The notes: generated by a model not told the origin, from the sequence alone. A DNA stretch of 64,000 nucleotides from Fibrobacteria bacterium (GCA_037447435.1 JBBIGR010000003.1:128001-192000), one strand, 5' to 3'. Counted from the stretch's first letter, positions 1 through 64,000 are shown. Numbers and translations: made by a program.

Positions 1-138
1 GTGATCATCTCCTCCGGATACGTCAGCGATCCGGTTGTTGTTGATTATACGGAATACGGCTTTAAAGGAGCTATCGGAAAGCCCTACAATATTTCCGAAC
101 TTAATGCGCTGCTTTCAAAATTCGTAGTGACCGAATAG
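1..138 (+). CDS. C-terminal end of a response-regulator receiver domain (probably hybrid sensor kinase), 5' truncated by the window edge
   Basis: Frame 1 reads VIISSGYVSDPVVVDYTEYGFKGAIGKPYNISELNALLSKFVVTE*. The SSGY...YGF.G.I.KPY pattern is typical of the end of a REC domain. Stop TAG at 136-138. Confidence 0.75.
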   Translation: MIISSGYVSDPVVVDYTEYGFKGAIGKPYNISELNALLSKFVVTE

Positions 139-142
139 GTCA

Positions 143-385
143 TTACGCGCCGCCGCAACATCCACCGCCCGCACCGCACGCTGTTGCGCCCGGGCATCCG
201 CTGCCGGTATGGCAAGCAGGGTTGCTCGTTATTTTCCCCATGCCGATTCCGCCGACGCGCGACATGAGTTTCTGCGTGTCTGTCGATCGGCATTTTGGGC
301 AAGGAAATGTGTCGTTTGTAACTTGATGAACGATTTCTTCAAAATTAGTTCCGCATTTTAAACATTCATATTCATAAATCGGCAT
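143..385 (-). CDS. FmdB-family zinc-ribbon protein
   Basis: MPIYEYECLKCG...FE...CPKC.S...KLMS signature with a Cys/Gly-rich tail. Confidence 0.85.
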   Translation of the reverse strand: MPIYEYECLKCGTNFEEIVHQVTNDTFPCPKCRSTDTQKLMSRVGGIGMGKITSNPACHTGSGCPGATACGAGGGCCGGA

Positions 386-545
386 TGTCGTCCCCTTTAC
401 GGGTTAATGGTTATTTAGCATCGAACATTTAAAAATACATCAATTCATTACGCTTGCCGGACGTACTTATTTTAAAGGGCTTGTTAATAGGCGAGAAAGT
501 ATTTTTTGTTCAGGTGACAAAGCCCTTATTTAAAAAGGAGATGCA

Positions 546-1829
546 ATGTTAACCACATTTTTTACACAGATCGTGGATACTTTTATTGCGATGGCGCCAT
601 ATTTGTTGATAGGACTGTTTTTCTCTGGTATTCTTCATGTTTTTATTAATAAAGATCTGATAATAAAGCATTTGGGCGGCAATACTGTTTCTTCCGTTAT
701 TAAAGCCGCTGTTTTCGGAATTCCGTTGCCGTTATGTTCTTGCGGAGTTTTACCCGTAGCCATGTCGCTTAGAAAACGAAACGCATCAAATGGCGCGACC
801 GTATCATTTTTGATATCCACGCCGCAAACCGGGATAGACAGCATTGTGGCAACCTGGGGCTTACTCGGACCGGTTTTTGCCATCTTTCGTCCGATTGCGG
901 CACTTGTCATGGGGATAACGGGCGGTTTGATCACCAATTTATTCTCTGTCAAGGCTCAAACGAACGATAAGGAAAAAAATAACCGCTTCGAATGCAGCGT
1001 ATGCTATGAAGTCGAACCTCATTCCCATCCGTTTTTTGAAAAAATCGTGCGTGTGTTTACCTATGCGTACAGAGATTTCTTCGACGACATATCTGCACAT
1101 TTGGCTTTGGGTGTCGTCATTTCCGGTGCGATTGGATTTTTGATCCCTCCGGATTTTTTCCAAAAATACGTAAACAACGAATTTGCCTCCATGCTTCTCA
1201 TGGTACTTCTAGGTATCCCGATGTATACATGCGTAACCGCTTCGATTCCCGTTGCCGTTGCCTTGATGCTCAAAGGACTTTCTCCCGGTGCGGCGTTTGT
1301 GTTCCTTACCGTCGGACCTGCAACTAATTTCGCATTTATCACCGTTATTGCCCAGGTTATGGGAAAGAAAATTTTGACCGTGTATTTGGGTACCCTTGCC
1401 TTGTTATCTATTGCCGCAGGATATGCCTTGAATGCGATTTTTGCAATTACGGGAAAGCAATCCCTTACCTTACTGCTTACGCAGCATTTCTGCGGGCATA
1501 CCGCGTTATGGGAAAACATCCTGTCGGGCGTATTTTTAATTGTCCTTATTCTTTCGTTTTACCGCCTCGTTCGGCCGTATGTTTTAAAGCTCATTGGCAA
1601 ATCCGGGCCCGATACTCATAGAAAAGATTGCTGTTCGATTGAAATTGAAGGCATGACTTGCAATAATTGCGCAAGAACGGTCACCGAATCGCTAAAAAAA
1701 GTAGAGGGCGTTTCCGCCGTGGATGTTGATTTGGATAAAAAAAGTGCGCTCGTGCAGGGTTCAGCGGATTTTGTCGCCCTTAAAAAAGCCGTTGAAGCCG
1801 CAGGATTTTCTTTAAGGGAAAAAAAATAA
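546..1829 (+). CDS. SO_0444/ArsP-type (DUF318) metal permease with C-terminal heavy-metal-associated domain
   Basis: PLPLCSCGVLP, FLISTPQTG, PMYTC and GPATN motifs; many TM helices; C-terminal IEGMTCNNC HMA motif; AAGGAG RBS. Confidence 0.85.
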   Translation: MLTTFFTQIVDTFIAMAPYLLIGLFFSGILHVFINKDLIIKHLGGNTVSSVIKAAVFGIPLPLCSCGVLPVAMSLRKRNASNGATVSFLISTPQTGIDSIVATWGLLGPVFAIFRPIAALVMGITGGLITNLFSVKAQTNDKEKNNRFECSVCYEVEPHSHPFFEKIVRVFTYAYRDFFDDISAHLALGVVISGAIGFLIPPDFFQKYVNNEFASMLLMVLLGIPMYTCVTASIPVAVALMLKGLSPGAAFVFLTVGPATNFAFITVIAQVMGKKILTVYLGTLALLSIAAGYALNAIFAITGKQSLTLLLTQHFCGHTALWENILSGVFLIVLILSFYRLVRPYVLKLIGKSGPDTHRKDCCSIEIEGMTCNNCARTVTESLKKVEGVSAVDVDLDKKSALVQGSADFVALKKAVEAAGFSLREKK

Positions 1830-1926
1830 CTCGCATGGGACAAGTTTATTTTACAGGCTATTTACGCGAAAAGCGTAGACGATAGTACCAATTTAACGGA
1901 TGTATAATTCATATAAAGGTTTCACA

Positions 1927-4617
1927 ATGTCCGATAAAAAGCTTTTTCTCGTCGATGGCCATGCCATCGCGTATCGTGCGTATTTTGCATTCATTAAAAA
2001 CCCGCTCACCAATGCCGCAGGCCAGCCAACCGGTGCGGTTTTCGGATTTGCCAACTATCTCCTTCGTTTGATTTCCGAATATCAATGCCCGTATATGGCG
2101 GTCGTTTTCGACAGCGAAGTTCCCACGTTTCGCCACGAAATGTACGCCGAATACAAGGCGAACAGGGAAGAAATGCCCGACGATTTGAAGTCGCAAATAC
2201 CTCTCATCCATAAACTCGTCGATTTGTTGAATATCACCGCACTAAAGCAGGGCGGACTCGAAGCCGACGATATCATTGCGCATATGACAAGACGGGCGGT
2301 TCAAAACGGGTTCGAAGTCTTCATTGTAACGCGCGACAAAGACCTTATGCAATTGATCGATGATAAAAACGTCCGCATGCTTTCGTTCGAAAGCTCTGGA
2401 AGCATCGAAGTTTTCGGGCCCGAGCAGGTGAAAGAAAAAATGGGCGTCGGTCCGAACCAAATTAGAGACCTGTTGGCCTTAATGGGGGACTCTTCCGACA
2501 ATATTCCCGGCGTACCCGGCGTTGGCCCCAAAACAGCACAGAAAATCCTTGAAAAAGCGGGTTCGATAGAGGCATTGCTCCAAAATCCGTCCATAGTCGA
2601 AAATCCGAAATTGCAGGCGAAAATCGAAGAAAACCGCGACGCTCTTATATTGTCCCGAAATCTTGCGACTCTTCATTTCGACGTCGAATACGAAGTTCCT
2701 TTCGAACACTGTTTGTTAAAGCCTGTCAAGAAAGCCGAATGCCTGGATTTTTTCAGGGAAATGGAATTCAATTCCCTTTTGAAAAACCCGATGTTTTCTT
2801 TGGAAAAAAGCCTGGATTTTTCCGTTTCGGTCCCTACGTCTATCATCGAGGTTGAGGCCTTTGCAAAGCGTATTGAAAATGCCGGGTTTGTTTCGATAGA
2901 TACCGAAACAACCAGTCTTGTTTCTCACGGGGCAAAACTTGTCGGGATTGCTCTGTCCGTCGGCACGACAGACGCACTGTACATCCCTGTCGGCCATACC
3001 CATAATGGGGGGCAGGGAAATTTAAATATGGACCAGGTTCTGGAAACGTTACGGCCTGTTCTTGAAAGTAAAAGTATAAAAAAAATAGGGCAGAACCTCA
3101 AATACGATTTTCAGATTTTCAAAGGCCACGGAATTTACCTCGCGAATCTGCATTTCGATACCATGATCGCGGCGTATGTCATGGATCCCGGGAAACGCAA
3201 TTTCAGTCTCGACGCCATGGCCGCGCAATGGCTCAATGCAACAACCACGCCCATCGAATCGCTTATCGGCAAAGGAAAAAGTCAGATCGGCTTCGATGAA
3301 GTGCCGATTACCATTGCGGCAAAGTATTCGGGAGAAGATGTGATTATCCCCTTATTGCTGCAGGACGTTTTTGTCCCGGTTTTAACCGAGCAGGCACAAC
3401 TGAAATTGTTTCATGAAATCGAAATGCCGCTCGTTTCGGTGCTTGCAGAAATGGAATGGAAAGGCGTAGTCATCGATACCGCGCTTCTTTCGCAGTTATC
3501 CTCCCATTATACGGCAAAATTGGCGGAAATCTCAGCGGATTTGTTTGCTATGGCAGGGGGTGAATTCAACATCAATTCGCCAAAGCAGGTCAGCGAAATA
3601 TTATTTACAAAACTTGGGCTTCCCAAATCAAAAAAAACCAAAACCGGCCTTTCCACCGATGTTGATGCGTTGGAAAAGCTGCAAGGTGCGCACCCGATCA
3701 TAGGCAAATTGCTCGAGTATCGGGAGTCTCAGAAACTTCTTTCCACCTACATCGATGCGCTTGGCCCGCAAATATCGCCGGAAACATCCCGTCTGCATAC
3801 GTCCTTCAACCAGACCGTTGCGGCAACCGGAAGGCTTTCCAGCAACGGCCCGAATTTGCAGAATATTCCCATCCGTACAGATGCGGGGAAAAAAATCAGA
3901 GAAGCCTTCGTCGCGCCGGCAGATCATCTGTTGATTTCTGCGGATTATTCGCAAATCGAGTTACGGATTTTGGCGCATGTATCCAAGGATCCGTTCTTGA
4001 TGCAATCGTTTCACGACGACAAGGACATCCACACGCAAACAGCATCAGCGATGTACGGCGTTTTTCCCGAAATGGTGACGTCCCAAATGCGGCGCGCGGC
4101 AAAAACCATTAATTTCGGTCTCATGTACGGTATGGGTCCGATCAATTTATCGCGGCAGCTCGGTATTTCGTTCAAAGAGGCGCAGGAATTCATTGCCACA
4201 TATTTCAGGCAATTCCCGACAATCAAGAAATACATGGTGTCGAGCGTCGAAACCGCACGGCAAAACGGATATTCCGAAACTTTGTTGGGACGCAGGAGAC
4301 TGGTGCCGGAAATCGATTCAACGAACAGGCAGGTGAGGGAGGCTGCGGAACGCGTGGCGATCAATACGCCTATTCAGGGAACGGCTGCCGACATCATTAA
4401 AATCGCGATGGTCAATGTGGCTGCAAAAAAGTCGGAAATAGGTTTTGATTTTAGCATGCTTTTGCAGGTGCATGATGAATTGATTTTCGAGGTGCATCAG
4501 GAAAATGCGCAAACTCTTTTATCGTGGGTTACAAATATTATGAGCAGTGCGTATAAATTGGATGTCCCGTTGAAAGTTGATGCGAGCATAGGAAAGAACT
4601 GGAGCGAAGCGCATTGA
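1927..4617 (+). CDS. polA: DNA polymerase I
   Basis: 5'-3' exo (LVDGHAIAYRAYF, EADD, GDSSDNIPGV), 3'-5' exo (SIDTETT) and polymerase motifs (ADYSQIELR, RRAAKTINFG, LQVHDEL). Start placed at MSDKK behind AAAGGT. Confidence 0.98.
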   Translation: MSDKKLFLVDGHAIAYRAYFAFIKNPLTNAAGQPTGAVFGFANYLLRLISEYQCPYMAVVFDSEVPTFRHEMYAEYKANREEMPDDLKSQIPLIHKLVDLLNITALKQGGLEADDIIAHMTRRAVQNGFEVFIVTRDKDLMQLIDDKNVRMLSFESSGSIEVFGPEQVKEKMGVGPNQIRDLLALMGDSSDNIPGVPGVGPKTAQKILEKAGSIEALLQNPSIVENPKLQAKIEENRDALILSRNLATLHFDVEYEVPFEHCLLKPVKKAECLDFFREMEFNSLLKNPMFSLEKSLDFSVSVPTSIIEVEAFAKRIENAGFVSIDTETTSLVSHGAKLVGIALSVGTTDALYIPVGHTHNGGQGNLNMDQVLETLRPVLESKSIKKIGQNLKYDFQIFKGHGIYLANLHFDTMIAAYVMDPGKRNFSLDAMAAQWLNATTTPIESLIGKGKSQIGFDEVPITIAAKYSGEDVIIPLLLQDVFVPVLTEQAQLKLFHEIEMPLVSVLAEMEWKGVVIDTALLSQLSSHYTAKLAEISADLFAMAGGEFNINSPKQVSEILFTKLGLPKSKKTKTGLSTDVDALEKLQGAHPIIGKLLEYRESQKLLSTYIDALGPQISPETSRLHTSFNQTVAATGRLSSNGPNLQNIPIRTDAGKKIREAFVAPADHLLISADYSQIELRILAHVSKDPFLMQSFHDDKDIHTQTASAMYGVFPEMVTSQMRRAAKTINFGLMYGMGPINLSRQLGISFKEAQEFIATYFRQFPTIKKYMVSSVETARQNGYSETLLGRRRLVPEIDSTNRQVREAAERVAINTPIQGTAADIIKIAMVNVAAKKSEIGFDFSMLLQVHDELIFEVHQENAQTLLSWVTNIMSSAYKLDVPLKVDASIGKNWSEAH

Positions 4618-4620
4618 AAC

Positions 4621-4649
4621 CGTTGAGAAGTTGAGAAAAATTCTCAACG
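4621..4649. terminator. Hairpin between convergent polA and PKD gene
   Basis: CGTTGAGAA (4621-4629) / TTCTCAACG (4641-4649) inverted repeat. Confidence 0.45.
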
Positions 4650-4665
4650 ATTTCAATATATAGAT

Positions 4666-6843
4666 TTACTTGCAGCACCTAAATCCCACATACGGGAATC
4701 CCTGGCCGGCATTCATCTCCAGTCTCGACGAACAGGTCGCTTTGTCGGGAGGTAATAGCCACGAGCCGCCGTAAGCATATGCCATGCCTTTCTTTTGCGG
4801 AGAAACCCATTCGGCGACGTTGCCGTTCATGTCCATGGCTCCCGATGCCGCAACGCAATCCTCGAACGAACCGCTTTGCGAAATATGATTCGGCGAATCG
4901 TTGGTGGCAAGTGAATTGCAAACCTGACCGGTATATTGCGAAGTGGCTGTCGGATATTGCTGTTTTTTCGTTCCGCTGCATGCGGTCTCCCATTCGTCTG
5001 CCGTACAAAGCCTTTTGTTTTCCTTTTTACATTGGGCCTCAGCCTCGGCATACGCGAGGTTTTGCACCGGCACCTGGCCTTTTGCATTCGGGAATTCATA
5101 CTTGTCTATGCAGAACGGTCCTTCTTTGATGCCGATCATGCCTTGGGGGCAAATAACCACTTTGAGGGAATCGGTTGCGGTTGCGCCGGATTCTCCTGTG
5201 ACCCGAAGAACCGGTTTCGCATAATCGACAAAGGTGTGCCGCACCGTGCCCGTCTTGTCGGATTTCCAATCGTATTTGCCGTCGCCGTCAAAATCCCATT
5301 CATAAAGAATAATCTTCCCGGCGGTCGTGACTCCTTTACCTGCCAATTCGACTTCCGAGCCTTTGTGCGATAAAAAGCTTTTCGGCGCAATCGCCTTGGG
5401 AGGCTGGGTGGGCGAAACGGTGAGAGCCACGGTGTCGAACCATTCTCTTTTGTCGGTAGTCGTGACTTTGATGACCGGATGTACGATACCCGCTTTGCTT
5501 ATTGCAAATGACGCTTTTGCCGAGACCGGAGACGAAAAATCGTATTTGCCGTCGCCGTCGAAATCCCAGCTGATTTGTTCCACTTTTGTATGTCGGGCGG
5601 TTATTTCCGCGTCGAATTGAGTGGCAACCAGGGCCTGTGATTGTTTGGGTACCATTGGCTTAATTACCACGGCACGGGAAATTATAGTGATGGTTCTTGA
5701 TAAAACTGCGGTATTGCCGTTGCGGGCGATTGCTTTACATGAGATTTTGTAAACCCCGTTTTTTTTAAATTCATATTGTTGCACCGGTTTGTCCTGTTTC
5801 AGCTCATACACGCCGTCACCGTTGAAGTCCCAATCGTATTCCGCAATTTCCGACGGCGGATACGATGTTTGGCATGATGCGGTGAATGGAATCTCGGCCA
5901 AGGCCGTGTCGGGTACTGCCAAAAGAATTACTTTGAATTCCGGTGTCATGGGAATTTCGGCAATTGCTTTGGATGTGAGTCCTGCTTCGTCTTTTATTTG
6001 CAAGGCGACTCTAAAAGGGCCTGCGCCGCTTAAGTGTTTTGTGGCGATTGTCGATGAAGTAAATCCGTTGTTTGCGGGGAAATCCCAGGTTCCATTGTTG
6101 TCAAGGTCCCATCGGCATGAAAACGATTTTTTGCCCAAAGTACTGACCGTGCTGTTATGGGCATCCAGCGTACAGAGCGAGCCGGCAATGGGCAGGGCGG
6201 GCCTAATTTCGATTGCGGCAGACGGCGGGACGCGCACCATAAGCTTTCCCTCCGCAATAGCGGTACGCCGGTCTTTTGCCTGGGCTTGGACAACCACCGT
6301 ATATATTCCTTCATTGTCGAATTTGTGGCCCACGATTGCCTTTTTGTCAAACGAATTGTTGTTCGGATAATCCCAAACGCCGTCGCCTTCAAAATCAAAA
6401 CGGAATTCGAGTTGCGAAGAGGTATCAAGCAGATCCCGGGATTTCGACGCGTCGAAAAATACGCTGTCGCCCGGCTGCGCAAATCCCGAAAACTCCAAAG
6501 CGACTTTTATTGACGCTGTGGTCGCTTGTTGTTGGACAGCCGGTTGCGCCACAGGAGTCTGTACGGCAACTTGCTCAGATACAATCGGTTTGCCGGATTT
6601 TGTCTCCCGGGAAGCGCGTTTATTACCAACTGGGGCCGATTTCACAAAAGCCGCATTGACGGAATCTGTCGGCAGCGGCGCTTTCACGGAATCGTTGACA
6701 GCCGGTATTGTCTGAGCCTGTTTTTCAACGGGAGCCGGTTTTTCAGCCGAAGGTGGAATATTTTGTTTTTGCTGGCAGGCAAAAATAAACAAGGCCAAAA
6801 TTGACAATCTTGATGCGATTCGGCATATTCGTGAGTTTAACAA
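4666..6843 (-). CDS. Lipoprotein with ~5 PKD-like repeats and C-terminal FGE-sulfatase/SUMF1 (C-type-lectin-fold) domain
   Basis: Lipobox-like LFIFAC; repeated [WF]D[FL][DNE]GDG..D-type motifs; C-terminal FCIDKYE...RLCTADEWE.AC...DMNGNVAEW...GGSW...VGFRCC. TTG start at 6843 chosen from GGAGG (the ORF extends to 6885). Confidence 0.8.
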   Translation of the reverse strand: MLNSRICRIASRLSILALFIFACQQKQNIPPSAEKPAPVEKQAQTIPAVNDSVKAPLPTDSVNAAFVKSAPVGNKRASRETKSGKPIVSEQVAVQTPVAQPAVQQQATTASIKVALEFSGFAQPGDSVFFDASKSRDLLDTSSQLEFRFDFEGDGVWDYPNNNSFDKKAIVGHKFDNEGIYTVVVQAQAKDRRTAIAEGKLMVRVPPSAAIEIRPALPIAGSLCTLDAHNSTVSTLGKKSFSCRWDLDNNGTWDFPANNGFTSSTIATKHLSGAGPFRVALQIKDEAGLTSKAIAEIPMTPEFKVILLAVPDTALAEIPFTASCQTSYPPSEIAEYDWDFNGDGVYELKQDKPVQQYEFKKNGVYKISCKAIARNGNTAVLSRTITIISRAVVIKPMVPKQSQALVATQFDAEITARHTKVEQISWDFDGDGKYDFSSPVSAKASFAISKAGIVHPVIKVTTTDKREWFDTVALTVSPTQPPKAIAPKSFLSHKGSEVELAGKGVTTAGKIILYEWDFDGDGKYDWKSDKTGTVRHTFVDYAKPVLRVTGESGATATDSLKVVICPQGMIGIKEGPFCIDKYEFPNAKGQVPVQNLAYAEAEAQCKKENKRLCTADEWETACSGTKKQQYPTATSQYTGQVCNSLATNDSPNHISQSGSFEDCVAASGAMDMNGNVAEWVSPQKKGMAYAYGGSWLLPPDKATCSSRLEMNAGQGFPYVGFRCCK

Positions 6844-6993
6844 CGTTACCTCCAAGGAATCCGTTATAAGGATATATACGAACATTATACCGATTCGAAT
6901 CGAAAATAGTCAAGATGCGTTTGTGGAACATTACAGTGAACCCATCCGATACGGTTTATCGCTGGCATCAAATCAACCTGAATAACACGTCTA

Positions 6994-7022
6994 TTGACTT
7001 CTGTTATTAATGGAGCTATTTT
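6994..7022 (+). promoter_or_regulatory. Possible sigma70-type promoter
   Basis: TTGACT-17 nt-TATTTT. Suggests the TTG at 6994 is not the start codon. Confidence 0.3.
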
Positions 7023-7071
7023 ACTGACAATTTACAAAATGACTAATGACCAATCAAAGGACCGGGCAATA

Positions 7072-7995
7072 GTGTATACCCTGATTAAAAACAACATGTT
7101 AGCGTTCGTTTTTGTTGTCGGAATTCATTTTTTGTGTTTTGCTGCCTCGTCTCGGGAATCGATGGCCGTGTCGGATCTTTCTGCTCAAGGCGTCAGTCAA
7201 TCCGATGCCTCGATCATATCCGACCGTCTGCGCAACGCGCTTTTTGTCAATGGTGTCTTCACGGTAGTAGAACGGTCGCAGATGGAGCAGATTCTCAAAG
7301 AACAAGGATTTCAACAGTCGGGTTGCACGTCCGATGCCTGCGCCGTTGAAGCCGGTCAATTGCTTGGTGTACAATATATAACGGTCGGTTCGGTCGGACT
7401 GATCGGAAAAACCTATACGCTCAATGTGCGGTTGATCGATGTGAGAACCGGCCGCATCATCCGTATTGCATCGGATGATTGCAAAGGCGAAATAGAAAAT
7501 CTTCTCACGAAATCCGTCGCAAAAATCGCGGATCAGCTTTCCAAGGTTGTCCAGGAAACTGCTGCGCACGGGCAAGCCTCACTGTCAACGAACAATCCTG
7601 GTGAGGTTTCCACGCCACAGTCCCCATCTTCCTCGGCAAACAACGGTCAGGCACAAATCAATTCAGGTACGCAGTCCAATTCCGCCTTTGCTCATTCGGA
7701 AATGAAAAAGGTTCCCAAGAGCCGTATTGTCTTGAAAATCCTTTCCGGGTCGGCCGCGGTGTGCGCAGTTGGTGCAGGCCTTTATTTCAACAATGCGGTC
7801 GCGATGCAGGCATCCAAGAGCAACGATCTTCGAAGTCAATACATAACCGCAGGCGGCACCATGGATGATAACGCCTACCTGTCACAAGCGAAAACATACA
7901 GCGACAAGGCAAAAACATATTCCAATTACCGGGCGATTTCATACATAGCAGCGGGGCTTTGCGCGGCGGGGTTTACGCTGACGTTCATTTTCTGA
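7072..7995 (+). CDS. CsgG/DUF2380-like exported protein with C-terminal hydrophobic segments
   Basis: Signal peptide; F.VVERSQMEQIL.EQGFQQSGCTSDACAVEAGQLLGV...GSVG...YTLNVRLIDV.TG motif. Start uncertain (6994/7039/7072). Confidence 0.65.
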   Translation: MYTLIKNNMLAFVFVVGIHFLCFAASSRESMAVSDLSAQGVSQSDASIISDRLRNALFVNGVFTVVERSQMEQILKEQGFQQSGCTSDACAVEAGQLLGVQYITVGSVGLIGKTYTLNVRLIDVRTGRIIRIASDDCKGEIENLLTKSVAKIADQLSKVVQETAAHGQASLSTNNPGEVSTPQSPSSSANNGQAQINSGTQSNSAFAHSEMKKVPKSRIVLKILSGSAAVCAVGAGLYFNNAVAMQASKSNDLRSQYITAGGTMDDNAYLSQAKTYSDKAKTYSNYRAISYIAAGLCAAGFTLTFIF

Positions 7996-8024
7996 CAACA
8001 GGGTATCTTATCCAAGGACAACGA

Positions 8025-9221
8025 ATGAAGCATTTTCTTATACTGGTTTCGATCGTAGCGCTTTTAATCACGATCGTAATGACTTGCACCAACCTTCCGG
8101 ACGCATCCATGCTGACTCCCGTCAAATTCAAGCCGGCTGTTGTGACCAAGTTTGAGCAGGCAATCCGCATCACCGAAAGCAAGGATACTTCATTAATCGT
8201 ATCGGTAAAGGGAAGTGGCCCGATGTCCTATGCATGGTATAGGAACCAGACCAGGATCGATACGACGGCTCGAGATACGTTAACCCTGAAAAACACGCAA
8301 TTGACTCAGGCCGGAACATACACCGTCGTCGTAACGAACGATTGGGGTAAAGACTCGTGCAGCACGACTTTGTCGATCGACACCCTGTATTATTCGATTG
8401 CGGTCTCGTATGTAGGAAAAGGCTCTGTTTCACCGTTGGGAAACAACGGCATTGTCAAGGTTCGCCCTCTCGCCACGCCTGTTTTCTCGTACAAGGCGGA
8501 TTCGGGTTGTTACGTCGACTCTGTTTTTGTCAATAAGGTACACCTTCCGTCATATGCGACATCCTCACTATACACCTTTAGTCCAATAAATACGGACGGA
8601 GCATTTCGCGTTGTTTTCAAAAACGTTACGTTCACCCTGGCAATAACGCCGCCGGTCAACGGAAAGATAATGCCCGATCCTTTACCGAAAACAGAATTTC
8701 TCTTTGGTGACACTATCACCCTTGCTGCCGTTGCAGATAAAGGATATTATTTCGGAGGATGGGGCGGGGACGCAAGCGGTACCGATGCGACGTTGCGGGT
8801 TGTCATGAACGCCAACAAAAAAATATCCGCGACGTTTGCCGATACGAGCAAATTTTCCCTCACCGTATCTTCTCCGAACGGAAGCGTAACCCTGAACCCG
8901 CCCAGCGGCGTCTATAGTCCGGGCACGCTGGTAAAACTTTCTGCTTCGCCGGCGTCCGGGTATATGTTTACTTCCTGGAGCGACAGCGCGAGCGGATCAA
9001 ACGATACGGTTACCATAACCATGAATTCCAAGAAAATCGTCACAGCTAATTTTCAGCCAAAGGCCTACACGCTTTTCCTCTCTGCCGGGGCAGGCGGATC
9101 GGTGACTACGCCGTCGAGCGCCTGGGTCTATGCAAACGAAGGGGGCGCCACTCCTATTACCGCAACGCCTAATTTTGGCGCCGTATTTTGCGCTGGGACG
9201 TGGATAGCGGCACAGCCGTGA
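8025..9221 (+). CDS. N-terminal part of a large surface lipoprotein (Ig-like + divergent InlB-B/bacterial repeat domains), frameshifted at ~9186-9189
   Basis: AAGGA RBS, signal peptide ending VMTC, Ig-like YAWY...GTYTVVVTN, repeated GY.F..W.GDASG...M...K...A.F units. The last repeat continues in the other frame. Confidence 0.75.
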   Translation: MKHFLILVSIVALLITIVMTCTNLPDASMLTPVKFKPAVVTKFEQAIRITESKDTSLIVSVKGSGPMSYAWYRNQTRIDTTARDTLTLKNTQLTQAGTYTVVVTNDWGKDSCSTTLSIDTLYYSIAVSYVGKGSVSPLGNNGIVKVRPLATPVFSYKADSGCYVDSVFVNKVHLPSYATSSLYTFSPINTDGAFRVVFKNVTFTLAITPPVNGKIMPDPLPKTEFLFGDTITLAAVADKGYYFGGWGGDASGTDATLRVVMNANKKISATFADTSKFSLTVSSPNGSVTLNPPSGVYSPGTLVKLSASPASGYMFTSWSDSASGSNDTVTITMNSKKIVTANFQPKAYTLFLSAGAGGSVTTPSSAWVYANEGGATPITATPNFGAVFCAGTWIAAQP

Positions 9222-12200
9222 TCGCAGTTCCGACAAATCAATCGACTACGGTAACCTTAGCCACGGGCAATGCAAAAATTCGTGCGCTTTTTGCACTCAA
9301 AGACTACACGTTGACGCTCCAAAAAACAAATACCGCCGATACAGTTTTTCCCTATCCAAGCGCTACGGTACAGCACGGCATTGCAACCTCGATACTTGTC
9401 AAGCCGGTGAGGGGTTCCCATTTTACAAATTGGACTACGGTCGTCGGGTTGGCCTCATTTGCAGACAGCGCACAGGCTTCGACGTCCGTAACCCTGACCA
9501 ACGGTACGACAACCATCCGTGCGGTAACCGTCGCGGACGCCTATATGTTGACTATGAAAAAGGACAGCGGCTCGGTGACCGTTCTTCCTGCCGGCAAAAC
9601 GACGTTTGCCTACGGCGATACTGCGTTGCTTATAGCTGCTCCTTCCATGGGTTATCGCTTTTCAGGATGGTCCGGCGACACACTGGTTTCGGATTCTCTT
9701 ATGACATCGATAAAAATCACTTTTGTGAAAAACCTGTCGATAATCGCAAATTTCACGAAAAAAGGAAGTTATTCGCTCCTTGTCAGTGGCGTTGGCGGTC
9801 GTGTGACAAAAAGTCCGGACAGTTCCTCGTATTCGAACAACGACAGAGTTGCCCTGACCGCAATTCCCGACAGCGTTCATCAATTTGACCATTGGAGCGG
9901 GGATGCGAGCGGAACTGCGAATCCCTGTACCGTGACGGTGAGCGGCAACAAATCCGTGATTGCTATTTTTGCAGTCAGGAAATTTCTTTTGACAATGCAA
10001 AACGGCGGCCACGGATCAACGACGCCTGCGGCATCGGATTCCATCCTCGTCGGCACGCCACGGGCGATTTCCGATTCCGTTGCGGCAGGGTATCGGTTTG
10101 TCAAGTGGAGCGTTTCACCGGCCAATGCGGCGACGATCCAGAACGATACTTCCGCGACCGGTGCTGCGGTAACCCTCAATCTCGCCCGCGACGTCGCGGT
10201 TTTGGCCAGCTATAATCAGCTTTTTTCCGTAAGCTTCTATGGAAACGGCAACGACAGCGGGACTGTACCTGTCAACAACAAGAAGTACTTGACGGGTGAC
10301 ACGGTCGTTATTCCGGCGGCAGGGACTCTTAAAAAGGTCGGGTACAATTTTTCCGGATGGGATACGAGTGCAAGCGGAAGCGGCATTGTCGGGTCGCCGA
10401 TTGTGGTTGGTTCTGCCGATGTGAAACTCTATGCAAAATGGATGGCTATATCCTATACGATCGCCTATAATCTTGATAACGGTACGAACGGAAGTTCTCC
10501 AGCAACGTCATATACCGTCGCTTCGCCTGCAATTAAGCTTCCGATTCCCGTAAAAACGGGATGTGTATTCGGAGGTTGGTTTACAAATTCAGGATTGACC
10601 GGAAATGCGGATTCATTGATTCCCGCCGGGTCAACGGGTAATAAAGAGTATTGGGTAAAGTGGTTGCCTATTTATACCGTCTCATTTGATGCGCAGGGTG
10701 CAACAAATCCGGCGGGGCTTCAAGTTGTTCCGCCGAAAAACACGCTCGATTCCCTCCCGACAACGCCGACAAAAACTGGGTATACCTTTGCAGGGTGGTA
10801 CACGGCCGCAAACGGAGGTGGAACGGCATTTACCGCAACAACGGTAGTCACGACAAACCTGCTGGTGTATGCCAAATGGATCCCGCAAACGTTCACCGTC
10901 TCCTTTGACGGCCAAGGCGGATCAACACCGGCGAATATAGACGTTGTTAATCCCGCGACGACCGTCGGCTCTCTACCGGCAACGCCTTTACGGGCCGGGT
11001 ATACTTTTGTCGGTTGGTTTACTGCGCCAAGCGGCGGCGGGACGGCGTTTACCGCGACCACGACCGTTACGGCGAGCCTGACGGTGTACGCGCAATGGAA
11101 CGCCAATCCGGCAAGTGCGCCGGTAAATATCATCCCCTTGCCTAATACCTTGACAATAGGAACAGGTACGCTTGGATTTGCACCAACGGAAAAAGTCACG
11201 ATCAGCTGTGATGTTGCGTCCGATTCCACGGTTCCATGGGTTGTTCAGCTTTTTAATCAGACAAATATTCCGACTTCTGTTGTGCGTTCGGGTACGGCAA
11301 AAATCGTGATAACGATGAACACCGCAGATCTTGGTACGCTTGGCAATGAAGGTTACAAATTGAGCATTACCGGAACACAGGTTATTATCACTGCCCCTAC
11401 AACAACCGGTCAATTTTATGCGGTGCAAACCTTGCGCCAGCTTTTTCCCGCAGATATCGAACGTCTCGGGACAGTCATAAACGGCCCCTTTTACCTAAAT
11501 CAATTGGAAATTACCGACAAGCCGCGTTTTGTTCATCGCGGTTGTTTGTTTGATCCAGTACGCCATTGGTGCGGCGGCAAAGACTCCCTGCTCATCCATA
11601 TCGACCGCATGGCGCTTTACAAGCTCAACCGGCTTCATATTCTGCTCAGTGACGACCAGGGTTTTCGCATCGAAAGTCTTGTGTATCCCAATCTTAACAC
11701 CGTTGGCTCAAATACACAGGTAGGCGGTGCTCATCCAACCGGGGGAACGAAGTGGTATTTTACACAGCAGGAAATGAAGGATATTGTTTCTTATGCAAAA
11801 AACCGAAAAATCGAAATCATTCCTGAAATCCAGTCGCCCGGCCATTGCACCGCAATGTGCGCATCATATCCAAATTTGGGAACGCCAAACGCCGCGGTCC
11901 AGACGGACCAAACAACAGGTAACAGCATCCTCAATTGTTCCGGAGCAAATGCGGCATATGTCAACACCTTCATGGGCAACCTCTGGCGAGAAATGTCCTC
12001 GATTTTCCCCTACAGCCAATACCATATTGGCGGGAGCGAAACATTCAATGCATCGGCTGCAGATTACAACGCTTTTATGTTGCGAATGCAGGATACGCTT
12101 CTTGCCATAGGAAAGCAGGCGATCGGATGGCAAGAGATCACCGCCGCGGGATTGCGAAGCGGAAATATATCGCAATCATGGTCAAAGTCGACAACCGGGA

Positions 12201-12619
12201 CGATTTTTTCGCCTTGCGATAACATGTTTTTGGACAATGCAAACCAGACCGGCGATGTAAGTACAATGAACTGGTGCGTGAATCAATTGACACTTCAAAA
12301 TGTTTATTCCTCTAATGTGTCAAACGCCTCAATCAAAGGAATTGAAGGAGTTCTATATACCGAGGAAGTTTCCTTGCCGCAATATTGGGACCGCCAGTTC
12401 TGGCCACGCCTGGCCGCGGTTGCCGAAGTCGGGTGGGCGCCGACCAATTCGAATTACGCAGGTTTTCAAACAAGAATCGGGTATTTTGGCGCCAGAATGT
12501 CGGCCATGGGTATTACGTATTACATTACCGGCGGAATAACCTGGAATACGGCTTCCCTGAATTCTTCAAAGAAAAATGTGTATTATAATTTCGTACCGGC
12601 ATTGATTCCTGTAAATTGA
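9188..12619 (+). CDS. C-terminal part of the same lipoprotein: InlB-B/Flg_new repeats + GH20 beta-N-acetylhexosaminidase-like domain
   Basis: Repeats YTVSFD..G...P.K.GYTF.GW.T...GG...F...T.V...L.VYA.W; GH20b EGY.L.I...FYAVQTLRQL; GH20 ITDKPRF.HRG..FD..RH, KLNRLH..LSDDQG.RIE, PEI..PGH, HIGG.E, WPRLAAVAEVGW. No RBS or signal peptide of its own. Confidence 0.85.
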   Translation: MRWDVDSGTAVIAVPTNQSTTVTLATGNAKIRALFALKDYTLTLQKTNTADTVFPYPSATVQHGIATSILVKPVRGSHFTNWTTVVGLASFADSAQASTSVTLTNGTTTIRAVTVADAYMLTMKKDSGSVTVLPAGKTTFAYGDTALLIAAPSMGYRFSGWSGDTLVSDSLMTSIKITFVKNLSIIANFTKKGSYSLLVSGVGGRVTKSPDSSSYSNNDRVALTAIPDSVHQFDHWSGDASGTANPCTVTVSGNKSVIAIFAVRKFLLTMQNGGHGSTTPAASDSILVGTPRAISDSVAAGYRFVKWSVSPANAATIQNDTSATGAAVTLNLARDVAVLASYNQLFSVSFYGNGNDSGTVPVNNKKYLTGDTVVIPAAGTLKKVGYNFSGWDTSASGSGIVGSPIVVGSADVKLYAKWMAISYTIAYNLDNGTNGSSPATSYTVASPAIKLPIPVKTGCVFGGWFTNSGLTGNADSLIPAGSTGNKEYWVKWLPIYTVSFDAQGATNPAGLQVVPPKNTLDSLPTTPTKTGYTFAGWYTAANGGGTAFTATTVVTTNLLVYAKWIPQTFTVSFDGQGGSTPANIDVVNPATTVGSLPATPLRAGYTFVGWFTAPSGGGTAFTATTTVTASLTVYAQWNANPASAPVNIIPLPNTLTIGTGTLGFAPTEKVTISCDVASDSTVPWVVQLFNQTNIPTSVVRSGTAKIVITMNTADLGTLGNEGYKLSITGTQVIITAPTTTGQFYAVQTLRQLFPADIERLGTVINGPFYLNQLEITDKPRFVHRGCLFDPVRHWCGGKDSLLIHIDRMALYKLNRLHILLSDDQGFRIESLVYPNLNTVGSNTQVGGAHPTGGTKWYFTQQEMKDIVSYAKNRKIEIIPEIQSPGHCTAMCASYPNLGTPNAAVQTDQTTGNSILNCSGANAAYVNTFMGNLWREMSSIFPYSQYHIGGSETFNASAADYNAFMLRMQDTLLAIGKQAIGWQEITAAGLRSGNISQSWSKSTTGTIFSPCDNMFLDNANQTGDVSTMNWCVNQLTLQNVYSSNVSNASIKGIEGVLYTEEVSLPQYWDRQFWPRLAAVAEVGWAPTNSNYAGFQTRIGYFGARMSAMGITYYITGGITWNTASLNSSKKNVYYNFVPALIPVN

Positions 12620-12654
12620 AAACAAGTCTTGCGGATGAGAGGAATGGATAAAAA

Positions 12655-12681
12655 AAGAAAAGGCCTTAGCGGCCTTTTCTT
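12655..12681. terminator. Bidirectional rho-independent terminator
   Basis: AAGAAAAGGCC-TTAGC-GGCCTTTTCTT between convergent genes. Confidence 0.8.
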
Positions 12682-12700
12682 ATCGTCATTTTAAAAACCG

Positions 12701-14062
12701 TTACTTGAAAAATTCATCGTACAATGCAGCTACCGCTTTCTTTTCGTCCGAGGCGTCGATGCCGAATATCATGCTGATTTCCGAGCTGCCCTGATTGCAC
12801 ATCTTAATGTTGACATTTGCCTTAGACAACGCGGCTGCGGATTGCGAAAGCACTCCGATTTTATGCATGAGTCCTTCGCCGACAACCGCGACGAGGGCAA
12901 TGCCGAATTCCACCTTAATGTCGTCGGGTTTCAAACTTTCTTCTATGGTACGAATGATGTTGTTAACGTCTTCGGGGCGTAACTGGTTTTGGTCGAGGAT
13001 AATGGAAATATTGTCCACGCCCGACGGACAATGTTCATATGAAAAGTTAAGGTCTTCGAAAATCGACAATAACCGACGTCCGAACCCTTTTTCACGGTTC
13101 ATGAGGAATTTTTGCAGGGTGAAGCTGCAATAACCGCCGCCAGAGGCAATGCCGGTGACATCGCGTTGGCTGGGCAACCGCTCGGAAACAATGAGCGTTC
13201 CCGTGTTGTCGAGATTGAAGGTATTGCGCAAACGGATTGGGATTTTCTTTCGCATCACCGGTCGTACCGCTTCTTCGTGCAAAACATTAAAACCGATATA
13301 CGATAATTCGCGCATTTCCTTGTAAGTGAGAGCAGGGATGCGGACCGGCGCCTCGACCGTATTGGGATTGGCGCTAAAAATGCCGTCGACATCGGTAAAG
13401 TTTTCATATTCCACCGCATCAATAGCCTCGGCCAAAATGGATCCTGTAAGGTCGGAGCCGCCGCGGGAAAATGTCGCAGTGTCGCCGTCTTCGGTAATGC
13501 CGAAAAAACCCGGGAATACGACGATGTTTTCGGCGCAGATTTTTTTCAGAACCGCCAGGCGTAATTCAACTTCGTCAATTGGCTGGGCGTCACCGAAAAC
13601 CGGTGTCACGATGAGCCCTGCTTCTTTGGGAGACACGTACGTAGCTTTCTTTCCAAGATGTTTGAGATATTCTGCAAACAAGCGTGCGTTGATGTCTTCG
13701 CCGGCGGCAACAACCAGGTCGCGAAACTTGCCGCTATGGTCTTTTGCAGACGAAAGCCGTTTGTCGAAATCTTCAAGTACCGGTTCGATAACTTCCTTTT
13801 TTACACCCAGGGGTTCGTAAATTTCCCTATACCGGTTTTTTACGATGGTCACTTCTTCGACATATGGTTCCCCCTTAAGGGCTTTTTGCGTTGCCTTAAT
13901 CAGCATGTCGGTGACCTTGACCGTCACGCCTTTGGCTTTGCCCGGGGCAGACACAACCACCAATCGGCGATTGGCGTTCTTATCCAAAATGTGGGCGATT
14001 TGTTGTATCGTTTCCTTGGTGGCGACGGATGTCCCGCCAAATTTACATACAATAATGTCCAT
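12701..14062 (-). CDS. lysC: Aspartate kinase
   Basis: KFGGTSVA, VVVSAPGK, TFSRGGSD.TG, TDVDGI..ANP, ELSY.G..VLH, C-terminal ACT domains. Confidence 0.95.
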   Translation of the reverse strand: MDIIVCKFGGTSVATKETIQQIAHILDKNANRRLVVVSAPGKAKGVTVKVTDMLIKATQKALKGEPYVEEVTIVKNRYREIYEPLGVKKEVIEPVLEDFDKRLSSAKDHSGKFRDLVVAAGEDINARLFAEYLKHLGKKATYVSPKEAGLIVTPVFGDAQPIDEVELRLAVLKKICAENIVVFPGFFGITEDGDTATFSRGGSDLTGSILAEAIDAVEYENFTDVDGIFSANPNTVEAPVRIPALTYKEMRELSYIGFNVLHEEAVRPVMRKKIPIRLRNTFNLDNTGTLIVSERLPSQRDVTGIASGGGYCSFTLQKFLMNREKGFGRRLLSIFEDLNFSYEHCPSGVDNISIILDQNQLRPEDVNNIIRTIEESLKPDDIKVEFGIALVAVVGEGLMHKIGVLSQSAAALSKANVNIKMCNQGSSEISMIFGIDASDEKKAVAALYDEFFK

Positions 14063-14077
14063 GAATCATTCTCCGCG

Positions 14078-15058
14078 TTATAATGGTGAAGCCTGAAACG
14101 AATTTTTCTTTCTGTACGAGCCAGGCGTATGCGAGGCATAATGTTTAAAAGCGCGCGTAAAGGAATTTGCATTCGGGTAACCGACGATTGTAGCAATATC
14201 GCAAATGGACTTTTGAGATTCTTCGAGCAGGTATTTTGCGTGGTCCATTCGAACATCGGTCAGATATTTGTACAGCGTTTTTCCCGTTTCTTTTGTAAAA
14301 ATAATGTTCAGATAGTTAATGTCGACGCCGCATTCCTTAGAAAGCGCTTCCTGGTGATGGAACGAGGAATAATTCGTTTTCATGAAATTCTTGGCTTTTG
14401 CAACAAGACTTTTTTGCTTGTTTTTAGGAAATTGGCTTTCTTCGATGACCAAAATTCCTTTTTTAAACAATACGACAAGTATTTCAAGGATGCGGGAAAT
14501 CGTTGCCAGGCCGAGCATTTCCTTATTGCCGCAAATAACCTGGATGCAATCGAAAATAAGATTTTCAAAATAGAGTTTTTCGTTTTCGGCCAAAACGATT
14601 TTTCCTTCGACTTCGGAATTCCAATAACATTTTGCCTGTTGAGAGGGGAGCAGAACGAAATCCATCATGAAGCATTCAAACGGTCCTCGTTGATGCATAT
14701 ACGTATGACGTTCGCCGTGATCCATGATACCCAGGTGACCCGGCCTCGAATTCCCAAATGTGCTTCGTGTGGCGTTTTGTATAATACCCATGCCGTCGAC
14801 TTGATACCAAAGCCGATAGCTGTCTTGCTGAAATCGAAGCAGGGTTTCGTTGGTTCCCGTCGGCATATTCATATTGCGAAGGTAATCGATGGACTTGATA
14901 ATGATTTTCATCTTAGGAAGTTCGATCACCGCACCATTGGGTACCCATGTAGCCAAATTAGCAAAAGTCTCAAACCCCTTTAAGCGAGGATGTTGGACTA
15001 TGCTTGAAGCTGCAAATTGCGACAAAATTTCGTGACGAGTAGGAAACATAGCCCACAA
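14078..15058 (-). CDS. AraC-family transcriptional regulator
   Basis: C-terminal double HTH: YL...F.KETG...Y.YL...RM..AK.LL......I..IA..VGY...NSF.RAFK.....TP..YR. Start uncertain (possibly the Met at ~14911). Confidence 0.9.
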   Translation of the reverse strand: MWAMFPTRHEILSQFAASSIVQHPRLKGFETFANLATWVPNGAVIELPKMKIIIKSIDYLRNMNMPTGTNETLLRFQQDSYRLWYQVDGMGIIQNATRSTFGNSRPGHLGIMDHGERHTYMHQRGPFECFMMDFVLLPSQQAKCYWNSEVEGKIVLAENEKLYFENLIFDCIQVICGNKEMLGLATISRILEILVVLFKKGILVIEESQFPKNKQKSLVAKAKNFMKTNYSSFHHQEALSKECGVDINYLNIIFTKETGKTLYKYLTDVRMDHAKYLLEESQKSICDIATIVGYPNANSFTRAFKHYASHTPGSYRKKNSFQASPL

Positions 15059-15171
15059 AATACATGATACCCTGCAAACGGCAAATACTGGAATTTTCGA
15101 AATAGCTATTTTTTTGTTTTAGCAAAAAATGTGCAGGGCAAACGTCGGTGTTTCCTTGGCATTTTGGTTTG

Positions 15172-15453
15172 CTACCAAAGGATTTTTACCAATCCGAGAG
15201 TGAAGGCCGCGAGCAAAATCGCTCCGATAATCGCGGTTAAGCCAAGGCCTCTCTTTTGCTGCTTTGCCGATGAGGGGAACTCATTTCGAACGAGTTCATC
15301 GTAATCGATTTCATCACCGACATCTATGCCGTCAAGATATGTCCGGTCCGACCAGCCGCTTCGTTCATCCGCACCGCAATGAGGACAGGCCAATGCGCTG
15401 ACAGAAACGAGGCCGTTGCAAACAGGGCAAATAAAGGTCTTGTTGGTTCTCAT
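15172..15453 (-). CDS. Small zinc-ribbon membrane protein
   Basis: CPVC...ACPHCG.D...GW, acidic linker, C-terminal TM helix. Confidence 0.65.
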   Translation of the reverse strand: MRTNKTFICPVCNGLVSVSALACPHCGADERSGWSDRTYLDGIDVGDEIDYDELVRNEFPSSAKQQKRGLGLTAIIGAILLAAFTLGLVKILW

Positions 15454-15457
15454 ACTA

Positions 15458-15922
15458 TTAAGGCTTTGTTTTCATCATTAAGATTTCGTCCACACCGGGT
15501 TTATAAAGGTCGGCGAGTTTCGATACTTCCACATACCCGTTATTACTATAAAATCGTTGTGCATCGGTATTAAAAGCCGAAACGGTACAAAAGACTCTTG
15601 ATGCAATGAAAAAACCGTTTCGTTCAAAATGGCCGATAAGTTCTTTTCCTATATGAAGATTGCGATAGTTGGGTTTGACAGCTAAAAGCCTTAAATAGGA
15701 AAATCGGCAAAACATGCCTTTTGCAGTTGCCCAATAAAATCCCGCTACCACCTCATCGGGAACAATTGCGACGAAAACTTCATTGTTGTCTATACCCGAC
15801 TTGATAAGGCGCAAAGTATAATCGCTATCGTTGAAATATTTTGTCTGAATTCCGGATTGCGATAAAGCCTCCGCGCATTCATCGAGCATTTTGAGGTTTG
15901 CTTGAACTATTTGTATCTGCAT
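15458..15922 (-). CDS. GNAT-family N-acetyltransferase
   Basis: LAV.P.YRN..IGK.L and N..AQRFY...GY motifs. Confidence 0.85.
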   Translation of the reverse strand: MQIQIVQANLKMLDECAEALSQSGIQTKYFNDSDYTLRLIKSGIDNNEVFVAIVPDEVVAGFYWATAKGMFCRFSYLRLLAVKPNYRNLHIGKELIGHFERNGFFIASRVFCTVSAFNTDAQRFYSNNGYVEVSKLADLYKPGVDEILMMKTKP

Positions 15923-16174
15923 TTTATTCCCACAATGAGGACTGCATTAGATTATAATACGGTCGCTCGATTAAAAGGTTTTAAAGTATTTCCGGTAGAT
16001 TAAATATGGCAAAATCCATGACTTTTTACAACAATCAAATAAAAAACAATTTATATCGAATATCTGTTTTTCCTTCAATTGTAACAAGGAGCGAGAGGAA
16101 TTATTTTCCATACTGAGATATTTCATATAAGTATCGCGAAACGAGACGACAGCGAGCTTTCAAAAAGGGTATTA

Positions 16175-17617
16175 ATGGACAACACACAAAAGGTTTTATT
16201 CATCGAGCCGCCTCCGACATTGACCTGGTCTGTGGATTCACGGATTTCAAAAGCCGGCCGCCGGCATCCGTGTTTAAATGAAACCGGCGAACAGGTATAC
16301 AGTTATCAAAATCTTTCCTGTGCTGCAATACTTCGCAACACGGGCTTTTCCGTCGAATATCTGCATTGTCCGACGGCGCGGCTCGACATGAGTATGACGA
16401 AGGCAGAAGTAGACAAAAGGAAACCGCTTGCCGTCGTCATTTTAGTGGAGCATATCAATGCGCCGGTTGCTTGGGAAGTGAGCCGTCATGCAAAAGACCG
16501 GGGCGCGCTGGTGATTTGGGTCGGGCCGTTTGTGACTGCCCTGCATGAAAATGAAATCAAACGCAATTGCGTTGATTATATCGTTCGCAAAGAATGGGAC
16601 TACACGGTCGGAATGGTCATCGATGCGCATTCCCATCAAAAAGACATGGCCGCAGTATCGGGCGTTACCTGGAAAGATCGGGAGGGTATCGTTCACGTCA
16701 ATCCCGACAGTACCGCCGTCATCGATGTGGAACAGTTGCCCGTTCCTGCTTATGATTTACTTGATTTAAGTAAGTTTTACGAAAGCGTTTTCGTCGCGTT
16801 CCCTGCGGCGACAATGATCACTTCCCGCGGCTGTCCGTTCCATTGCATTTTTTGTTCCTATCCGCAAACCATTTACGGCCATGCCTACAGGGCGATGTCG
16901 CCCAAACGGGTCGTAGACGAAATTGCGTATCTTGTACACGATCTCGGTGTCAAGGAAATCCGTATCGACGACGATACGTTCAACATCGACAAACAACGCG
17001 TTATCGATATATGTAAATTGCTGATAGAACGGAACATAAAGGTCATTTATTCGATACAAGCCAGGGCGCAGCTCATGACCGACGAAATGGCCTATTGGCT
17101 AAAAAAATCAGGCTGTCGCATGGTACTATACGGCGTAGAATCCGGCAACGACGAGGTCTTGAAGCACATGCGTAAAAACACCACCAAAGACGAAATACGG
17201 CGCGGCGTTGCCATTGCAAAAAAACACGGGCTTGACGTCCTTAATTGCATCATGCTCGGTTTTTTCTGGGATACAAAAGAAACGGTTGAAGAATCCTTAA
17301 AATTCGCTTTCGAACTCAATGCCGAATTTACCCAGGTTTCCGCACCCACTCCTTTGCCCGGTACGGATTATTACAAATTACTCAAGGAAAACAATTGCCT
17401 GCTGACCGAAGACTGGGACAAGCACGACAGCGTACACCATTCGGCGGTTGCATTGCCTAAAATGACAAATGAGGAAATCAACCAGTATCTATCGACATTC
17501 TACCGGAGATATTATCGCCGCCCCAAATATCTTTTGATGATGGTCATGAGGTCGTTTCGGTCGTGGGGAAATTTTACCCAGAGTCTTCGCAAATTTTCGG
17601 TGATATTCACAAAATAG
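16175..17617 (+). CDS. B12-binding-domain radical SAM protein (HpnJ/BchE-like)
   Basis: TSRGCPFHCIFC CxxxCxxC, IDDDTF, YGVESG, TPLPGT; N-terminal cobalamin-binding-like region. Confidence 0.85.
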   Translation: MDNTQKVLFIEPPPTLTWSVDSRISKAGRRHPCLNETGEQVYSYQNLSCAAILRNTGFSVEYLHCPTARLDMSMTKAEVDKRKPLAVVILVEHINAPVAWEVSRHAKDRGALVIWVGPFVTALHENEIKRNCVDYIVRKEWDYTVGMVIDAHSHQKDMAAVSGVTWKDREGIVHVNPDSTAVIDVEQLPVPAYDLLDLSKFYESVFVAFPAATMITSRGCPFHCIFCSYPQTIYGHAYRAMSPKRVVDEIAYLVHDLGVKEIRIDDDTFNIDKQRVIDICKLLIERNIKVIYSIQARAQLMTDEMAYWLKKSGCRMVLYGVESGNDEVLKHMRKNTTKDEIRRGVAIAKKHGLDVLNCIMLGFFWDTKETVEESLKFAFELNAEFTQVSAPTPLPGTDYYKLLKENNCLLTEDWDKHDSVHHSAVALPKMTNEEINQYLSTFYRRYYRRPKYLLMMVMRSFRSWGNFTQSLRKFSVIFTK

Positions 17618-17637
17618 AATTGTCGGGTTTGGGTAGA

Positions 17638-17665
17638 GTAGAGACGCACTATAGTGCGTCTCTAC
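17638..17665. repeat. REP-like perfect palindrome
   Basis: GTAGAGACGCACTA|TAGTGCGTCTCTAC, a 28-bp perfect palindrome starting with GTAG, intergenic between convergent genes. Confidence 0.75.
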
Positions 17666-17708
17666 ATATTTTATATCCCGGCGGTATATCCCATCCCGCA
17701 TCGCAATT

Positions 17709-19151
17709 TCATTTTTCATCCCGGATTTTTATAAATCCCATTAATATCATCGCCGGAATTGTCGTGAAAAATCCGATCAAAAACAAATTCATGTACCCCA
17801 TTTTTTCAACGATAATGCCGCCGAAGCCCCCGAAAACGGTAGAAAAAATTGACATGAACGCCGAGCCTATTGCATAGTGGCCGGCCTTGAATTCCTTTTT
17901 GCAGGTTTGCAAAATATAAACGATCAACGATGCATTTCCTAAACCTGCGGCAAGTTGTTCGTAACAATAAACACTGCCGATCGTAAGCAACCCTGATGTC
18001 GTGGTCGCGAGCGGCCTGTGCCAGGCAAGCCAGACATAGGCAAGGATATTGAGATTCATGGTCAAGGTGAGAGGCCAAATTGCCTTTTTTAGCCCTGTTT
18101 TCTTTATCCATAACCCGCCGATTGTGGTACCTGCAATCGAACCCAAAAGACCGACCAAACCGCTCAGCCATGCAAGTTGGATATTTGAAACAAGAAGGAA
18201 TCGTTTCAAAAATGGGGTTCCCATTGAAAAAATCACTTCATCACCGATTTTGTAAAAAATTATAAATACCAGACTCAAAGCTATGCCGGGTTTTGCCTGA
18301 CCAACTAAAACCGCCAACAAGCCGAATAAGCCGAACGCCAGTGCCTGTATCGGGTCATGCTTGACAAGCGTTACGGTTATAAACACGGCCAGTCCCCCCA
18401 AAAGTCCGCTGACAAGTGCGACACCCGATCGTTTTTGAGATATTTCCAAATATGAGGCAAAAGAGGTCATGAAATCGTTTATCACGGTCTTGACATCGGC
18501 GGAAACCTTTTTTGCGGTTTCGAATACAGGCAATGAAAAACAATGATACAAAGCGAATATTCCCATGGTGATTGACGCTGCGGCAAATCCATAGCCCCAG
18601 GCATTATACATGTTGAGTGCAGATGCTTTTTTCGCCATAGTCCCAACACTGAAAATGATCCCGAATTTCGCAACAACCAGGGCGAGTCGATAGGCAAATA
18701 CCCGGTATCCCGTATATGCAGCCTGTTCCTTGGCTTCGGTGATGCCTTCCATATAATAGCCGTCAATGACAATGTCGTTTGTCGCAGACAAAAAGGCTAA
18801 CGCAATAAAGAGGAAAACCAAAATCGAGGTGGAAACTGTGGGGTCGGCACTTTTACTTGCTGTAAAGCATAATACCGATACCCCGGCAGTCAATATCGTT
18901 ATGATGATCTGGACCAAGGCCATCCAGCCCTTTTTACTTCCAAAAATATCGACCAGCGGTGCCCAGAGGAACTTGAGGTTCCAGGGAATGCCGAGAAAAT
19001 TCAAATACCCTAGATATCGTTCCTTCATGCCGATGTCGGTAAAAAAAACGGATGACATCATTCTGACAATACCGAATGGAAACCCTTCGGCAAAGTATGT
19101 GGTAAAACACCAAAATGAGGGCTTTGAGAAAAGAGATTTTTTTTCGGGCAT
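17709..19151 (-). CDS. ampG: AmpG-like MFS permease (muropeptide transporter family)
   Basis: YFAEGFP, PWNLKFLWAPLVD, SATNDIVIDGYY, FYKIGD, GHYAIG motifs; ~12 TM. Confidence 0.8.
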   Translation of the reverse strand: MPEKKSLFSKPSFWCFTTYFAEGFPFGIVRMMSSVFFTDIGMKERYLGYLNFLGIPWNLKFLWAPLVDIFGSKKGWMALVQIIITILTAGVSVLCFTASKSADPTVSTSILVFLFIALAFLSATNDIVIDGYYMEGITEAKEQAAYTGYRVFAYRLALVVAKFGIIFSVGTMAKKASALNMYNAWGYGFAAASITMGIFALYHCFSLPVFETAKKVSADVKTVINDFMTSFASYLEISQKRSGVALVSGLLGGLAVFITVTLVKHDPIQALAFGLFGLLAVLVGQAKPGIALSLVFIIFYKIGDEVIFSMGTPFLKRFLLVSNIQLAWLSGLVGLLGSIAGTTIGGLWIKKTGLKKAIWPLTLTMNLNILAYVWLAWHRPLATTTSGLLTIGSVYCYEQLAAGLGNASLIVYILQTCKKEFKAGHYAIGSAFMSIFSTVFGGFGGIIVEKMGYMNLFLIGFFTTIPAMILMGFIKIRDEK

Positions 19152-19410
19152 TGTCTAAAAATAACCATTACCCTTCGGCTGACAATACCATTTTTTTGTG
19201 GAATTATTATGTTTACTGGAAATGTCGTTATTTTTGCTAGTTTTATGCAATTTTCTAGCTAAGATGTGTTTACTGAAAATATGTAATTAAATTTGCGCAT
19301 AAGCAAAATTTTGCTTATATTAGCTCGTAGACAAGTGCCCTGCAAAATCAGAAATTAGCAATAAACAGTCATTTCTATTATTTAAAATCACTTTTTTAAG
19401 GGGAAGTTTG

Positions 19411-20748
19411 ATGCGAAAAAAGGCTTTTGTATGCGGTATTCGTCACTATCGGCGTATTGCCGTTGTTGTTTTTGGATTAGGTTTCATGGTTCAATCAACG
19501 GTGTGTGCGCAAGGTTTGGCAGCATGGGCAAACAATAAAAGAATTATCATGAATACGAGTTCTACAGGTGCGAATATTGCCGGTGATGTAAAGGGCTTTC
19601 CTGTGCCCGTTATTCTTACTTCTGCAAATTTCGATTTTTCCCAGGCAAAAACAAACGGGGAAGACATTCGTTTTACCGATGCGTCGGGAAATTCGCTTCC
19701 CTATCAAATTGAGTCATGGGACGCGGTGGGAAAAAAAGCGGCAATTTGGGTACGGTCCGACGTAAAGGCAAACGACAATACGCAATATCTCGTCATGTAT
19801 TGGGGAAACGCGTCGGCGGCCGGTGAAAGCGACGGGAAAAAAGTGTTTACTTTGGAAGATGGTTGGGTAGGTGTGTGGCATATGAGCGAAGCCGGGAACA
19901 TCGTTGCCGGCGGTTATAAAGACGCAACGCCGAACCAGGCGGATGCGACAGGGTTCAATTTCACCGCGACAAACACTGCCGACGGCAGAATCGGAAAATG
20001 CCCGGAATTCAAATATGCTAGCAAGCGGTATCTTACCGTAGACGCGCCCAAGAAGTCTTTGTTCGATTTGACAAGTAAGATGACTTTTTCCATCTGGGTA
20101 AAAGCGACAAGCTATCCCACAGAATACATTACTATGTTTGCAAAAGGCGACGATTCCTGGCGCGTTCAAATGTACGGTATCTATTCCTGGGGCGACAATA
20201 ACAATAAGTACATAACGGAAATGTGCGTGGAAAACGGGGGCGGAGACGATTGCCTGGAACATCGCAAAGCAGGGGTGGAACTTAAACCGAACGAATGGAA
20301 CTTACTCACCATTGTGCACGATAACCCGAAAGTCACATATTATGTCAATACCGTGGATACGACTGCGACGAAAAGCGGAACCTGGACGTCCAATCCGCAA
20401 TGGCCTGTCGGAATTGGTTGCCAAACGCAAGGATCCCCGAATCGTTTTTACGACGGCTATTTGGACGAGGCGCGGGTTTTGAATGTTCCCAAAGACAAAA
20501 ACTGGGTCAAATTAAATTACGAAAGCCAAAGGGAAGGCGGAAAGTTCCTTGAATTTGGCACAGCCACCGGTATCGGCGCCTTCGCTACACGGGGCGTGAG
20601 CCAGTTACGCGGCAAATTTAACTCTGTCAATCGATACGATGTTCGCGGATGCGTCATAAAAGGAATTACGCCTATGGGTGTCTATGTGGAGCGGCTCGTT
20701 GGTCCCTTAGGGCAAAGTATCACTCGAACCTGTACAAAAATTCCTTAG
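19411..20748 (+). CDS. Secreted DUF2341 + LamG/concanavalin-like domain protein with short C-terminal sorting-type tail
   Basis: Signal peptide; FDFSQA...GEDIRF...LPYQIE.WD...A.IWV...MYWGN (DUF2341); G.LDE.RV...W.KL.YE.Q (LamG); tail YDVRG...GVY. Confidence 0.85.
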   Translation: MRKKAFVCGIRHYRRIAVVVFGLGFMVQSTVCAQGLAAWANNKRIIMNTSSTGANIAGDVKGFPVPVILTSANFDFSQAKTNGEDIRFTDASGNSLPYQIESWDAVGKKAAIWVRSDVKANDNTQYLVMYWGNASAAGESDGKKVFTLEDGWVGVWHMSEAGNIVAGGYKDATPNQADATGFNFTATNTADGRIGKCPEFKYASKRYLTVDAPKKSLFDLTSKMTFSIWVKATSYPTEYITMFAKGDDSWRVQMYGIYSWGDNNNKYITEMCVENGGGDDCLEHRKAGVELKPNEWNLLTIVHDNPKVTYYVNTVDTTATKSGTWTSNPQWPVGIGCQTQGSPNRFYDGYLDEARVLNVPKDKNWVKLNYESQREGGKFLEFGTATGIGAFATRGVSQLRGKFNSVNRYDVRGCVIKGITPMGVYVERLVGPLGQSITRTCTKIP

Positions 20749-20790
20749 TGGTATAAACCAGCGCGACGAGGTAGGACCGTCCTTGTCAAT

Positions 20791-20818
20791 AAAAAAGCCC
20801 GCAATTGCGGGCTTTTTT
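20791..20818. terminator. Bidirectional rho-independent terminator
   Basis: AAAAAAGCCCGCAATTGCGGGCTTTTTT perfect palindrome between convergent genes. Confidence 0.9.
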
Positions 20819-20843
20819 ATCGGCTAACTTATTATGCACTAAA

Positions 20844-21884
20844 TTACTTGGCAATGAAAATATCGGGCCAGCGGTCGTTTCCGGTGTGGAAGGTGAGACG
20901 GGTTGCTGTCTTCTGGTCTGTTCCTATTTTCCATAAGTAAATTTCGTAATCGACGATGTCGTGTTCGTGGCCGTATTGTGTCGCTCCCCAAACCATGTAT
21001 TGGCCGTCCGGGCTGATTTGCGGGAAATATTCATGCGAGCGGCGGCCGGGAAGGTCCATGAAACGGAATTTCTTGTCGATGCCGAGCCCGCCGGGGACCG
21101 CGACCGGTTTGCCGTTTTCATCGATATCAAAGACAAGAACTTCGGTGCTGCCGTTGCCCTGGCCTTCATTCATACGGATGACACGTTTACCATTGGGAAA
21201 CCAGGAAACTTCACAGCCGCCACCCAGAAAATACCCTTCGTTTTTGGCAAAGTTCCAGATAACCGTATTGCGGGAGGTGCCGCGCAAGGTCATTGCAAGG
21301 GACTTGCCGTCCGGCGACATTTCCGGTTGCTGGGCAAACGTGTTTTTCTTATACGCTTTTTCAGCATCAAAAATTTCTTTTTCTTCTTTTGTCGTTAAAT
21401 TCTTTGTAAACACTTTCGATCCCCGGGCAAAAACGATTTCATTGCCCGACGGCCGCCAAGTGCCCCATACGGCATTTTCCGCAACTTTCGTTTCGCCGGT
21501 TCCGTCGATCTTGATCGTCCATATATCCCATTTCTCGAACATTTCAGCATCGTTTTCAGGGACAAAGCCCATTTTACTTCTTGTAAACAAAACGGTCTGG
21601 CCGTCCGGCGAAATACGAGGAAACCAATCAACGTTATTGGGGCTGACCGTAAGGGGTTTTTGGTCGGTACCATCGGCATTCATGATCCAAATATCGTGCT
21701 TTGTATTGGCGCGCGATGTCGACCATACGATTTTGCCTTTTATTGTTCCTTTTAACGCGTCCAGAGCCTTCTGTTCCGCTTTTTCCGGGGAGACCGCTGC
21801 GCCAAGAGGCGCTTCCTGGCCGAAGGCAATAAATGATAGAGAAACAAGAGCCGAGCAGGCGAGCATACCGAATCTTTTCAACAT
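20844..21884 (-). CDS. TolB-like (PD40 repeat) periplasmic beta-propeller protein
   Basis: Signal peptide; IWIMNADGT.Q..LT, FP.ISPDG (x2), PEMSPDGK, RLTF..G.D.WPD. Confidence 0.8.
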   Translation of the reverse strand: MLKRFGMLACSALVSLSFIAFGQEAPLGAAVSPEKAEQKALDALKGTIKGKIVWSTSRANTKHDIWIMNADGTDQKPLTVSPNNVDWFPRISPDGQTVLFTRSKMGFVPENDAEMFEKWDIWTIKIDGTGETKVAENAVWGTWRPSGNEIVFARGSKVFTKNLTTKEEKEIFDAEKAYKKNTFAQQPEMSPDGKSLAMTLRGTSRNTVIWNFAKNEGYFLGGGCEVSWFPNGKRVIRMNEGQGNGSTEVLVFDIDENGKPVAVPGGLGIDKKFRFMDLPGRRSHEYFPQISPDGQYMVWGATQYGHEHDIVDYEIYLWKIGTDQKTATRLTFHTGNDRWPDIFIAK

Positions 21885-21996
21885 GGAAACCTCGCTTCTA
21901 TTAAAACAAGTTTAAGATTAATAATTAAAGATTAAAAAGTAAAAATTAAAGATAATCTTGAATCTTTAATTTTGAATTCGTATTCACGAGTGAAAT

Positions 21997-23994
21997 TTAT
22001 TTCGTATCCAAAGGCTGCCATAATTGGCTGTAATTAAATAAATCGCGCGACACCATCATGTAAATGACCACCCGTTTTTTGTCCAAAGCGTTTTTACGTG
22101 CCCGATAAAATTTATCCCGCACCAAGGGGCCGCCGCCCCAGCTGGTAACGATATCAACGGGAATTTGTGTTTGCGCCGCAATATGCGCTCCAACGCCGGC
22201 AGCTTTACAATCCACTAATTCAAAGACGCCGGTAAAACTGTCGCCGATGAGCATAACGGGCGCATCGGGATTGCCGCCTTTAAAAGCCGCACCGTCGGGA
22301 GTGAATACCCGTTGCGCGGCAAGTTCCACGGCGTTAAAGGAGGTTTTGTCGGCTTCCGCAAGTTTGTCGACTATGTCGCCCTGGCGCAAAAACGTCGTGT
22401 CTTTGACCGTGTACTTGACTTTAGGCACTTCGGAATACCAGGAATACGTCTTGATCCTGTCCGACAATGCTTGAGCCGCGATTGCCAGACCTCTGGATGT
22501 CCAATGCGTGTCGTGTTTTTGATACAGGGCTTCCTTGCTTTTCTCGTCATCCTTTTTTGCGGCCAAAAATGCAGGTAACAAATCGACGACTTCAACGCCG
22601 GCTGCTTGAATGTCCTTCAGCATTTTCCGGGCATAGGGATGGATTAATTCGTAATTGTCTTTCGGTGCATTATTCAAAGGCAATTTGTCGTAATACACAT
22701 CCGATTTATTGGGGATCGGGACAAATAAAAGGGATATGTTTTTGCTTTTAAGGATTTTGTTGAATTCGATGAGATGCGGTATCGGGTTTTTGTCCGGTGC
22801 CTGTAAAGACATGTCGCCGCTGTTCAGGTACGATGCTTCGCCCCTGAAAAACAGCCAATTATCCTTGCCTTTAAAACCCATTTGCGCCGCGGGTAATGCG
22901 TTTACATAAGAAAGAAGCGAAGCCCGGAACGGTTCGTCTTTTTTAGCCCAGGCCGGGTAATCGCCGTTGGTTTTAATTTCCATTTCGAAACGGGTATTGT
23001 TGTCCTTGAAATTTTTCGAGACCGCCGAGTCTAACACGTGGGGGACAGACCGGGCGGCAGGCGAAGTCGCTGCTTGCGCAACAGCGGGTTTTTCGGCTCC
23101 GAAATCGACGAGATACACGTTGAAAAGTTTTTTCCCGTACGGCGTACCGCGAATGACAACCAAAGGATTTGCAACGGTTTGGCCTTTGAGCTCCTTGACA
23201 ATATCTTTTTCGGTTTCAGGAGTCGGCCACTTTGATTGCCCCGTCATGTCGACGACATCGGTATTAAGTTTTGGGTACCAGTACGAAGCAAGAACATTGG
23301 CCCAATCAACGACCTGGTCTTTTGTAAGTATTGTTTTGCAATAATCGTTTTGTATCCACAAAAGCGCCTTTGCCAGTACGGTTTTGTCAACAGACGCCAG
23401 GTTCAGTTTACCGTATACTTCTTTGAATCCGTCTTTGTCTTCGTCGCCAATGGTAGGGTCTAAAAATTTGACCCATGGTTTAAATTCCACTTTGACCCAC
23501 AGCTCCGCCGATTCGCCGCTCCCATGAATATAAACGGCAGCGATTTCCTGATAGGGAATGAATATCGATTCATCGCCCCATTTATAACCGGCAATTTTAG
23601 CGACCACCTGCGCGATGGCATCGGATTTGGTTATTTCCCACAATTTGTTCGCAAGCGGGTCCCATGCCAAAGCATTTTGCTTTTCCGCATCGGTTAGAGG
23701 CGTTTGGGACAAAGTGGCGCATTGATTGATAAGAGCGCCGTTGAAGGTCATGTCGCCGATCCCCGGCTTTTTCGCCGGTTTTTTTGGCGATTGCGGCGCA
23801 GGGTCGAAGCGCACGGGATTTGCCGAATAGGCCGCATAATCGAGATTCGCTAGCGTCGGCACGGCAATGGACCGTATCATGACGCGCGACGTTACACGGT
23901 TATAATTTTTATTCACCTGTTCATAGGGTTTTGCGTTTACGAGCATTGCCGAACAAACAAGAAATGCAACAACAGCCTTTTTGTAATGTGACAT
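21997..23994 (-). CDS. AlgX/AlgJ-family SGNH-like O-acetyltransferase with ~300-aa extra N-terminal domain
   Basis: Signal peptide; GKDNWLFF, P.PNK..VY, DTHW, IGDSF (Asp-His-Ser triad). Confidence 0.8.
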   Translation of the reverse strand: MSHYKKAVVAFLVCSAMLVNAKPYEQVNKNYNRVTSRVMIRSIAVPTLANLDYAAYSANPVRFDPAPQSPKKPAKKPGIGDMTFNGALINQCATLSQTPLTDAEKQNALAWDPLANKLWEITKSDAIAQVVAKIAGYKWGDESIFIPYQEIAAVYIHGSGESAELWVKVEFKPWVKFLDPTIGDEDKDGFKEVYGKLNLASVDKTVLAKALLWIQNDYCKTILTKDQVVDWANVLASYWYPKLNTDVVDMTGQSKWPTPETEKDIVKELKGQTVANPLVVIRGTPYGKKLFNVYLVDFGAEKPAVAQAATSPAARSVPHVLDSAVSKNFKDNNTRFEMEIKTNGDYPAWAKKDEPFRASLLSYVNALPAAQMGFKGKDNWLFFRGEASYLNSGDMSLQAPDKNPIPHLIEFNKILKSKNISLLFVPIPNKSDVYYDKLPLNNAPKDNYELIHPYARKMLKDIQAAGVEVVDLLPAFLAAKKDDEKSKEALYQKHDTHWTSRGLAIAAQALSDRIKTYSWYSEVPKVKYTVKDTTFLRQGDIVDKLAEADKTSFNAVELAAQRVFTPDGAAFKGGNPDAPVMLIGDSFTGVFELVDCKAAGVGAHIAAQTQIPVDIVTSWGGGPLVRDKFYRARKNALDKKRVVIYMMVSRDLFNYSQLWQPLDTK

Positions 23995-24012
23995 TTTTAT
24001 AGATCCTTTTTA

Positions 24013-24095
24013 CGGAGAGACGCACGGCGGTGCGACTCTCATAAAATCGATTGTATTTTGCAAAGATACGAGACGCACCGCCGTGCGTCTCTCCG
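24013..24095. repeat. Inverted REP doublet (REPIN-like)
   Basis: CGGAGAGACGCACGGCGGTGCG (24013-24034) and its exact reverse complement (24074-24095). Each arm carries the GAGACGCAC-N4-GTGCG core also seen at 17641. Confidence 0.75.
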
Positions 24096-24116
24096 AGGAA
24101 ATAATACCTGGGCGGT

Positions 24117-25766
24117 TTACTTTCCCGCTACCTGCAGCGGAACGTCTTTCCACCCTTCTTCGCCAAACCTGAAATCGCGTTCAACCACTTCCCATACCAC
24201 CACTTTTTTGCCGTTTAGCAGCGATGCCTTTCGCGCGAGCGATTGGCGAACGAGCGTCGACGCGCCGCCGTCGTTGACAATAGAGGCAACCGGCTGCGAG
24301 AGTTCATAGGCGCAATGGGCTATCCATCCTGCGGAGCGAGGCTCGTCGGTCTGGTAAATGCGGGAGAAAGAGTCGCCCAAAATGAGAACCTGGGAATTCT
24401 TATAATCATCCTTGTAAAGGACCCGCGAGGTGGTGCCGGTGGCATCGTCTTTTGCAAGAGTGAATACCTGATAGCATTTTGTTTTTTCGGTGGGGAAGCT
24501 CATTCCCAAATCATGGATTTTAAGGGACGGCAGCGTTGTCATGACGCCGACGTCGCCATTACGTTCGATAACGACCGAATCCAATTCATACGGAGTCGTT
24601 CCCGGAGTATACCAGGGATATTTTTTAATGCGTTCCGCAATAACATGAGCCGCAAGCCTGGCACCGCGGGCGCGCCAATGCGTGTCTTTGGCAAGATACA
24701 GAGAATCGCCGGCAATCGCGTCGTTTTTGCGTTCCTGTGCAAATGCGGAAAACAAATCCACCGCTTCGACGCCGTTTTTGCCCAATTCCTGAATAATTTT
24801 CAGGGAATGGCTGAAAGTCCCTGATTTGTCGGGAGAGACTTTCGAATTAAGAATGTCGGGATAAATGCTGGCCTTGACAGGTATTATCATGACAAGGAGG
24901 TCTATGCCGCGCTGCTGCAGCTGGTCCTTGAATTTGACAATCGCTTTGATCGGATCGTCGGACAAGGGCTTGTCGTTCGGATCCACAATGATGGAACGTG
25001 GATCGCGTACCGAGGGGCGAACAAGGTAATCGACATCCGGTTTGTAAAAGAACCAGTTGTTGACGTCGCCGGGAACCGCTTTTTCTCCAAGGTCATCAAA
25101 CAAAACAAAACGGGTATACAACATTGCCGGACGAATCGCCGTGGCGAATACCGACGTGTTTTCCATTTCCTTTTCATAGGGCCTCAGATACAAATCGTTC
25201 CAAAAAATGTGCGGAATGTTTTTTGTCGCAAGCAGAGGAACGCTGACGGTTGTTTTCTTGGGGTTTTGCGCGATAAGGTCCGCGATTTGTGCCTGGATTC
25301 CGTGAACCGAAACAGTAAGGGAATCCGCTGAGGCACCGTTTCTTAGCGCAGTCAAAACATCCGAAAATCCCTGGGAAAGACTGCCGAGCTTTGCAAAAAG
25401 TTCAGTCGTCGTATCTGCTTTGACATGGCGGTTGATGGTCGACGCGGATTTTTTAATATCCGAAACCAAAAACAGCGCGTCGTCGGCGATCTGTTCCGCA
25501 GTGCATGATTCCCATTTTTTGTCGGGCGCTACCGACCGGGACTTATTGATTTCTGCGAGTAGATTCTCGGATTGCTTTTGCGTTTTAACCAAAAGCCCGT
25601 TTATTGCGTTCGCCTTGGAAAAAGGCGTGACAATCGCATCGACAACCAGGTCGAGCGCTTGTACCTTGTGGTATTTGACATATTCGACGCACCCCTGGAT
25701 GATCGGCACCGAATAAATCACTGCAAGGAAAAAAACGATAAAAACGATACTGTGTTTTCTATTCAT
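24117..25766 (-). CDS. AlgJ-like membrane-anchored SGNH O-acetyltransferase
   Basis: N-terminal TM, WFFYKPD, IPVKASIYPD, YL.KDTHW, GDV, LGDSFS, VVWEVVER. Confidence 0.8.
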   Translation of the reverse strand: MNRKHSIVFIVFFLAVIYSVPIIQGCVEYVKYHKVQALDLVVDAIVTPFSKANAINGLLVKTQKQSENLLAEINKSRSVAPDKKWESCTAEQIADDALFLVSDIKKSASTINRHVKADTTTELFAKLGSLSQGFSDVLTALRNGASADSLTVSVHGIQAQIADLIAQNPKKTTVSVPLLATKNIPHIFWNDLYLRPYEKEMENTSVFATAIRPAMLYTRFVLFDDLGEKAVPGDVNNWFFYKPDVDYLVRPSVRDPRSIIVDPNDKPLSDDPIKAIVKFKDQLQQRGIDLLVMIIPVKASIYPDILNSKVSPDKSGTFSHSLKIIQELGKNGVEAVDLFSAFAQERKNDAIAGDSLYLAKDTHWRARGARLAAHVIAERIKKYPWYTPGTTPYELDSVVIERNGDVGVMTTLPSLKIHDLGMSFPTEKTKCYQVFTLAKDDATGTTSRVLYKDDYKNSQVLILGDSFSRIYQTDEPRSAGWIAHCAYELSQPVASIVNDGGASTLVRQSLARKASLLNGKKVVVWEVVERDFRFGEEGWKDVPLQVAGK

Positions 25767-25839
25767 TGTATTAGTCCTCTTTGAAACTTTTCATTATTTA
25801 AAATCAATAAAATCCTGTTTGTTATCTCTTATGCTATGC

Positions 25840-27267
25840 TCAGAACTGGAAATATAAAAAGGGATTGAACGTTTGAGTGAACATACCGCAAATTGCCAAT
25901 AAAAACAGGACTGCGCAAACCGCCATTTTGGGTAAAGTCAGCTTTTTTACCCAATCATGGGCTTGTATCGGCTGTAATACGAGAATTGCGCACAATACCA
26001 TTTCAAAGATATGCCGGGGAGTAAATATTTGACTGCTCAGAAGCGCGGCAGACGCCACGGGTTTGACAACTCCGACCATGGATCCCCAGTATGCAAGGCC
26101 TTGCTTAAGATCCGGAGCGCGGAATACCACCCAACCAAACAGCACGAGAATATTGGTGATGACGATTTGAAGCCACACGGGTAACCAGGCATAGACGGTC
26201 TTTTTTCCAATCAGGCGTTCAAAAACAAGAAACAGTCCCTGATACAATCCCCATACTACGAAAGTGTATTTTGCTCCATGCCACAAACCGCAGAGGAAAA
26301 AGGTAAGACAAAGGTTGAAATAGGTACGGCCGTTGCCTTTTCTGTTTCCTCCCAATGCTCCTATGTATAGATAATCCATGATGAATGCGGACAAGGTCAT
26401 ATGCCATCTCTTCCAGAACATCTGAATACTGGTAGAGAGGTACGGCGCGTTGAAGTTCTTCGGAAACTCGATGCCAAGCATTTTCGCGAGTCCAACCGCC
26501 ATGTCCGAATAACCGCAGAAATCGAAATAAATCTGGAAATGATACGCAAGAATTCCCCACCATGAGTTTATCACGCCCGGATTATCCGCACCAAAAACCG
26601 CATCGGCAACAGCACCCGCAGAGTTGGCAAGAAGGATCTTTTTTGCAAATCCCAGCATGAAAATACCGAGTCCGGTTGTAAACTTTTCAACAGTATGGGT
26701 ACGGACGGCAAGCTGTTCAGCTACCGTGCTGTAACGAATAATTGGGCCGGCAATAAGGTGCGGAAACAAACCGATAAAACAGGAAAATGTTGGAAAATTG
26801 CGTGCGGGTTGTGCATCGCCGCGATACAAATCGATGGTATAACTTAATGCGACGAACGTGTAAAACGAAATACCCGAAGGCAGCAGGATGTTCATCACGT
26901 GGAAGTAATTTGGTCCTAAACCTAAAAGCCCCATGATATGGTTGACGTTTTCCATTGTAAACATGTAGTACTTGAAAAACAAAAGCAGTCCCATATCGCC
27001 GATGATGGCGGTCATGAGCGCGGCCTTTCGCTTCCACTGATCCTGGTTCGGTTTTGTGATGATTTTTCCGCAGACATAATCCCAGGTGGTGGACGCAAAC
27101 ATGAGCACGACAAACCATGGAACGAGCCAGCCGTAGAATATGTAACTGGCAATGGTTATCCAGGTATTTTTGGGATAAAGCCCTTTCCACTGAAACGGCA
27201 AAAGGTAATAAATAGCAAAGAAAATCGGCAAAAAGTAGAATAAAAATATATGCGACGAGAAAACCAT
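25840..27267 (-). CDS. algI: AlgI-like MBOAT O-acyltransferase
   Basis: MVFSS..FLF.FLP, GISFYTF, FPHLIAGPIIRY, QIYFDFCGYSDMA.GL, NFNAPY, FWKRWHMTLS, GLWHGA, NPFLYFQF. ATG at 27267 follows GAGGAG. Confidence 0.93.
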   Translation of the reverse strand: MVFSSHIFLFYFLPIFFAIYYLLPFQWKGLYPKNTWITIASYIFYGWLVPWFVVLMFASTTWDYVCGKIITKPNQDQWKRKAALMTAIIGDMGLLLFFKYYMFTMENVNHIMGLLGLGPNYFHVMNILLPSGISFYTFVALSYTIDLYRGDAQPARNFPTFSCFIGLFPHLIAGPIIRYSTVAEQLAVRTHTVEKFTTGLGIFMLGFAKKILLANSAGAVADAVFGADNPGVINSWWGILAYHFQIYFDFCGYSDMAVGLAKMLGIEFPKNFNAPYLSTSIQMFWKRWHMTLSAFIMDYLYIGALGGNRKGNGRTYFNLCLTFFLCGLWHGAKYTFVVWGLYQGLFLVFERLIGKKTVYAWLPVWLQIVITNILVLFGWVVFRAPDLKQGLAYWGSMVGVVKPVASAALLSSQIFTPRHIFEMVLCAILVLQPIQAHDWVKKLTLPKMAVCAVLFLLAICGMFTQTFNPFLYFQF

Positions 27268-27379
27268 AATTAAATACTCCTCGGGTTGTGTCACCCCTAC
27301 GCAGAAGGCCCCGATAAAATCGTGATCTTCTGGGTAGGGGATAAAGTCAAAGGCCTTCTGGAAAAATGCGTTCTAAAAA

Positions 27380-27904
27380 TTACTGTGCAAGGTCGGTTCT
27401 TACCGCGAAATATTTATCGAGGTTAGAGTCCGTGTATTCATCCTCAACCGCGTCCTTCCAGACTTTATCTATAGGCTTGATCAATGTCAGTTTGTGTTTG
27501 GCGCCAACGTCGAATTTGTCCGCATTGCCTGCCACGCATTTTTTCATCGCGTCTTTGATTTGAGCCCGGGGAATAAGCGGATTATACTGGCCCACGAGAA
27601 TGTCTTGTTCTTTATAGGTACCTTTGACGACGGTGAGTACGCGGTATTTCATGACGTACACATAATTGTACAGATCGTTCGGCGCGAATTTACCGGGAAT
27701 TTCGGTAATGCGTGCGACCACAACAAGGGTATCGTTTGTTTTCGAAGTCGCCGTTGTTTCTTTTTTAGCAACGGGCGCAGCGGTTGCTTTGTCGGTTTTT
27801 ACGGCCGGCTTTTTTGCGGCCGGAGAATCGGCCTGGGCAAAACATAATGAAACGAATGCTGCGCTGCAAAGCAGTCCTTTACATATGGTGGAAATGGGCT
27901 TCAT
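27380..27904 (-). CDS. Secreted hypothetical protein (Lys/Ala-rich linker + small beta-rich domain)
   Basis: AGGAGG RBS, signal peptide, co-directional with the MBOAT gene; no family recognised. Confidence 0.7.
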   Translation of the reverse strand: MKPISTICKGLLCSAAFVSLCFAQADSPAAKKPAVKTDKATAAPVAKKETTATSKTNDTLVVVARITEIPGKFAPNDLYNYVYVMKYRVLTVVKGTYKEQDILVGQYNPLIPRAQIKDAMKKCVAGNADKFDVGAKHKLTLIKPIDKVWKDAVEDEYTDSNLDKYFAVRTDLAQ

Positions 27905-27942
27905 GAAAACCTCCTAAAAAGGGATGATGGTTATTATAGAGA

Positions 27943-28842
27943 TTAAGTTCTTGGAAAAACGTTTTTTAAAAAAAGCGAAACCTTTACCGGCGCATACCCC
28001 AAATCGTTTTGCGCCTCTGCCGGGTCCAGGTTCGCATCCTGGGTAATGCCGCAAATAGTTTGCCGTGACAATACCGGTTTTGACTGTGCAAACTTCAAGA
28101 AAAATGCGATAACAAAACACAACCATACGGGAATATGCGCTATTTTCTTCTTTGTAAGTCCCATACAATCCAGGCATAACCGCGAAAAATCCTTTATCGA
28201 GACCGCTTCGCCTCCGCTGAAATTGTAGGTTTTCCCTATGGTCGTCTCATTGGAATGCAACGCAATAAGTCCTTTTATGATATCGTCGACAAAAACCGGG
28301 CGTTTGAGCGCGTTGCCGTTGCCAATGAAAGGAACGATTGGGAATTTTTTAAGATAATCGAGGTACATGTCGAATTCCTGCCCGCCCTGTTTTCCGTACA
28401 CCAGCGTCGGCCGTATTATGGTAAACCGCAATCCCGATTGTTTGACAATTGATTCTGCGGATCGTTTGGATAACGAATAAGGTGTCGGATTCGGATACAC
28501 GACCGATGCGCTTGACACATATATAAAATGATCCACGGACGATCGTACCGCTTCCGCCACGATGTTTTTTGTACCCTGTACATTGATCGTATCGAATTTC
28601 GTTTTGTCCGGTGAAATGATGATTGCCGCAAGATGATACACGGTTGTAACGCCGTCGCAAAGTCCGGCGCAGTCCTTTTTGTTACTTATATCGCCGTAGC
28701 GGATATCGCTGCAGAATTCGCGTATCCGTTCAACGGCTTTATCATTGGGTATGCAAAGCACCCGAATCCGCTGGCCCCTCTGCGCAAAATGCCTCACCAG
28801 CACGCTTCCCATTGCTCCGCATCCGCCGGTGATCAATATCAT
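27943..28842 (-). CDS. NAD(P)-dependent epimerase/dehydratase (atypical SDR, NDUFA9-like)
   Basis: ILITGG.G.MG, VYHLAA, YVSS, YSLSK, IRPTLVYG; ATGA overlap with the upstream GT2. Confidence 0.85.
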   Translation of the reverse strand: MILITGGCGAMGSVLVRHFAQRGQRIRVLCIPNDKAVERIREFCSDIRYGDISNKKDCAGLCDGVTTVYHLAAIIISPDKTKFDTINVQGTKNIVAEAVRSSVDHFIYVSSASVVYPNPTPYSLSKRSAESIVKQSGLRFTIIRPTLVYGKQGGQEFDMYLDYLKKFPIVPFIGNGNALKRPVFVDDIIKGLIALHSNETTIGKTYNFSGGEAVSIKDFSRLCLDCMGLTKKKIAHIPVWLCFVIAFFLKFAQSKPVLSRQTICGITQDANLDPAEAQNDLGYAPVKVSLFLKNVFPRT

Positions 28843-29570
28843 AACGTTTTGTACTTTCCCATCGCAAATTTCCCCATTACCAGTAATACCCGTAAACCAT
28901 AGGTCAAAGGGTTTAAATATGAAATTTCCCCCGCATAGCGAGTCGGTATCGGCATTTCACGGATATTTAAATTCCCGGTTTTGGCACAGGCTATGACTTC
29001 CAAATCAAAATCAAACGAAGAACTCAAGCGGTAAAATGGAATCGTGTTCAACGCATTTCTACCATAAAAAAGCATTCCGCTGTGGTAATCGGTCATTGAT
29101 AAATCGAAAACCTTATTTTCAAAGAACGTCAGAATTCTGTTTGCAATATATTTGTATAACGGCATTCCTCCGGATAACGCGGTTCCCGAAGCGATCCGGG
29201 AACCCTGAAGGATGTCGATGGATTCTTTCGACATTTTATTGACGAATTCGACGATGCATTCTGGCGGATACTGGCCGTCGCTGTGAAGGCATACCGCAAA
29301 ATCGCAATCGTCCTGCATGCAACGTACCAAACCTTCCCGTACCGTTTTTCCATACCCGCGGTTCCAACCAAAATGAATGCATCGAATCTTGTCATTAGCT
29401 TTTGCCAGAGCGTCGGCCGTTTCTTTTGTTGCGTCTTTAGAACCGTCGTCGATGATCCACACATGCTCGACGATATTCCATAGGTCGTCCGAAAATCTTG
29501 CCAAGAGGCCCGGAAGCGTTTGGGACGCATTATATGCCGGAATAAAAATTGAAATCCGGGAGTCAATCAG
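28839..29570 (-). CDS. GT2 glycosyltransferase, DPM1/ArnC-like (polyprenyl-phosphate glycosyltransferase type); probable non-AUG start
   Basis: In-frame ISIFIPAYNA lies upstream of the track's TTG (29504); IDDGS.D.T, NRGYG, HSDGQY, QGSR, D.HSG, FDLE, E.PIPTRY. GGAGG precedes CTG 29570 / ATT 29567. Confidence 0.85.
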   Translation of the reverse strand: MIDSRISIFIPAYNASQTLPGLLARFSDDLWNIVEHVWIIDDGSKDATKETADALAKANDKIRCIHFGWNRGYGKTVREGLVRCMQDDCDFAVCLHSDGQYPPECIVEFVNKMSKESIDILQGSRIASGTALSGGMPLYKYIANRILTFFENKVFDLSMTDYHSGMLFYGRNALNTIPFYRLSSSFDFDLEVIACAKTGNLNIREMPIPTRYAGEISYLNPLTYGLRVLLVMGKFAMGKYKTL

Positions 29571-30655
29571 ATGGCCTCCCGTTTTAAAATGAGACCGCCG
29601 TATTCCTTTATGTAAAAAGCCATGGTTGTTTTCAGAGCGTCCGCAAGCGGCGTTTCAGGATTCCAATTGAGCAAGGTCTTTGCCTTCGTGATGTCCGGAA
29701 TGCGGCGATCGGAATCTTCGTATCCCGGTCCGTAAAAGTCCTGCCCTGTCACTTGCTCGATCAGCGAAGGGCCTCCCGCACAATCGGGGCGGAGTTCTCC
29801 GTATACACGGATCATGAGATGGGCGAGGTCTTTGATTGTAATTTCATTGTCCGGGTTGCCGATATTGAAAATGTGGCGGTTTGCAATGTGGGGATTCGAA
29901 AGTATGGCCATGAGGGCATCGATAGCGTCGTCTATATAGGTGAAGCAACGGTAGTTTTTCCCGCCATTGACAAGCTTGAGCGTTGTACCGTTAAGCAACG
30001 CATCCATAAAACAGGCCAAAACGCGAGGGACGCCGTCGCCGTCGATTCCGGGGATAAAATCCATTCTCGGACCGATGAAATTAAAAGGCCGGATTATTGA
30101 ATAGGGCAGTCCGTGTTCGATGCCGTGCGCGTAAATTGCCCGTTCGAGCAATTGCTTTGCGCACGCATACGACCATCGTTGGGCATGGACGGGTCCCAAT
30201 ACAAGCGGCGTCGCATCTTCGATAAAAACATCGGTATTCGGATCAAACGGTTGCTGTGCGGCTGCCGAAACTGTTTTCCCGTACACTTCACAGGTGGAAA
30301 AATGGACCAGGTGTTTTTTAAGCTGTGAACATTTTTCAACAATCGAAAGAGGACGGACAAAATTGCTCTGTATCACTTCAAGCGGGATTGTGTTGTACAA
30401 AGACGGATTGCACAATGCCGCCAACGATACGACGATATCGCTTTTTTCAATGAAATCCGCGGTATCGCGACAAGAGTCGATATCGCCTTTTGAAAATAAA
30501 AATCGTGGATCGCTCAGGGGGGGTCTTATTTTAGACTCGTCCCGGTCTATTCCCAGGACGAGCCAATTTGTGGTCGATAGTATGCGCTCAACGAGATGCG
30601 AACCGATGAATCCGCCGCAGCCGAGAACGCAGATTTTGAGTTGTGACATACTCAT
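29567..30655 (-). CDS. UDP-D-apiose/UDP-D-xylose synthase (UDP-GlcA decarboxylase, AXS/UAS type)
   Basis: GCGGFIGSHL, LAALCNP..YNT.PL, HFSTCEVYGKT, QRWSYACAKQL.ER, RPFN.IGPRMDFIPGIDG..GVPRVLACF, HIFN.GNP.NE, FYG.GY.DSD.RIPD: long stretches matching plant AXS as I recall it. Start placed at MSMSQ (30655). Confidence 0.85.
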   Translation of the reverse strand: MSMSQLKICVLGCGGFIGSHLVERILSTTNWLVLGIDRDESKIRPPLSDPRFLFSKGDIDSCRDTADFIEKSDIVVSLAALCNPSLYNTIPLEVIQSNFVRPLSIVEKCSQLKKHLVHFSTCEVYGKTVSAAAQQPFDPNTDVFIEDATPLVLGPVHAQRWSYACAKQLLERAIYAHGIEHGLPYSIIRPFNFIGPRMDFIPGIDGDGVPRVLACFMDALLNGTTLKLVNGGKNYRCFTYIDDAIDALMAILSNPHIANRHIFNIGNPDNEITIKDLAHLMIRVYGELRPDCAGGPSLIEQVTGQDFYGPGYEDSDRRIPDITKAKTLLNWNPETPLADALKTTMAFYIKEYGGLILKREAI

Positions 30656-30683
30656 GGTATGAAATTTGGTTCTGCTGTCCTTT

Positions 30684-31370
30684 TTATTGTACGCTGAAAG
30701 TGCTGGATTTGTCAGAAAGCTGTAAATTGACATAATCTGCAATTTTGATCATACATTGAGCGCTTGGAAAGGCAAATGGCGCACCGGTCCCGGTTTCAGA
30801 ACCGATTTTCCAAGAATATGATGTCGTTGACACGTCGCTGATTGAACTCTTTAACATATCTCCGAACGTTTTCCCGCCATCCGTCGAAAGCAACAACCTA
30901 AGTGAAGATAATTTAGAAGGTGTATCTTTCCATGTGATGGTTACTGTCGAACCGTTGGTCAGTGTCTGCCCTGCAGTTGGCGATGTGATGACAAGATACT
31001 TAATTGAAAATAAAGCACTGACGCCGGCATCAAATGTGCCGCCATTATCTGCAACTTTTACCTGAAAACTATCGGTATAAGCAACGACGGGCACAACAAC
31101 CTTTGCGGAATTGCTATTGACCGGTACGACAGTTGCAAATTGCTGCCAACCAGCCCCTAAATTAAAATTATAGGAAAGAGTGGGGGTGGCAACCGACTGA
31201 GTCCAGGAAACAACGAGCGTGTCACCCGCGCAAACCTTTTGCGCGGCAACGGGCGCGGTGATGGTAATCGCGGTTTTGGCTGCGGTCGGGCTTGAATCTC
31301 CGCAAGACAATCCAAGATACCCCAGTGCAAATAGCGCTGAAACGTTTGCGAATAATATCGATTTTCTCAT
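30684..31370 (-). CDS. Lipoprotein with two Ig-like Ser/Thr-rich domains
   Basis: Lipobox LGLSC; two units of the type I...P...Q....G....I.W...L.LSTDGG.TF. Confidence 0.65.
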   Translation of the reverse strand: MRKSILFANVSALFALGYLGLSCGDSSPTAAKTAITITAPVAAQKVCAGDTLVVSWTQSVATPTLSYNFNLGAGWQQFATVVPVNSNSAKVVVPVVAYTDSFQVKVADNGGTFDAGVSALFSIKYLVITSPTAGQTLTNGSTVTITWKDTPSKLSSLRLLLSTDGGKTFGDMLKSSISDVSTTSYSWKIGSETGTGAPFAFPSAQCMIKIADYVNLQLSDKSSTFSVQ

Positions 31371-31393
31371 TTTTTTTGATCCTTTCGTTGACA

Positions 31394-32581
31394 TTAAAAT
31401 AAAAATGTTTTTAATCCAATAAATACGGACCAGCGGTGGAATATGTCATTCCAATCGGGCCCTCGAGACCAATCCTGCATCGGCTTTATATCATAGGGAT
31501 TTCCTGCCTGAGCATTTGTCGCAGAGGCTGTTTTCGCGTGGATAGGGAGATATGCTGCGATAAAAATCGGGAAATTGGATCGTGAGAATTCCAGACCATA
31601 GCACAATGTTGCATTCCAAACCTGATTATCGGGATCCGGCGCAGGATCATATGGCGTTCCGCTTTTAAGCGAAGGGATCCATGCGACTCCCATTGGAACG
31701 GAAAACATGACGCCGAAAGAATGAACAAAATCTTCCATTCCTTTATATCCGTAAAATGCAGAAGCCATCAGGCTCGGCGGCGTGTATCCGCCCAGATCAT
31801 TTTCACCGTATGGCTTGAAATAATAATAAAACCTGTTTTTCTCCGCATCTGTCATGAGATCTTTTTGCTGTTGGGTAAAATTATAATATTGGTTTTGCCC
31901 GTTGAAATTGACGGCAAAAGAATACGAATACACTATGTCGAGAAGAACCATGCTTTTGTCCGCATCGATTGTCTTTCCTAAGTCAAGGCTTAAGTTGTAG
32001 AGCCCGGAACCGAGTTGCAAACTGGTCGGAAGGTATTTTTGGGCTTTATCGGATCCAAAGGTCGTCGTATATCCGCCTGTGGGAAGTGAAAGGGTGAAAT
32101 TATAACTTAAATCACCCGACAAGCCGAATGTGCCCATATAATCGACGCGAAGGTCGCCGAATCCGTTATTGATTATTCCCGTTGTCGGCGCATCGACCGT
32201 CGATGTCTGCAAAGACCCGGTTTTTTCAGCAAAAGGAACAGTCAATGCCAGCGTCGTCGTATACGTCGGTTTGATGCTGAAACGCAATTCAAGGGCTTTG
32301 GAGTTCGATTGTTTCGTTGCCGTTGATGAATACATACCTTGAATGTCAAGAAGGCCGCCGCTGACTCCTCGACCGATCCATTTTGCCGTTGCACCGCCCG
32401 CTCCGCCGGATCCGCCCGCTCCGCAGCCGCCGACGCATGCCCACGGCGTCGTTTGTATTGCGACGCTTTTGGAGTGGTTGATGTGGGATAGTAGAAAAGC
32501 GGTCGCTATCGCAACGGAAACTCCTATAGTACCGTGCGACAATAAAGACTTTGCCCATATGTTTTTGGTGTTGATCTTCAT
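31394..32581 (-). CDS. Probable outer-membrane beta-barrel protein with CxxxC/Gly-rich N-terminus
   Basis: N-terminal hydrophobic segment, WACVGGCGAGGSGGAGG, G.GD....Y, LSLPTG, QLGSG, alternating beta-strands, aromatic C-terminus (FIGLKTFLF). Confidence 0.55.
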   Translation of the reverse strand: MKINTKNIWAKSLLSHGTIGVSVAIATAFLLSHINHSKSVAIQTTPWACVGGCGAGGSGGAGGATAKWIGRGVSGGLLDIQGMYSSTATKQSNSKALELRFSIKPTYTTTLALTVPFAEKTGSLQTSTVDAPTTGIINNGFGDLRVDYMGTFGLSGDLSYNFTLSLPTGGYTTTFGSDKAQKYLPTSLQLGSGLYNLSLDLGKTIDADKSMVLLDIVYSYSFAVNFNGQNQYYNFTQQQKDLMTDAEKNRFYYYFKPYGENDLGGYTPPSLMASAFYGYKGMEDFVHSFGVMFSVPMGVAWIPSLKSGTPYDPAPDPDNQVWNATLCYGLEFSRSNFPIFIAAYLPIHAKTASATNAQAGNPYDIKPMQDWSRGPDWNDIFHRWSVFIGLKTFLF

Positions 32582-32583
32582 TG

Positions 32584-33723
32584 CTATTTTCCTCCTATAT
32601 AAACATACGGTTTTGAAGTGCTGTTGAATTGGAGCAGTGCGGGTTTGACATTAAGGAGTAATGTCTTTTGTGTGGAAATCGATACAAGGTAACAATCATA
32701 CACAATAACATCGGTCGTCGTTGATTTTGTGGCCAACGCACAGAAAAAATTAGGCGAATTCGTCCATTTGGGACACTGCCATTCACCTGAGGAATAGCTC
32801 GGCAACATGGTTTCGAGGCTGAAAGAGTTAACGAGCGTATTAGTTGTGTCTGCAATAAAAACATACATGTGCTCGCCCGCGCCGTTTGCGATGGCGGTGG
32901 GCATATTCAGCATGTTTTGAGGACCGCCGATATTTAAAAACATCATCTGACCGATTTTGACGGAGTCGGGCGTCATCGATGGGTTACATGTTTGTAAACC
33001 CGTATTTATTGGGAAAAATTTTGAACTAGCGATATTATAGATATAGGCATTCGCGTAGCCGGTACAAACATATTTACCATCATACGACAATCCGCCGTAA
33101 AATGGAAAAGTGGCGATAGCCGTTTTTGTTCCGGACAATATTTGTCCCGCGGTTGAGTTGATTTGAACTTTATATGTATGCCGTGTCTTTAACGTGGTAT
33201 TGTCCGCATCGAGCTTGTCAGTCGTATCGGAATAGGTAATGAAAACATTATTTAAATTGTCTTTGAAAAAATGCGGATCGCTCGCCGGATCGTCGATTAA
33301 ATTGGGCTCTGCCGTCGTATCGAGTTTTTGACAATACGCGGCGGCATGTTTACTGTTTGATGGATCAATAAGGTAATAGGTAACAAGGTCCCCGTTTGGC
33401 GAAATAATCGGGCACCAGGCACCCCAGTCTTGCTTATCCGCGGGCCTTTTTAACAATTTTGGAGCAATTATCGAATCGGAAAAATTGACGAAATACAACA
33501 CTTGCGTTCCGCCCGGAATTGTTTTTGTATAGGCCAATTTTACATTGCTGGTTCCAACAAATGAAGTGAGGCTGTCTTTTGACACGAACGCATTTGCCGG
33601 CGGCGGCGGAATGGGTGCAATAAATTGAGTCGGCTTATACGGCCAATCGCTGCAGGAACTGAGAATGTAGCCCGCAAATGCGCTCAATATAAGCGCTAAA
33701 GTAATTCGTTTAAACGAAATCAT
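32584..33723 (-). CDS. Lipoprotein, TolB-like propeller resembling the Fibrobacter TIGR02171 paralogous family
   Basis: Lipobox ILSSC; P.ISPNG..V.Y, F.GGLS.DG....TG, QTCN.S, MFL..GG, H...FIAD, W..P.W. Start MISFKR at 33723. Confidence 0.6.
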   Translation of the reverse strand: MISFKRITLALILSAFAGYILSSCSDWPYKPTQFIAPIPPPPANAFVSKDSLTSFVGTSNVKLAYTKTIPGGTQVLYFVNFSDSIIAPKLLKRPADKQDWGAWCPIISPNGDLVTYYLIDPSNSKHAAAYCQKLDTTAEPNLIDDPASDPHFFKDNLNNVFITYSDTTDKLDADNTTLKTRHTYKVQINSTAGQILSGTKTAIATFPFYGGLSYDGKYVCTGYANAYIYNIASSKFFPINTGLQTCNPSMTPDSVKIGQMMFLNIGGPQNMLNMPTAIANGAGEHMYVFIADTTNTLVNSFSLETMLPSYSSGEWQCPKWTNSPNFFCALATKSTTTDVIVYDCYLVSISTQKTLLLNVKPALLQFNSTSKPYVYIGGK

Positions 33724-34481
33724 GATTCCCCTTTCTTTAGGAAGAAACATTATTAAAGCTTGTACATACATGTTGCAAAGTGCTGTACCCGTTTCATAAT
33801 ATCGCAATTAACTATGGAGAAACGGGGTAAAAATAATATGCATCTGAAAAAAACTTGTCTGTGGTGGCCCCAAAATCACAGACGCGCTTGAACAATCATT
33901 CTAAAATAATATGCTCCATATACTAGATCAATAAACAAAAAAAAACTTTAAAAGAATTCAATTAATTAAAAAAATGCTATAAATTTCAATAGATTAGAGA
34001 TATGTATTACCCAAAAAATAATAAAAACAAAAAGTTTTCCCCCTAAAAAAAACGATTTTCGTCTCTTTGAGACTACATACCTATTTAATATAAAAAAGAA
34101 ATAAGAATTAATGGTTTTTTTGCTGTTAGTGTCGTGTTAGGAAAATCCGTGCCGCCAATTTGCAAACATTTCAACCTGAAATAAGAAAAATTATTACTTT
34201 GGGCGCAAAGATTCGGTCCTTTTAAGAAAAAGGAAATGTTTGAAGCGTTTAATTTATGTTTCATATTTTCCTTTCTTTTCAAAATCTGTTTTGTGTAATA
34301 AAACAATTTTCAGGATTCGTTAATAATATAGCTAAATTTATGGGGAATGTTATTTATCAAATCATCTCATTTATGTACAAAAGACATAAATGGACGGTTG
34401 GTCGCATTCCATTGTTCTGCAAAAACGGGAAAAAAAATTGATTCGGGTTTATAACGATCGGTACCGAGGGGTTATGTTAAA

Positions 34482-34521
34482 AAAGGAATTCCATTCATTA
34501 AAGAATAAATAGAATTCCTTT
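34482..34521 (-). terminator. Hairpin downstream of pdxJ
   Basis: AAAGGAATTC (34482-34491) / GAATTCCTTT (34512-34521). Confidence 0.4.
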
Positions 34522-34533
34522 ATCGAGTTTTTA

Positions 34534-35241
34534 TCAAATCAGTTCGAGCATATCCTTAACTGCTCTGTCCATGCCCACAAGTACGGCTCGAGAAATAAGG
34601 CTGTGGCCGATATTGAGTTCCTCCATTCCATCGATTTTTGCAACAGGGGTTACATTGGAATAATTAAGGCCATGCCCGGCATTTACATGTAACCCTAATT
34701 TGCAAGCGACAAGTGCGGCGTCTTTGAGGCGGGCAAGTTCGTCCATGCATGCCTGGCCTTTGGCATTCGCATAATATCCGGTGTGCAATTCGATATGGGT
34801 TGCGCCGATCCGTTTTGCGGCCTTGATTTGGTTAAGATCGGGATCAATAAATAGGCTTACAAGAATATTGTTGTTGCGAAATGAATCCATTGCGGAGGCA
34901 AAATCCCGTTCTTTTCCTGCAACCATAAGGCCGCCCTCGGTTGTCCGTTCCTCTCTGCGTTCCGGCACCAGAGTCACCATAAAGGGAAGGACGTCAACGG
35001 CGATTTTTATTATTTCCGGCGCAAGTGCCATTTCCATATTCAAACGGGTTGCCACAACTTGCTTAAGAAGATAAATGTCGCGGTCCTGCATATGCCGCCG
35101 GTCTTCCCGCAAATGTGCCGTGATGCCGTGAGCGCCGGCAAGTTCAGCCAAAGTAGCGCCAGCAATCGGGTCGGGTTCACGTCCGCCACGCGCCTGTCGG
35201 ATTGTTGCTATATGATCTACATTTACACCGAGAGTAGTCAT
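34534..35241 (-). CDS. pdxJ: Pyridoxine 5'-phosphate synthase
   Basis: [52 protein letters not shown]. Confidence 0.97.
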
Positions 35242-35253
35242 GGGAGTGCTCCT

Positions 35254-36447
35254 TTACTTAAGATTGTGAGATTCCGTTTGTTTGACTATTTCAGAAACAA
35301 ATGCAAGCTTAATTCCATTTTGCTTGAACCATGGTTTGCACGAAACAAGGCCGTCTAAAAACGGCTTGCTTGCTGCGACAGCAACGATGCATGCACCGTT
35401 GGATTGTGCACTCACCCCGAGCCGTTTTAGCTCCGCGAGTATTTCCTGGCTGCTTTTTTTATCGATTCTGGCATTAACATGCGTATATGGACAAGCCAAA
35501 GATTGCGCCACAGTCGGTACAACTGAATTTTTTGTCGTACGGTTTTCCAAAAAATATCCGTGTTGTTTGGCAATATCGCCGATAACGATGTTCATTATCC
35601 GAGAATCTTCACAGGCGCGAGACCCCCAGATGTTGGTAAATCCGGTGAAATTCGGCGCCTCTTTCGTTGCATTGGCTATGAGTGAAAGAATGGCTTCTTT
35701 GGAATAGTGCACCATGATAGTAGTTTGCTCGAAAGCTGGAGGGATTTTTGTCATTGGTTCCAACGGAAGCCTTATAATAATTTCCTTTTGCTGTTGATCG
35801 GCCAACTGCGCTATGAGTGATGCTTTTTTCGAACCGGGCATTATTGCAGCCGTAATCGGATCGGAAAACGACAAAATGGAAACGGCAAGTTGATAAGAGG
35901 TGTCCTCGAGGTTTTCCACAACTATGGCCATTTTGGCGGTTCCGCTGAAAAAACGATCCGATCCAAGCATGGAAACCGTGACTAGGGGGCTGTTTTTTGC
36001 TTTTGAGGAAAGCGTTAACGATGCGGATTGTTTTTTTTCATCAATAATGCAATCGGAAATAACGTATGAAGTGCCTTTTGCCGCGAGGCCTAATTCATAA
36101 AGAATAGCCTCGAAGGGTTTTCCCCGCGGAACTGCAGCCTGAAGCTCGATGATGTTTTTATCTCTCACAATCCGTGATTTGACGTCGGTGCTTTTGCATT
36201 CCAATTCCGCAAGCTTTTTATACAAGGCTTTTTCAATGGGAAGCTTTTTGTCGCCGGAAGTATTTTTAGATGTGCTTTGCATATCCTGTGTTTGTTGTTG
36301 ATGAAAAAAAAATGCCGCAATCGAGGGAAAAGAATTGCCATGGGTCCGTATCGCAATACCGAGGAATACCAGTAGGATAATGGCAATTGCCAATACGACG
36401 ATAATAAGTATTGGGCGTTTTGAAGAAGGCGATGCTTTTGTTGCGAT
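35254..36447 (-). CDS. Divergent polysaccharide deacetylase (YibQ-like) with N-terminal membrane anchor; probable ATC start
   Basis: AIVVEN, IT.AIMP, EIIIRLPLEP, GFTN..GS, FLENRT motifs; several canonical D/H positions look substituted. The frame is open to a TAG at 36459, and AGGAG precedes ATC 36447. The track's start is 36393. Confidence 0.7.
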   Translation of the reverse strand: MATKASPSSKRPILIIVVLAIAIILLVFLGIAIRTHGNSFPSIAAFFFHQQQTQDMQSTSKNTSGDKKLPIEKALYKKLAELECKSTDVKSRIVRDKNIIELQAAVPRGKPFEAILYELGLAAKGTSYVISDCIIDEKKQSASLTLSSKAKNSPLVTVSMLGSDRFFSGTAKMAIVVENLEDTSYQLAVSILSFSDPITAAIMPGSKKASLIAQLADQQQKEIIIRLPLEPMTKIPPAFEQTTIMVHYSKEAILSLIANATKEAPNFTGFTNIWGSRACEDSRIMNIVIGDIAKQHGYFLENRTTKNSVVPTVAQSLACPYTHVNARIDKKSSQEILAELKRLGVSAQSNGACIVAVAASKPFLDGLVSCKPWFKQNGIKLAFVSEIVKQTESHNLK

Positions 36448-36662
36448 GATTGACTCCTAATCCCATGCTTCCCGCTTCGGGGACATTGTCGCAAGGGGTA
36501 AGTTTATTTTATAGATTATCCACGCAAAAATCGTCGATAATTCAGATATTGGTACTAAACATAATGCGTTATCGGCCAAACTGACCGATACTATAAAATA
36601 CATTTTTTATTCGTACGCCTAAGCTCAAAATCTTTTCTGAAATTATTACCAAAGGGCGACCT

Positions 36663-37589
36663 GTGAAACCGATAAAAGTTCCCGTATTACTTGGTCCGAC
36701 CGCTTCGGGCAAAACCGGTTGTGCGATCCATTGCTGTCAAAAACTGGGGCTGGAAATCATTTCTTGCGATTCCCGGCAAATTTATCGATTTATGGACATC
36801 GGTACTGCAAAGCCTTCTTTGGAAATGCAAAAACAGGCAAAGCATTGGTTGATCGATATCGCCGATCCGCCGGAAACGTATTCGGCATTCCGTTTTTCCC
36901 GGGATGCGAGTAGTATAATTCGTCAACGTGCTCTCCAAGGCGCAGGCACCATGCTCTGCGGAGGAACCGGGTTGTATTTTCAGGCGCTTCAAAACGGATT
37001 GGGACCGGAAATTTCTCAAAACCCATTGATCAGGGAAAAATATGTCCGAATGGCTCACGAGTTGGGTAACAATGCGGTTTTCGAAAAACTTCTCCGTGTT
37101 GATCCGGTGACCGCAGCCTCAAGTCATCCGGCAAATCTCGTGCGCAATATCCGCGCCCTCGAGGTTTTTGAAACGAGCGGCATTGCGTTGTCCATATTAA
37201 AAAAGGAATCGGTTCCATCTTCGGATTTCGAATTTCTTGTTTGCATATTATCGGTCGAAAGGGAAACGCTTTACGGACGCATCAATCAACGGGTCGATGC
37301 GATGGTTCGCCAAGGATTATGGGACGAATTTCGCGGGTTGATTGACAGAGGGTACACAATAGAAACGCCCGGCATGCGATGCGTCGGATATCGGGAATTG
37401 TTTGATGTTAAGGACCAATTCGTTTCGTTTACCCAAGCTATCGATGCGGTCAAGCAACACACCCGGCATTATGCAAAACGGCAAATGACTTGGTTTCGTC
37501 ATCAGGTGAAGGGAATTGTTTTCGATGCGCTTATGCCCGATGCTTTTTCACGGGTCTGCAGGGAAATGTCCGAATTCTTGTCCGGGTAA
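36663..37589 (+). CDS. miaA: tRNA dimethylallyltransferase
   Basis: GPTASGKT, IISCDSRQIYR.MDIGTAKP, GGTGLYF, RALEV, TRHYAKRQMTWFR. Confidence 0.97.
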   Translation: MKPIKVPVLLGPTASGKTGCAIHCCQKLGLEIISCDSRQIYRFMDIGTAKPSLEMQKQAKHWLIDIADPPETYSAFRFSRDASSIIRQRALQGAGTMLCGGTGLYFQALQNGLGPEISQNPLIREKYVRMAHELGNNAVFEKLLRVDPVTAASSHPANLVRNIRALEVFETSGIALSILKKESVPSSDFEFLVCILSVERETLYGRINQRVDAMVRQGLWDEFRGLIDRGYTIETPGMRCVGYRELFDVKDQFVSFTQAIDAVKQHTRHYAKRQMTWFRHQVKGIVFDALMPDAFSRVCREMSEFLSG

Positions 37590-37682
37590 ATTTAAGTTCG
37601 GAAATTTGTTGTGGCGCGTTTTAAAATACTGTTGTATAATTTCATCAGAAACAGCTATCTTGACGGAAGGAGTTATTTTTTC

Positions 37683-38042
37683 ATGAATATCGATGACACG
37701 CAAGGACCGGGAAACGGACCGGGGAACAGAAAAATGGGACAGCCGAAATACCCTGAAAAAATGGCCAATTATAGCCCGAGTATGAGTTACAATTACGGCC
37801 ATCAATCTTCCGGCGGGTACGGGCCGATGCAGCAAAATCCGCGTCGCCGGACCGATCGATTTAAACGGGAATCATTAAACCTAAATGATAAAGTCGTAAA
37901 GCAAAACGACATCATTATCAGATTGCTTAAAGAAATTCGTGACAGATTGCCGCCGCCGCCAACCACGCAATCCGAAACAGCAGTTCCCGATGCTTCTGTT
38001 GAGGCCGATGCCGCGGCTCCGATTCAGGAAGAAGAGCAATAG
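37683..38042 (+). CDS. Hypothetical low-complexity protein with a short amphipathic helix
   Basis: GAAGGAG RBS; G/N/P/Q/Y-rich N-terminus, KQNDIIIRLLKEIRDRL, acidic tail. Confidence 0.65.
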   Translation: MNIDDTQGPGNGPGNRKMGQPKYPEKMANYSPSMSYNYGHQSSGGYGPMQQNPRRRTDRFKRESLNLNDKVVKQNDIIIRLLKEIRDRLPPPPTTQSETAVPDASVEADAAAPIQEEEQ

Positions 38043-38104
38043 AAAAATTATCTGCGCAGGTTGCGTCGCTGTAATAACGGCTGAAATTTTCTATAAAAAG
38101 TTGG

Positions 38105-38131
38105 CAAGTTCATTCCCGCCTTTGCCGATAT
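38105..38131 (+). promoter_or_regulatory. sigma28 (FliA)-like promoter
   Basis: CAAG-N15-GCCGATAT upstream of the 56-aa gene. Confidence 0.5.
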
Positions 38132-38182
38132 ATATATGGATGTGATGAATTTTGTATCCTTATCTTTATCAAGGAGTTTTCC

Positions 38183-38353
38183 ATGGATGGAGTTTCCGGG
38201 GCTTCCAATGGCGTTGCCGAAATCAATCAAATCATGCAAATGATGACTACCGAAACTATGGCTATGGCAAAGAAAATGGTGCGGGCCGATGTGGAAATGG
38301 CGGTAAAAGGAAGCGAAGCGGGAAAAGGAAATGCAGTTGATGTTGCGGCTTAA
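38183..38353 (+). CDS. 56-aa YjfB-like putative motility protein (absent from the ORF track)
   Basis: AAGGAG RBS at 38171-38176; MDGVSGASNGVAEINQIMQMMTTETMAMAKKMVRADVEMAVKGSEAGKGNAVDVAA*. The C-terminal G..vD..A motif fits the family. Confidence 0.7.
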   Translation: MDGVSGASNGVAEINQIMQMMTTETMAMAKKMVRADVEMAVKGSEAGKGNAVDVAA

Positions 38354-38371
38354 TTTATTTACACAGGTTTT

Positions 38372-40294
38372 ATGATTCAAACAAAACGCTCGATTCGATT
38401 TTTAACATGCCTGTTTGGGACCATTATATTGGTTTTTGCCGTCGTTACGGCGGAAGCCAAAACGAGATGGAGCGCTTTGCATTTTGTTCCGGATGCGGAT
38501 TTTTTATCGGGTGGCCAATTCGTCATCGATGCCGAAGGCTATTATTTCAGCGATACCGCTGCACAGGCAAAAATCAATCCGGTAGCTCTTGTCAATATGG
38601 GTATTATGGAATGGGTTAATTTGGAGGCCGGATATGCCGGCGGCCCGACTCTTGGATTTAAGGCGCGAATTCTTGGCGAAAGCGGTCCGTTCATGCCCTC
38701 GCTGGCCCTCGGAGTGCATAACATTTTATCCAACAGGGAGGCAGGCCTTTTTTCGGCAACCGATACGCTGACAAATGAAGTGTACCTTGCTCTTGCTAAG
38801 AGCATAGATCCTCTCAAAATGCGAATCCATTTAGGTGTTCAAACCATTCCAATGTCCAAAAAAGACCAGATAAATCCGTTTTTCGCCATAGAACAGTTTT
38901 TCGGAAATGGTTTATATGCTTCATTCGAAATGTTCAGACGGCAAGGTGAATTTCAACCGTCGGTTTTCGTGACCTGGAGACTTTTCAAAAAGCGGCTGGA
39001 AGTATCCGGGGGAGCAGTCAGCATCAACCAATTGTTTTTTGATAAAAACAACCAGTTTAAAGTCGCTTTAGGTGATTCCGCAAAGCCCGGGTTTGTTAAA
39101 CCCGGAATTTGGGTCGGTTTGCGTTACTTGGGCGAATTCGGGTCAGGGAAAGGCGATGTGTTCGGAACATTGGAAGAAAGAGTATCTTATCAGGGGGAAA
39201 CGATAAAGAAATTGTCCATGCAAATGGACAGTCTGAGAATGTCGCTTTCCGATACAAAACGAAAAGTGATCGACGTCAACGCATCATTGGCGAGAATGTC
39301 CGATAGCATGGGTACCGATAAATCAAGAATGAAACCATTGCTTTTAGATAAGATAAACGCCATAAAGACGTTATATGCGGAAGAGCCGTTCGACCCCGAA
39401 CGCGTACGCCGCTCAATCAACGAGATCGTAAATTTGCATGAAAATGCGTTGCCCGGGTTGCGCGAAATCCTTTTGGACAAGGCCCTTGATAAACGGACCA
39501 GAACGCTGACGGTTTCTCTCCTCGGGGCAATCGGTAATTCGGGGGCGTCCGACATTTTGCTTGATGTGTTGTCTCAAACCCAGGATCCGGATATTAAAAT
39601 CGAGATTTGCATTGCGCTGGGGAAAATTAAAGAAACCCGGGCGCAATATGTTCTTGAACAATTGGCCAATGATCCCGTTGATGCCGTGGCCTTTGCAGCG
39701 CAAGAAGTGTTGTTGAAATTATCAAAAGATACTGGCATGAAGCTTTCAAAAGGCCTCAAACTCCGTAGTGTCGTCATTTCGGATCAGCCAACTGTTATGC
39801 CTGATTCGAAAATAAAAACAAAGCAAACCACTGACACCCTTAAATCTTCTATCGCGAAACAGAAGATGGCCGCACCCGAAAAAACAGAGCAAACGGTAAA
39901 GGATCAGAGCGTAAATAAACCTTCTCGCGATTCCGTAAAGGCGCCAATCAAAGGAAATAAAATTGCCAAGCCGGATCAACCCATCAAGGATGACTCTGCA
40001 ACGGTAAAGCCCAAAGGTTCCGATACCGCAAGTGGTGCATCGGAAAATGCAACCGGCGACGTTTGGAGTGTCGATCAAAAATCCGATTCGGCTAAAATTC
40101 AACCGATCAAGGATGGCGTAAAAACAGAAGCAAAGGTTGATTCCGGGAAAGTCGCTAAATTGGATTCCGTACTGACCATTTCAAAAGATAAAAAGCAGGA
40201 CAAAAAAGGGAATGAAAAAAATAATGGTAAGAAATCGGCCAAGGTTCCCAAGGAAAAACAACCCGATGACACATCAGACAATAAAAACTGGTAA
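38372..40294 (+). CDS. Exported protein: YjbH-like beta-strand N-terminus, coiled coil, HEAT repeats, Lys/Asp-rich tail
   Basis: Signal peptide; VPDADFL..GQF; beta-rich region; LLGAIG...A...LL, IALGKI...A...LEQLAND HEAT-like repeats. Confidence 0.65.
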   Translation: MIQTKRSIRFLTCLFGTIILVFAVVTAEAKTRWSALHFVPDADFLSGGQFVIDAEGYYFSDTAAQAKINPVALVNMGIMEWVNLEAGYAGGPTLGFKARILGESGPFMPSLALGVHNILSNREAGLFSATDTLTNEVYLALAKSIDPLKMRIHLGVQTIPMSKKDQINPFFAIEQFFGNGLYASFEMFRRQGEFQPSVFVTWRLFKKRLEVSGGAVSINQLFFDKNNQFKVALGDSAKPGFVKPGIWVGLRYLGEFGSGKGDVFGTLEERVSYQGETIKKLSMQMDSLRMSLSDTKRKVIDVNASLARMSDSMGTDKSRMKPLLLDKINAIKTLYAEEPFDPERVRRSINEIVNLHENALPGLREILLDKALDKRTRTLTVSLLGAIGNSGASDILLDVLSQTQDPDIKIEICIALGKIKETRAQYVLEQLANDPVDAVAFAAQEVLLKLSKDTGMKLSKGLKLRSVVISDQPTVMPDSKIKTKQTTDTLKSSIAKQKMAAPEKTEQTVKDQSVNKPSRDSVKAPIKGNKIAKPDQPIKDDSATVKPKGSDTASGASENATGDVWSVDQKSDSAKIQPIKDGVKTEAKVDSGKVAKLDSVLTISKDKKQDKKGNEKNNGKKSAKVPKEKQPDDTSDNKNW

Positions 40295-40319
40295 ATGCAG
40301 CGCCATATATTTTTATTGA

Positions 40320-41246
40320 ATGCTTTATAAATTTTTCATCCATTCCTTTTTATCTCTTTGCATGCCGCTTTCGATATTTGCCGAACCTGCTTGCACTCTG
40401 CCGATTTCCGCGACTTTTTCCGAAGATATGATCACGATAGTTTGGCCGGATGTGAAAAACGCGGCATATTACAATATCTATGCAAATTGGGGAAACGGTG
40501 TTAAAAAAGTCAATTTTAGCCCTGTTCGAACGAGAAACCGATTTACTTTTATTTGGGCGGAAAACCAAGGAAAAAAGGAACGCGTTGTAAAAGGAAACCG
40601 AGTATCGATGTATATCAGGCCTGTTTTCGCTCAGCCGAAAAAACACGATACGTTATATACGGAAGGCATAAAAAGTTGCACGATTTCAAATGACTATTTT
40701 ACCGGATTTTCGCTGGTCCTTGATTCATTGAATTGTTCGAGGATTTTGGTTACAAAACAGTTCGGGCACGAGATTTTGCCAAATGCGGTACAAACCTCTC
40801 GGGATGTTTTTTTGGCCCATTACGGCAATTACGCAAAGGCTATTTACTCAATATACAAGGCAAATATTGATCCGCATGATGAAGGAGCCTGCGTACCTTT
40901 CTCAACGTTGGTTTCCAAGTATTTCTCGCATAACGGGATTGCATGTTATCGTGCACAGGGGACATTCATGTCCATGTTTCACAGTTTTAATATCGTTGTT
41001 GTAGACAGCGTAGAGTATATCCTCGACTTTACAGCAGATCAATTCGTTCCGCAGAGCGCTCCCGTATTTATTCCTCGCGATAAGTGTTTTGCCGATTCGT
41101 GCGGAATTCCCACCAGCGCTCCTCAGGGAAATTTCAGTCCTATGTATCGCATCGAAACAATTTTTTCAAGCGACCAGGTCGCTTTTTCCGATACGCCGAA
41201 GGCACGGCAATACCAAAGTTTTTTGGATAGTCTTATTGGTAAATAA
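40320..41246 (+). CDS. Secreted hypothetical protein with possible transglutaminase/papain-like Cys-His-Asp domain
   Basis: Signal peptide; GACVPFS ... FHSFN ... YILDFTADQF. Confidence 0.55.
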   Translation: MLYKFFIHSFLSLCMPLSIFAEPACTLPISATFSEDMITIVWPDVKNAAYYNIYANWGNGVKKVNFSPVRTRNRFTFIWAENQGKKERVVKGNRVSMYIRPVFAQPKKHDTLYTEGIKSCTISNDYFTGFSLVLDSLNCSRILVTKQFGHEILPNAVQTSRDVFLAHYGNYAKAIYSIYKANIDPHDEGACVPFSTLVSKYFSHNGIACYRAQGTFMSMFHSFNIVVVDSVEYILDFTADQFVPQSAPVFIPRDKCFADSCGIPTSAPQGNFSPMYRIETIFSSDQVAFSDTPKARQYQSFLDSLIGK

Positions 41247-41308
41247 CCACGGCGGGGGAAGCGCATGGTTATCGTTTGGAAAAATACCGATTGAACGGTT
41301 CCGAAAAA

Positions 41309-42529
41309 TCACTCGTACTTAATAATTGAGTTTAATTTTTCTGTGGCCGTTTCCACGACTTGCGATACCGCCGTTCCCAATAATGACTTTACAAATTGCT
41401 GATCGGCGAGGCTGAAGGATAACTTCGAAATGCGCTGCCAGGAATTTTCCTTGGAATTTGCGCCGCGTTTTTCGGCGACATACTCATTTTCAAACACGAC
41501 CTTTTTTTCCGGGACATTGATTATTTGAATTGATATTCGGACTGTTGCTATGTAGTACTCGCGATATTCGTCGGCCGTTGCCGCAATTTCCGCATGCTGC
41601 ACAATATCGAAATCCTTGATTTCACCGGATACGACATAGCGGGCCATTTTCCGTTGTCCAAGAGTTAAAGGGTCTTTGTCGAGGGAATCATAGATTTCTG
41701 CTGCTATGTGGCCGTGCTGCAGCTGGTCGGAAAATATTTTTGCAAACCCCGGCGAGATTTTCCAGGCGCCTGTGTATTTTGACGTGTTTTCAAAAGGAAT
41801 TATAAGGATTTTGTCTTTGCAATCGCTCGACATTATTTCCCTGTCGCGATGTCCCTTTACAAGTTGCGCGGCCATTTCCCGCTCCATGACATAGACCGGA
41901 ACCCAGGATTTCAAACTGTCGATTTCCCGATCGAGCAGAGCTTTGGGGCCTATTGGATCTTGCGTTATGGGAACAACGGATTGGAAGCTCGCACTAACGA
42001 AAATCGATGAGTTTTTTAGGATATTGCGCACCTGCACCGTGCCGTTGATGACTCTGACGGTACTTGCTTTTGACGCGGTGTCGACTTCTACGGAAAACGA
42101 AGTGCCTCGTAACGAAACAACCGAGGTCGGTGTATAAATTTTCGTGTCGTATTGTTTAATAAGACTTTTAGGTAATATTTCCTTTATGACGAAAAAAACC
42201 GCACCGTACATGACCGTGATATGCCGAGAAATGACGTTCGACGCATCGTTTTCGTAAAAAGCAAGAAGCACTTGAGAGTTTTGCTGCATATACGACGCGC
42301 TTTGGTCGGGCCAACCGAGCTGAACATATGATTTATCGAGTACCCGGATGACGTCATTGTTAAAAAGTTTGTCCCCTTTAAAGGTCTTTTGCCAGGTTTG
42401 GGTTCCGCTCCGCTGTACTTGAGCATTGCCGACAAGGGAATCGACGGTCGCATAGGTGTTTTTGCTCGCTGCGCCGGCCGAAACGACGAATAACAAGAAT
42501 AACGCGGCTGTCATTTGCAATGCTTTCAT
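41309..42529 (-). CDS. FecR-domain protein with C-terminal CsgG/TolB-N-like domain
   Basis: Signal peptide; GD.L...D.I, TP..V...RGT.F.V, V..G.V.V (FecR); ILIIPFEN...A.YVVSG.I. Confidence 0.75.
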   Translation of the reverse strand: MKALQMTAALFLLFVVSAGAASKNTYATVDSLVGNAQVQRSGTQTWQKTFKGDKLFNNDVIRVLDKSYVQLGWPDQSASYMQQNSQVLLAFYENDASNVISRHITVMYGAVFFVIKEILPKSLIKQYDTKIYTPTSVVSLRGTSFSVEVDTASKASTVRVINGTVQVRNILKNSSIFVSASFQSVVPITQDPIGPKALLDREIDSLKSWVPVYVMEREMAAQLVKGHRDREIMSSDCKDKILIIPFENTSKYTGAWKISPGFAKIFSDQLQHGHIAAEIYDSLDKDPLTLGQRKMARYVVSGEIKDFDIVQHAEIAATADEYREYYIATVRISIQIINVPEKKVVFENEYVAEKRGANSKENSWQRISKLSFSLADQQFVKSLLGTAVSQVVETATEKLNSIIKYE

Positions 42530-42677
42530 AGGCTGCCTTTCAACGGTAAAAAAATAGATACCCTTGATTATACCATTTCCGAATCATTTTATTCAAGTCG
42601 TACGCTGTTGATTTTCCTTGAAATGAAGTGGTTTTTCAATGATTTTTAAATGATCCAATATTCAAAAGGAGCGATTC

Positions 42678-44519
42678 ATGAAGCATACTTTACGCAGTGC
42701 GACAACGACAATAGGGCGAAAAATGGCAGGCGCGCGAAGTCTCTGGCGTGCAAACGGCATGAAGGAAGAACAAATCGGAAAACCGATTATTGCAATAGTC
42801 AATTCGTTTACGCAGTTTGTGCCGGGCCATGTCCATTTGCACGGGATCGGGCAACATTTGAAAAAAATCATCGAATCGCACGGATGTTTTGCAGCAGAAT
42901 TCAATACCATCGCCATTGACGACGGTATCGCAATGGGGCATAACGGTATGTTGTATTCATTGCCCTCGCGAGAACTTATTGCCGACAGTGTCGAGTACAT
43001 GATGAACGCTCACATGGCCGATGCCATGATTTGCATTTCCAATTGCGATAAGATTACCCCGGGAATGCTTATTGCAAGTATGCGGTTGAATGTTCCTACT
43101 GTTTTTGTTTCAGGCGGCCCCATGGAGGCCGGCGTTATCGGAAACAAAAAATTGGACCTTATCGATGCCATGGTTAAGGCGGCAGACGAATCGGTTTCCG
43201 ATGAAGAAGTTGCGGCGATTGAATGTGCCGCGTGCCCGTCTTGCGGATCCTGTTCAGGCCTTTTTACGGCAAATTCCATGAATTGCCTGAATGAAGCTCT
43301 TGGATTGGCTTTGCCGGGAAACGGTACCATTGTGGCTACGCATAAAAACAGGATGCGATTGTTTGAAACCGCCGCAAAAACCATTGTCGACATCACCAAT
43401 GCCTATTATACGAAAGGCGATGAATCCGTTTTGCCAAAGTCAATCGCGACGCGTCAGGCGTTTCTCAATTCCATGAGTCTCGATATCGCAATGGGCGGCA
43501 GCACGAACACCATTCTGCATTTGTTGGCAATCGCTCATGAAGCCGGTGTCGCATTCACCATGAAGGATATTAACGAATTGTCACGAAAGATTCCCGTGCT
43601 TTCAAAAGTCGCACCAAGCTCGTCGTATCACATCGAAGACGTCAACCGCGCAGGCGGAATCATGGGCATACTTGGCGAACTCGACCGTGCCGGACTTCTT
43701 GATACAACGGTTAATCGCATCGATGCGAAAAGCCTGAAAGAAGTTTTGAAGCAAAACGACATCATGACGAAAACAGTATCCAAGACCGCTGTTGAAAATT
43801 ATAAAAGCGCACCAACCGCGAAAAAAGGCAGGAATCTTGTTTTGGCAAGCCAGAATGCCGCATATAAGGAATTGGATAAAGACAGGGCAAAGGGCTGTAT
43901 CCGCAGTGTCAAGACGCCGTACAACAAAGATGGCGGCTTGGCGGTACTATTTGGAAATATTGCCAAAAACGGCTGCGTTGTTAAGACCGCAGGGGTCGAC
44001 GAATCTATTTTCAAATTCAGCGGCCCGGCAAAGGTATTCCATTCGCAGGAAGCCTCCTGCGAGGGGATATTGGGCGGAAAAATCAAAGCGGGAGACGTTG
44101 TGGTGATTATATACGAAGGCCCCAAAGGCGGCCCGGGTATGCAGGAGATGTTATACCCGACCTCTTATATAAAATCTATGCATCTGGGTGCGCAATGCGC
44201 GCTCATTACCGACGGTCGTTTTTCTGGCGGAACTTCTGGTTTGTCCATCGGCCACGTTTCACCCGAAGCTGCCGCAGGCGGGGATATCGGATTGATTAAA
44301 AACGGGGATATCATCGAAATCGACATTCCCCAGCGGACGATAAATGTCAAGATTTCAAAGCAAGAGCTTGCCGCGCGTAGGGCTGCGGAGTTGAAGAAAG
44401 GTGCAAAGGCCTTTAAGCCGGTTCGGAAACGGATCATTTCCGATGCATTGAAAGCCTATGCGCTTATGGCAGCCTCTGCAGACAAAGGAGCCGTGAGAAT
44501 AGTACCTGAAAAATTTTGA
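42678..44519 (+). CDS. ilvD: Dihydroxy-acid dehydratase
   Basis: [73 protein letters not shown]. Confidence 0.98.
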
Positions 44520-44604
44520 AAACTTGCAGGATGCTTCGTGATAAAGTTTACGTAGGCGGATTGTCCGCGTACTATCAGATGAATAAATCCATTGATGTCA
44601 TTTA

Positions 44605-45318
44605 ATGTCAATGGATTTATTCAATGCAGAATACCTTCAAAATAGAGAAAAAGAGTTGGTCATGAAACCTTCAGCTAAAGCATATTTTGACGACTGCATA
44701 CTATCGTTTCCCGTGCTTTTGGATTGCAAAAGCGACATTGAAAAAGCGTTCGACATACTGGTTTCATGCTATCGGGCCGACGGTAAGGTGTTGACATGTG
44801 GTAACGGCGGCAGTGCTGCGGATGCAGATCATATTGTCGGTGAACTCATGAATAAATTCGCGTTAAAGCGGCCGCTTCGCGAGCAGGATAAACGGGCTGT
44901 GTCGTCGAGTGGCGTTTCTTTGGAAGAAAAAGAATTCCTATATTCGCATTTACAACGTCAATTGCCTGCAATTTCACTTTCCGCCCATTCCCCGCTGGTT
45001 ACCGCAATAGCAAACGACGAAGACGCTTTGATGATTTTCGGACAGCAGGTCTTTGGGTACGGCAGACCCGGCGATGTTCTTATGGCATTGTCAACCTCTG
45101 GAAATTCGAAAAACGTCATTATAGCCTTGCACATTGCAAAGATTTTCGGTCTCCGGACGATTTGTCTTACGGGAAAAGATGGCGGAGCAATGAAATCCCT
45201 TAGCAGCGATGTTTGTATTTGTGTGCCCGAAACAATTACTTATAAAATTCAACAGTTGCATCAGCCGGTTTACCATTGCCTTTGCGCAATGGTCGAAACC
45301 GAATTGTTTTCATCGTAA
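44605..45318 (+). CDS. gmhA: Phosphoheptose isomerase (SIS domain)
   Basis: CGNGGSAADADHI.GEL, TAIAND, STSGNS.NV, LTG.DGG, IQQ.H. Confidence 0.88.
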   Translation: MSMDLFNAEYLQNREKELVMKPSAKAYFDDCILSFPVLLDCKSDIEKAFDILVSCYRADGKVLTCGNGGSAADADHIVGELMNKFALKRPLREQDKRAVSSSGVSLEEKEFLYSHLQRQLPAISLSAHSPLVTAIANDEDALMIFGQQVFGYGRPGDVLMALSTSGNSKNVIIALHIAKIFGLRTICLTGKDGGAMKSLSSDVCICVPETITYKIQQLHQPVYHCLCAMVETELFSS

Positions 45319-45636
45319 TGAAATTACCAATTAGGAAAATATTTCTCCTAAATTTATGCCTCCAGTTTTTTTCCTTCAATTTTGGCAAACACCGGTAACA
45401 CAATATAATTGCTGTAATTTCGTGAAATCCCTTCAAAAATTGCTGCAATTTCGCCTGTTTTGCAAAGGCGTACGGTCTTTTGTAAAGTAAAAAGCCTGCT
45501 TGTCGATATTTTTTTATTCGCTGCTTGTGATAAATCTACTCCTGGTTTTAACAATCCCTTGCATCATTGTTTTCAATCTATTACGCTCCATTTTGCAATT
45601 GAAATGGAATAGAATTCAATAAAATTTTCAAAATAT

Positions 45637-45653
45637 GTATTGCAAAAGAATAC
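45637..45653. promoter_or_regulatory. Palindromic operator-like motif, copy 1
   Basis: GTATTG-CAAAA-GAATAC in the AT-rich region upstream of the GH3 operon. Confidence 0.45.
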
Positions 45654-45865
45654 GAAAAAAAAATTAAAACAATAAAAAAACCGTAAAAAACAAAAAAAAC
45701 ACTTAAATTTAGTATTGTTAAAGCCTAATGTATTATAAAATTAAGAATACGCTTTAATAAAGGGGGTAGAGATGAACAAGACAATTCAGGCAAATAACCC
45801 ATCTTAGTAAGAATCTAAAATCTGAAGCCGTTTAATCTTTTTTTTGTGAAATTATGGAGGCTCAA

Positions 45866-48256
45866 ATGAAAAAAATATTGAATCGTGTAATGGTTTTTTT
45901 AGGACTCGTAGCCTGCACTGCAAGCTGGGCGCAGATCGGACAAATCACGAATCCTGGCCGTGTTGTTGATGCGCAGGGCCAGCCCTTGAAAAATGCGATG
46001 ATAACCTATACGGATCCGGCTAAACGGCTTAACTACGATTTTTCTGATGCGAGCGGAAATTTTGGACCGGCAAAAATTTCCTCTGCGGTTTCGTCCAAGG
46101 CAGTTTCCAGCACGGTGCCCAGCCTTTTAACCGATGTTTCTACCGTTGGATCAAAGGTGCATTTTTTTCTCGGTTCATCACAAAAGGTGAGTATCGAAAT
46201 ATCCAATATGACAGGAAGGCGTATTGCCACTGTTTTTGACAAAAATCTTGAAAGAGGTTCTTATACTATTGATTTAAACGGTGCGATGCGCTCTAAAATT
46301 GCAAATAATGTTTATTTTGTAAAAATAAAAGCCAATAATGAAAGTGCGATTAGAAAATTAGTTGCTGTAGGTAATGCTGTTTCAGGTTTTGCCGGATCCT
46401 CGCCCGATGCAATCAATCCTGTTTTTTCTGCGGTTGCCAAGAAAATGGCCGGTTCCGAGCTTCGAATCGGAAAAACAGGGTATAAGCCCGTATTGATTAC
46501 GCCGGCTTCGGCCACCGAAGATGTTAAAACGATCACCTTGGTTAAAATCAATATTGAATCGCGTGTCGATTCGGTCATGTCGAAAATGTCGCTTGACGAT
46601 AAAATCATGTTGATGACTGAAGATAATCCGGACGCAGGTAATCCTTATAAATCCGGAACCGGAATATGGAATGCCGGAGCTGCTCCCGGTGCGAACGATT
46701 TTAATTCTTGGAATAATAATCGTATGTCGCAAGGCCTTAAAATTCCGGGGTTGTCCGGATACGATTGTGTCCACGGATATATCGGCGGCGGATCAACAGA
46801 AGGAACGATGTTTCCTCATAATCAGGCAATGGGGTGTATACAAGACACCACCCTTATTCAAATGGCCGGACGTGTAACAGCAATCGAGAGCGCAAGCAGG
46901 GGAGTGTATTGGGCGTTTGCGCCTTGTGTTGCTGTGTGCAGGGATGAGCATTGGGGGCGAATTTACGAAGGCCCCGGCGAAACTCCGGAAATCTGTGCAA
47001 AAGTAGGCCGCAACCTAATTCTTGGAATGCAAGGTCGAGATCTTTCTCTTAATACTTCTATTTGCGCAACTGCAAAGCATTTTGCCGGTGATGGCGGTAC
47101 GCAAGGCGGCACAAATGCCGGCAATACGGTTGGGCCGGATGCGGTCCTGCGTGCGATTCATCTTCCGCCGTATGTCGCTGCTATCGAAGCGGAAGTAGCT
47201 TGCGTTATGCCTTCCTTTTCAAACTGGAATGGCGTCGGCAGTCATGCCAATAAGCCGCTTCTTACCGATTGGTTGAAAACGCAGCAAGGATTCGACGGCT
47301 TTGTTGTCGGCGACTGGGCTGCCCACACTTTCCAGGGCGGATCCGACAGGCAGTCATGTGTCAATGCGACGATAAGTGCGGGGTTAGACAATCCTATGTC
47401 GCCTGGAATTGCCGATCAAACCAAGGGTGATATTAAAAACGGCAATGCGAGCGGCGCGATTTCTACAGACCGGATCAACGATGCTTGTCGGAGAATACTT
47501 CGGGTATTGTTCAGAAAAGGGTTATTCGAAAATTATAACGCCGTAGCTGGGTACAGCGGTTATTTCCATGGTGCGGAACATAAGGATGTTGCCCGTAAAT
47601 GCGTTGCCGCCTCCATGGTTGTGTTGAAAAACGAGAATAATACTCTGCCGCTGAAAAAGACGCAAAAAATTGCGGTCATCGGCGCGTGGGGAAATGATGT
47701 CGGTTTGCAATGCGGCGGATGGACTCTTGGCTGGCAAGGTGCGGCAGCAGCCCAACGTCCCGCAGGTACCACGCTTTTTATGTCGTTGCAGCAACAAGGA
47801 AGCGGCAATTCGGTTAGTTTTTCAGCGGACGGAAGCAATATACCCGGTGATGCGGCCGTTGTAGTGGTTTGCGTAGGAATAGACCCTGCTGCCGAATATA
47901 CAAAGACAAATGATCAGGTACAATTAAATGCTTCGAACAATGGAAAAATCAATGACCTCATGAATAAGGCAAAAGCATCGAATAAGCCGATTGTACTGGT
48001 ACTCTATACCGATGGCCCTGCCGTTGTTACCCAGGCCATCAGCGATTCCAAGGCTGTGGTCTGTGCGTGGCTCGGAAGTCCTGAAGGTGCGGGTTTCGGC
48101 GATATTCTTTACGGTGATGTCCATCCGACCGGAAAGCTTAACCATACCTGGCCTGCAACCGTGTCGCAGATTCCGATCAATGACGGAAATATGGGTGATG
48201 CGGTAGGTTCGGGAGGCGCACCATTGTTTCCTCTTGGGCATGGCTTGACATATTAG
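45866..48256 (+). CDS. Secreted GH3 beta-glucosidase/beta-glucan exohydrolase with an N-terminal sorting-domain-like module
   Basis: D.VHG, FPHN..MG, W.FAPCVAV.RD..WGR.YE, KHFAGDGG, F.GFVVGDW (nucleophile), V.LKN....LPL, GKL.HTWP, PLFP.G.GL; GGAGG RBS. Confidence 0.92.
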   Translation: MKKILNRVMVFLGLVACTASWAQIGQITNPGRVVDAQGQPLKNAMITYTDPAKRLNYDFSDASGNFGPAKISSAVSSKAVSSTVPSLLTDVSTVGSKVHFFLGSSQKVSIEISNMTGRRIATVFDKNLERGSYTIDLNGAMRSKIANNVYFVKIKANNESAIRKLVAVGNAVSGFAGSSPDAINPVFSAVAKKMAGSELRIGKTGYKPVLITPASATEDVKTITLVKINIESRVDSVMSKMSLDDKIMLMTEDNPDAGNPYKSGTGIWNAGAAPGANDFNSWNNNRMSQGLKIPGLSGYDCVHGYIGGGSTEGTMFPHNQAMGCIQDTTLIQMAGRVTAIESASRGVYWAFAPCVAVCRDEHWGRIYEGPGETPEICAKVGRNLILGMQGRDLSLNTSICATAKHFAGDGGTQGGTNAGNTVGPDAVLRAIHLPPYVAAIEAEVACVMPSFSNWNGVGSHANKPLLTDWLKTQQGFDGFVVGDWAAHTFQGGSDRQSCVNATISAGLDNPMSPGIADQTKGDIKNGNASGAISTDRINDACRRILRVLFRKGLFENYNAVAGYSGYFHGAEHKDVARKCVAASMVVLKNENNTLPLKKTQKIAVIGAWGNDVGLQCGGWTLGWQGAAAAQRPAGTTLFMSLQQQGSGNSVSFSADGSNIPGDAAVVVVCVGIDPAAEYTKTNDQVQLNASNNGKINDLMNKAKASNKPIVLVLYTDGPAVVTQAISDSKAVVCAWLGSPEGAGFGDILYGDVHPTGKLNHTWPATVSQIPINDGNMGDAVGSGGAPLFPLGHGLTY

Positions 48257-48307
48257 TATATAAGATTTAATTAAAAAATAATCAATTTACAAAAAAGGGA
48301 GGGTGAC

Positions 48308-49357
48308 GTGAAACGAGTAATGACGATCCTGTGTGCGGCAAGCGTGTCGTACGGTGCTATGGTCCTCGATGATTTTCAAGGAAGCCTTGGTAATACTCCG
48401 CCGCAAACCAATTTAGGTGCTGCAATCGGAATTCAAAACGGCAATTTGGCAGCCGGAAAAGGCGTTTGGACTGCAGATCATGATAATCAGGGTTCCTTTA
48501 TTCGCGATGCGTCCGGGAGCGATATAAATCCAGCAAACAATTTTATTACCAAAACAGACGGTCTTCATGCAAAATTTTCGCTTCACGCTGTTTTTACCGA
48601 TACGGTTACCGATCCTGCAAACCCGGCAAAAGTATACGGCTGGTGCTCTTTCGGAGCGACTTTTTCTGGTTCCGGAGCCACTGCCCCGTATTATGATCTT
48701 ACAAAAATGACTGGCGTTTTAATTAAGGCCAAGGGAACCGGTGCCGTGCATGTCAGTTTTAACACAAAAGAGAATGCGACGTGGGCTTGGGGCGATTTCG
48801 GTTCGACGATATTGCTGGACCCGACAACGATGACCGATTTTTTGATCAGTGCCAGCGATCTCATGCCGTCGCTTTATTCCGATGGCGCTACTAAAGGGAA
48901 AAGCTGGGCAACAGACGGTGCTCCAAAAGTCAACAGGATCGTGTTCGGCCTCGCAAATGCCGGAGATACGGCTGAAATAACAATAAAAGAAATTGTTTTA
49001 CTTGGAGTGAATCCGGCGGATTTCGGTATAACCTCTTATACCGGGCCTACCTATGAAGAGGTGACCGCCATTTCTTCTCCCAAAGCAAACTATGCGGGAG
49101 TAATGAATTCGCTGTCATGTCCTGCGATATTCCGGCCAAACAGCTCGTTTTCAGTATCGACTTTATCACGTTCTTCTTTGAGTATTTATGACTTGTCTGG
49201 GACACGAATAGCGGTTTTAAATGGAAACATTGGAACGAAAAATATTTATTGGAACGGTGCCGATGCTTCCGGAGCTTTAGTTGCAAACGGGACATATTTG
49301 GTAGAAGCACGAATGGACGGTGTCACGGTTTCACGGAGATTCCAATTTGTAAGGTGA
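48308..49357 (+). CDS. Secreted CBM11/CIA30-like domain protein with FlgD-Ig-type C-terminal domain
   Basis: Signal peptide; LDDF...W....D; YDLT...G.....KG.G; IYDLSG...WNG.D..G..V.NGTY. Confidence 0.65.
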   Translation: MKRVMTILCAASVSYGAMVLDDFQGSLGNTPPQTNLGAAIGIQNGNLAAGKGVWTADHDNQGSFIRDASGSDINPANNFITKTDGLHAKFSLHAVFTDTVTDPANPAKVYGWCSFGATFSGSGATAPYYDLTKMTGVLIKAKGTGAVHVSFNTKENATWAWGDFGSTILLDPTTMTDFLISASDLMPSLYSDGATKGKSWATDGAPKVNRIVFGLANAGDTAEITIKEIVLLGVNPADFGITSYTGPTYEEVTAISSPKANYAGVMNSLSCPAIFRPNSSFSVSTLSRSSLSIYDLSGTRIAVLNGNIGTKNIYWNGADASGALVANGTYLVEARMDGVTVSRRFQFVR

Positions 49358-49380
49358 TGAGGACCATGGTACTTTAACGT

Positions 49381-49453
49381 AATCCGGTAGGTATGACTAA
49401 TGCGGAAGCCTTCTTGCCCCCCAAACAGGATTCCGCGAAATACCTGCCGGATT
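49381..49453 (+). other. Long intergenic stem-loop inside the CAZyme cluster
   Basis: AATCCGGTAGGTAT / ATACCTGCCGGATT outer stem (one G-U) with an inner GCGGAA/TTCCGC stem. Confidence 0.55.
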
Positions 49454-49486
49454 TTTACAATTTGAAAAATAAAAAAAGGAGCCTTC

Positions 49487-50833
49487 ATGCGATTTGATCG
49501 CTTAGCCGGGAAATTTTCAATTGCAGTAATTCTGTTGTTTGTATCTTCTTTTGTTTATGGAAACACTTCTCCCGTCGGGTCGCCGGCGGAAGTAAACGGT
49601 GTTCTGCACGTTCATGGAACAAATTTATGCAATCAGTATGGGATGCCCATTCAGTTGCGTGGCGTGAGTACTCATGGCTTGCAATGGTTTCCAACTTGTT
49701 ATACGAACGGTAAAAGCATCAACGCGCTTGCTCAGAGCTGGCACGGCGACGTATTACGCGCGGTTATGTATATCGAGGAACAGGGATATCTGACTAATCC
49801 CGCTTCTTTCAGAAAGATGATCGATAATATCGTTGATACCTGCAAAGCTGCCGGCATCTATTGCATTATCGACTGGCATGTGCATTGGCCTGGAAACCCG
49901 ATGGCCGATATAGATTCTGCGGTTTCTTTTTGGACGTATATGTCAAACAAACATAAAGCGGATCCGGTTCTGTACGAAATTTGCAATGAGCCTTCGAATG
50001 CCGACGCCAACGGGAATGCCGGAACCTATACGAATTGGTCCACGATTAAAACCTATGCGGATTCAATTATTCATGTAATCAGACGAAACGATACGAATAC
50101 CGTCGTTTTGGTAGGTACTCCTTCCTGGTCTACGCTTGGTTTGTCCACAAATTCGAATGGAAGCGATATGCACGATATCGAAAACAATAAATTGATCGAT
50201 AAGAATGCGATGTACGTATTCCATTTTTATGCGAATCACCATTATTTTTCCGATAGCATCAACGCTGTTGCAAGTAGGCTCCCTCTGTTTTGCACCGAAT
50301 GGGCTGCATCAAGCTATACGACCGATAGCCAAAACGATAGTGCTGCGGCGCAGGTTTGGATTAATATTATGGCAAAGCATAAGATAGGTTGGTGTTATTT
50401 CGATTTTTCGGATGGAGCCAATGACATAATGTCTATGTTCAAATCGGGAACCTGTCCTTCAGGCTCTTATGCTGTTGATGGCGGAAATCTTACTTCTACT
50501 GGAAAACTGGTGAATTATTGGATGAATAATCCGCCGGACTCCTTTCCCGTGCCGGTGACCCAGTGCCTTGCGCGCAATGATAAGAATAATTCAAACGTGG
50601 CTCTTTCGATGAAAGGGAAAGAAATTTCATTGGTTTATGCAAATCCTTCGCGTGCTTTTGGTACAATTTCATTATATTCGGCATTAGGCGTCAAGGTTTT
50701 TGAATCCAGAGCCATACTAGGTGCAGGAATGCATACGGTTAAAATCAATGCCCGATCCTTAAGGTCCGGCGTTTATGTTCTCCGATTGGTTATCGGAGAA
50801 ACAGCCGTTACAAGGAATTTTGTTCTTCCTTGA
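49487..50833 (+). CDS. Secreted GH5 endoglucanase (subfamily 2-like) with C-terminal sorting-type domain
   Basis: QLRGVSTHGLQW, IIDWH, YEICNEP (acid/base), HFYA, LFCTEW (nucleophile). Confidence 0.93.
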   Translation: MRFDRLAGKFSIAVILLFVSSFVYGNTSPVGSPAEVNGVLHVHGTNLCNQYGMPIQLRGVSTHGLQWFPTCYTNGKSINALAQSWHGDVLRAVMYIEEQGYLTNPASFRKMIDNIVDTCKAAGIYCIIDWHVHWPGNPMADIDSAVSFWTYMSNKHKADPVLYEICNEPSNADANGNAGTYTNWSTIKTYADSIIHVIRRNDTNTVVLVGTPSWSTLGLSTNSNGSDMHDIENNKLIDKNAMYVFHFYANHHYFSDSINAVASRLPLFCTEWAASSYTTDSQNDSAAAQVWINIMAKHKIGWCYFDFSDGANDIMSMFKSGTCPSGSYAVDGGNLTSTGKLVNYWMNNPPDSFPVPVTQCLARNDKNNSNVALSMKGKEISLVYANPSRAFGTISLYSALGVKVFESRAILGAGMHTVKINARSLRSGVYVLRLVIGETAVTRNFVLP

Positions 50834-50970
50834 AACCGGCTTGCAAAAATATCGGGAAAATTTGACGGCATATACTGGTAATATGCAGCGATACTTGTAA
50901 AATGATAACTGCGGATAGATTAAGCGGGAAGTAATTTTAACAGCATCACTGCTTTCATAAGGACTATACT

Positions 50971-51879
50971 ATGCCATACATTTTTAACTACACGGATTAC
51001 CGGAAATACCTTGAAGATTTTTTTGAAGAACAAAAGAAAAAGCTTCCGGTATTTTCACACCGGTATTTAGCGCAAAAACTCGGATTGTCGACGCCGAATT
51101 ACGTTCTCCTGGTTATGCAGGGTAAACGTAAGCTAAGCAAAAATGTATGTATAAAATTATCGCAAGTATTTAAAATGAGCGACGAGGAGTCGCGCTATTT
51201 TGAAACGCTTGTCGATTTTATGCACGCGCAAAATCACGAAGCGAAAAACCGGTATTTCAATACTCTTATCCTTATCCGTCGAAAATTAACAGTCTCGAAA
51301 ATTGATGAATGGCAGTATGAATATTATAGTAAATGGTATAATCTCGTTGTCCGTGAACTTGTTGTTCGTGAAGATTATTCCGGCGACGTTAAAGCCCTTG
51401 CAAAGCGATTATCGCCTCCAATTACGGAGGCCGATGCACGTAAATCGATTGAGTTGCTTTTAAAGTTACAGCTTATTAAGCAAGTAGATGGAAAATTCGT
51501 ACAATCCGACCCGGTCATTAGCACAGGCAATGTAGTCGATTCGTTGGCAGTGGCGAATTTCCATCGGATAATGGCCCACATGGCTGCTGAATCGTTTGAT
51601 CGCCACAAAAGAAATGAACGAAGTATTTCGTCCTGTACGGTCAGCTTGACAGAAGAAGATTTTCAACAGTTACGAAGAGAAATTGTCGAATTACGAAAAA
51701 AATCGCTCGCATTAGCCGAAGAACACGCGGCGATTCGCGGTAAACGAGTGTATCAATTCAATTTCCAGCTGTTTCCTCTGTCCGAACCAGACGAAGCAGG
51801 ACCAGATCTGCCCCAGGAAAAGGATGCGCCTCCGGTATTTGTAAATAGGAGAGACAATAATGAAATTGAATCAAATTAA
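50971..51879 (+). CDS. TIGR02147-family protein (Fibrobacter paralogous family; HTH-like N-terminus, DUF4423-like C-terminus)
   Basis: IF.Y.DYR.YL.DFF...K...FS.R..A...G......L.V..GKR, YY..WY...VREL, L.P.I...A..S..LL.L.LI, VYQ.N.QLFPLS. Confidence 0.88.
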   Translation: MPYIFNYTDYRKYLEDFFEEQKKKLPVFSHRYLAQKLGLSTPNYVLLVMQGKRKLSKNVCIKLSQVFKMSDEESRYFETLVDFMHAQNHEAKNRYFNTLILIRRKLTVSKIDEWQYEYYSKWYNLVVRELVVREDYSGDVKALAKRLSPPITEADARKSIELLLKLQLIKQVDGKFVQSDPVISTGNVVDSLAVANFHRIMAHMAAESFDRHKRNERSISSCTVSLTEEDFQQLRREIVELRKKSLALAEEHAAIRGKRVYQFNFQLFPLSEPDEAGPDLPQEKDAPPVFVNRRDNNEIESN

Positions 51880-53134
51880 ATATTCGATTCTTATCGGCCT
51901 TGCATTTTTGCTTTCGTTAACGGCCAAATGTACCACGACGAGTCCTCTTGCCGGAGGTACCGAAAACGGTGAAGCAAAAATCGCAGGAGTTATTTACAAT
52001 ATGGACGAAACAACCCCGGCGAGCGGGGCCGTCGTCACGCTGCTTCCTGCCGACCAAAAGCCGCTTGACAGCACTCAGGTCGTGTTCGTCGATACTGCCG
52101 ACAAACAAGGCAATTTCCTTTTTGCAATTCCCGGGAAAATTTACAACGGCATTGCTTTTAATTGTTTTGCGAAATTGCAAGGAAAGGTTTCGTTTAGGAA
52201 CTCGATTGTCGCGCGGACCGATAGCACCGTTATTGTTCCGACAGTGTCGTTATTAAATCCGGGATCGATTTCGGGGAAAATACAATTGATGGGTACGGAC
52301 GATGCTCGTCGTATTCGTATTTCTGTTATCGGTAGTCAAATAGCAGTTTCATGCTCCGATTCAATGGGGACTTTCAGACTCGATTCTCTTGCGCAAGGAA
52401 CTTATGCGGTTAATATCTCGGACACGCTGAACGGTTATGTGCCCTACGACACCATCATAGCAGTTTCCGCAGGTATTGTTACCGTTATTTCCCAATCGAT
52501 CATATTGACGCCGGTTACATTCTTGCTCGACAATTTTGATGATGGTGACGGGTTTTCTCTGGCTAACTCCGTTTTGACCAATAGTGCGTGGTACGCCTGG
52601 AACGATTCGATTAACGGCGGAAAGTCAACCGTAACTCCCGCCTCGGTTATAAGCAATTTTGCAACGTGCATTACCGATGTGGGTGCGTATAGAGGAAAAA
52701 GCGTTCATTGTACTTTTGTTCTTGATAAAGTGTATCCGACACCCAGCGAAGGATTTACTTGTGTCTTGGCCCCTCAAAACGGGTATGTGGATTTTACTCA
52801 GCTTAAAAGTGTGTCGTTTTATATTCAAGGGAAAGATTCTGTCAGAGTAAGCTTTACGTCAAAGAAAGTTTCGGATTTCCCCGCGGGCCGTAACTGGGGC
52901 CAACTCGGTGCGGTCGTTGCTTGTCCCCCGACGTGGCAAAAAGTGACTGTGCCGGTATCGTTATTGAAGCCGCAACCCTATTCTGTGCAAGACTCATTGC
53001 ATATGACGTGGAATATGGTGCGGGACTCCGTGGACAGGTTAGTTTTTGGAACAGAAGGAGCACGAGGCGATACGGTTGATGTGTGGCTCGACAATATCAC
53101 TTTTGAGGGAATGCCTGCCTCGAGTTTCAAGTAA
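51860..53134 (+). CDS. Lipoprotein with carboxypeptidase-regulatory-like domains and a C-terminal CBM11-like domain
   Basis: Signal ending LTAKC, AGGTENG motif, D.AD..G.F, GSISG, LLDNFDDGD, VWLDNI.F; overlaps the TIGR02147 gene. Confidence 0.7.
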   Translation: MKLNQIKYSILIGLAFLLSLTAKCTTTSPLAGGTENGEAKIAGVIYNMDETTPASGAVVTLLPADQKPLDSTQVVFVDTADKQGNFLFAIPGKIYNGIAFNCFAKLQGKVSFRNSIVARTDSTVIVPTVSLLNPGSISGKIQLMGTDDARRIRISVIGSQIAVSCSDSMGTFRLDSLAQGTYAVNISDTLNGYVPYDTIIAVSAGIVTVISQSIILTPVTFLLDNFDDGDGFSLANSVLTNSAWYAWNDSINGGKSTVTPASVISNFATCITDVGAYRGKSVHCTFVLDKVYPTPSEGFTCVLAPQNGYVDFTQLKSVSFYIQGKDSVRVSFTSKKVSDFPAGRNWGQLGAVVACPPTWQKVTVPVSLLKPQPYSVQDSLHMTWNMVRDSVDRLVFGTEGARGDTVDVWLDNITFEGMPASSFK

Positions 53135-53144
53135 GGGAATTTTA

Positions 53145-53178
53145 TTTCCGGCAAAGCATTCTGTTGCTTTGCCGGAAA
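53145..53178 (+). terminator. Rho-independent terminator-like hairpin
   Basis: TTTCCGGCAAAGCA / TGCTTTGCCGGAAA immediately after the stop codon. Confidence 0.7.
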
Positions 53179-53310
53179 ATTTTACTTAGGGTGATATAGG
53201 CTTTAAAAATTCTTCATGTCCTTGAATTTACGCACGCCTGGTCTTGTGAAAAATAATAATCCAGCCAAAATGCTGTTCTCTAATCTCTCTGCGCAGGTCG
53301 CAAACGTATT

Positions 53311-53327
53311 GTATTCTAATGGAACAC
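53311..53327. promoter_or_regulatory. Palindromic operator-like motif, copy 2
   Basis: GTATTC-TAATG-GAACAC upstream of the 1019-aa surface protein. Confidence 0.5.
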
Positions 53328-53543
53328 GGAATAATAGTTAGACCTATGATTTTAAAAGAAAAATAGATAAATATTGTTATATTGCATATAAGCATAATGA
53401 AAAAAAACTGTTTGAAATAGAATACGTTTCGCAGTTTGCATTCTTTTGCTTAGACTCAGACTCACAATTTTATTACCCGAAAATTTACGGAGTATTTTCT
53501 AAATAGTAAACCCTATTTAAGGGGTTAAAACAGGAAAAAAAAT

Positions 53544-56500
53544 ATGAGCTATGTTACGAATAGCCGTGCATGCTTGTTGCTTATTGCTTTTTGCGCATTA
53601 GCAAGTTCCCTCTTCGCTCAAACGCTTGTTTCCAGAAATACAGCTTGGAACGATTCTGTAAGAGTGATTGTTATCTGGAACAGCGGAACAGGCGGCGGAC
53701 CTCCGGATATGCCGACAGGATGGAACCCGGCAGTCGGTGAAATCGGAAACGACACTAAAAACTTTGTCCAGAAAAGTTTAAAATTATTAAATCAAAATAA
53801 TATTAAATATTATACCGGCTCAGATGCAACCTGGAATTCGATCAATTCATTTGATGATCTTAAAAACGCAGCTTTTGGCGGGAAATTGCCGCATGTTATC
53901 GTGTATGTCAATGCCGGATGGACTTGGGATCAGGTGGCAGGTACCAAATCGCATGATCCTTATGCAGTTATTAAACAGGCTACCGATGCCGGAGTCGGTA
54001 TTGTTGCAGTTGGTGATGATGCGGCATATGACGCAATACAGATCCCATCATTCCCGCTGACCGGACCAACCGGTTCCGGAGCTCCTATTCAGTATCAATG
54101 GCCTATGAACGGGGCCAATAGTGGAAAATTATGGATAGCTTTAGACAAGCAAGAAGACTTTAATTTGCCCGACGGCGGGCTTCTTTTCGGAACCGCTCCA
54201 GACACAATGTGGTTTAAGGATTGGCAAGTAGGCGGTCGCGGTCAATCGGATGCCGATGCCTGGTCTGTAAATCCCGCTCAGCTCGATAATTATTCTTTTG
54301 TTGGATTTCAACAAATGGATGAAAACGGAGGCGTTTACGGCTCGCTGACCGATACAATCAATAAACCCCAAATATTGTTCAATGCATTGGCAGCTTTACA
54401 GGCCGGCAATCACCGCATCGTTATGATTGATTATCAACCGCAATATCTTGCCGATACAATCATGTCGGAGCAGGTGGTATATAACTCCGTATTCTGGGCT
54501 TCCAAGGCCCACGAAGTTCTCAAAATCCCGATGCCTATAGCAAATCCGGCGTCCGGAGCACTTCAGATCGGAAGCAGGATATCGCTTCATGTGGCTCTGG
54601 CAAATACGAGCCTTTACAAAATATATTATTCGATAAACGGTACCGCCCCTGTAATTTATACCGATTCGATACATGTCACAAATGGTCAACCTATAAACCT
54701 TAAGGCATTCGCGATATCCACGAATCCGCAAAATTGGCTGAACAGCGATACGCTCATCACGAGTTATACGGTTACCGTTCCCAAGATTCCAACACCAACC
54801 GTAAATCCGGCATCAGGAGTGGTGCCTTTGGGAAGTTCAATAACCATAAAAGACTCCCTCGCCAACACTGGTCTTTACACAATATACTATTCTGTAAACG
54901 GTGCAATGCCGGTCAAGGGCGAGTCCGTTCCTGTCAATAGTGCTCAGCCGTTTACTCTGAAGGCCTTTGCCGTTTCCGCAAATCCGCAAACATTGTTGAA
55001 CAGCGATACCGTAACAGCAAGTTACACGGTAAGCCTGATAAGCATTTCTGCGATTCCCGGTGACGGTACGAAATTCGGACCGGATACAAGCGTTACATTG
55101 ATAGCCAGCGCTGCCGATGCGAAAATTTACTATACCCTGGACGGTTCAGTCCCCGACAGTACCAAATCACCCTATACCGGCCCGATACTAATCAATAAAT
55201 CGTGTACGATAAAGGCCATCGCATACAAAGCCGCGATGTTGCCGGCCACCGGTTCATGGAGCTATATCCAACGCGTACCAATCAGTAATCTACTCAACGA
55301 CCAAACTTTTTTCATTAAGGAAAAGTCGCCGGCCGGCGCTGCGGTCGGTACCGTCGTATTGCAAGTGCCGGATTCAATCCATGTCGCTTTTACTCAGATA
55401 ACGTCAGTTCCGGAGTTTACTTTTGATCCTGCTACCAGGAAAATAACGGTTACATCTGGCGCAGTGCTTAATTACGATACGAAAAGCTCGTATTTTTTTA
55501 AGCTCGCTTCTTATGCGACAAATGCCTATTCCCTGATAGACACGGCGACGGTCACCATACGGCTTTTGGCCGATTCTCTTATTCCTGCCACTGCGACGCT
55601 CCTTGACACGAATCATAACGGTCATCTTGATGAAATAGACATCAAATGGACCGATACGTCGGCTATGAAATCCGTGCTGCCTGCGGTTGGCGATTTAGTT
55701 CAGGCGTTGAGTCTGATTACCTTGGACAAACAAAATGATGTGCTTCATGCCATTGCGCTGTTGCCCGATTTTTCAAATAAGACCATCCGCATTATTCTCC
55801 AGGAAAACACCCAATTTTGGGAAACCGGATGGGATTCTGCAAAGGTAAATCTGAGTACCGTATCGGTAAGCGTCAAAGGCGGCTATTTTCAATTGAATGG
55901 AATAATAGACGGTGCATTGCCTATTATTACCGGCGCATGCTACTTACCGGGAGAAAAGGCGGATACTCTTGACGTATCGTTCAGCGAGCCCCCGGACGCC
56001 GCAACTGCTGCAGCGTATTTGCAGAATATAAAAATCGGTTCCAAAAGCGGAGAAAAGTCGCTGGCCGTTTTGGGCGCGGCACAATCCAGAATACTAAAAA
56101 GTCAAATCCTGTATGTTGCTCCAGCCGGTGCAATATCGCCGTATGATAACAGCGCGTATCTATCATTCGCAAACGGTCCGCCCAGTCCTGCGGTCGTCAT
56201 CGATTATTGCCATCCGCTTCCGCTTATCGTTACGTCAAAAGCCGGACCAAATCCGTTTGATCCGAATACCGCAGTGCCTCCGGGACGTCATGATGGGGAT
56301 CCCCTTCACGGGATACGGATAGAAATTCTATTAAACAGCTCGAATACATCTTCGGTAGGCGGAGACAACCGTCCCGCAACATGCAGCATATTCGATGCGG
56401 TCGGCAATGTTGTCATGAACGAAGTCGGTTTGAAACCAGATCCTCTTTCGGTGCGGAAGAAATATCTCATTTGGGACGGAAAGAACAAAAACGGAATGAT

Positions 56501-56603
56501 CGTTGCGGGCGGTACGTATTTGGCACGCGTAACCACCGAGGATAAAAAAACCGGAAGTAAAGTAGTCAAACAGATATTACTCGGCGTAAAAACGGTAAAA
56601 TAA
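53544..56603 (+). CDS. Large secreted surface protein: unknown N-terminal domain, Fn3-associated/CHB_HEX_C-like repeats, cadherin-like domain, FlgD-like C-terminal domain
   Basis: Signal peptide; two ~83-aa repeats KIP.P..NPASG...IYYS.NG..P...LKAFA.S.NPQ..LNSDT...SYTV; IYYTLDGS.P; I.E....G..VG...LNY; tail GPNPF.P...IFDAVGN.V...WDG.N.NG..V.GGTY. Confidence 0.75.
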   Translation: MSYVTNSRACLLLIAFCALASSLFAQTLVSRNTAWNDSVRVIVIWNSGTGGGPPDMPTGWNPAVGEIGNDTKNFVQKSLKLLNQNNIKYYTGSDATWNSINSFDDLKNAAFGGKLPHVIVYVNAGWTWDQVAGTKSHDPYAVIKQATDAGVGIVAVGDDAAYDAIQIPSFPLTGPTGSGAPIQYQWPMNGANSGKLWIALDKQEDFNLPDGGLLFGTAPDTMWFKDWQVGGRGQSDADAWSVNPAQLDNYSFVGFQQMDENGGVYGSLTDTINKPQILFNALAALQAGNHRIVMIDYQPQYLADTIMSEQVVYNSVFWASKAHEVLKIPMPIANPASGALQIGSRISLHVALANTSLYKIYYSINGTAPVIYTDSIHVTNGQPINLKAFAISTNPQNWLNSDTLITSYTVTVPKIPTPTVNPASGVVPLGSSITIKDSLANTGLYTIYYSVNGAMPVKGESVPVNSAQPFTLKAFAVSANPQTLLNSDTVTASYTVSLISISAIPGDGTKFGPDTSVTLIASAADAKIYYTLDGSVPDSTKSPYTGPILINKSCTIKAIAYKAAMLPATGSWSYIQRVPISNLLNDQTFFIKEKSPAGAAVGTVVLQVPDSIHVAFTQITSVPEFTFDPATRKITVTSGAVLNYDTKSSYFFKLASYATNAYSLIDTATVTIRLLADSLIPATATLLDTNHNGHLDEIDIKWTDTSAMKSVLPAVGDLVQALSLITLDKQNDVLHAIALLPDFSNKTIRIILQENTQFWETGWDSAKVNLSTVSVSVKGGYFQLNGIIDGALPIITGACYLPGEKADTLDVSFSEPPDAATAAAYLQNIKIGSKSGEKSLAVLGAAQSRILKSQILYVAPAGAISPYDNSAYLSFANGPPSPAVVIDYCHPLPLIVTSKAGPNPFDPNTAVPPGRHDGDPLHGIRIEILLNSSNTSSVGGDNRPATCSIFDAVGNVVMNEVGLKPDPLSVRKKYLIWDGKNKNGMIVAGGTYLARVTTEDKKTGSKVVKQILLGVKTVK

Positions 56604-56619
56604 TATTAAGGATTTCATA

Positions 56620-58914
56620 ATGATAAAGCTGAAACAAATCGTCGGTTTTGCGGTTTTTATCATCCTCGCAACAGGGGAACTATCGCCTGTTCGCGCCGAC
56701 GGGTTGCAGGGTGAATTTTTAAGCACCCAATACTGGCGAGACCTTTTGTCTCGCTATTCGCCGCTCACCAACCCGGCATTTTTGACAGAAGAAAACTACG
56801 TTACCATACGAGGCGCCGAAGCGTTGGTTATGCAAACCTTTAATCTGACCGAAGTCGGGGTTACGGTGCCGGTGGGTTTATATGAATCCTGGGGATTATC
56901 GTATTTCGGCCAGGGTGTGGGGCAAATCCAATCCGCGATTAACGACGTTGCCGGCGACAGCATAAAAGAACTCGGCCAAACGCTTTCCGATGCAAAGCAT
57001 TATTTCATGCTCTCATATGCCAATAACCTTTGGGGAGGTCTTAGCTTGGGAGCAAATGCGACATTTTCGTATGAAACTAATTTTTCGGATCCGGTCATGA
57101 GCTCGGCAATTGATATCGGTCTTTCATACCGTTTGGTAAGGGACCCGGTATTCGGCGAGCATTTGCTCGGTCTTTCGATGCAAAACATCCTTTCCCCGTT
57201 TGATTTCGGCAAACTCAGCTATTCCAATAATGTAAAGCTTGCGTGGCTCGGGTATTATTTCGACAGACAACTCGAAAGCGGATTCGAAATCGATTCAAAG
57301 AATATTTACAACTCCCTATTCAGGGACAAAGACCCGACGCATATGGAATTCACCTATGCCGCTCGTCTTGGCGCCTGGGTTTTGCGGTTTCTGAATATTT
57401 ATGCGCAAATCGGCTCAAATTATTTCGGCTTTGCCGGTGGCGTCAATGTTCCGCAGTTCAATGATGGAAGAGACATGTCGTTTTTGTATCAATACATCAA
57501 TAGGACCGATGCGACCGCCGACGCGATTCATTCAGTGTATATGCGCATACAATTCGGCCCGCATAGGGAAGAGGTGTATGCGAAGCAAATGGCCCATTTT
57601 GTCGATGTCGGGCCGAATGATCTTTACATCAAAGCATGCAAGCTGTACTATGCGGGAAACTTTTGGGATGCGTTTTTTACGTTCGGCCAAATCGCGGTTC
57701 AATACCCGAGCTTTTTTAAAAACGATCAGGTCGCCTATTATAAAGCATCGTGTTTGGAAAATCTTGATATGCGAAATGAAGCCGAACTAAGTTACAAGAA
57801 AACGGAACAGGATTTCCCCAAAAGCATTGTTGTGCCGCATGTGGATTTGGGCCTCATGCGCATTGCGTACCGTAACGACGACTATCAGTCGGTGTATGAT
57901 AAATTCCAGTCTCTGAACAGTTCGGAAATTCCCGATTCGCTTAAGTATCACGCTTATTATTTGATGGGCGAATCATATTTCAAAAAAAAGAATTACACGC
58001 AGGCCAGCAAGCTTTTATCTCTCATACCGGAAACGCATGAGCAATACGTTTTTGCGCAACATTCCAAAGCAATTATCCATATCCTATCGTCGGAAACCGA
58101 CAGCGCTATTGCGACTCTGGGCAATTGCGTCCAGGCAATTGCGTTGACAGATGCTCAAAAGGAAATCGTCAACAGGTCCTACGTAATATTAGGGTATCTT
58201 TTTTACGGACAGAACGAAATGTCGAAGGCGGTGTCCTCGTTACGCGCCGTGCAAAAAAACAGCTATTATTATGAAGACGCTTTATTGGGCCTTTGCTGGT
58301 CGGCCTTGCGCGCCCGTCAATGGAACGACTGTATAACAAACGGGCAGGAACTTCAAAAGATCAGCAACAAGCTTCCCGTAAAATGCGATGCCTCACTTAT
58401 TGAGGGATACGGTAATCTAATGCTTAAAAATTATAAACAGGCAACGAGCATATTGTCGGCAGCTTCGGAAAAAGCCAAGGCATTAAAATCGCCGCCGGCC
58501 GATTCCATGGATGCGAAGCGCAAAGCATACAAGAATAATCGAAACGATTACAACGGATTGGCAATTTCGGTGGAAAAAATCGCCCAGGAATTGCAATCGT
58601 TATCCGTCATTAAACGAATCGATAGTTTGCATGCGCAGCAGGAATCGAAGAAAAAGTCCATAGACGGTTTCCTTTCATTTCAAAATGAATTCGGCCGCCA
58701 GGCTTTCTTTGCCAGAAACAGCGATGTTATTAAAAACGACATCGATTACACGCTTGCCATTTCGCAAAAAACATCCAGGGAATCTCCGAGTGCCGAAGTG
58801 CAGAAACAGGCTGAAAGCAAGCAAAAGGAAATCGATGAAAAAATTAACAAATTAAAAAAGGATTTGGGAAAGCTGAATAACGCACCGGACTCAAACACTG
58901 TTGCGCCAAAATGA
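56620..58914 (+). CDS. Outer-membrane beta-barrel (PorV/PorP-SprF-like) fused to TPR repeats and a coiled coil
   Basis: Signal peptide; TNPAFL; SYA.....LSLGAN..F...D.GL.Y barrel strands; TPR-like AYYL.GE.YF...Y..A, Y..LGY.FY, DALLGL.W. Confidence 0.6.
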   Translation: MIKLKQIVGFAVFIILATGELSPVRADGLQGEFLSTQYWRDLLSRYSPLTNPAFLTEENYVTIRGAEALVMQTFNLTEVGVTVPVGLYESWGLSYFGQGVGQIQSAINDVAGDSIKELGQTLSDAKHYFMLSYANNLWGGLSLGANATFSYETNFSDPVMSSAIDIGLSYRLVRDPVFGEHLLGLSMQNILSPFDFGKLSYSNNVKLAWLGYYFDRQLESGFEIDSKNIYNSLFRDKDPTHMEFTYAARLGAWVLRFLNIYAQIGSNYFGFAGGVNVPQFNDGRDMSFLYQYINRTDATADAIHSVYMRIQFGPHREEVYAKQMAHFVDVGPNDLYIKACKLYYAGNFWDAFFTFGQIAVQYPSFFKNDQVAYYKASCLENLDMRNEAELSYKKTEQDFPKSIVVPHVDLGLMRIAYRNDDYQSVYDKFQSLNSSEIPDSLKYHAYYLMGESYFKKKNYTQASKLLSLIPETHEQYVFAQHSKAIIHILSSETDSAIATLGNCVQAIALTDAQKEIVNRSYVILGYLFYGQNEMSKAVSSLRAVQKNSYYYEDALLGLCWSALRARQWNDCITNGQELQKISNKLPVKCDASLIEGYGNLMLKNYKQATSILSAASEKAKALKSPPADSMDAKRKAYKNNRNDYNGLAISVEKIAQELQSLSVIKRIDSLHAQQESKKKSIDGFLSFQNEFGRQAFFARNSDVIKNDIDYTLAISQKTSRESPSAEVQKQAESKQKEIDEKINKLKKDLGKLNNAPDSNTVAPK

Positions 58915-59009
58915 AATTAATGTAATGACCTAACCGTAATAACGACGGTATAAAGAAATAGTTACAGTTCCGAAATAATGGTATAATTCTACTATAAGAA
59001 GTAAATTTT

Positions 59010-60296
59010 ATGAAGGTGGTCCCTATGAAAAAGAGTGTGTTTTTTGTCAATTTAATCGCTTTAATTGTTGCTTTTGTTCAACCGTGTAATGCAATTACTC
59101 CCTGGCTCCATGTGGAAGGCAATCAATTGAAAGATTCAGCAGGAAATCAGGTTGTTCTTCACGGTGTTTCGTTTAGGGAAATTTCCTGGGGTGGCCTCAA
59201 TGTAAATTCGCTATTGGATAAGATCACCAATGCAAATGATAAAGCCTCCCATTCGCCCGGTTGGTATACGCGATTGGTGCGAATGCCGATTGACCCTGGG
59301 ACGAGCGATTGGAACCAATACAATCAGAATGTAATAAAACCTGCAGTCGATTATGCAACGCAAAAAGGCCTGTATGTGATTCTTGATCTTCATTATGTCG
59401 ATGAAACGACCAATAACGTAAACAATACCAATAACTGCTGGCGCACGCTCGCCCCATTTTATAAAAATTATCCCAATGTCATATTTGAGCCGTATAACGA
59501 ACCGATAAATTTACATGGAGATCAATCTTGGACACTTTTCAAACCCATCATGCAGGCGTGGGTAGACACTATCCGTAGATATGCGCCCAGGAATATTATT
59601 TTTGCCGGTAGTCCGCAATGGGATCAAATTATGGGTGATGCGGACACCGATTCCCTTACAGGCGGGAATATCGTTTACGTGATCCATATGTATGCAAGAC
59701 AGTGGGCTGTTCAGTCGATTCGCGATCAAGTTTTGAAATGTGTGGCCGCCCATCCTATGGTCTGTACGGAATGGGGGTATCAAACAGGTTGGGATGCTGC
59801 CAATGAACCGAATGAATCCACGTCCGGATATGGAAGGCCGCTTTTAACGTGGTTTGATTCGCTTAAGATAAGCTGGACCGCTTGGTGTGCCGACAATACA
59901 TGGTATCCGATAATGTTCGACGGCGGTTGGAACTTGCTTGTTGATGATAATACTCAAATGGGCGGATTTGTCAAGGATTGGTTATATACCTATCGGGATA
60001 GTCTGCAACCGTCGAATACACCGCCACCGGTCAATGTTGTTTCCGGGATTAAACAGGAGCATTCAAGTGCGGTTATGGTCCTTAATGAACATGAGGGGGT
60101 TCTCAACATTATTATGCCAACGGGCAATCGTTACCGTGCCCGAATCATCGGATTAAACGGCAAAATAGTTGCGCAGCGCATTTCCGAGGGCGGCACCGTG
60201 ACGATAAATACGGCTAAATTGCTCAGTGGCTGCTACGTTGTTTCTGTAAAATCAAATGATTTATCGGAAGAGGAACACCGTATCTGGATAAAGTAG
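59010..60296 (+). CDS. Secreted GH5 glycoside hydrolase with C-terminal sorting-type domain
   Basis: WLHVEGN.L.D..G..V.L.GV, VRMP, ILDLH, FEPYNEP, H.Y, VCTEWG, SWTAW. Start 59010 or 59025. Confidence 0.92.
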   Translation: MKVVPMKKSVFFVNLIALIVAFVQPCNAITPWLHVEGNQLKDSAGNQVVLHGVSFREISWGGLNVNSLLDKITNANDKASHSPGWYTRLVRMPIDPGTSDWNQYNQNVIKPAVDYATQKGLYVILDLHYVDETTNNVNNTNNCWRTLAPFYKNYPNVIFEPYNEPINLHGDQSWTLFKPIMQAWVDTIRRYAPRNIIFAGSPQWDQIMGDADTDSLTGGNIVYVIHMYARQWAVQSIRDQVLKCVAAHPMVCTEWGYQTGWDAANEPNESTSGYGRPLLTWFDSLKISWTAWCADNTWYPIMFDGGWNLLVDDNTQMGGFVKDWLYTYRDSLQPSNTPPPVNVVSGIKQEHSSAVMVLNEHEGVLNIIMPTGNRYRARIIGLNGKIVAQRISEGGTVTINTAKLLSGCYVVSVKSNDLSEEEHRIWIK

Positions 60297-60389
60297 AGAA
60301 GACCTGCTGCGAAAAAAAGTTGGCATATCATAACATTTCGATACGATGATTTGCCTCTGATAATACAGAGGCAAATCATAAAAACATAT

Positions 60390-60986
60390 TTATTTTTTAC
60401 GCTCTGCCCAGGCTTCGATGGTCGCGCGTGCCAATGTATGCGTAAACAGGTTAAACCCAAGAATTGCCGGTGTGGCATTTTTTGCAAGAGCCAGCGTCGC
60501 AACATCGACGGCATGTACGGTAATAAAATAATGATGTTTGCCATGTCCGATCGGGGGAGCTGCTCCGGCGAATTGGGCCAATCCCGCATCATTGGGCAAT
60601 TGAATGGCGTCTTTGGGGAGTAGCGCGGAATTTGCCACGCCTGCTCCTGAAGGTATACTTGTTACTGTTGCCGGAATATCAAGAACCGCCCAATGCCAGA
60701 ATCCGCTCATTGTGGGTGCATCGGGATCGTAAACCGTGATTGCAAAACTTTTCGTTTCTTTGGGAAATCCGCTCCAGGACAATTGCGGTGAAACATCTTG
60801 TCCGCCTGCACCAAAAATTCCGCTCATTTGCGCAATGGAAAAAGGCTGACCCTCTTTTACGTCGGTACTTGTAACGGTGAAAGACTTCGCCTTTGGTAAA
60901 TGATCGAAAGGGGTCGCCTCCTTTGGTGCCGAAATGGCAAGGTGAGCCAAGAATCCGATGGTCATGAAGCTTGTACAAACCTTCAT
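60390..60986 (-). CDS. YbhB/YbcL (PEBP/Raf-kinase-inhibitor-like) protein
   Basis: SPQLSW...P..TKSFA.TVYDPDAP..SGFWHW, GAAPP.G.G.H.Y. Confidence 0.92.
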   Translation of the reverse strand: MKVCTSFMTIGFLAHLAISAPKEATPFDHLPKAKSFTVTSTDVKEGQPFSIAQMSGIFGAGGQDVSPQLSWSGFPKETKSFAITVYDPDAPTMSGFWHWAVLDIPATVTSIPSGAGVANSALLPKDAIQLPNDAGLAQFAGAAPPIGHGKHHYFITVHAVDVATLALAKNATPAILGFNLFTHTLARATIEAWAERKK

Positions 60987-61105
60987 CCTCAGTCTCCTTT
61001 GTTAAATTTAATGAAAAAAGGTGCGCTTCCTAAAAAGAAAACGCGCCTTTTATATTTAAAAACTATCGTGAACGTTTTATGTTATGCAAACGGCTTTGCC
61101 ATACG

Positions 61106-62269
61106 TTACTTTGCTATCAGTTCTTTACCCGACGAAACCAAACTCGCTGAGTTTCTTGAAACGAGAATGCCGAATGATTGGCGGCCGGCCGATTTTGCGA
61201 TTGCCCCATTGATTCTGTAGAACTTTGTCGCGCCATCGCTCGTTTTATCGGATTGCAAACGAGTAGCCGATGTCGGTTCATTTGAAAATTTAACTGAAGT
61301 TGCGGCTTGCCGGGAATAGATATTTGCCACTGAGAATGCTCCGCCTGAACCGTATGCAGCCGAATTTAGGTCTTTTTTACCGATTTCTCCGGCAAGGTAT
61401 CCGCCGACAAAAGGCGTTGTCGCCCCAAGCATAGTTATAAAAGCGCTCATTTCACCCGTAAGTCCGCTTAACTTTTCATAACGTCCTTCACAGTCGAAGA
61501 TCAGCGACAGTGTCGGTTTTTTTGAATTATCGTTTGCATTGTTCAAGGCGTTTTGCGCGGCAACCGGTAGGTCGGTCCAAGTACCGTCGAATCCGAACCT
61601 GCAGTCGAATGCACCGTATAAAAGAATTCCTAAAACAGAAGTATTGTTATTCAAAGTATTATTGGAAAACGACGCTCCCGTGCTGCCGCCGACTACCCAT
61701 GCATTGCTTCCCATTACGGAGAGAACACCATTGGTAAGGCCGGTGTCTTTAGGATTGTCGCAACGGCCCGCTAATATGATCAATTTACTGTCATTGGTAT
61801 TGGTCGAAACTGCCGATAAATCATTTGCAATTTGTGCACCAATCGGCCGATAACTCAATGCATCGTCGGGATTGCTCAGCGTTTTTACGGAATGTGCCGC
61901 ATTAATTTGTCCTCCAAAAGCAATTACCACGGCTTCCTTATCTCTGCCGTAGGTGTTGAAAACATGGTTCATCGGAAATCCGTAAATTTTAGCAGAGGAA
62001 AATTTAGCCGTAAGCTCCGAGAACGCGGACTCGTCACCGCTCTTTACCCATGCAAGAATTACTTTCACGGATGTTGTCCCGATGGTCTTTTGGGCCGAAT
62101 CTGCAGCCTCGCGCATGGCCGCAGCTTTATCGGCGTTGAGCGATTGCCCCATGCCCACGATCACCGCATCAGCCGCATCTGCATTCTGCGTCAATGCGCA
62201 GAGTGCCGAAAATACGAGCAACGCCGTGCACCCGATTGTTAAAAATGTTTTTCTGGTTTTTCGTTTCAT
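61106..62269 (-). CDS. Signal-peptide-bearing FIST (FIST_N + FIST_C)-like protein
   Basis: GGAGGA RBS, signal peptide MKRKTRK...ADA; G.G....D..A.A.EAA..A; VVGGS; LIFDC.GR; GGY.AGEIG. Confidence 0.65.
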   Translation of the reverse strand: MKRKTRKTFLTIGCTALLVFSALCALTQNADAADAVIVGMGQSLNADKAAAMREAADSAQKTIGTTSVKVILAWVKSGDESAFSELTAKFSSAKIYGFPMNHVFNTYGRDKEAVVIAFGGQINAAHSVKTLSNPDDALSYRPIGAQIANDLSAVSTNTNDSKLIILAGRCDNPKDTGLTNGVLSVMGSNAWVVGGSTGASFSNNTLNNNTSVLGILLYGAFDCRFGFDGTWTDLPVAAQNALNNANDNSKKPTLSLIFDCEGRYEKLSGLTGEMSAFITMLGATTPFVGGYLAGEIGKKDLNSAAYGSGGAFSVANIYSRQAATSVKFSNEPTSATRLQSDKTSDGATKFYRINGAIAKSAGRQSFGILVSRNSASLVSSGKELIAK

Positions 62270-62322
62270 TATTCCTCCCAATTTGAAAAAATGCCATTTT
62301 ATAATTGTCATTATTGTCAATA

Positions 62323-63738
62323 TCATTGTTGTACTATATATACTCCGAGTAAAACGTTCTTTGGCGTCGATGATTGAACGCTGTTTTTTCGAAGACTTCG
62401 ACCGCGGATGTCATACAGCCCGGTTGCTTTCTCGATTTGCGCATTATGATCCGTCGATAAGATAATCCTGTTTTTGACAGAGCCCGTCGACTGCCGTATT
62501 TGCGAAAGAGCATTGGGCTGTAGGGTTTTTGTCGGCGGCGGGGCGATCCAGCCGTTCTGGCTACCCAATAACCAGTTTCGGCAGAAAAGCATGCATTTTG
62601 TCGCATGATACGTGGCACACCATTCAAACCCTTTCAAATCACCTGCAGCATCGGGATTATCATACCATCCGCCGTTTTGCGGATCAAAATAATGTGCCTT
62701 GATAAAATCCCAATGTTTCTTACAGTCTTGCAGGTACGAATCTCCTGCATTAAAAAGAGTGCCCATACAACAGTAGGAGGCAAGCAATTCCGCATCCCAC
62801 CACCATTGGATACCAAAATGCTGTCCCGGTGTGCTCTGTGTACGGGCATAAGCGTGTACTTTTTTCAAATTGTCAATTACCGACTGCGGCGGTGTGACTC
62901 CGATGGCTTGATAGTAGAAATAAATCAAATAAACATCTTCGGCGCAAAGTCCGGAGGTGCATCCGCTGCCGTTTGTCATTTCCCGGTTATTGCTCAGACA
63001 GATTGAGCCGTCGTTTCGTATCCATTTGGAACTCACGAACAGGTCCGACATGTCTTGGATACGTTTTTTAAGAAGAGATTTTTGTGCAGAATCCGCGGGA
63101 TTGTCGGGCCACGCGATATAAAGCCAGGCCATTCCTTCGAGCCAATGATGGCCTATGTCCTGGTTTTTGTCGCCCGCTCCGGAACCAAAATACCAGCCGT
63201 ACTGGCCGTCGTAGTTGCGATTGTCAATGAATTTGAAGGTTGTTTTGGCAATATACAGGGCCATGGTGTCTTTTGTGGCCATATAATAAGCCGATAAACC
63301 CGAAAGTGCAAAACCATTGGAATAAACGGCTTTGTCGCCGTTTTCAAAGGCGCCGCCGTTACCGGTTGCAATACCGCTGCCGCCGTTCGATTTGTCCCAC
63401 ATCTTATCTCTGATGTAAATATATGCGGCATCGGCCGACTGTTTGAATCCTGCATATTCCGGATGCAGAATCATTGCCATTGAGGTAGACCATAAATGGC
63501 GGGATTGCATATCAAGGTTATAGCTGTCTCCGCCGGCCTGATTAAATTGTCGGTCATAGAATATGCGTATACCGCCGTTAGGGTCAATGACCTTTGGATA
63601 AATGCATTTGAGATAATGATTGAACATCATTGTGTCGATATCCGTGGCTAACGCAATCCTGTCGAAGGATTGGCTGAATGTCGAACTGTGAAAGATGATG
63701 AAAGATGCCACAAGGAGCTTGCTTACACGCTTAACCAT
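62323..63738 (-). CDS. Secreted AGE-family (cellobiose 2-epimerase-like) (alpha/alpha)6 protein
   Basis: Signal peptide; QSRHLW, A..AY..I...MWD...GG, K.VY.N.FAL..LS.YY, D..Y.WY, H.LE, WW..AE, WDFIK.H..D...GGW, K..EW...YH; tail YDIRGR...GVYIV. Confidence 0.75.
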   Translation of the reverse strand: MVKRVSKLLVASFIIFHSSTFSQSFDRIALATDIDTMMFNHYLKCIYPKVIDPNGGIRIFYDRQFNQAGGDSYNLDMQSRHLWSTSMAMILHPEYAGFKQSADAAYIYIRDKMWDKSNGGSGIATGNGGAFENGDKAVYSNGFALSGLSAYYMATKDTMALYIAKTTFKFIDNRNYDGQYGWYFGSGAGDKNQDIGHHWLEGMAWLYIAWPDNPADSAQKSLLKKRIQDMSDLFVSSKWIRNDGSICLSNNREMTNGSGCTSGLCAEDVYLIYFYYQAIGVTPPQSVIDNLKKVHAYARTQSTPGQHFGIQWWWDAELLASYCCMGTLFNAGDSYLQDCKKHWDFIKAHYFDPQNGGWYDNPDAAGDLKGFEWCATYHATKCMLFCRNWLLGSQNGWIAPPPTKTLQPNALSQIRQSTGSVKNRIILSTDHNAQIEKATGLYDIRGRSLRKNSVQSSTPKNVLLGVYIVQQ

Positions 63739-63905
63739 TTGTATTCTCCGAATTGAAAATGCGACTAATAGTGTTTGGTGGCGCTCACTATTTTGTCAAG
63801 GTGAATTGAAAATTTTTTTTTTTAAAACCGAATCTTGTTTATCTCTCTGAAAACATAAACAAAAGAATTTGTTTTCGCCGACTATTCAACGTTTTATTCG
63901 AAAAA

Positions 63906-63928
63906 TACGTATTCTTATGGAATACGTA
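63906..63928. promoter_or_regulatory. Palindromic operator-like motif, copy 3 (perfect)
   Basis: TACGTATTC-TTATG-GAATACGTA upstream of the AGE/FIST genes. Confidence 0.55.
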
Positions 63929-64000
63929 AAAACCAATGAATAATCTTAAAAACGCAATAAACAAACAAGTTTTGTTATATTACAATATTATAAAAATTCG

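Follow-up and report, generated by a model that had tools for sequence, protein, structure and literature searches.

Eleven co-directional minus-strand ORFs, overlapping or no more than 122 nt apart, lie at positions 20844-33723 of a 64,000-nt stretch of Fibrobacterota bacterium DNA (the window). They raise the question of whether a nucleotide-sugar synthase, a glycosyltransferase and a set of acetylation proteins encoded in one run serve a single envelope-glycan system. The run of eleven minus-strand genes with its terminator, first described in an earlier note made from the sequence alone, was confirmed by an ORF listing and by direct reading of the sequence, and all eleven gene assignments were upheld by family, structure and language-model searches (Table 1). 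The junctions from g01 to g06 are a 2-nt gap, a 1-nt overlap, a 28-nt gap and two 4-nt overlaps, and those from g06 to g11 are gaps of 38, 85, 73, 122 and 112 nt. This gene order is beyond chance and recurs in relatives. No RNA run containing the stretch was found. The ATG of g01 at 33723 is preceded by AAAGGGGA, with the longest ORF extending to 33807, and the promoter-like hexamers upstream of it (33861-33833 and 33778-33749) represent nothing more than matches to a consensus. The hairpin 3' of g11 was not among the calls of a consensus scanner. Inspection of the cluster found neither a polymer synthase nor a flippase nor anything AlgF-like, and family searches recognized no GT-C or flippase in the window.

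Table 1. Genes and signals of the locus
Feature	Position	Strand	Basis
g01, lipoprotein, PD40/TolB-like beta-propeller, 379 aa	32584..33723	-	language-model neighbours, signal peptide
g02, predicted 12-stranded outer-membrane beta-barrel channel, 395 aa	31394..32581	-	AlphaFold2 + Foldseek
g03, lipoprotein, Kre9/KNH Ig-like domains, 236 aa	30684..31394	-	Pfam PF10342, 37 bits
g04, UDP-apiose/UDP-xylose synthase-type extended SDR	29567..30655	-	AXS1 match, signature residues
g05, small soluble GT2, polyprenyl-phosphate glycosyltransferase kind, ~243 aa	28839..29570	-	family + PDB matches
g06, NDUFA9/3beta-HSD/HpnA-like SDR, 299 aa	27943..28842	-	Pfam 3Beta_HSD 90 bits, Epimerase 84 bits
g07, small secreted protein, predicted OB-like beta-barrel core, 174 aa	27380..27904	-	AlphaFold2, Foldseek
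g08, MBOAT acyltransferase, 484 aa	25840..27294	-	Pfam MBOAT 86.7 bits
g09, membrane-anchored AlgX/AlgJ-like SGNH protein, 549 aa	24117..25766	-	Pfam ALGX 103 bits
g10, secreted AlgX-like SGNH protein, 665 aa	21997..23994	-	Pfam ALGX 99.9 bits
g11, periplasmic PD40/TolB-like beta-propeller, 346 aa	20844..21884	-	Pfam PD40 55.7 bits
Intrinsic terminator-like hairpin 3' of g11	20791..20818	-	GCCCGC-AATT-GCGGGC then T6, read directly from sequence
Hairpin in g09-g10 gap	24070..24091	-	9-bp stem, weak T tail
ORF-free AT-rich region, 810 nt, 5' of g01, likely promoter region	33724..34533	.	

The synthase, its companion SDR and the identity of the sugar

AXS enzymes turn UDP-GlcA into UDP-Api as well as UDP-Xyl. 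The best PDB match of g04 is Arabidopsis AXS1 (6h0n, 364 bits), well ahead of PbgP3 (236) and ArnA (225), and g04 keeps each of the ten AXS1 signature residues that PMC12820599 lists, Cys100 and Cys140 included, which bears out the AXS-type identity already proposed for this gene. These two cysteines are replaced by Ala and Ser in ArnA, UXS and PbgP3. Cys100 is retained in 37 of 44 homologues adjacent to a GT2, and was seen in all 37 examined from Fibrobacterota, Myxococcota, Planctomycetota and delta-proteobacteria; six of the 44, from Verrucomicrobiota, Methylomirabilota and Acidobacteriota, have Ala there. Position 140 is Ser rather than Cys in 25 of the 44, among them most of g04's own order. 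g04 is predicted to make UDP-apiose from UDP-glucuronate; the genome has two genes of the UDP-glucose/GDP-mannose dehydrogenase family.

The SDR g06 has 3wj7, NDUFA9 and NSDHL as PDB neighbours, and its GxxGxxG motif, Ser111, Tyr122 and Lys126 are invariant in 14/14 sequences. It enters into a rather unlikely alternative, that the same system handles another sugar: g04 would yield UDP-xylose or a UDP-4-keto-pentose, like Ralstonia U4kpxs or the ArnA C-terminal domain, g06 would reduce or epimerize this product, and the lipid-linked sugar would be xylose or L-arabinose. Such a reading would give g06 a clear role and would suit the Ala-100 homologues; moreover, g04 scores 302 bits against NCBIfam NF008872 (cut-off 294), and NCBI names relatives accordingly. 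AXS enzymes also release UDP-xylose, and the available text of PMC6193724 describes XpXylT as using UDP-Xyl made by XpUAS. Against it stand the bit scores of g04, which put AXS1 far ahead of PbgP3 and ArnA, the cysteines at both diagnostic positions, the constancy of Cys100 in the four groups in which all examined homologues have it, and the affinity of g06 to the NDUFA9/3beta-HSD kind rather than to GalE-type or ArnA-type nucleotide-sugar enzymes.

The glycosyltransferase and its candidate membrane partners

No ATG, GTG or TTG stands ahead of the first beta-strand of g05 (DSRISIFIPAYNA), and its longest canonical ORF (from 29504) is N-terminally truncated; the reading frame points to a likely start at the CTG at 29570, overlapping the g04 stop codon as CTGA, a junction kept in 8 of 21 loci. 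ArnC/GtrB/DPM1-type GT2s load polyprenyl phosphate with sugars. Besides matching Pfam GT2 (74.5 bits), g05 has as top NCBIfam matches PpgS, PgfS, a dolichyl-P hexose transferase, AglJ and ArnC, none of them anywhere near its cut-off (52 bits against 370 for the PpgS profile, whose 226 positions approximate the length of g05), and as best PDB matches DPMS, ArnC and GtrB; its assignment to the DPM1/ArnC/PpgS kind thus stands. The g05 motif H95-x-D97-G-Q-Y-x-P-E, with HxD replacing DxD, is invariant, and no transmembrane segment was found in g05.

The HxDGQYPPE GT2 subfamily is present in at least 578 genome stretches, and 80 loci were kept for neighbourhood counts. A Pfam PMT_2 GT-C above cut-off lies within 3.5 kb of the GT2 in six of these (L091, L102, L119, L128, L132 and L145), L091 carrying GtrA as well; three more show weak PMT_2 matches, and GT-C+TPR homologues occur near the GT2 in five. 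Because subfamily members adjoin GT-C and GtrA genes, we place g05 provisionally at the cytoplasmic membrane face, acting on polyprenyl phosphate. At 23 of these 80 loci (24 if one cut by a contig end is included) the GT2 has a UAS-type gene beside it; the record titles name Fibrobacterota, Myxococcota, Planctomycetota, Verrucomicrobiota, Methylomirabilota, Lentisphaerales, Acidobacteriota and Deltaproteobacteria.

Between ALGX2 and PD40, relatives carry a transglutaminase-like/TPR gene and a gene for an unannotated polytopic membrane protein (GTCx), so that the system first described as having eleven genes has two further members there. In the source genome this pair is on another contig (GTCx at G000:C4:34870-36528), and the lack of a GT-C in the eleven-gene run is therefore probably a derived state; the earlier statement that the run has no GT-C holds for this genome. 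GTCx is inside the cluster in L055, L040, L075, L080, L077 and L078. Among the relatives compared, which are non-independent samples with UAS-negative genomes mostly from two small-genome families, GTCx occurs in 20/24 UAS-positive and 1/16 UAS-negative genomes. It adjoins PD40 in 9 of 14 fetched loci and the transglutaminase-like gene in 9. With at least nine hydrophobic segments and a soluble C-terminal part it has a GT-C-like layout, and Asp31 is invariant within a D-x-D-I/L-F/W-W-H-L loop following the first hydrophobic segment. Pfam and PDB searches with GTCx returned no match; its profile comparison with PMT_2 proteins was weak, with a probability of 7.8% where an MBOAT control reached 0.4%, and with two single GT-C proteins the probability was 0.1%. 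The GT-C+TPR family, a second transferase candidate (G000:C45:3172-4752), is found in only 15 of the 24 UAS-positive relatives. The ArnT-like and YfhO-like GT-C genes of the source genome do not track UAS.

It is decidedly improbable that g05 is instead an ordinary cytoplasmic glycosyltransferase that transfers the pentose straight to a lipid or a small acceptor, with the SDR modifying and the MBOAT system acylating the resulting glycolipid, and with neither a polyprenyl carrier nor a GT-C step. Its soluble form and HxD motif, the nearest solved relatives of g06 (NSDHL, NDUFA9), which have lipids as substrates or surroundings, the window's want of a recognized GT-C or flippase and the failure of profile and structure searches to assign GTCx to the GT-Cs are compatible with that scheme. 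However, the best family matches of g05 are all polyprenyl-phosphate transferases, one of them, PpgS, of similar length, members of its subfamily adjoin PMT_2 and GtrA genes, and it is accompanied by a polytopic membrane protein and a set of periplasmic proteins.

Acetylation and outer-membrane genes and their linkage to the sugar block

AlgI/J/X pass acetyl groups on to periplasmic glycans. The proposal of AlgI/J/X-like acetyl-relay proteins at this locus is substantiated by the catalytic residues, which are kept in the MBOAT and both AlgX-like proteins: His298 (RWH) and His339 (WHG) of g08 and Asp361, His363 and Ser466 of g09 are each invariant in 19/19 sequences, and Asp495, His497 and Ser586 of g10 in 14/14. 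g08 scores 139 bits against NCBIfam DltB, under the cut-off of 375; g09 matches AlgJ (4o8v) and AlgX (7ula) in the PDB, and the N-terminal domain of g10 (~370 aa) had no usable match in Atlas. Pfam and NCBIfam searches gave no family match for g07, whose AlphaFold2 model (pLDDT 63) has a folded core from residue 59 to 172, with residues 58-174 highly conserved; since its Foldseek matches are weak (NtA, E 7e-3; CusF), the fold is only tentative. An AlgF-like identity for g07 was rejected, the predicted core being an OB-like barrel. The propeller g11 reaches 49.8 bits against NCBIfam TolB, below cut-off, and has orthologues inside the cluster in relatives and also in Myxococcota and Planctomycetota.

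On the outer-membrane side, neither g01 nor g02 found a match in Pfam or NCBIfam. The signal peptide of g01 carries a lipobox-like LSSC, a language-model comparison places it near PD40/TolB clusters (0.93) and hypothetical lipoproteins of Fibrobacterota (0.95), and in relatives its counterpart stands 5' of the barrel gene. The g02 model (pLDDT 72) best matches FapF (5o68, E 2.6e-12, TM 0.73 on target), followed by the COG4313 channel 4rl8 and NanC; its C-terminal residue is F, an N-terminal PW..GGCGxGGSGG motif is invariant, and the barrel gene is 5' of UAS in 16/20 loci. g03 is a genus-specific insert, with orthologues in only 3/20 loci (L021, L022 and L024), all of one genus.

The sugar block and the MBOAT-ALGX block are functionally linked. 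Across 20 loci of the order, UAS-GT2 is present in every one, the SDR follows directly 3' of the GT2 in 19, and an MBOAT is in the locus in 16; of the remaining four, two run into the end of a contig and the cluster is split in the other two. In the same non-independent sample an MBOAT orthologue is found in 21/24 UAS-positive and 0/16 UAS-negative relatives. The neighbourhood comparison suggested in the earlier note accordingly found UAS-GT2-SDR linked to, or co-occurring with, MBOAT-ALGX in relatives and in other phyla. That the blocks are unrelated systems set side by side by lineage is very improbable: UAS-GT2 lies elsewhere in G033 and G007, where prop-barrel-small-MBOAT-ALGX1-ALGX2-PD40 is intact, an ALGX2 homologue is ~330 kb from UAS in Fibrobacter-like complete genomes (G189), and many UAS-GT2 loci have no MBOAT within 10 kb, but this is outweighed by the distribution of MBOAT, by the union of MBOAT, ALGX, SDR, PD40, UAS and GT2, differently arranged, in Myxococcota (L076, L077) and Planctomycetota (L078), and by two complete genomes from other families (G274, G281) in which ALGX2 directly adjoins UAS.

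A proposed pathway and its known relatives

We propose, with a probability of about 0.55, that the locus encodes one two-module envelope-glycan system, in which UDP-apiose is made, the pentose is loaded onto a lipid and the recipient glycan is O-acetylated. The plant-type synthase g04 would convert UDP-glucuronate to UDP-apiose, and g05, translationally coupled to it and probably acting at the cytoplasmic face of the membrane, likely loads the pentose onto polyprenyl phosphate. g06, whose role is the least clear, might oxidize or reduce the pentose while it is linked to the lipid or the nucleotide. Once flipped, the pentose would be handed by a membrane transferase, for which GTCx is the best candidate and the GT-C+TPR family the second, to an acceptor in the periplasm or on the surface. 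The MBOAT g08 would relay acetyl across the membrane to g09 and g10, these three likely O-acetylating the pentose-receiving glycan, with g07 and g11 as putative periplasmic helpers; in Fibrobacterota, g01 and the FapF-like barrel g02 may serve an outer-membrane step. The predicted operon recurs with the same partners in several phyla, and if its predicted function, which centres on a rare plant-type sugar, is true, the use of apiose by bacteria becomes directly testable. A literature search found no paper on lipid-linked apiose or on this gene cassette, in keeping with the earlier view that no polyprenyl-P-apiose pathway has been described.

The Arn pathway (ArnA C-terminal domain, ArnC, ArnE/F, ArnT) likewise sets a UDP-GlcA-decarboxylating extended SDR beside a GT2 that loads undecaprenyl phosphate, after which a membrane transferase works periplasmically, and the matches of g04 to ArnA and of g05 to ArnC structures reflect this likeness. 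Unlike it, the present cluster has the AXS1-type cysteines in place of Ala/Ser, no aminotransferase, formyltransferase or deformylase, a GT2 without the transmembrane helices of ArnC and an attached MBOAT/AlgX module, and no ArnT orthologue tracks UAS. In the Xanthomonas pisi apiose operon (XpUAS, XpApiT, XpXylT), so far as its available description goes, an AXS-type synthase also overlaps the next gene, a glycosyltransferase. The available texts of PMC5607165 and PMC6193724 describe XpApiT as GT90-like and XpXylT as a pfam13704 GT2, both taking nucleotide sugars directly, and report only eight bacterial UAS with no conserved operon, the operon being exclusive to X. pisi. The partner here is by contrast a PpgS/DPM1-type GT2, and the cluster is kept across families and phyla.

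Three-component systems for periplasmic glycosylation (GtrA-GtrB-GtrC; CsbB-GtcA-YfhO; mycobacterial PpgS and its GT-C) divide the work among a GT2 that forms the polyprenyl-phosphate sugar, a small flippase, and a GT-C that carries out the transfer. The distant g05-subfamily locus L091, with PMT_2, GT2, an SDR fusion and GtrA, matches such a set exactly, whereas the UAS-type clusters have no adjacent recognized GT-C or GtrA and carry GTCx instead. Finally, AlgI-AlgJ-AlgF-AlgX alginate O-acetylation, to which PatA/PatB and WssFGHI are related O-acetylation systems, similarly combines an MBOAT with periplasmic AlgX/AlgJ-domain SGNH-like proteins bearing Asp-His-Ser. The present cluster differs in having an OB-like protein (g07) rather than AlgF, no polymer synthase, two large AlgX-like proteins that carry additional N-terminal domains, and PD40 propellers with a FapF-like 12-strand barrel in place of AlgK and AlgE.

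Organization of the gene run

The ORF listing of the window shows eleven co-directional genes on the minus strand (g01 to g11, numbered from the upstream end). Neighboring genes overlap by 1 nt (g02/g03) or 4 nt (g04/g05 and g05/g06) and are otherwise separated by 2 nt (g01/g02), 28 nt (g03/g04) and, from g06 on, by 38, 85, 73, 122 and 112 nt. A terminator-like hairpin (GCCCGC-AATT-GCGGGC followed by T6), read from the sequence and missed by a pattern scanner, lies downstream of g11, in agreement with the earlier note's description of eleven co-directional genes ending at a terminator. Ahead of g01 are 810 AT-rich nucleotides devoid of ORFs, and the flanking genes are unrelated to the run (pdxJ, a divergent polysaccharide deacetylase, a DUF2341/LamG protein, GH5 enzymes and DUF4423). 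The genome amounts to 5.05 Mb in 96 contigs, with the window on contig 3. A promoter-like site (10-of-12 match) just before g04, within the end of g03, and a GC-rich 9-bp hairpin in the g09-g10 gap may be internal regulatory points of the run. Two genes downstream of the acetylation cluster, past a convergent gene, is a gene for an MFS-type membrane protein that weakly resembles acetyl-CoA transporters (Acatn, 25 bits), which may be coincidence.

The glycosyltransferase gene g05 has no canonical start codon ahead of the first strand of its product; a CTG overlapping the TGA of the synthase gene g04 (CTGA) is placed 4 nt past a GGAGG. This overlap is kept in 8 of 21 loci (the window, L021-L024, L026, L028 and L038), and ATG is used in other relatives. 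It would seem that g05 uses CTG (or ATT) as a rare start codon and is translationally coupled to g04. A programmed frameshift fusing the two genes was rejected, as the junction reads without a slippery site.

The g01 lipoprotein has the PD40/TolB families as its nearest language-model neighbors, and the Ig-like lipoprotein g03 is found in the same genus only. The AlphaFold2 model of g02 (pLDDT 72) is a barrel, whose best fold matches are the 12-stranded FapF, a COG4313 channel and NanC. The predicted fold is like that of FapF (Foldseek E 2.6e-12, TM 0.73 on target), the 11% identity being such that we claim no family membership. The disordered N-terminal part of g02 carries an invariant PW..GGCGxGGSGG motif (residues 46-60), whose conserved Cys stands about 20 residues past the signal-anchor helix, a position atypical for a lipobox.

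Coordinates of the features discussed (positions without prefix are those of the window; G000, the window's own genome; other G-numbers, genomes of relatives; C, contig; L, fetched locus)
Feature	Position	Strand
Eleven-gene run	20844-33723	-
Terminator-like hairpin	~20818-20791	-
MFS-type gene with weak Acatn match	17709-19151	-
Hairpin in g09-g10 gap	24070-24091	-
g04/g05 junction with CTGA	29564-29580	
Promoter-like site before g04	30686-30715	-
g02 glycine-rich motif	32380-32450	
GTCx gene	G000:C4:34870-36528	
g05 paralogue	G000:C2:138446-139144 (L150:5923-6678)	
Lentisphaerae MBOAT-GT2-PMT_2 locus	L128:7712-12906	
Myo-inositol oxygenase gene	L073:7103-7882	
GTCx homologue with in-frame stop codons	L084:5956-7566	
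MBOAT orthologue with one in-frame TGA	G018:C7:29807-31249	
MBOAT paralogue with one in-frame TGA	G000:C27:56599-57990	

The predicted sugar and acetylation genes

By bit score the g04 product is nearer to characterized AXS than to ArnA, U4kpxs or UXS (Arabidopsis AXS1 364 bits, PbgP3 236, ArnA 225 and human UXS 77); it matches Pfam Epimerase at 132 bits and scores above the cut-off of NCBIfam NF008872 (302.3 against 294 bits). Its GCGGFIG, Thr, Tyr and Lys align with the NAD site of the extended SDRs and the catalytic Thr139-Tyr185-Lys189 of AXS1 (AXS1 numbering), and among 44 g04 homologues Tyr185 and Lys189 are invariant, position 139 being Thr in 41 and Ser in 3. Table 3 of PMC12820599 lists Lys189, Tyr185, Thr139, Tyr105, Glu141, Arg182, Arg341, Asn214, Cys100 and Cys140 as the AXS1 signature, and that source has Ala and Ser at positions 100 and 140 of UXS and ArnA. 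All ten residues are present in g04, Cys100 and Cys140 included. The Ala/Ser pair of the ArnA/PbgP3 type, with which PbgP3 indeed aligns, was sought in g04 and is absent, the pair being Cys/Cys. Across the 44 GT2-adjacent homologues Cys100 is retained in 37 and position 140 is Ser in 25. The best match to AXS1 and the complete signature support the UDP-apiose/xylose synthase identity given in the earlier note. The public naming of g04-type proteins is split, with JGI using the name UDP-apiose/xylose synthase, and these proteins flag a naming conflict in public annotation. The genome contains two genes of the UDP-sugar dehydrogenase family. In a delta-proteobacterial MAG a myo-inositol oxygenase gene (MIOX, 331 bits) occurs about 2 kb from a GT2-synthase pair, which hints at a glucuronate salvage route supplying the synthase there.

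The g05 product (~243 aa; Pfam GT2 74.5 bits) has PpgS, PgfS, the dolichyl-phosphate hexose transferase DPhHxTase, AglJ and ArnC as its top NCBIfam matches, all far under the curated cut-offs (the best being PpgS, 52 bits against 370), and DPMS, ArnC and GtrB as its top PDB matches, as expected from the DPM1/ArnC-like identity first proposed for it. Its orthologues have an invariant H-x-D-G-Q-Y-x-P-E where DPMS and ArnC have DAD-LQ..PPE; in H95-S-D97-G-Q99 a His, invariant in 21/21 sequences, replaces the first Asp of the DxD-LQ metal site. By these sequence criteria g05 is a separate subfamily among the polyprenyl-phosphate GT2s. A scan with the GT2 alignment recovered the motif in at least 578 genome stretches, whose best 80 loci were used for neighborhood analysis. 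A UAS-type (UDP-apiose/xylose synthase) gene adjoins the GT2 in 23 of these 80 (24 with one truncated), and the record titles of these loci name Fibrobacterota, Myxococcota, Planctomycetota, Verrucomicrobiota, Methylomirabilota, Lentisphaerales, Acidobacteriota and a delta-proteobacterium. A polytopic protein is encoded within 3.5 kb of the GT2 in 39 of the best 80 loci, where ORFs at high-GC loci were chosen by length and mis-calls are possible. PMT_2 exceeds its Pfam cut-off in L119, L128, L132 and L145, giving six loci with L091 and L102, and GtrA occurs in one; three further loci have weak PMT_2 matches, and many adjacent membrane proteins of 500-680 aa belong to no family. For instance, a Sphingomonas arenae locus has the order PMT_2 GT-C, GT2, SDR fusion and GtrA, and in a Bryobacterales genome a PMT_2 GT-C is followed by a GT2-methyltransferase fusion. 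Beside the UAS-type subfamily members no recognized GT-C was found, only the family-less polytopic protein that we name GTCx. The family matches together with these neighborhoods support, and do not prove, a polyprenyl-phosphate acceptor for g05.

Two other loci of this subfamily deserve mention. In this genome g05 has a single paralogue (35% identity), whose gene overlaps that of a PAP2 phosphatase and neighbors an MsbA-like ABC transporter and DUF1854; the locus probably represents a second glycosylation unit of the lipid-phosphate-linked type. A Lentisphaerae locus without a UAS gene combines an MBOAT, a GT2 subfamily member and a PMT_2 GT-C inside 5 kb.

Among the remaining genes, g06 encodes an SDR of the NDUFA9/3beta-HSD/HpnA kind with its Gly motif, Ser, Tyr and Lys intact. 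The MBOAT g08 (Pfam 86.7 bits) has invariant His298 and His339 in 19/19 sequences, and g09 and g10 (ALGX1 and ALGX2) match Pfam ALGX at 103 and 99.9 bits, with the Asp-x-His and Ser of the AlgX domain invariant in 19/19 and 14/14 sequences, respectively. The scores and intact catalytic residues agree with the reading of these genes as an AlgI-like MBOAT and two AlgJ/AlgX-like SGNH proteins. For the N-terminal domain of g10 the Atlas yielded no usable match, and the last gene, g11, encodes a PD40 propeller. In a search for an AlgF-like partner the small secreted protein g07, whose core is conserved, gave no AlgF match; its predicted OB-like core comes from a weak model with weak matches, and an AlgF-like role is unsupported. 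A linked polymer synthase was sought and none was found in the 64-kb window. The genome encodes four more MBOAT paralogues (contigs C10, C25, C27 and C67; 37-39% identity), and no AlgX-like gene was found in it outside the run. Certain homologues contain in-frame stop codons (see table), which could be error, pseudogene or recoding.

Linkage of the two blocks and candidate membrane transferases

At a threshold of at least 400 bits within the order, UAS orthologues occur in 24 of 40 relatives, which are non-independent samples with the UAS-negative genomes coming mostly from two families. In the 20 UAS loci fetched, UAS and GT2 are always adjacent, the SDR gene is next in 19 and the barrel gene lies upstream in 16. 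MBOAT is within the locus in 16 of the 20, the other four being two contig edges right past the SDR gene and two split clusters (G033 and G007), where UAS-GT2(-SDR) is found elsewhere and the block from g01 propeller and barrel through g07, MBOAT, ALGX1 and ALGX2 (and PD40) is intact on another contig. An MBOAT orthologue is present in 21 of the 24 UAS-positive relatives (20 at ≥500 bits, one as two contig-end fragments with 60-61% identity) and in none of the 16 UAS-negative ones, where the best score of 239 bits is at the level of this genome's four MBOAT paralogues. Further, two Myxococcota loci and one Planctomycetota locus combine MBOAT, ALGX, SDR, PD40, UAS and GT2 in another gene order, and this changed order across phyla is a stronger argument for linkage than the counts over relatives. 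ALGX2 directly adjoins UAS in two complete genomes of other Fibrobacterota families; three Fibrobacter-like complete genomes have a full-length ALGX2 homologue unlinked to UAS. More widely, 177 of 296 Fibrobacterota genomes carry a UAS-type gene at E ≤1e-70 (176 of 295 without the unpublished G253), as do 108 of the 172 of good quality and 40 of 70 genera; the positive genomes include complete Fibrobacter-like ones. Hence the connection of UAS-GT2-SDR with MBOAT-ALGX, for which the earlier note had called for a neighborhood check, recurs across phyla as well as within the order.

We searched the genome, which has about a dozen PMT_2-like genes, for a GT-C partner. An ArnT-like GT-C (G000:C5) was rejected, as its occurrence does not track UAS: apart from one UAS-negative genome, only members of the window's own family give strong matches (≥280 bits), and three other UAS-positive relatives have only paralogue-level matches of 110-200 bits. 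A YfhO-like GT-C accompanied by the genome's only GtrA (G000:C42) is unspecific, being present in 38 of 40 relatives, UAS-negative ones included. The GT-C+TPR family (G000:C45), in contrast, is restricted at ≥100 bits to UAS-positive relatives (15/24 versus 0/16), with one 60-bit match in G031, and homologues lie near the GT2 in three Verrucomicrobiota, one Polyangiaceae and one Planctomycetota locus. Its matches number 21 in G007 and 26 in G033, the genomes where UAS-GT2 is detached from the MBOAT block, and 1-5 in other relatives. We regard it as the second candidate behind GTCx.

GTCx came to light in the split cluster of G033, where a transglutaminase-like/TPR gene (TGL) and a 561-aa family-less gene stand between barrel and g07. 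G007, other Fibrobacterota classes and the Polyangiales and Planctomycetota loci have homologues of both within the cluster or next to it; this genome carries the two as overlapping genes on contig 4. GTCx was detected in 20 of the 24 UAS-positive relatives and in one of the 16 UAS-negative ones (G017); of the four UAS-positive genomes in which it was missed, three are 73-80% complete. The G017 contig, with the order ALGX1-ALGX2-TGL-GTCx-PD40, begins within ALGX1, so the upstream part may be unassembled. In 14 GTCx loci fetched the direct neighbor is PD40 in 9 and TGL in 9, with TGL 1.4 kb off in one more, and in the 3 loci whose fetched stretch is long enough to show it, ALGX2 precedes GTCx. 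These neighbors point to ...MBOAT-ALGX1-ALGX2-TGL-GTCx-PD40 as the likely older order, and TGL-GTCx has likely moved away in the window's genus. The earlier observation that the run lacks a GT-C is right for this genome, but a candidate sits inside the cluster in relatives.

The GTCx protein has at least nine hydrophobic segments, a soluble C-terminal part of ~150 aa and an Asp31 that is invariant in a D-x-D-I/L-F/W-W-H-L..GRE loop past the first segment. GT-C enzymes typically combine numerous membrane-spanning segments with an acidic motif in their first outer loop and a soluble domain at the C-terminus, a layout that GTCx resembles. It has no Pfam or PDB match, and all its homologues are named hypothetical. 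In hhalign comparisons its probability was 7.8% against nine PMT_2 proteins (MBOAT control 0.4%) and 0.1% against two single GT-C proteins. We consider GTCx a better candidate than the GT-C+TPR family.

Proposed pathway and comparison with known systems

Based on these observations we propose, with a probability of roughly 0.55 for the mechanism as a whole, a pathway in which the synthase g04 would convert UDP-GlcA to UDP-apiose, with UDP-xylose as by-product, and g05, coupled translationally to g04, would load the pentose onto polyprenyl phosphate at the inner membrane face. The SDR g06 may then remodel the nucleotide-linked or lipid-linked sugar, which is the weakest step, and GTCx, or the GT-C+TPR family, would transfer the pentose at the outer face to a putative glycan or glycoprotein. 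The MBOAT and the two AlgX-like proteins could O-acetylate the pentose-bearing product with g07, g11 and TGL as helpers, and in Fibrobacterota g01 and g02 might perform an outer-membrane step. The main rival, that the same architecture handles xylose or arabinose, appears rather improbable to us. It draws on position 100 of the synthase, which is Ala in 6 of the 44 GT2-adjacent homologues (from Verrucomicrobiota, Methylomirabilota and Acidobacteriota), g04 itself having the Cys of AXS1. None of the stretches fetched for these six loci contains an MBOAT gene, and three of the four from Verrucomicrobiota contain a GT-C+TPR gene, which suggests that apiose-type and xylose-type versions of the system may exist.

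The apiose pathway can be extended to a joint proposal that we advance only tentatively, as it is doubtful that all its parts hold together: that many bacteria of at least four phyla put apiose on their envelope via a hitherto undescribed polyprenyl-phosphate-apiose, that GTCx is a new family of membrane glycosyltransferases for which Pfam has no model, that a dedicated MBOAT/AlgX relay O-acetylates the product, and that in Fibrobacterota the propeller lipoprotein and the FapF-like barrel carry it through the outer membrane. Apiose is a branched, borate-binding sugar of plant pectin and has long been regarded as a plant sugar. Its presence on the surface of fiber degraders living on plant walls would, if true, bear on adhesion, borate binding and plant-wall mimicry. 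Our literature search found no paper on Fibrobacter together with apiose, a single review that mentions apiose as well as prenyl phosphate, and no lipid-linked pentose of this kind in the literature searched. The analysis provides a concrete, testable pathway with a lipid-linked pentose, a candidate new membrane transferase family and a new partner set for MBOAT/AlgX. Bacterial UAS as described by Smith 2017 (PMC5607165) and Smith 2018 (PMC6193724), the only bacterial work that our search turned up, comprise few synthases, with no conserved operon and one GT90 apiosyltransferase. Unlike those, the AXS-type synthases studied here are tied to a lipid-carrier-type GT2, in 23 of the best 80 loci and across about eight phylum-level groups.
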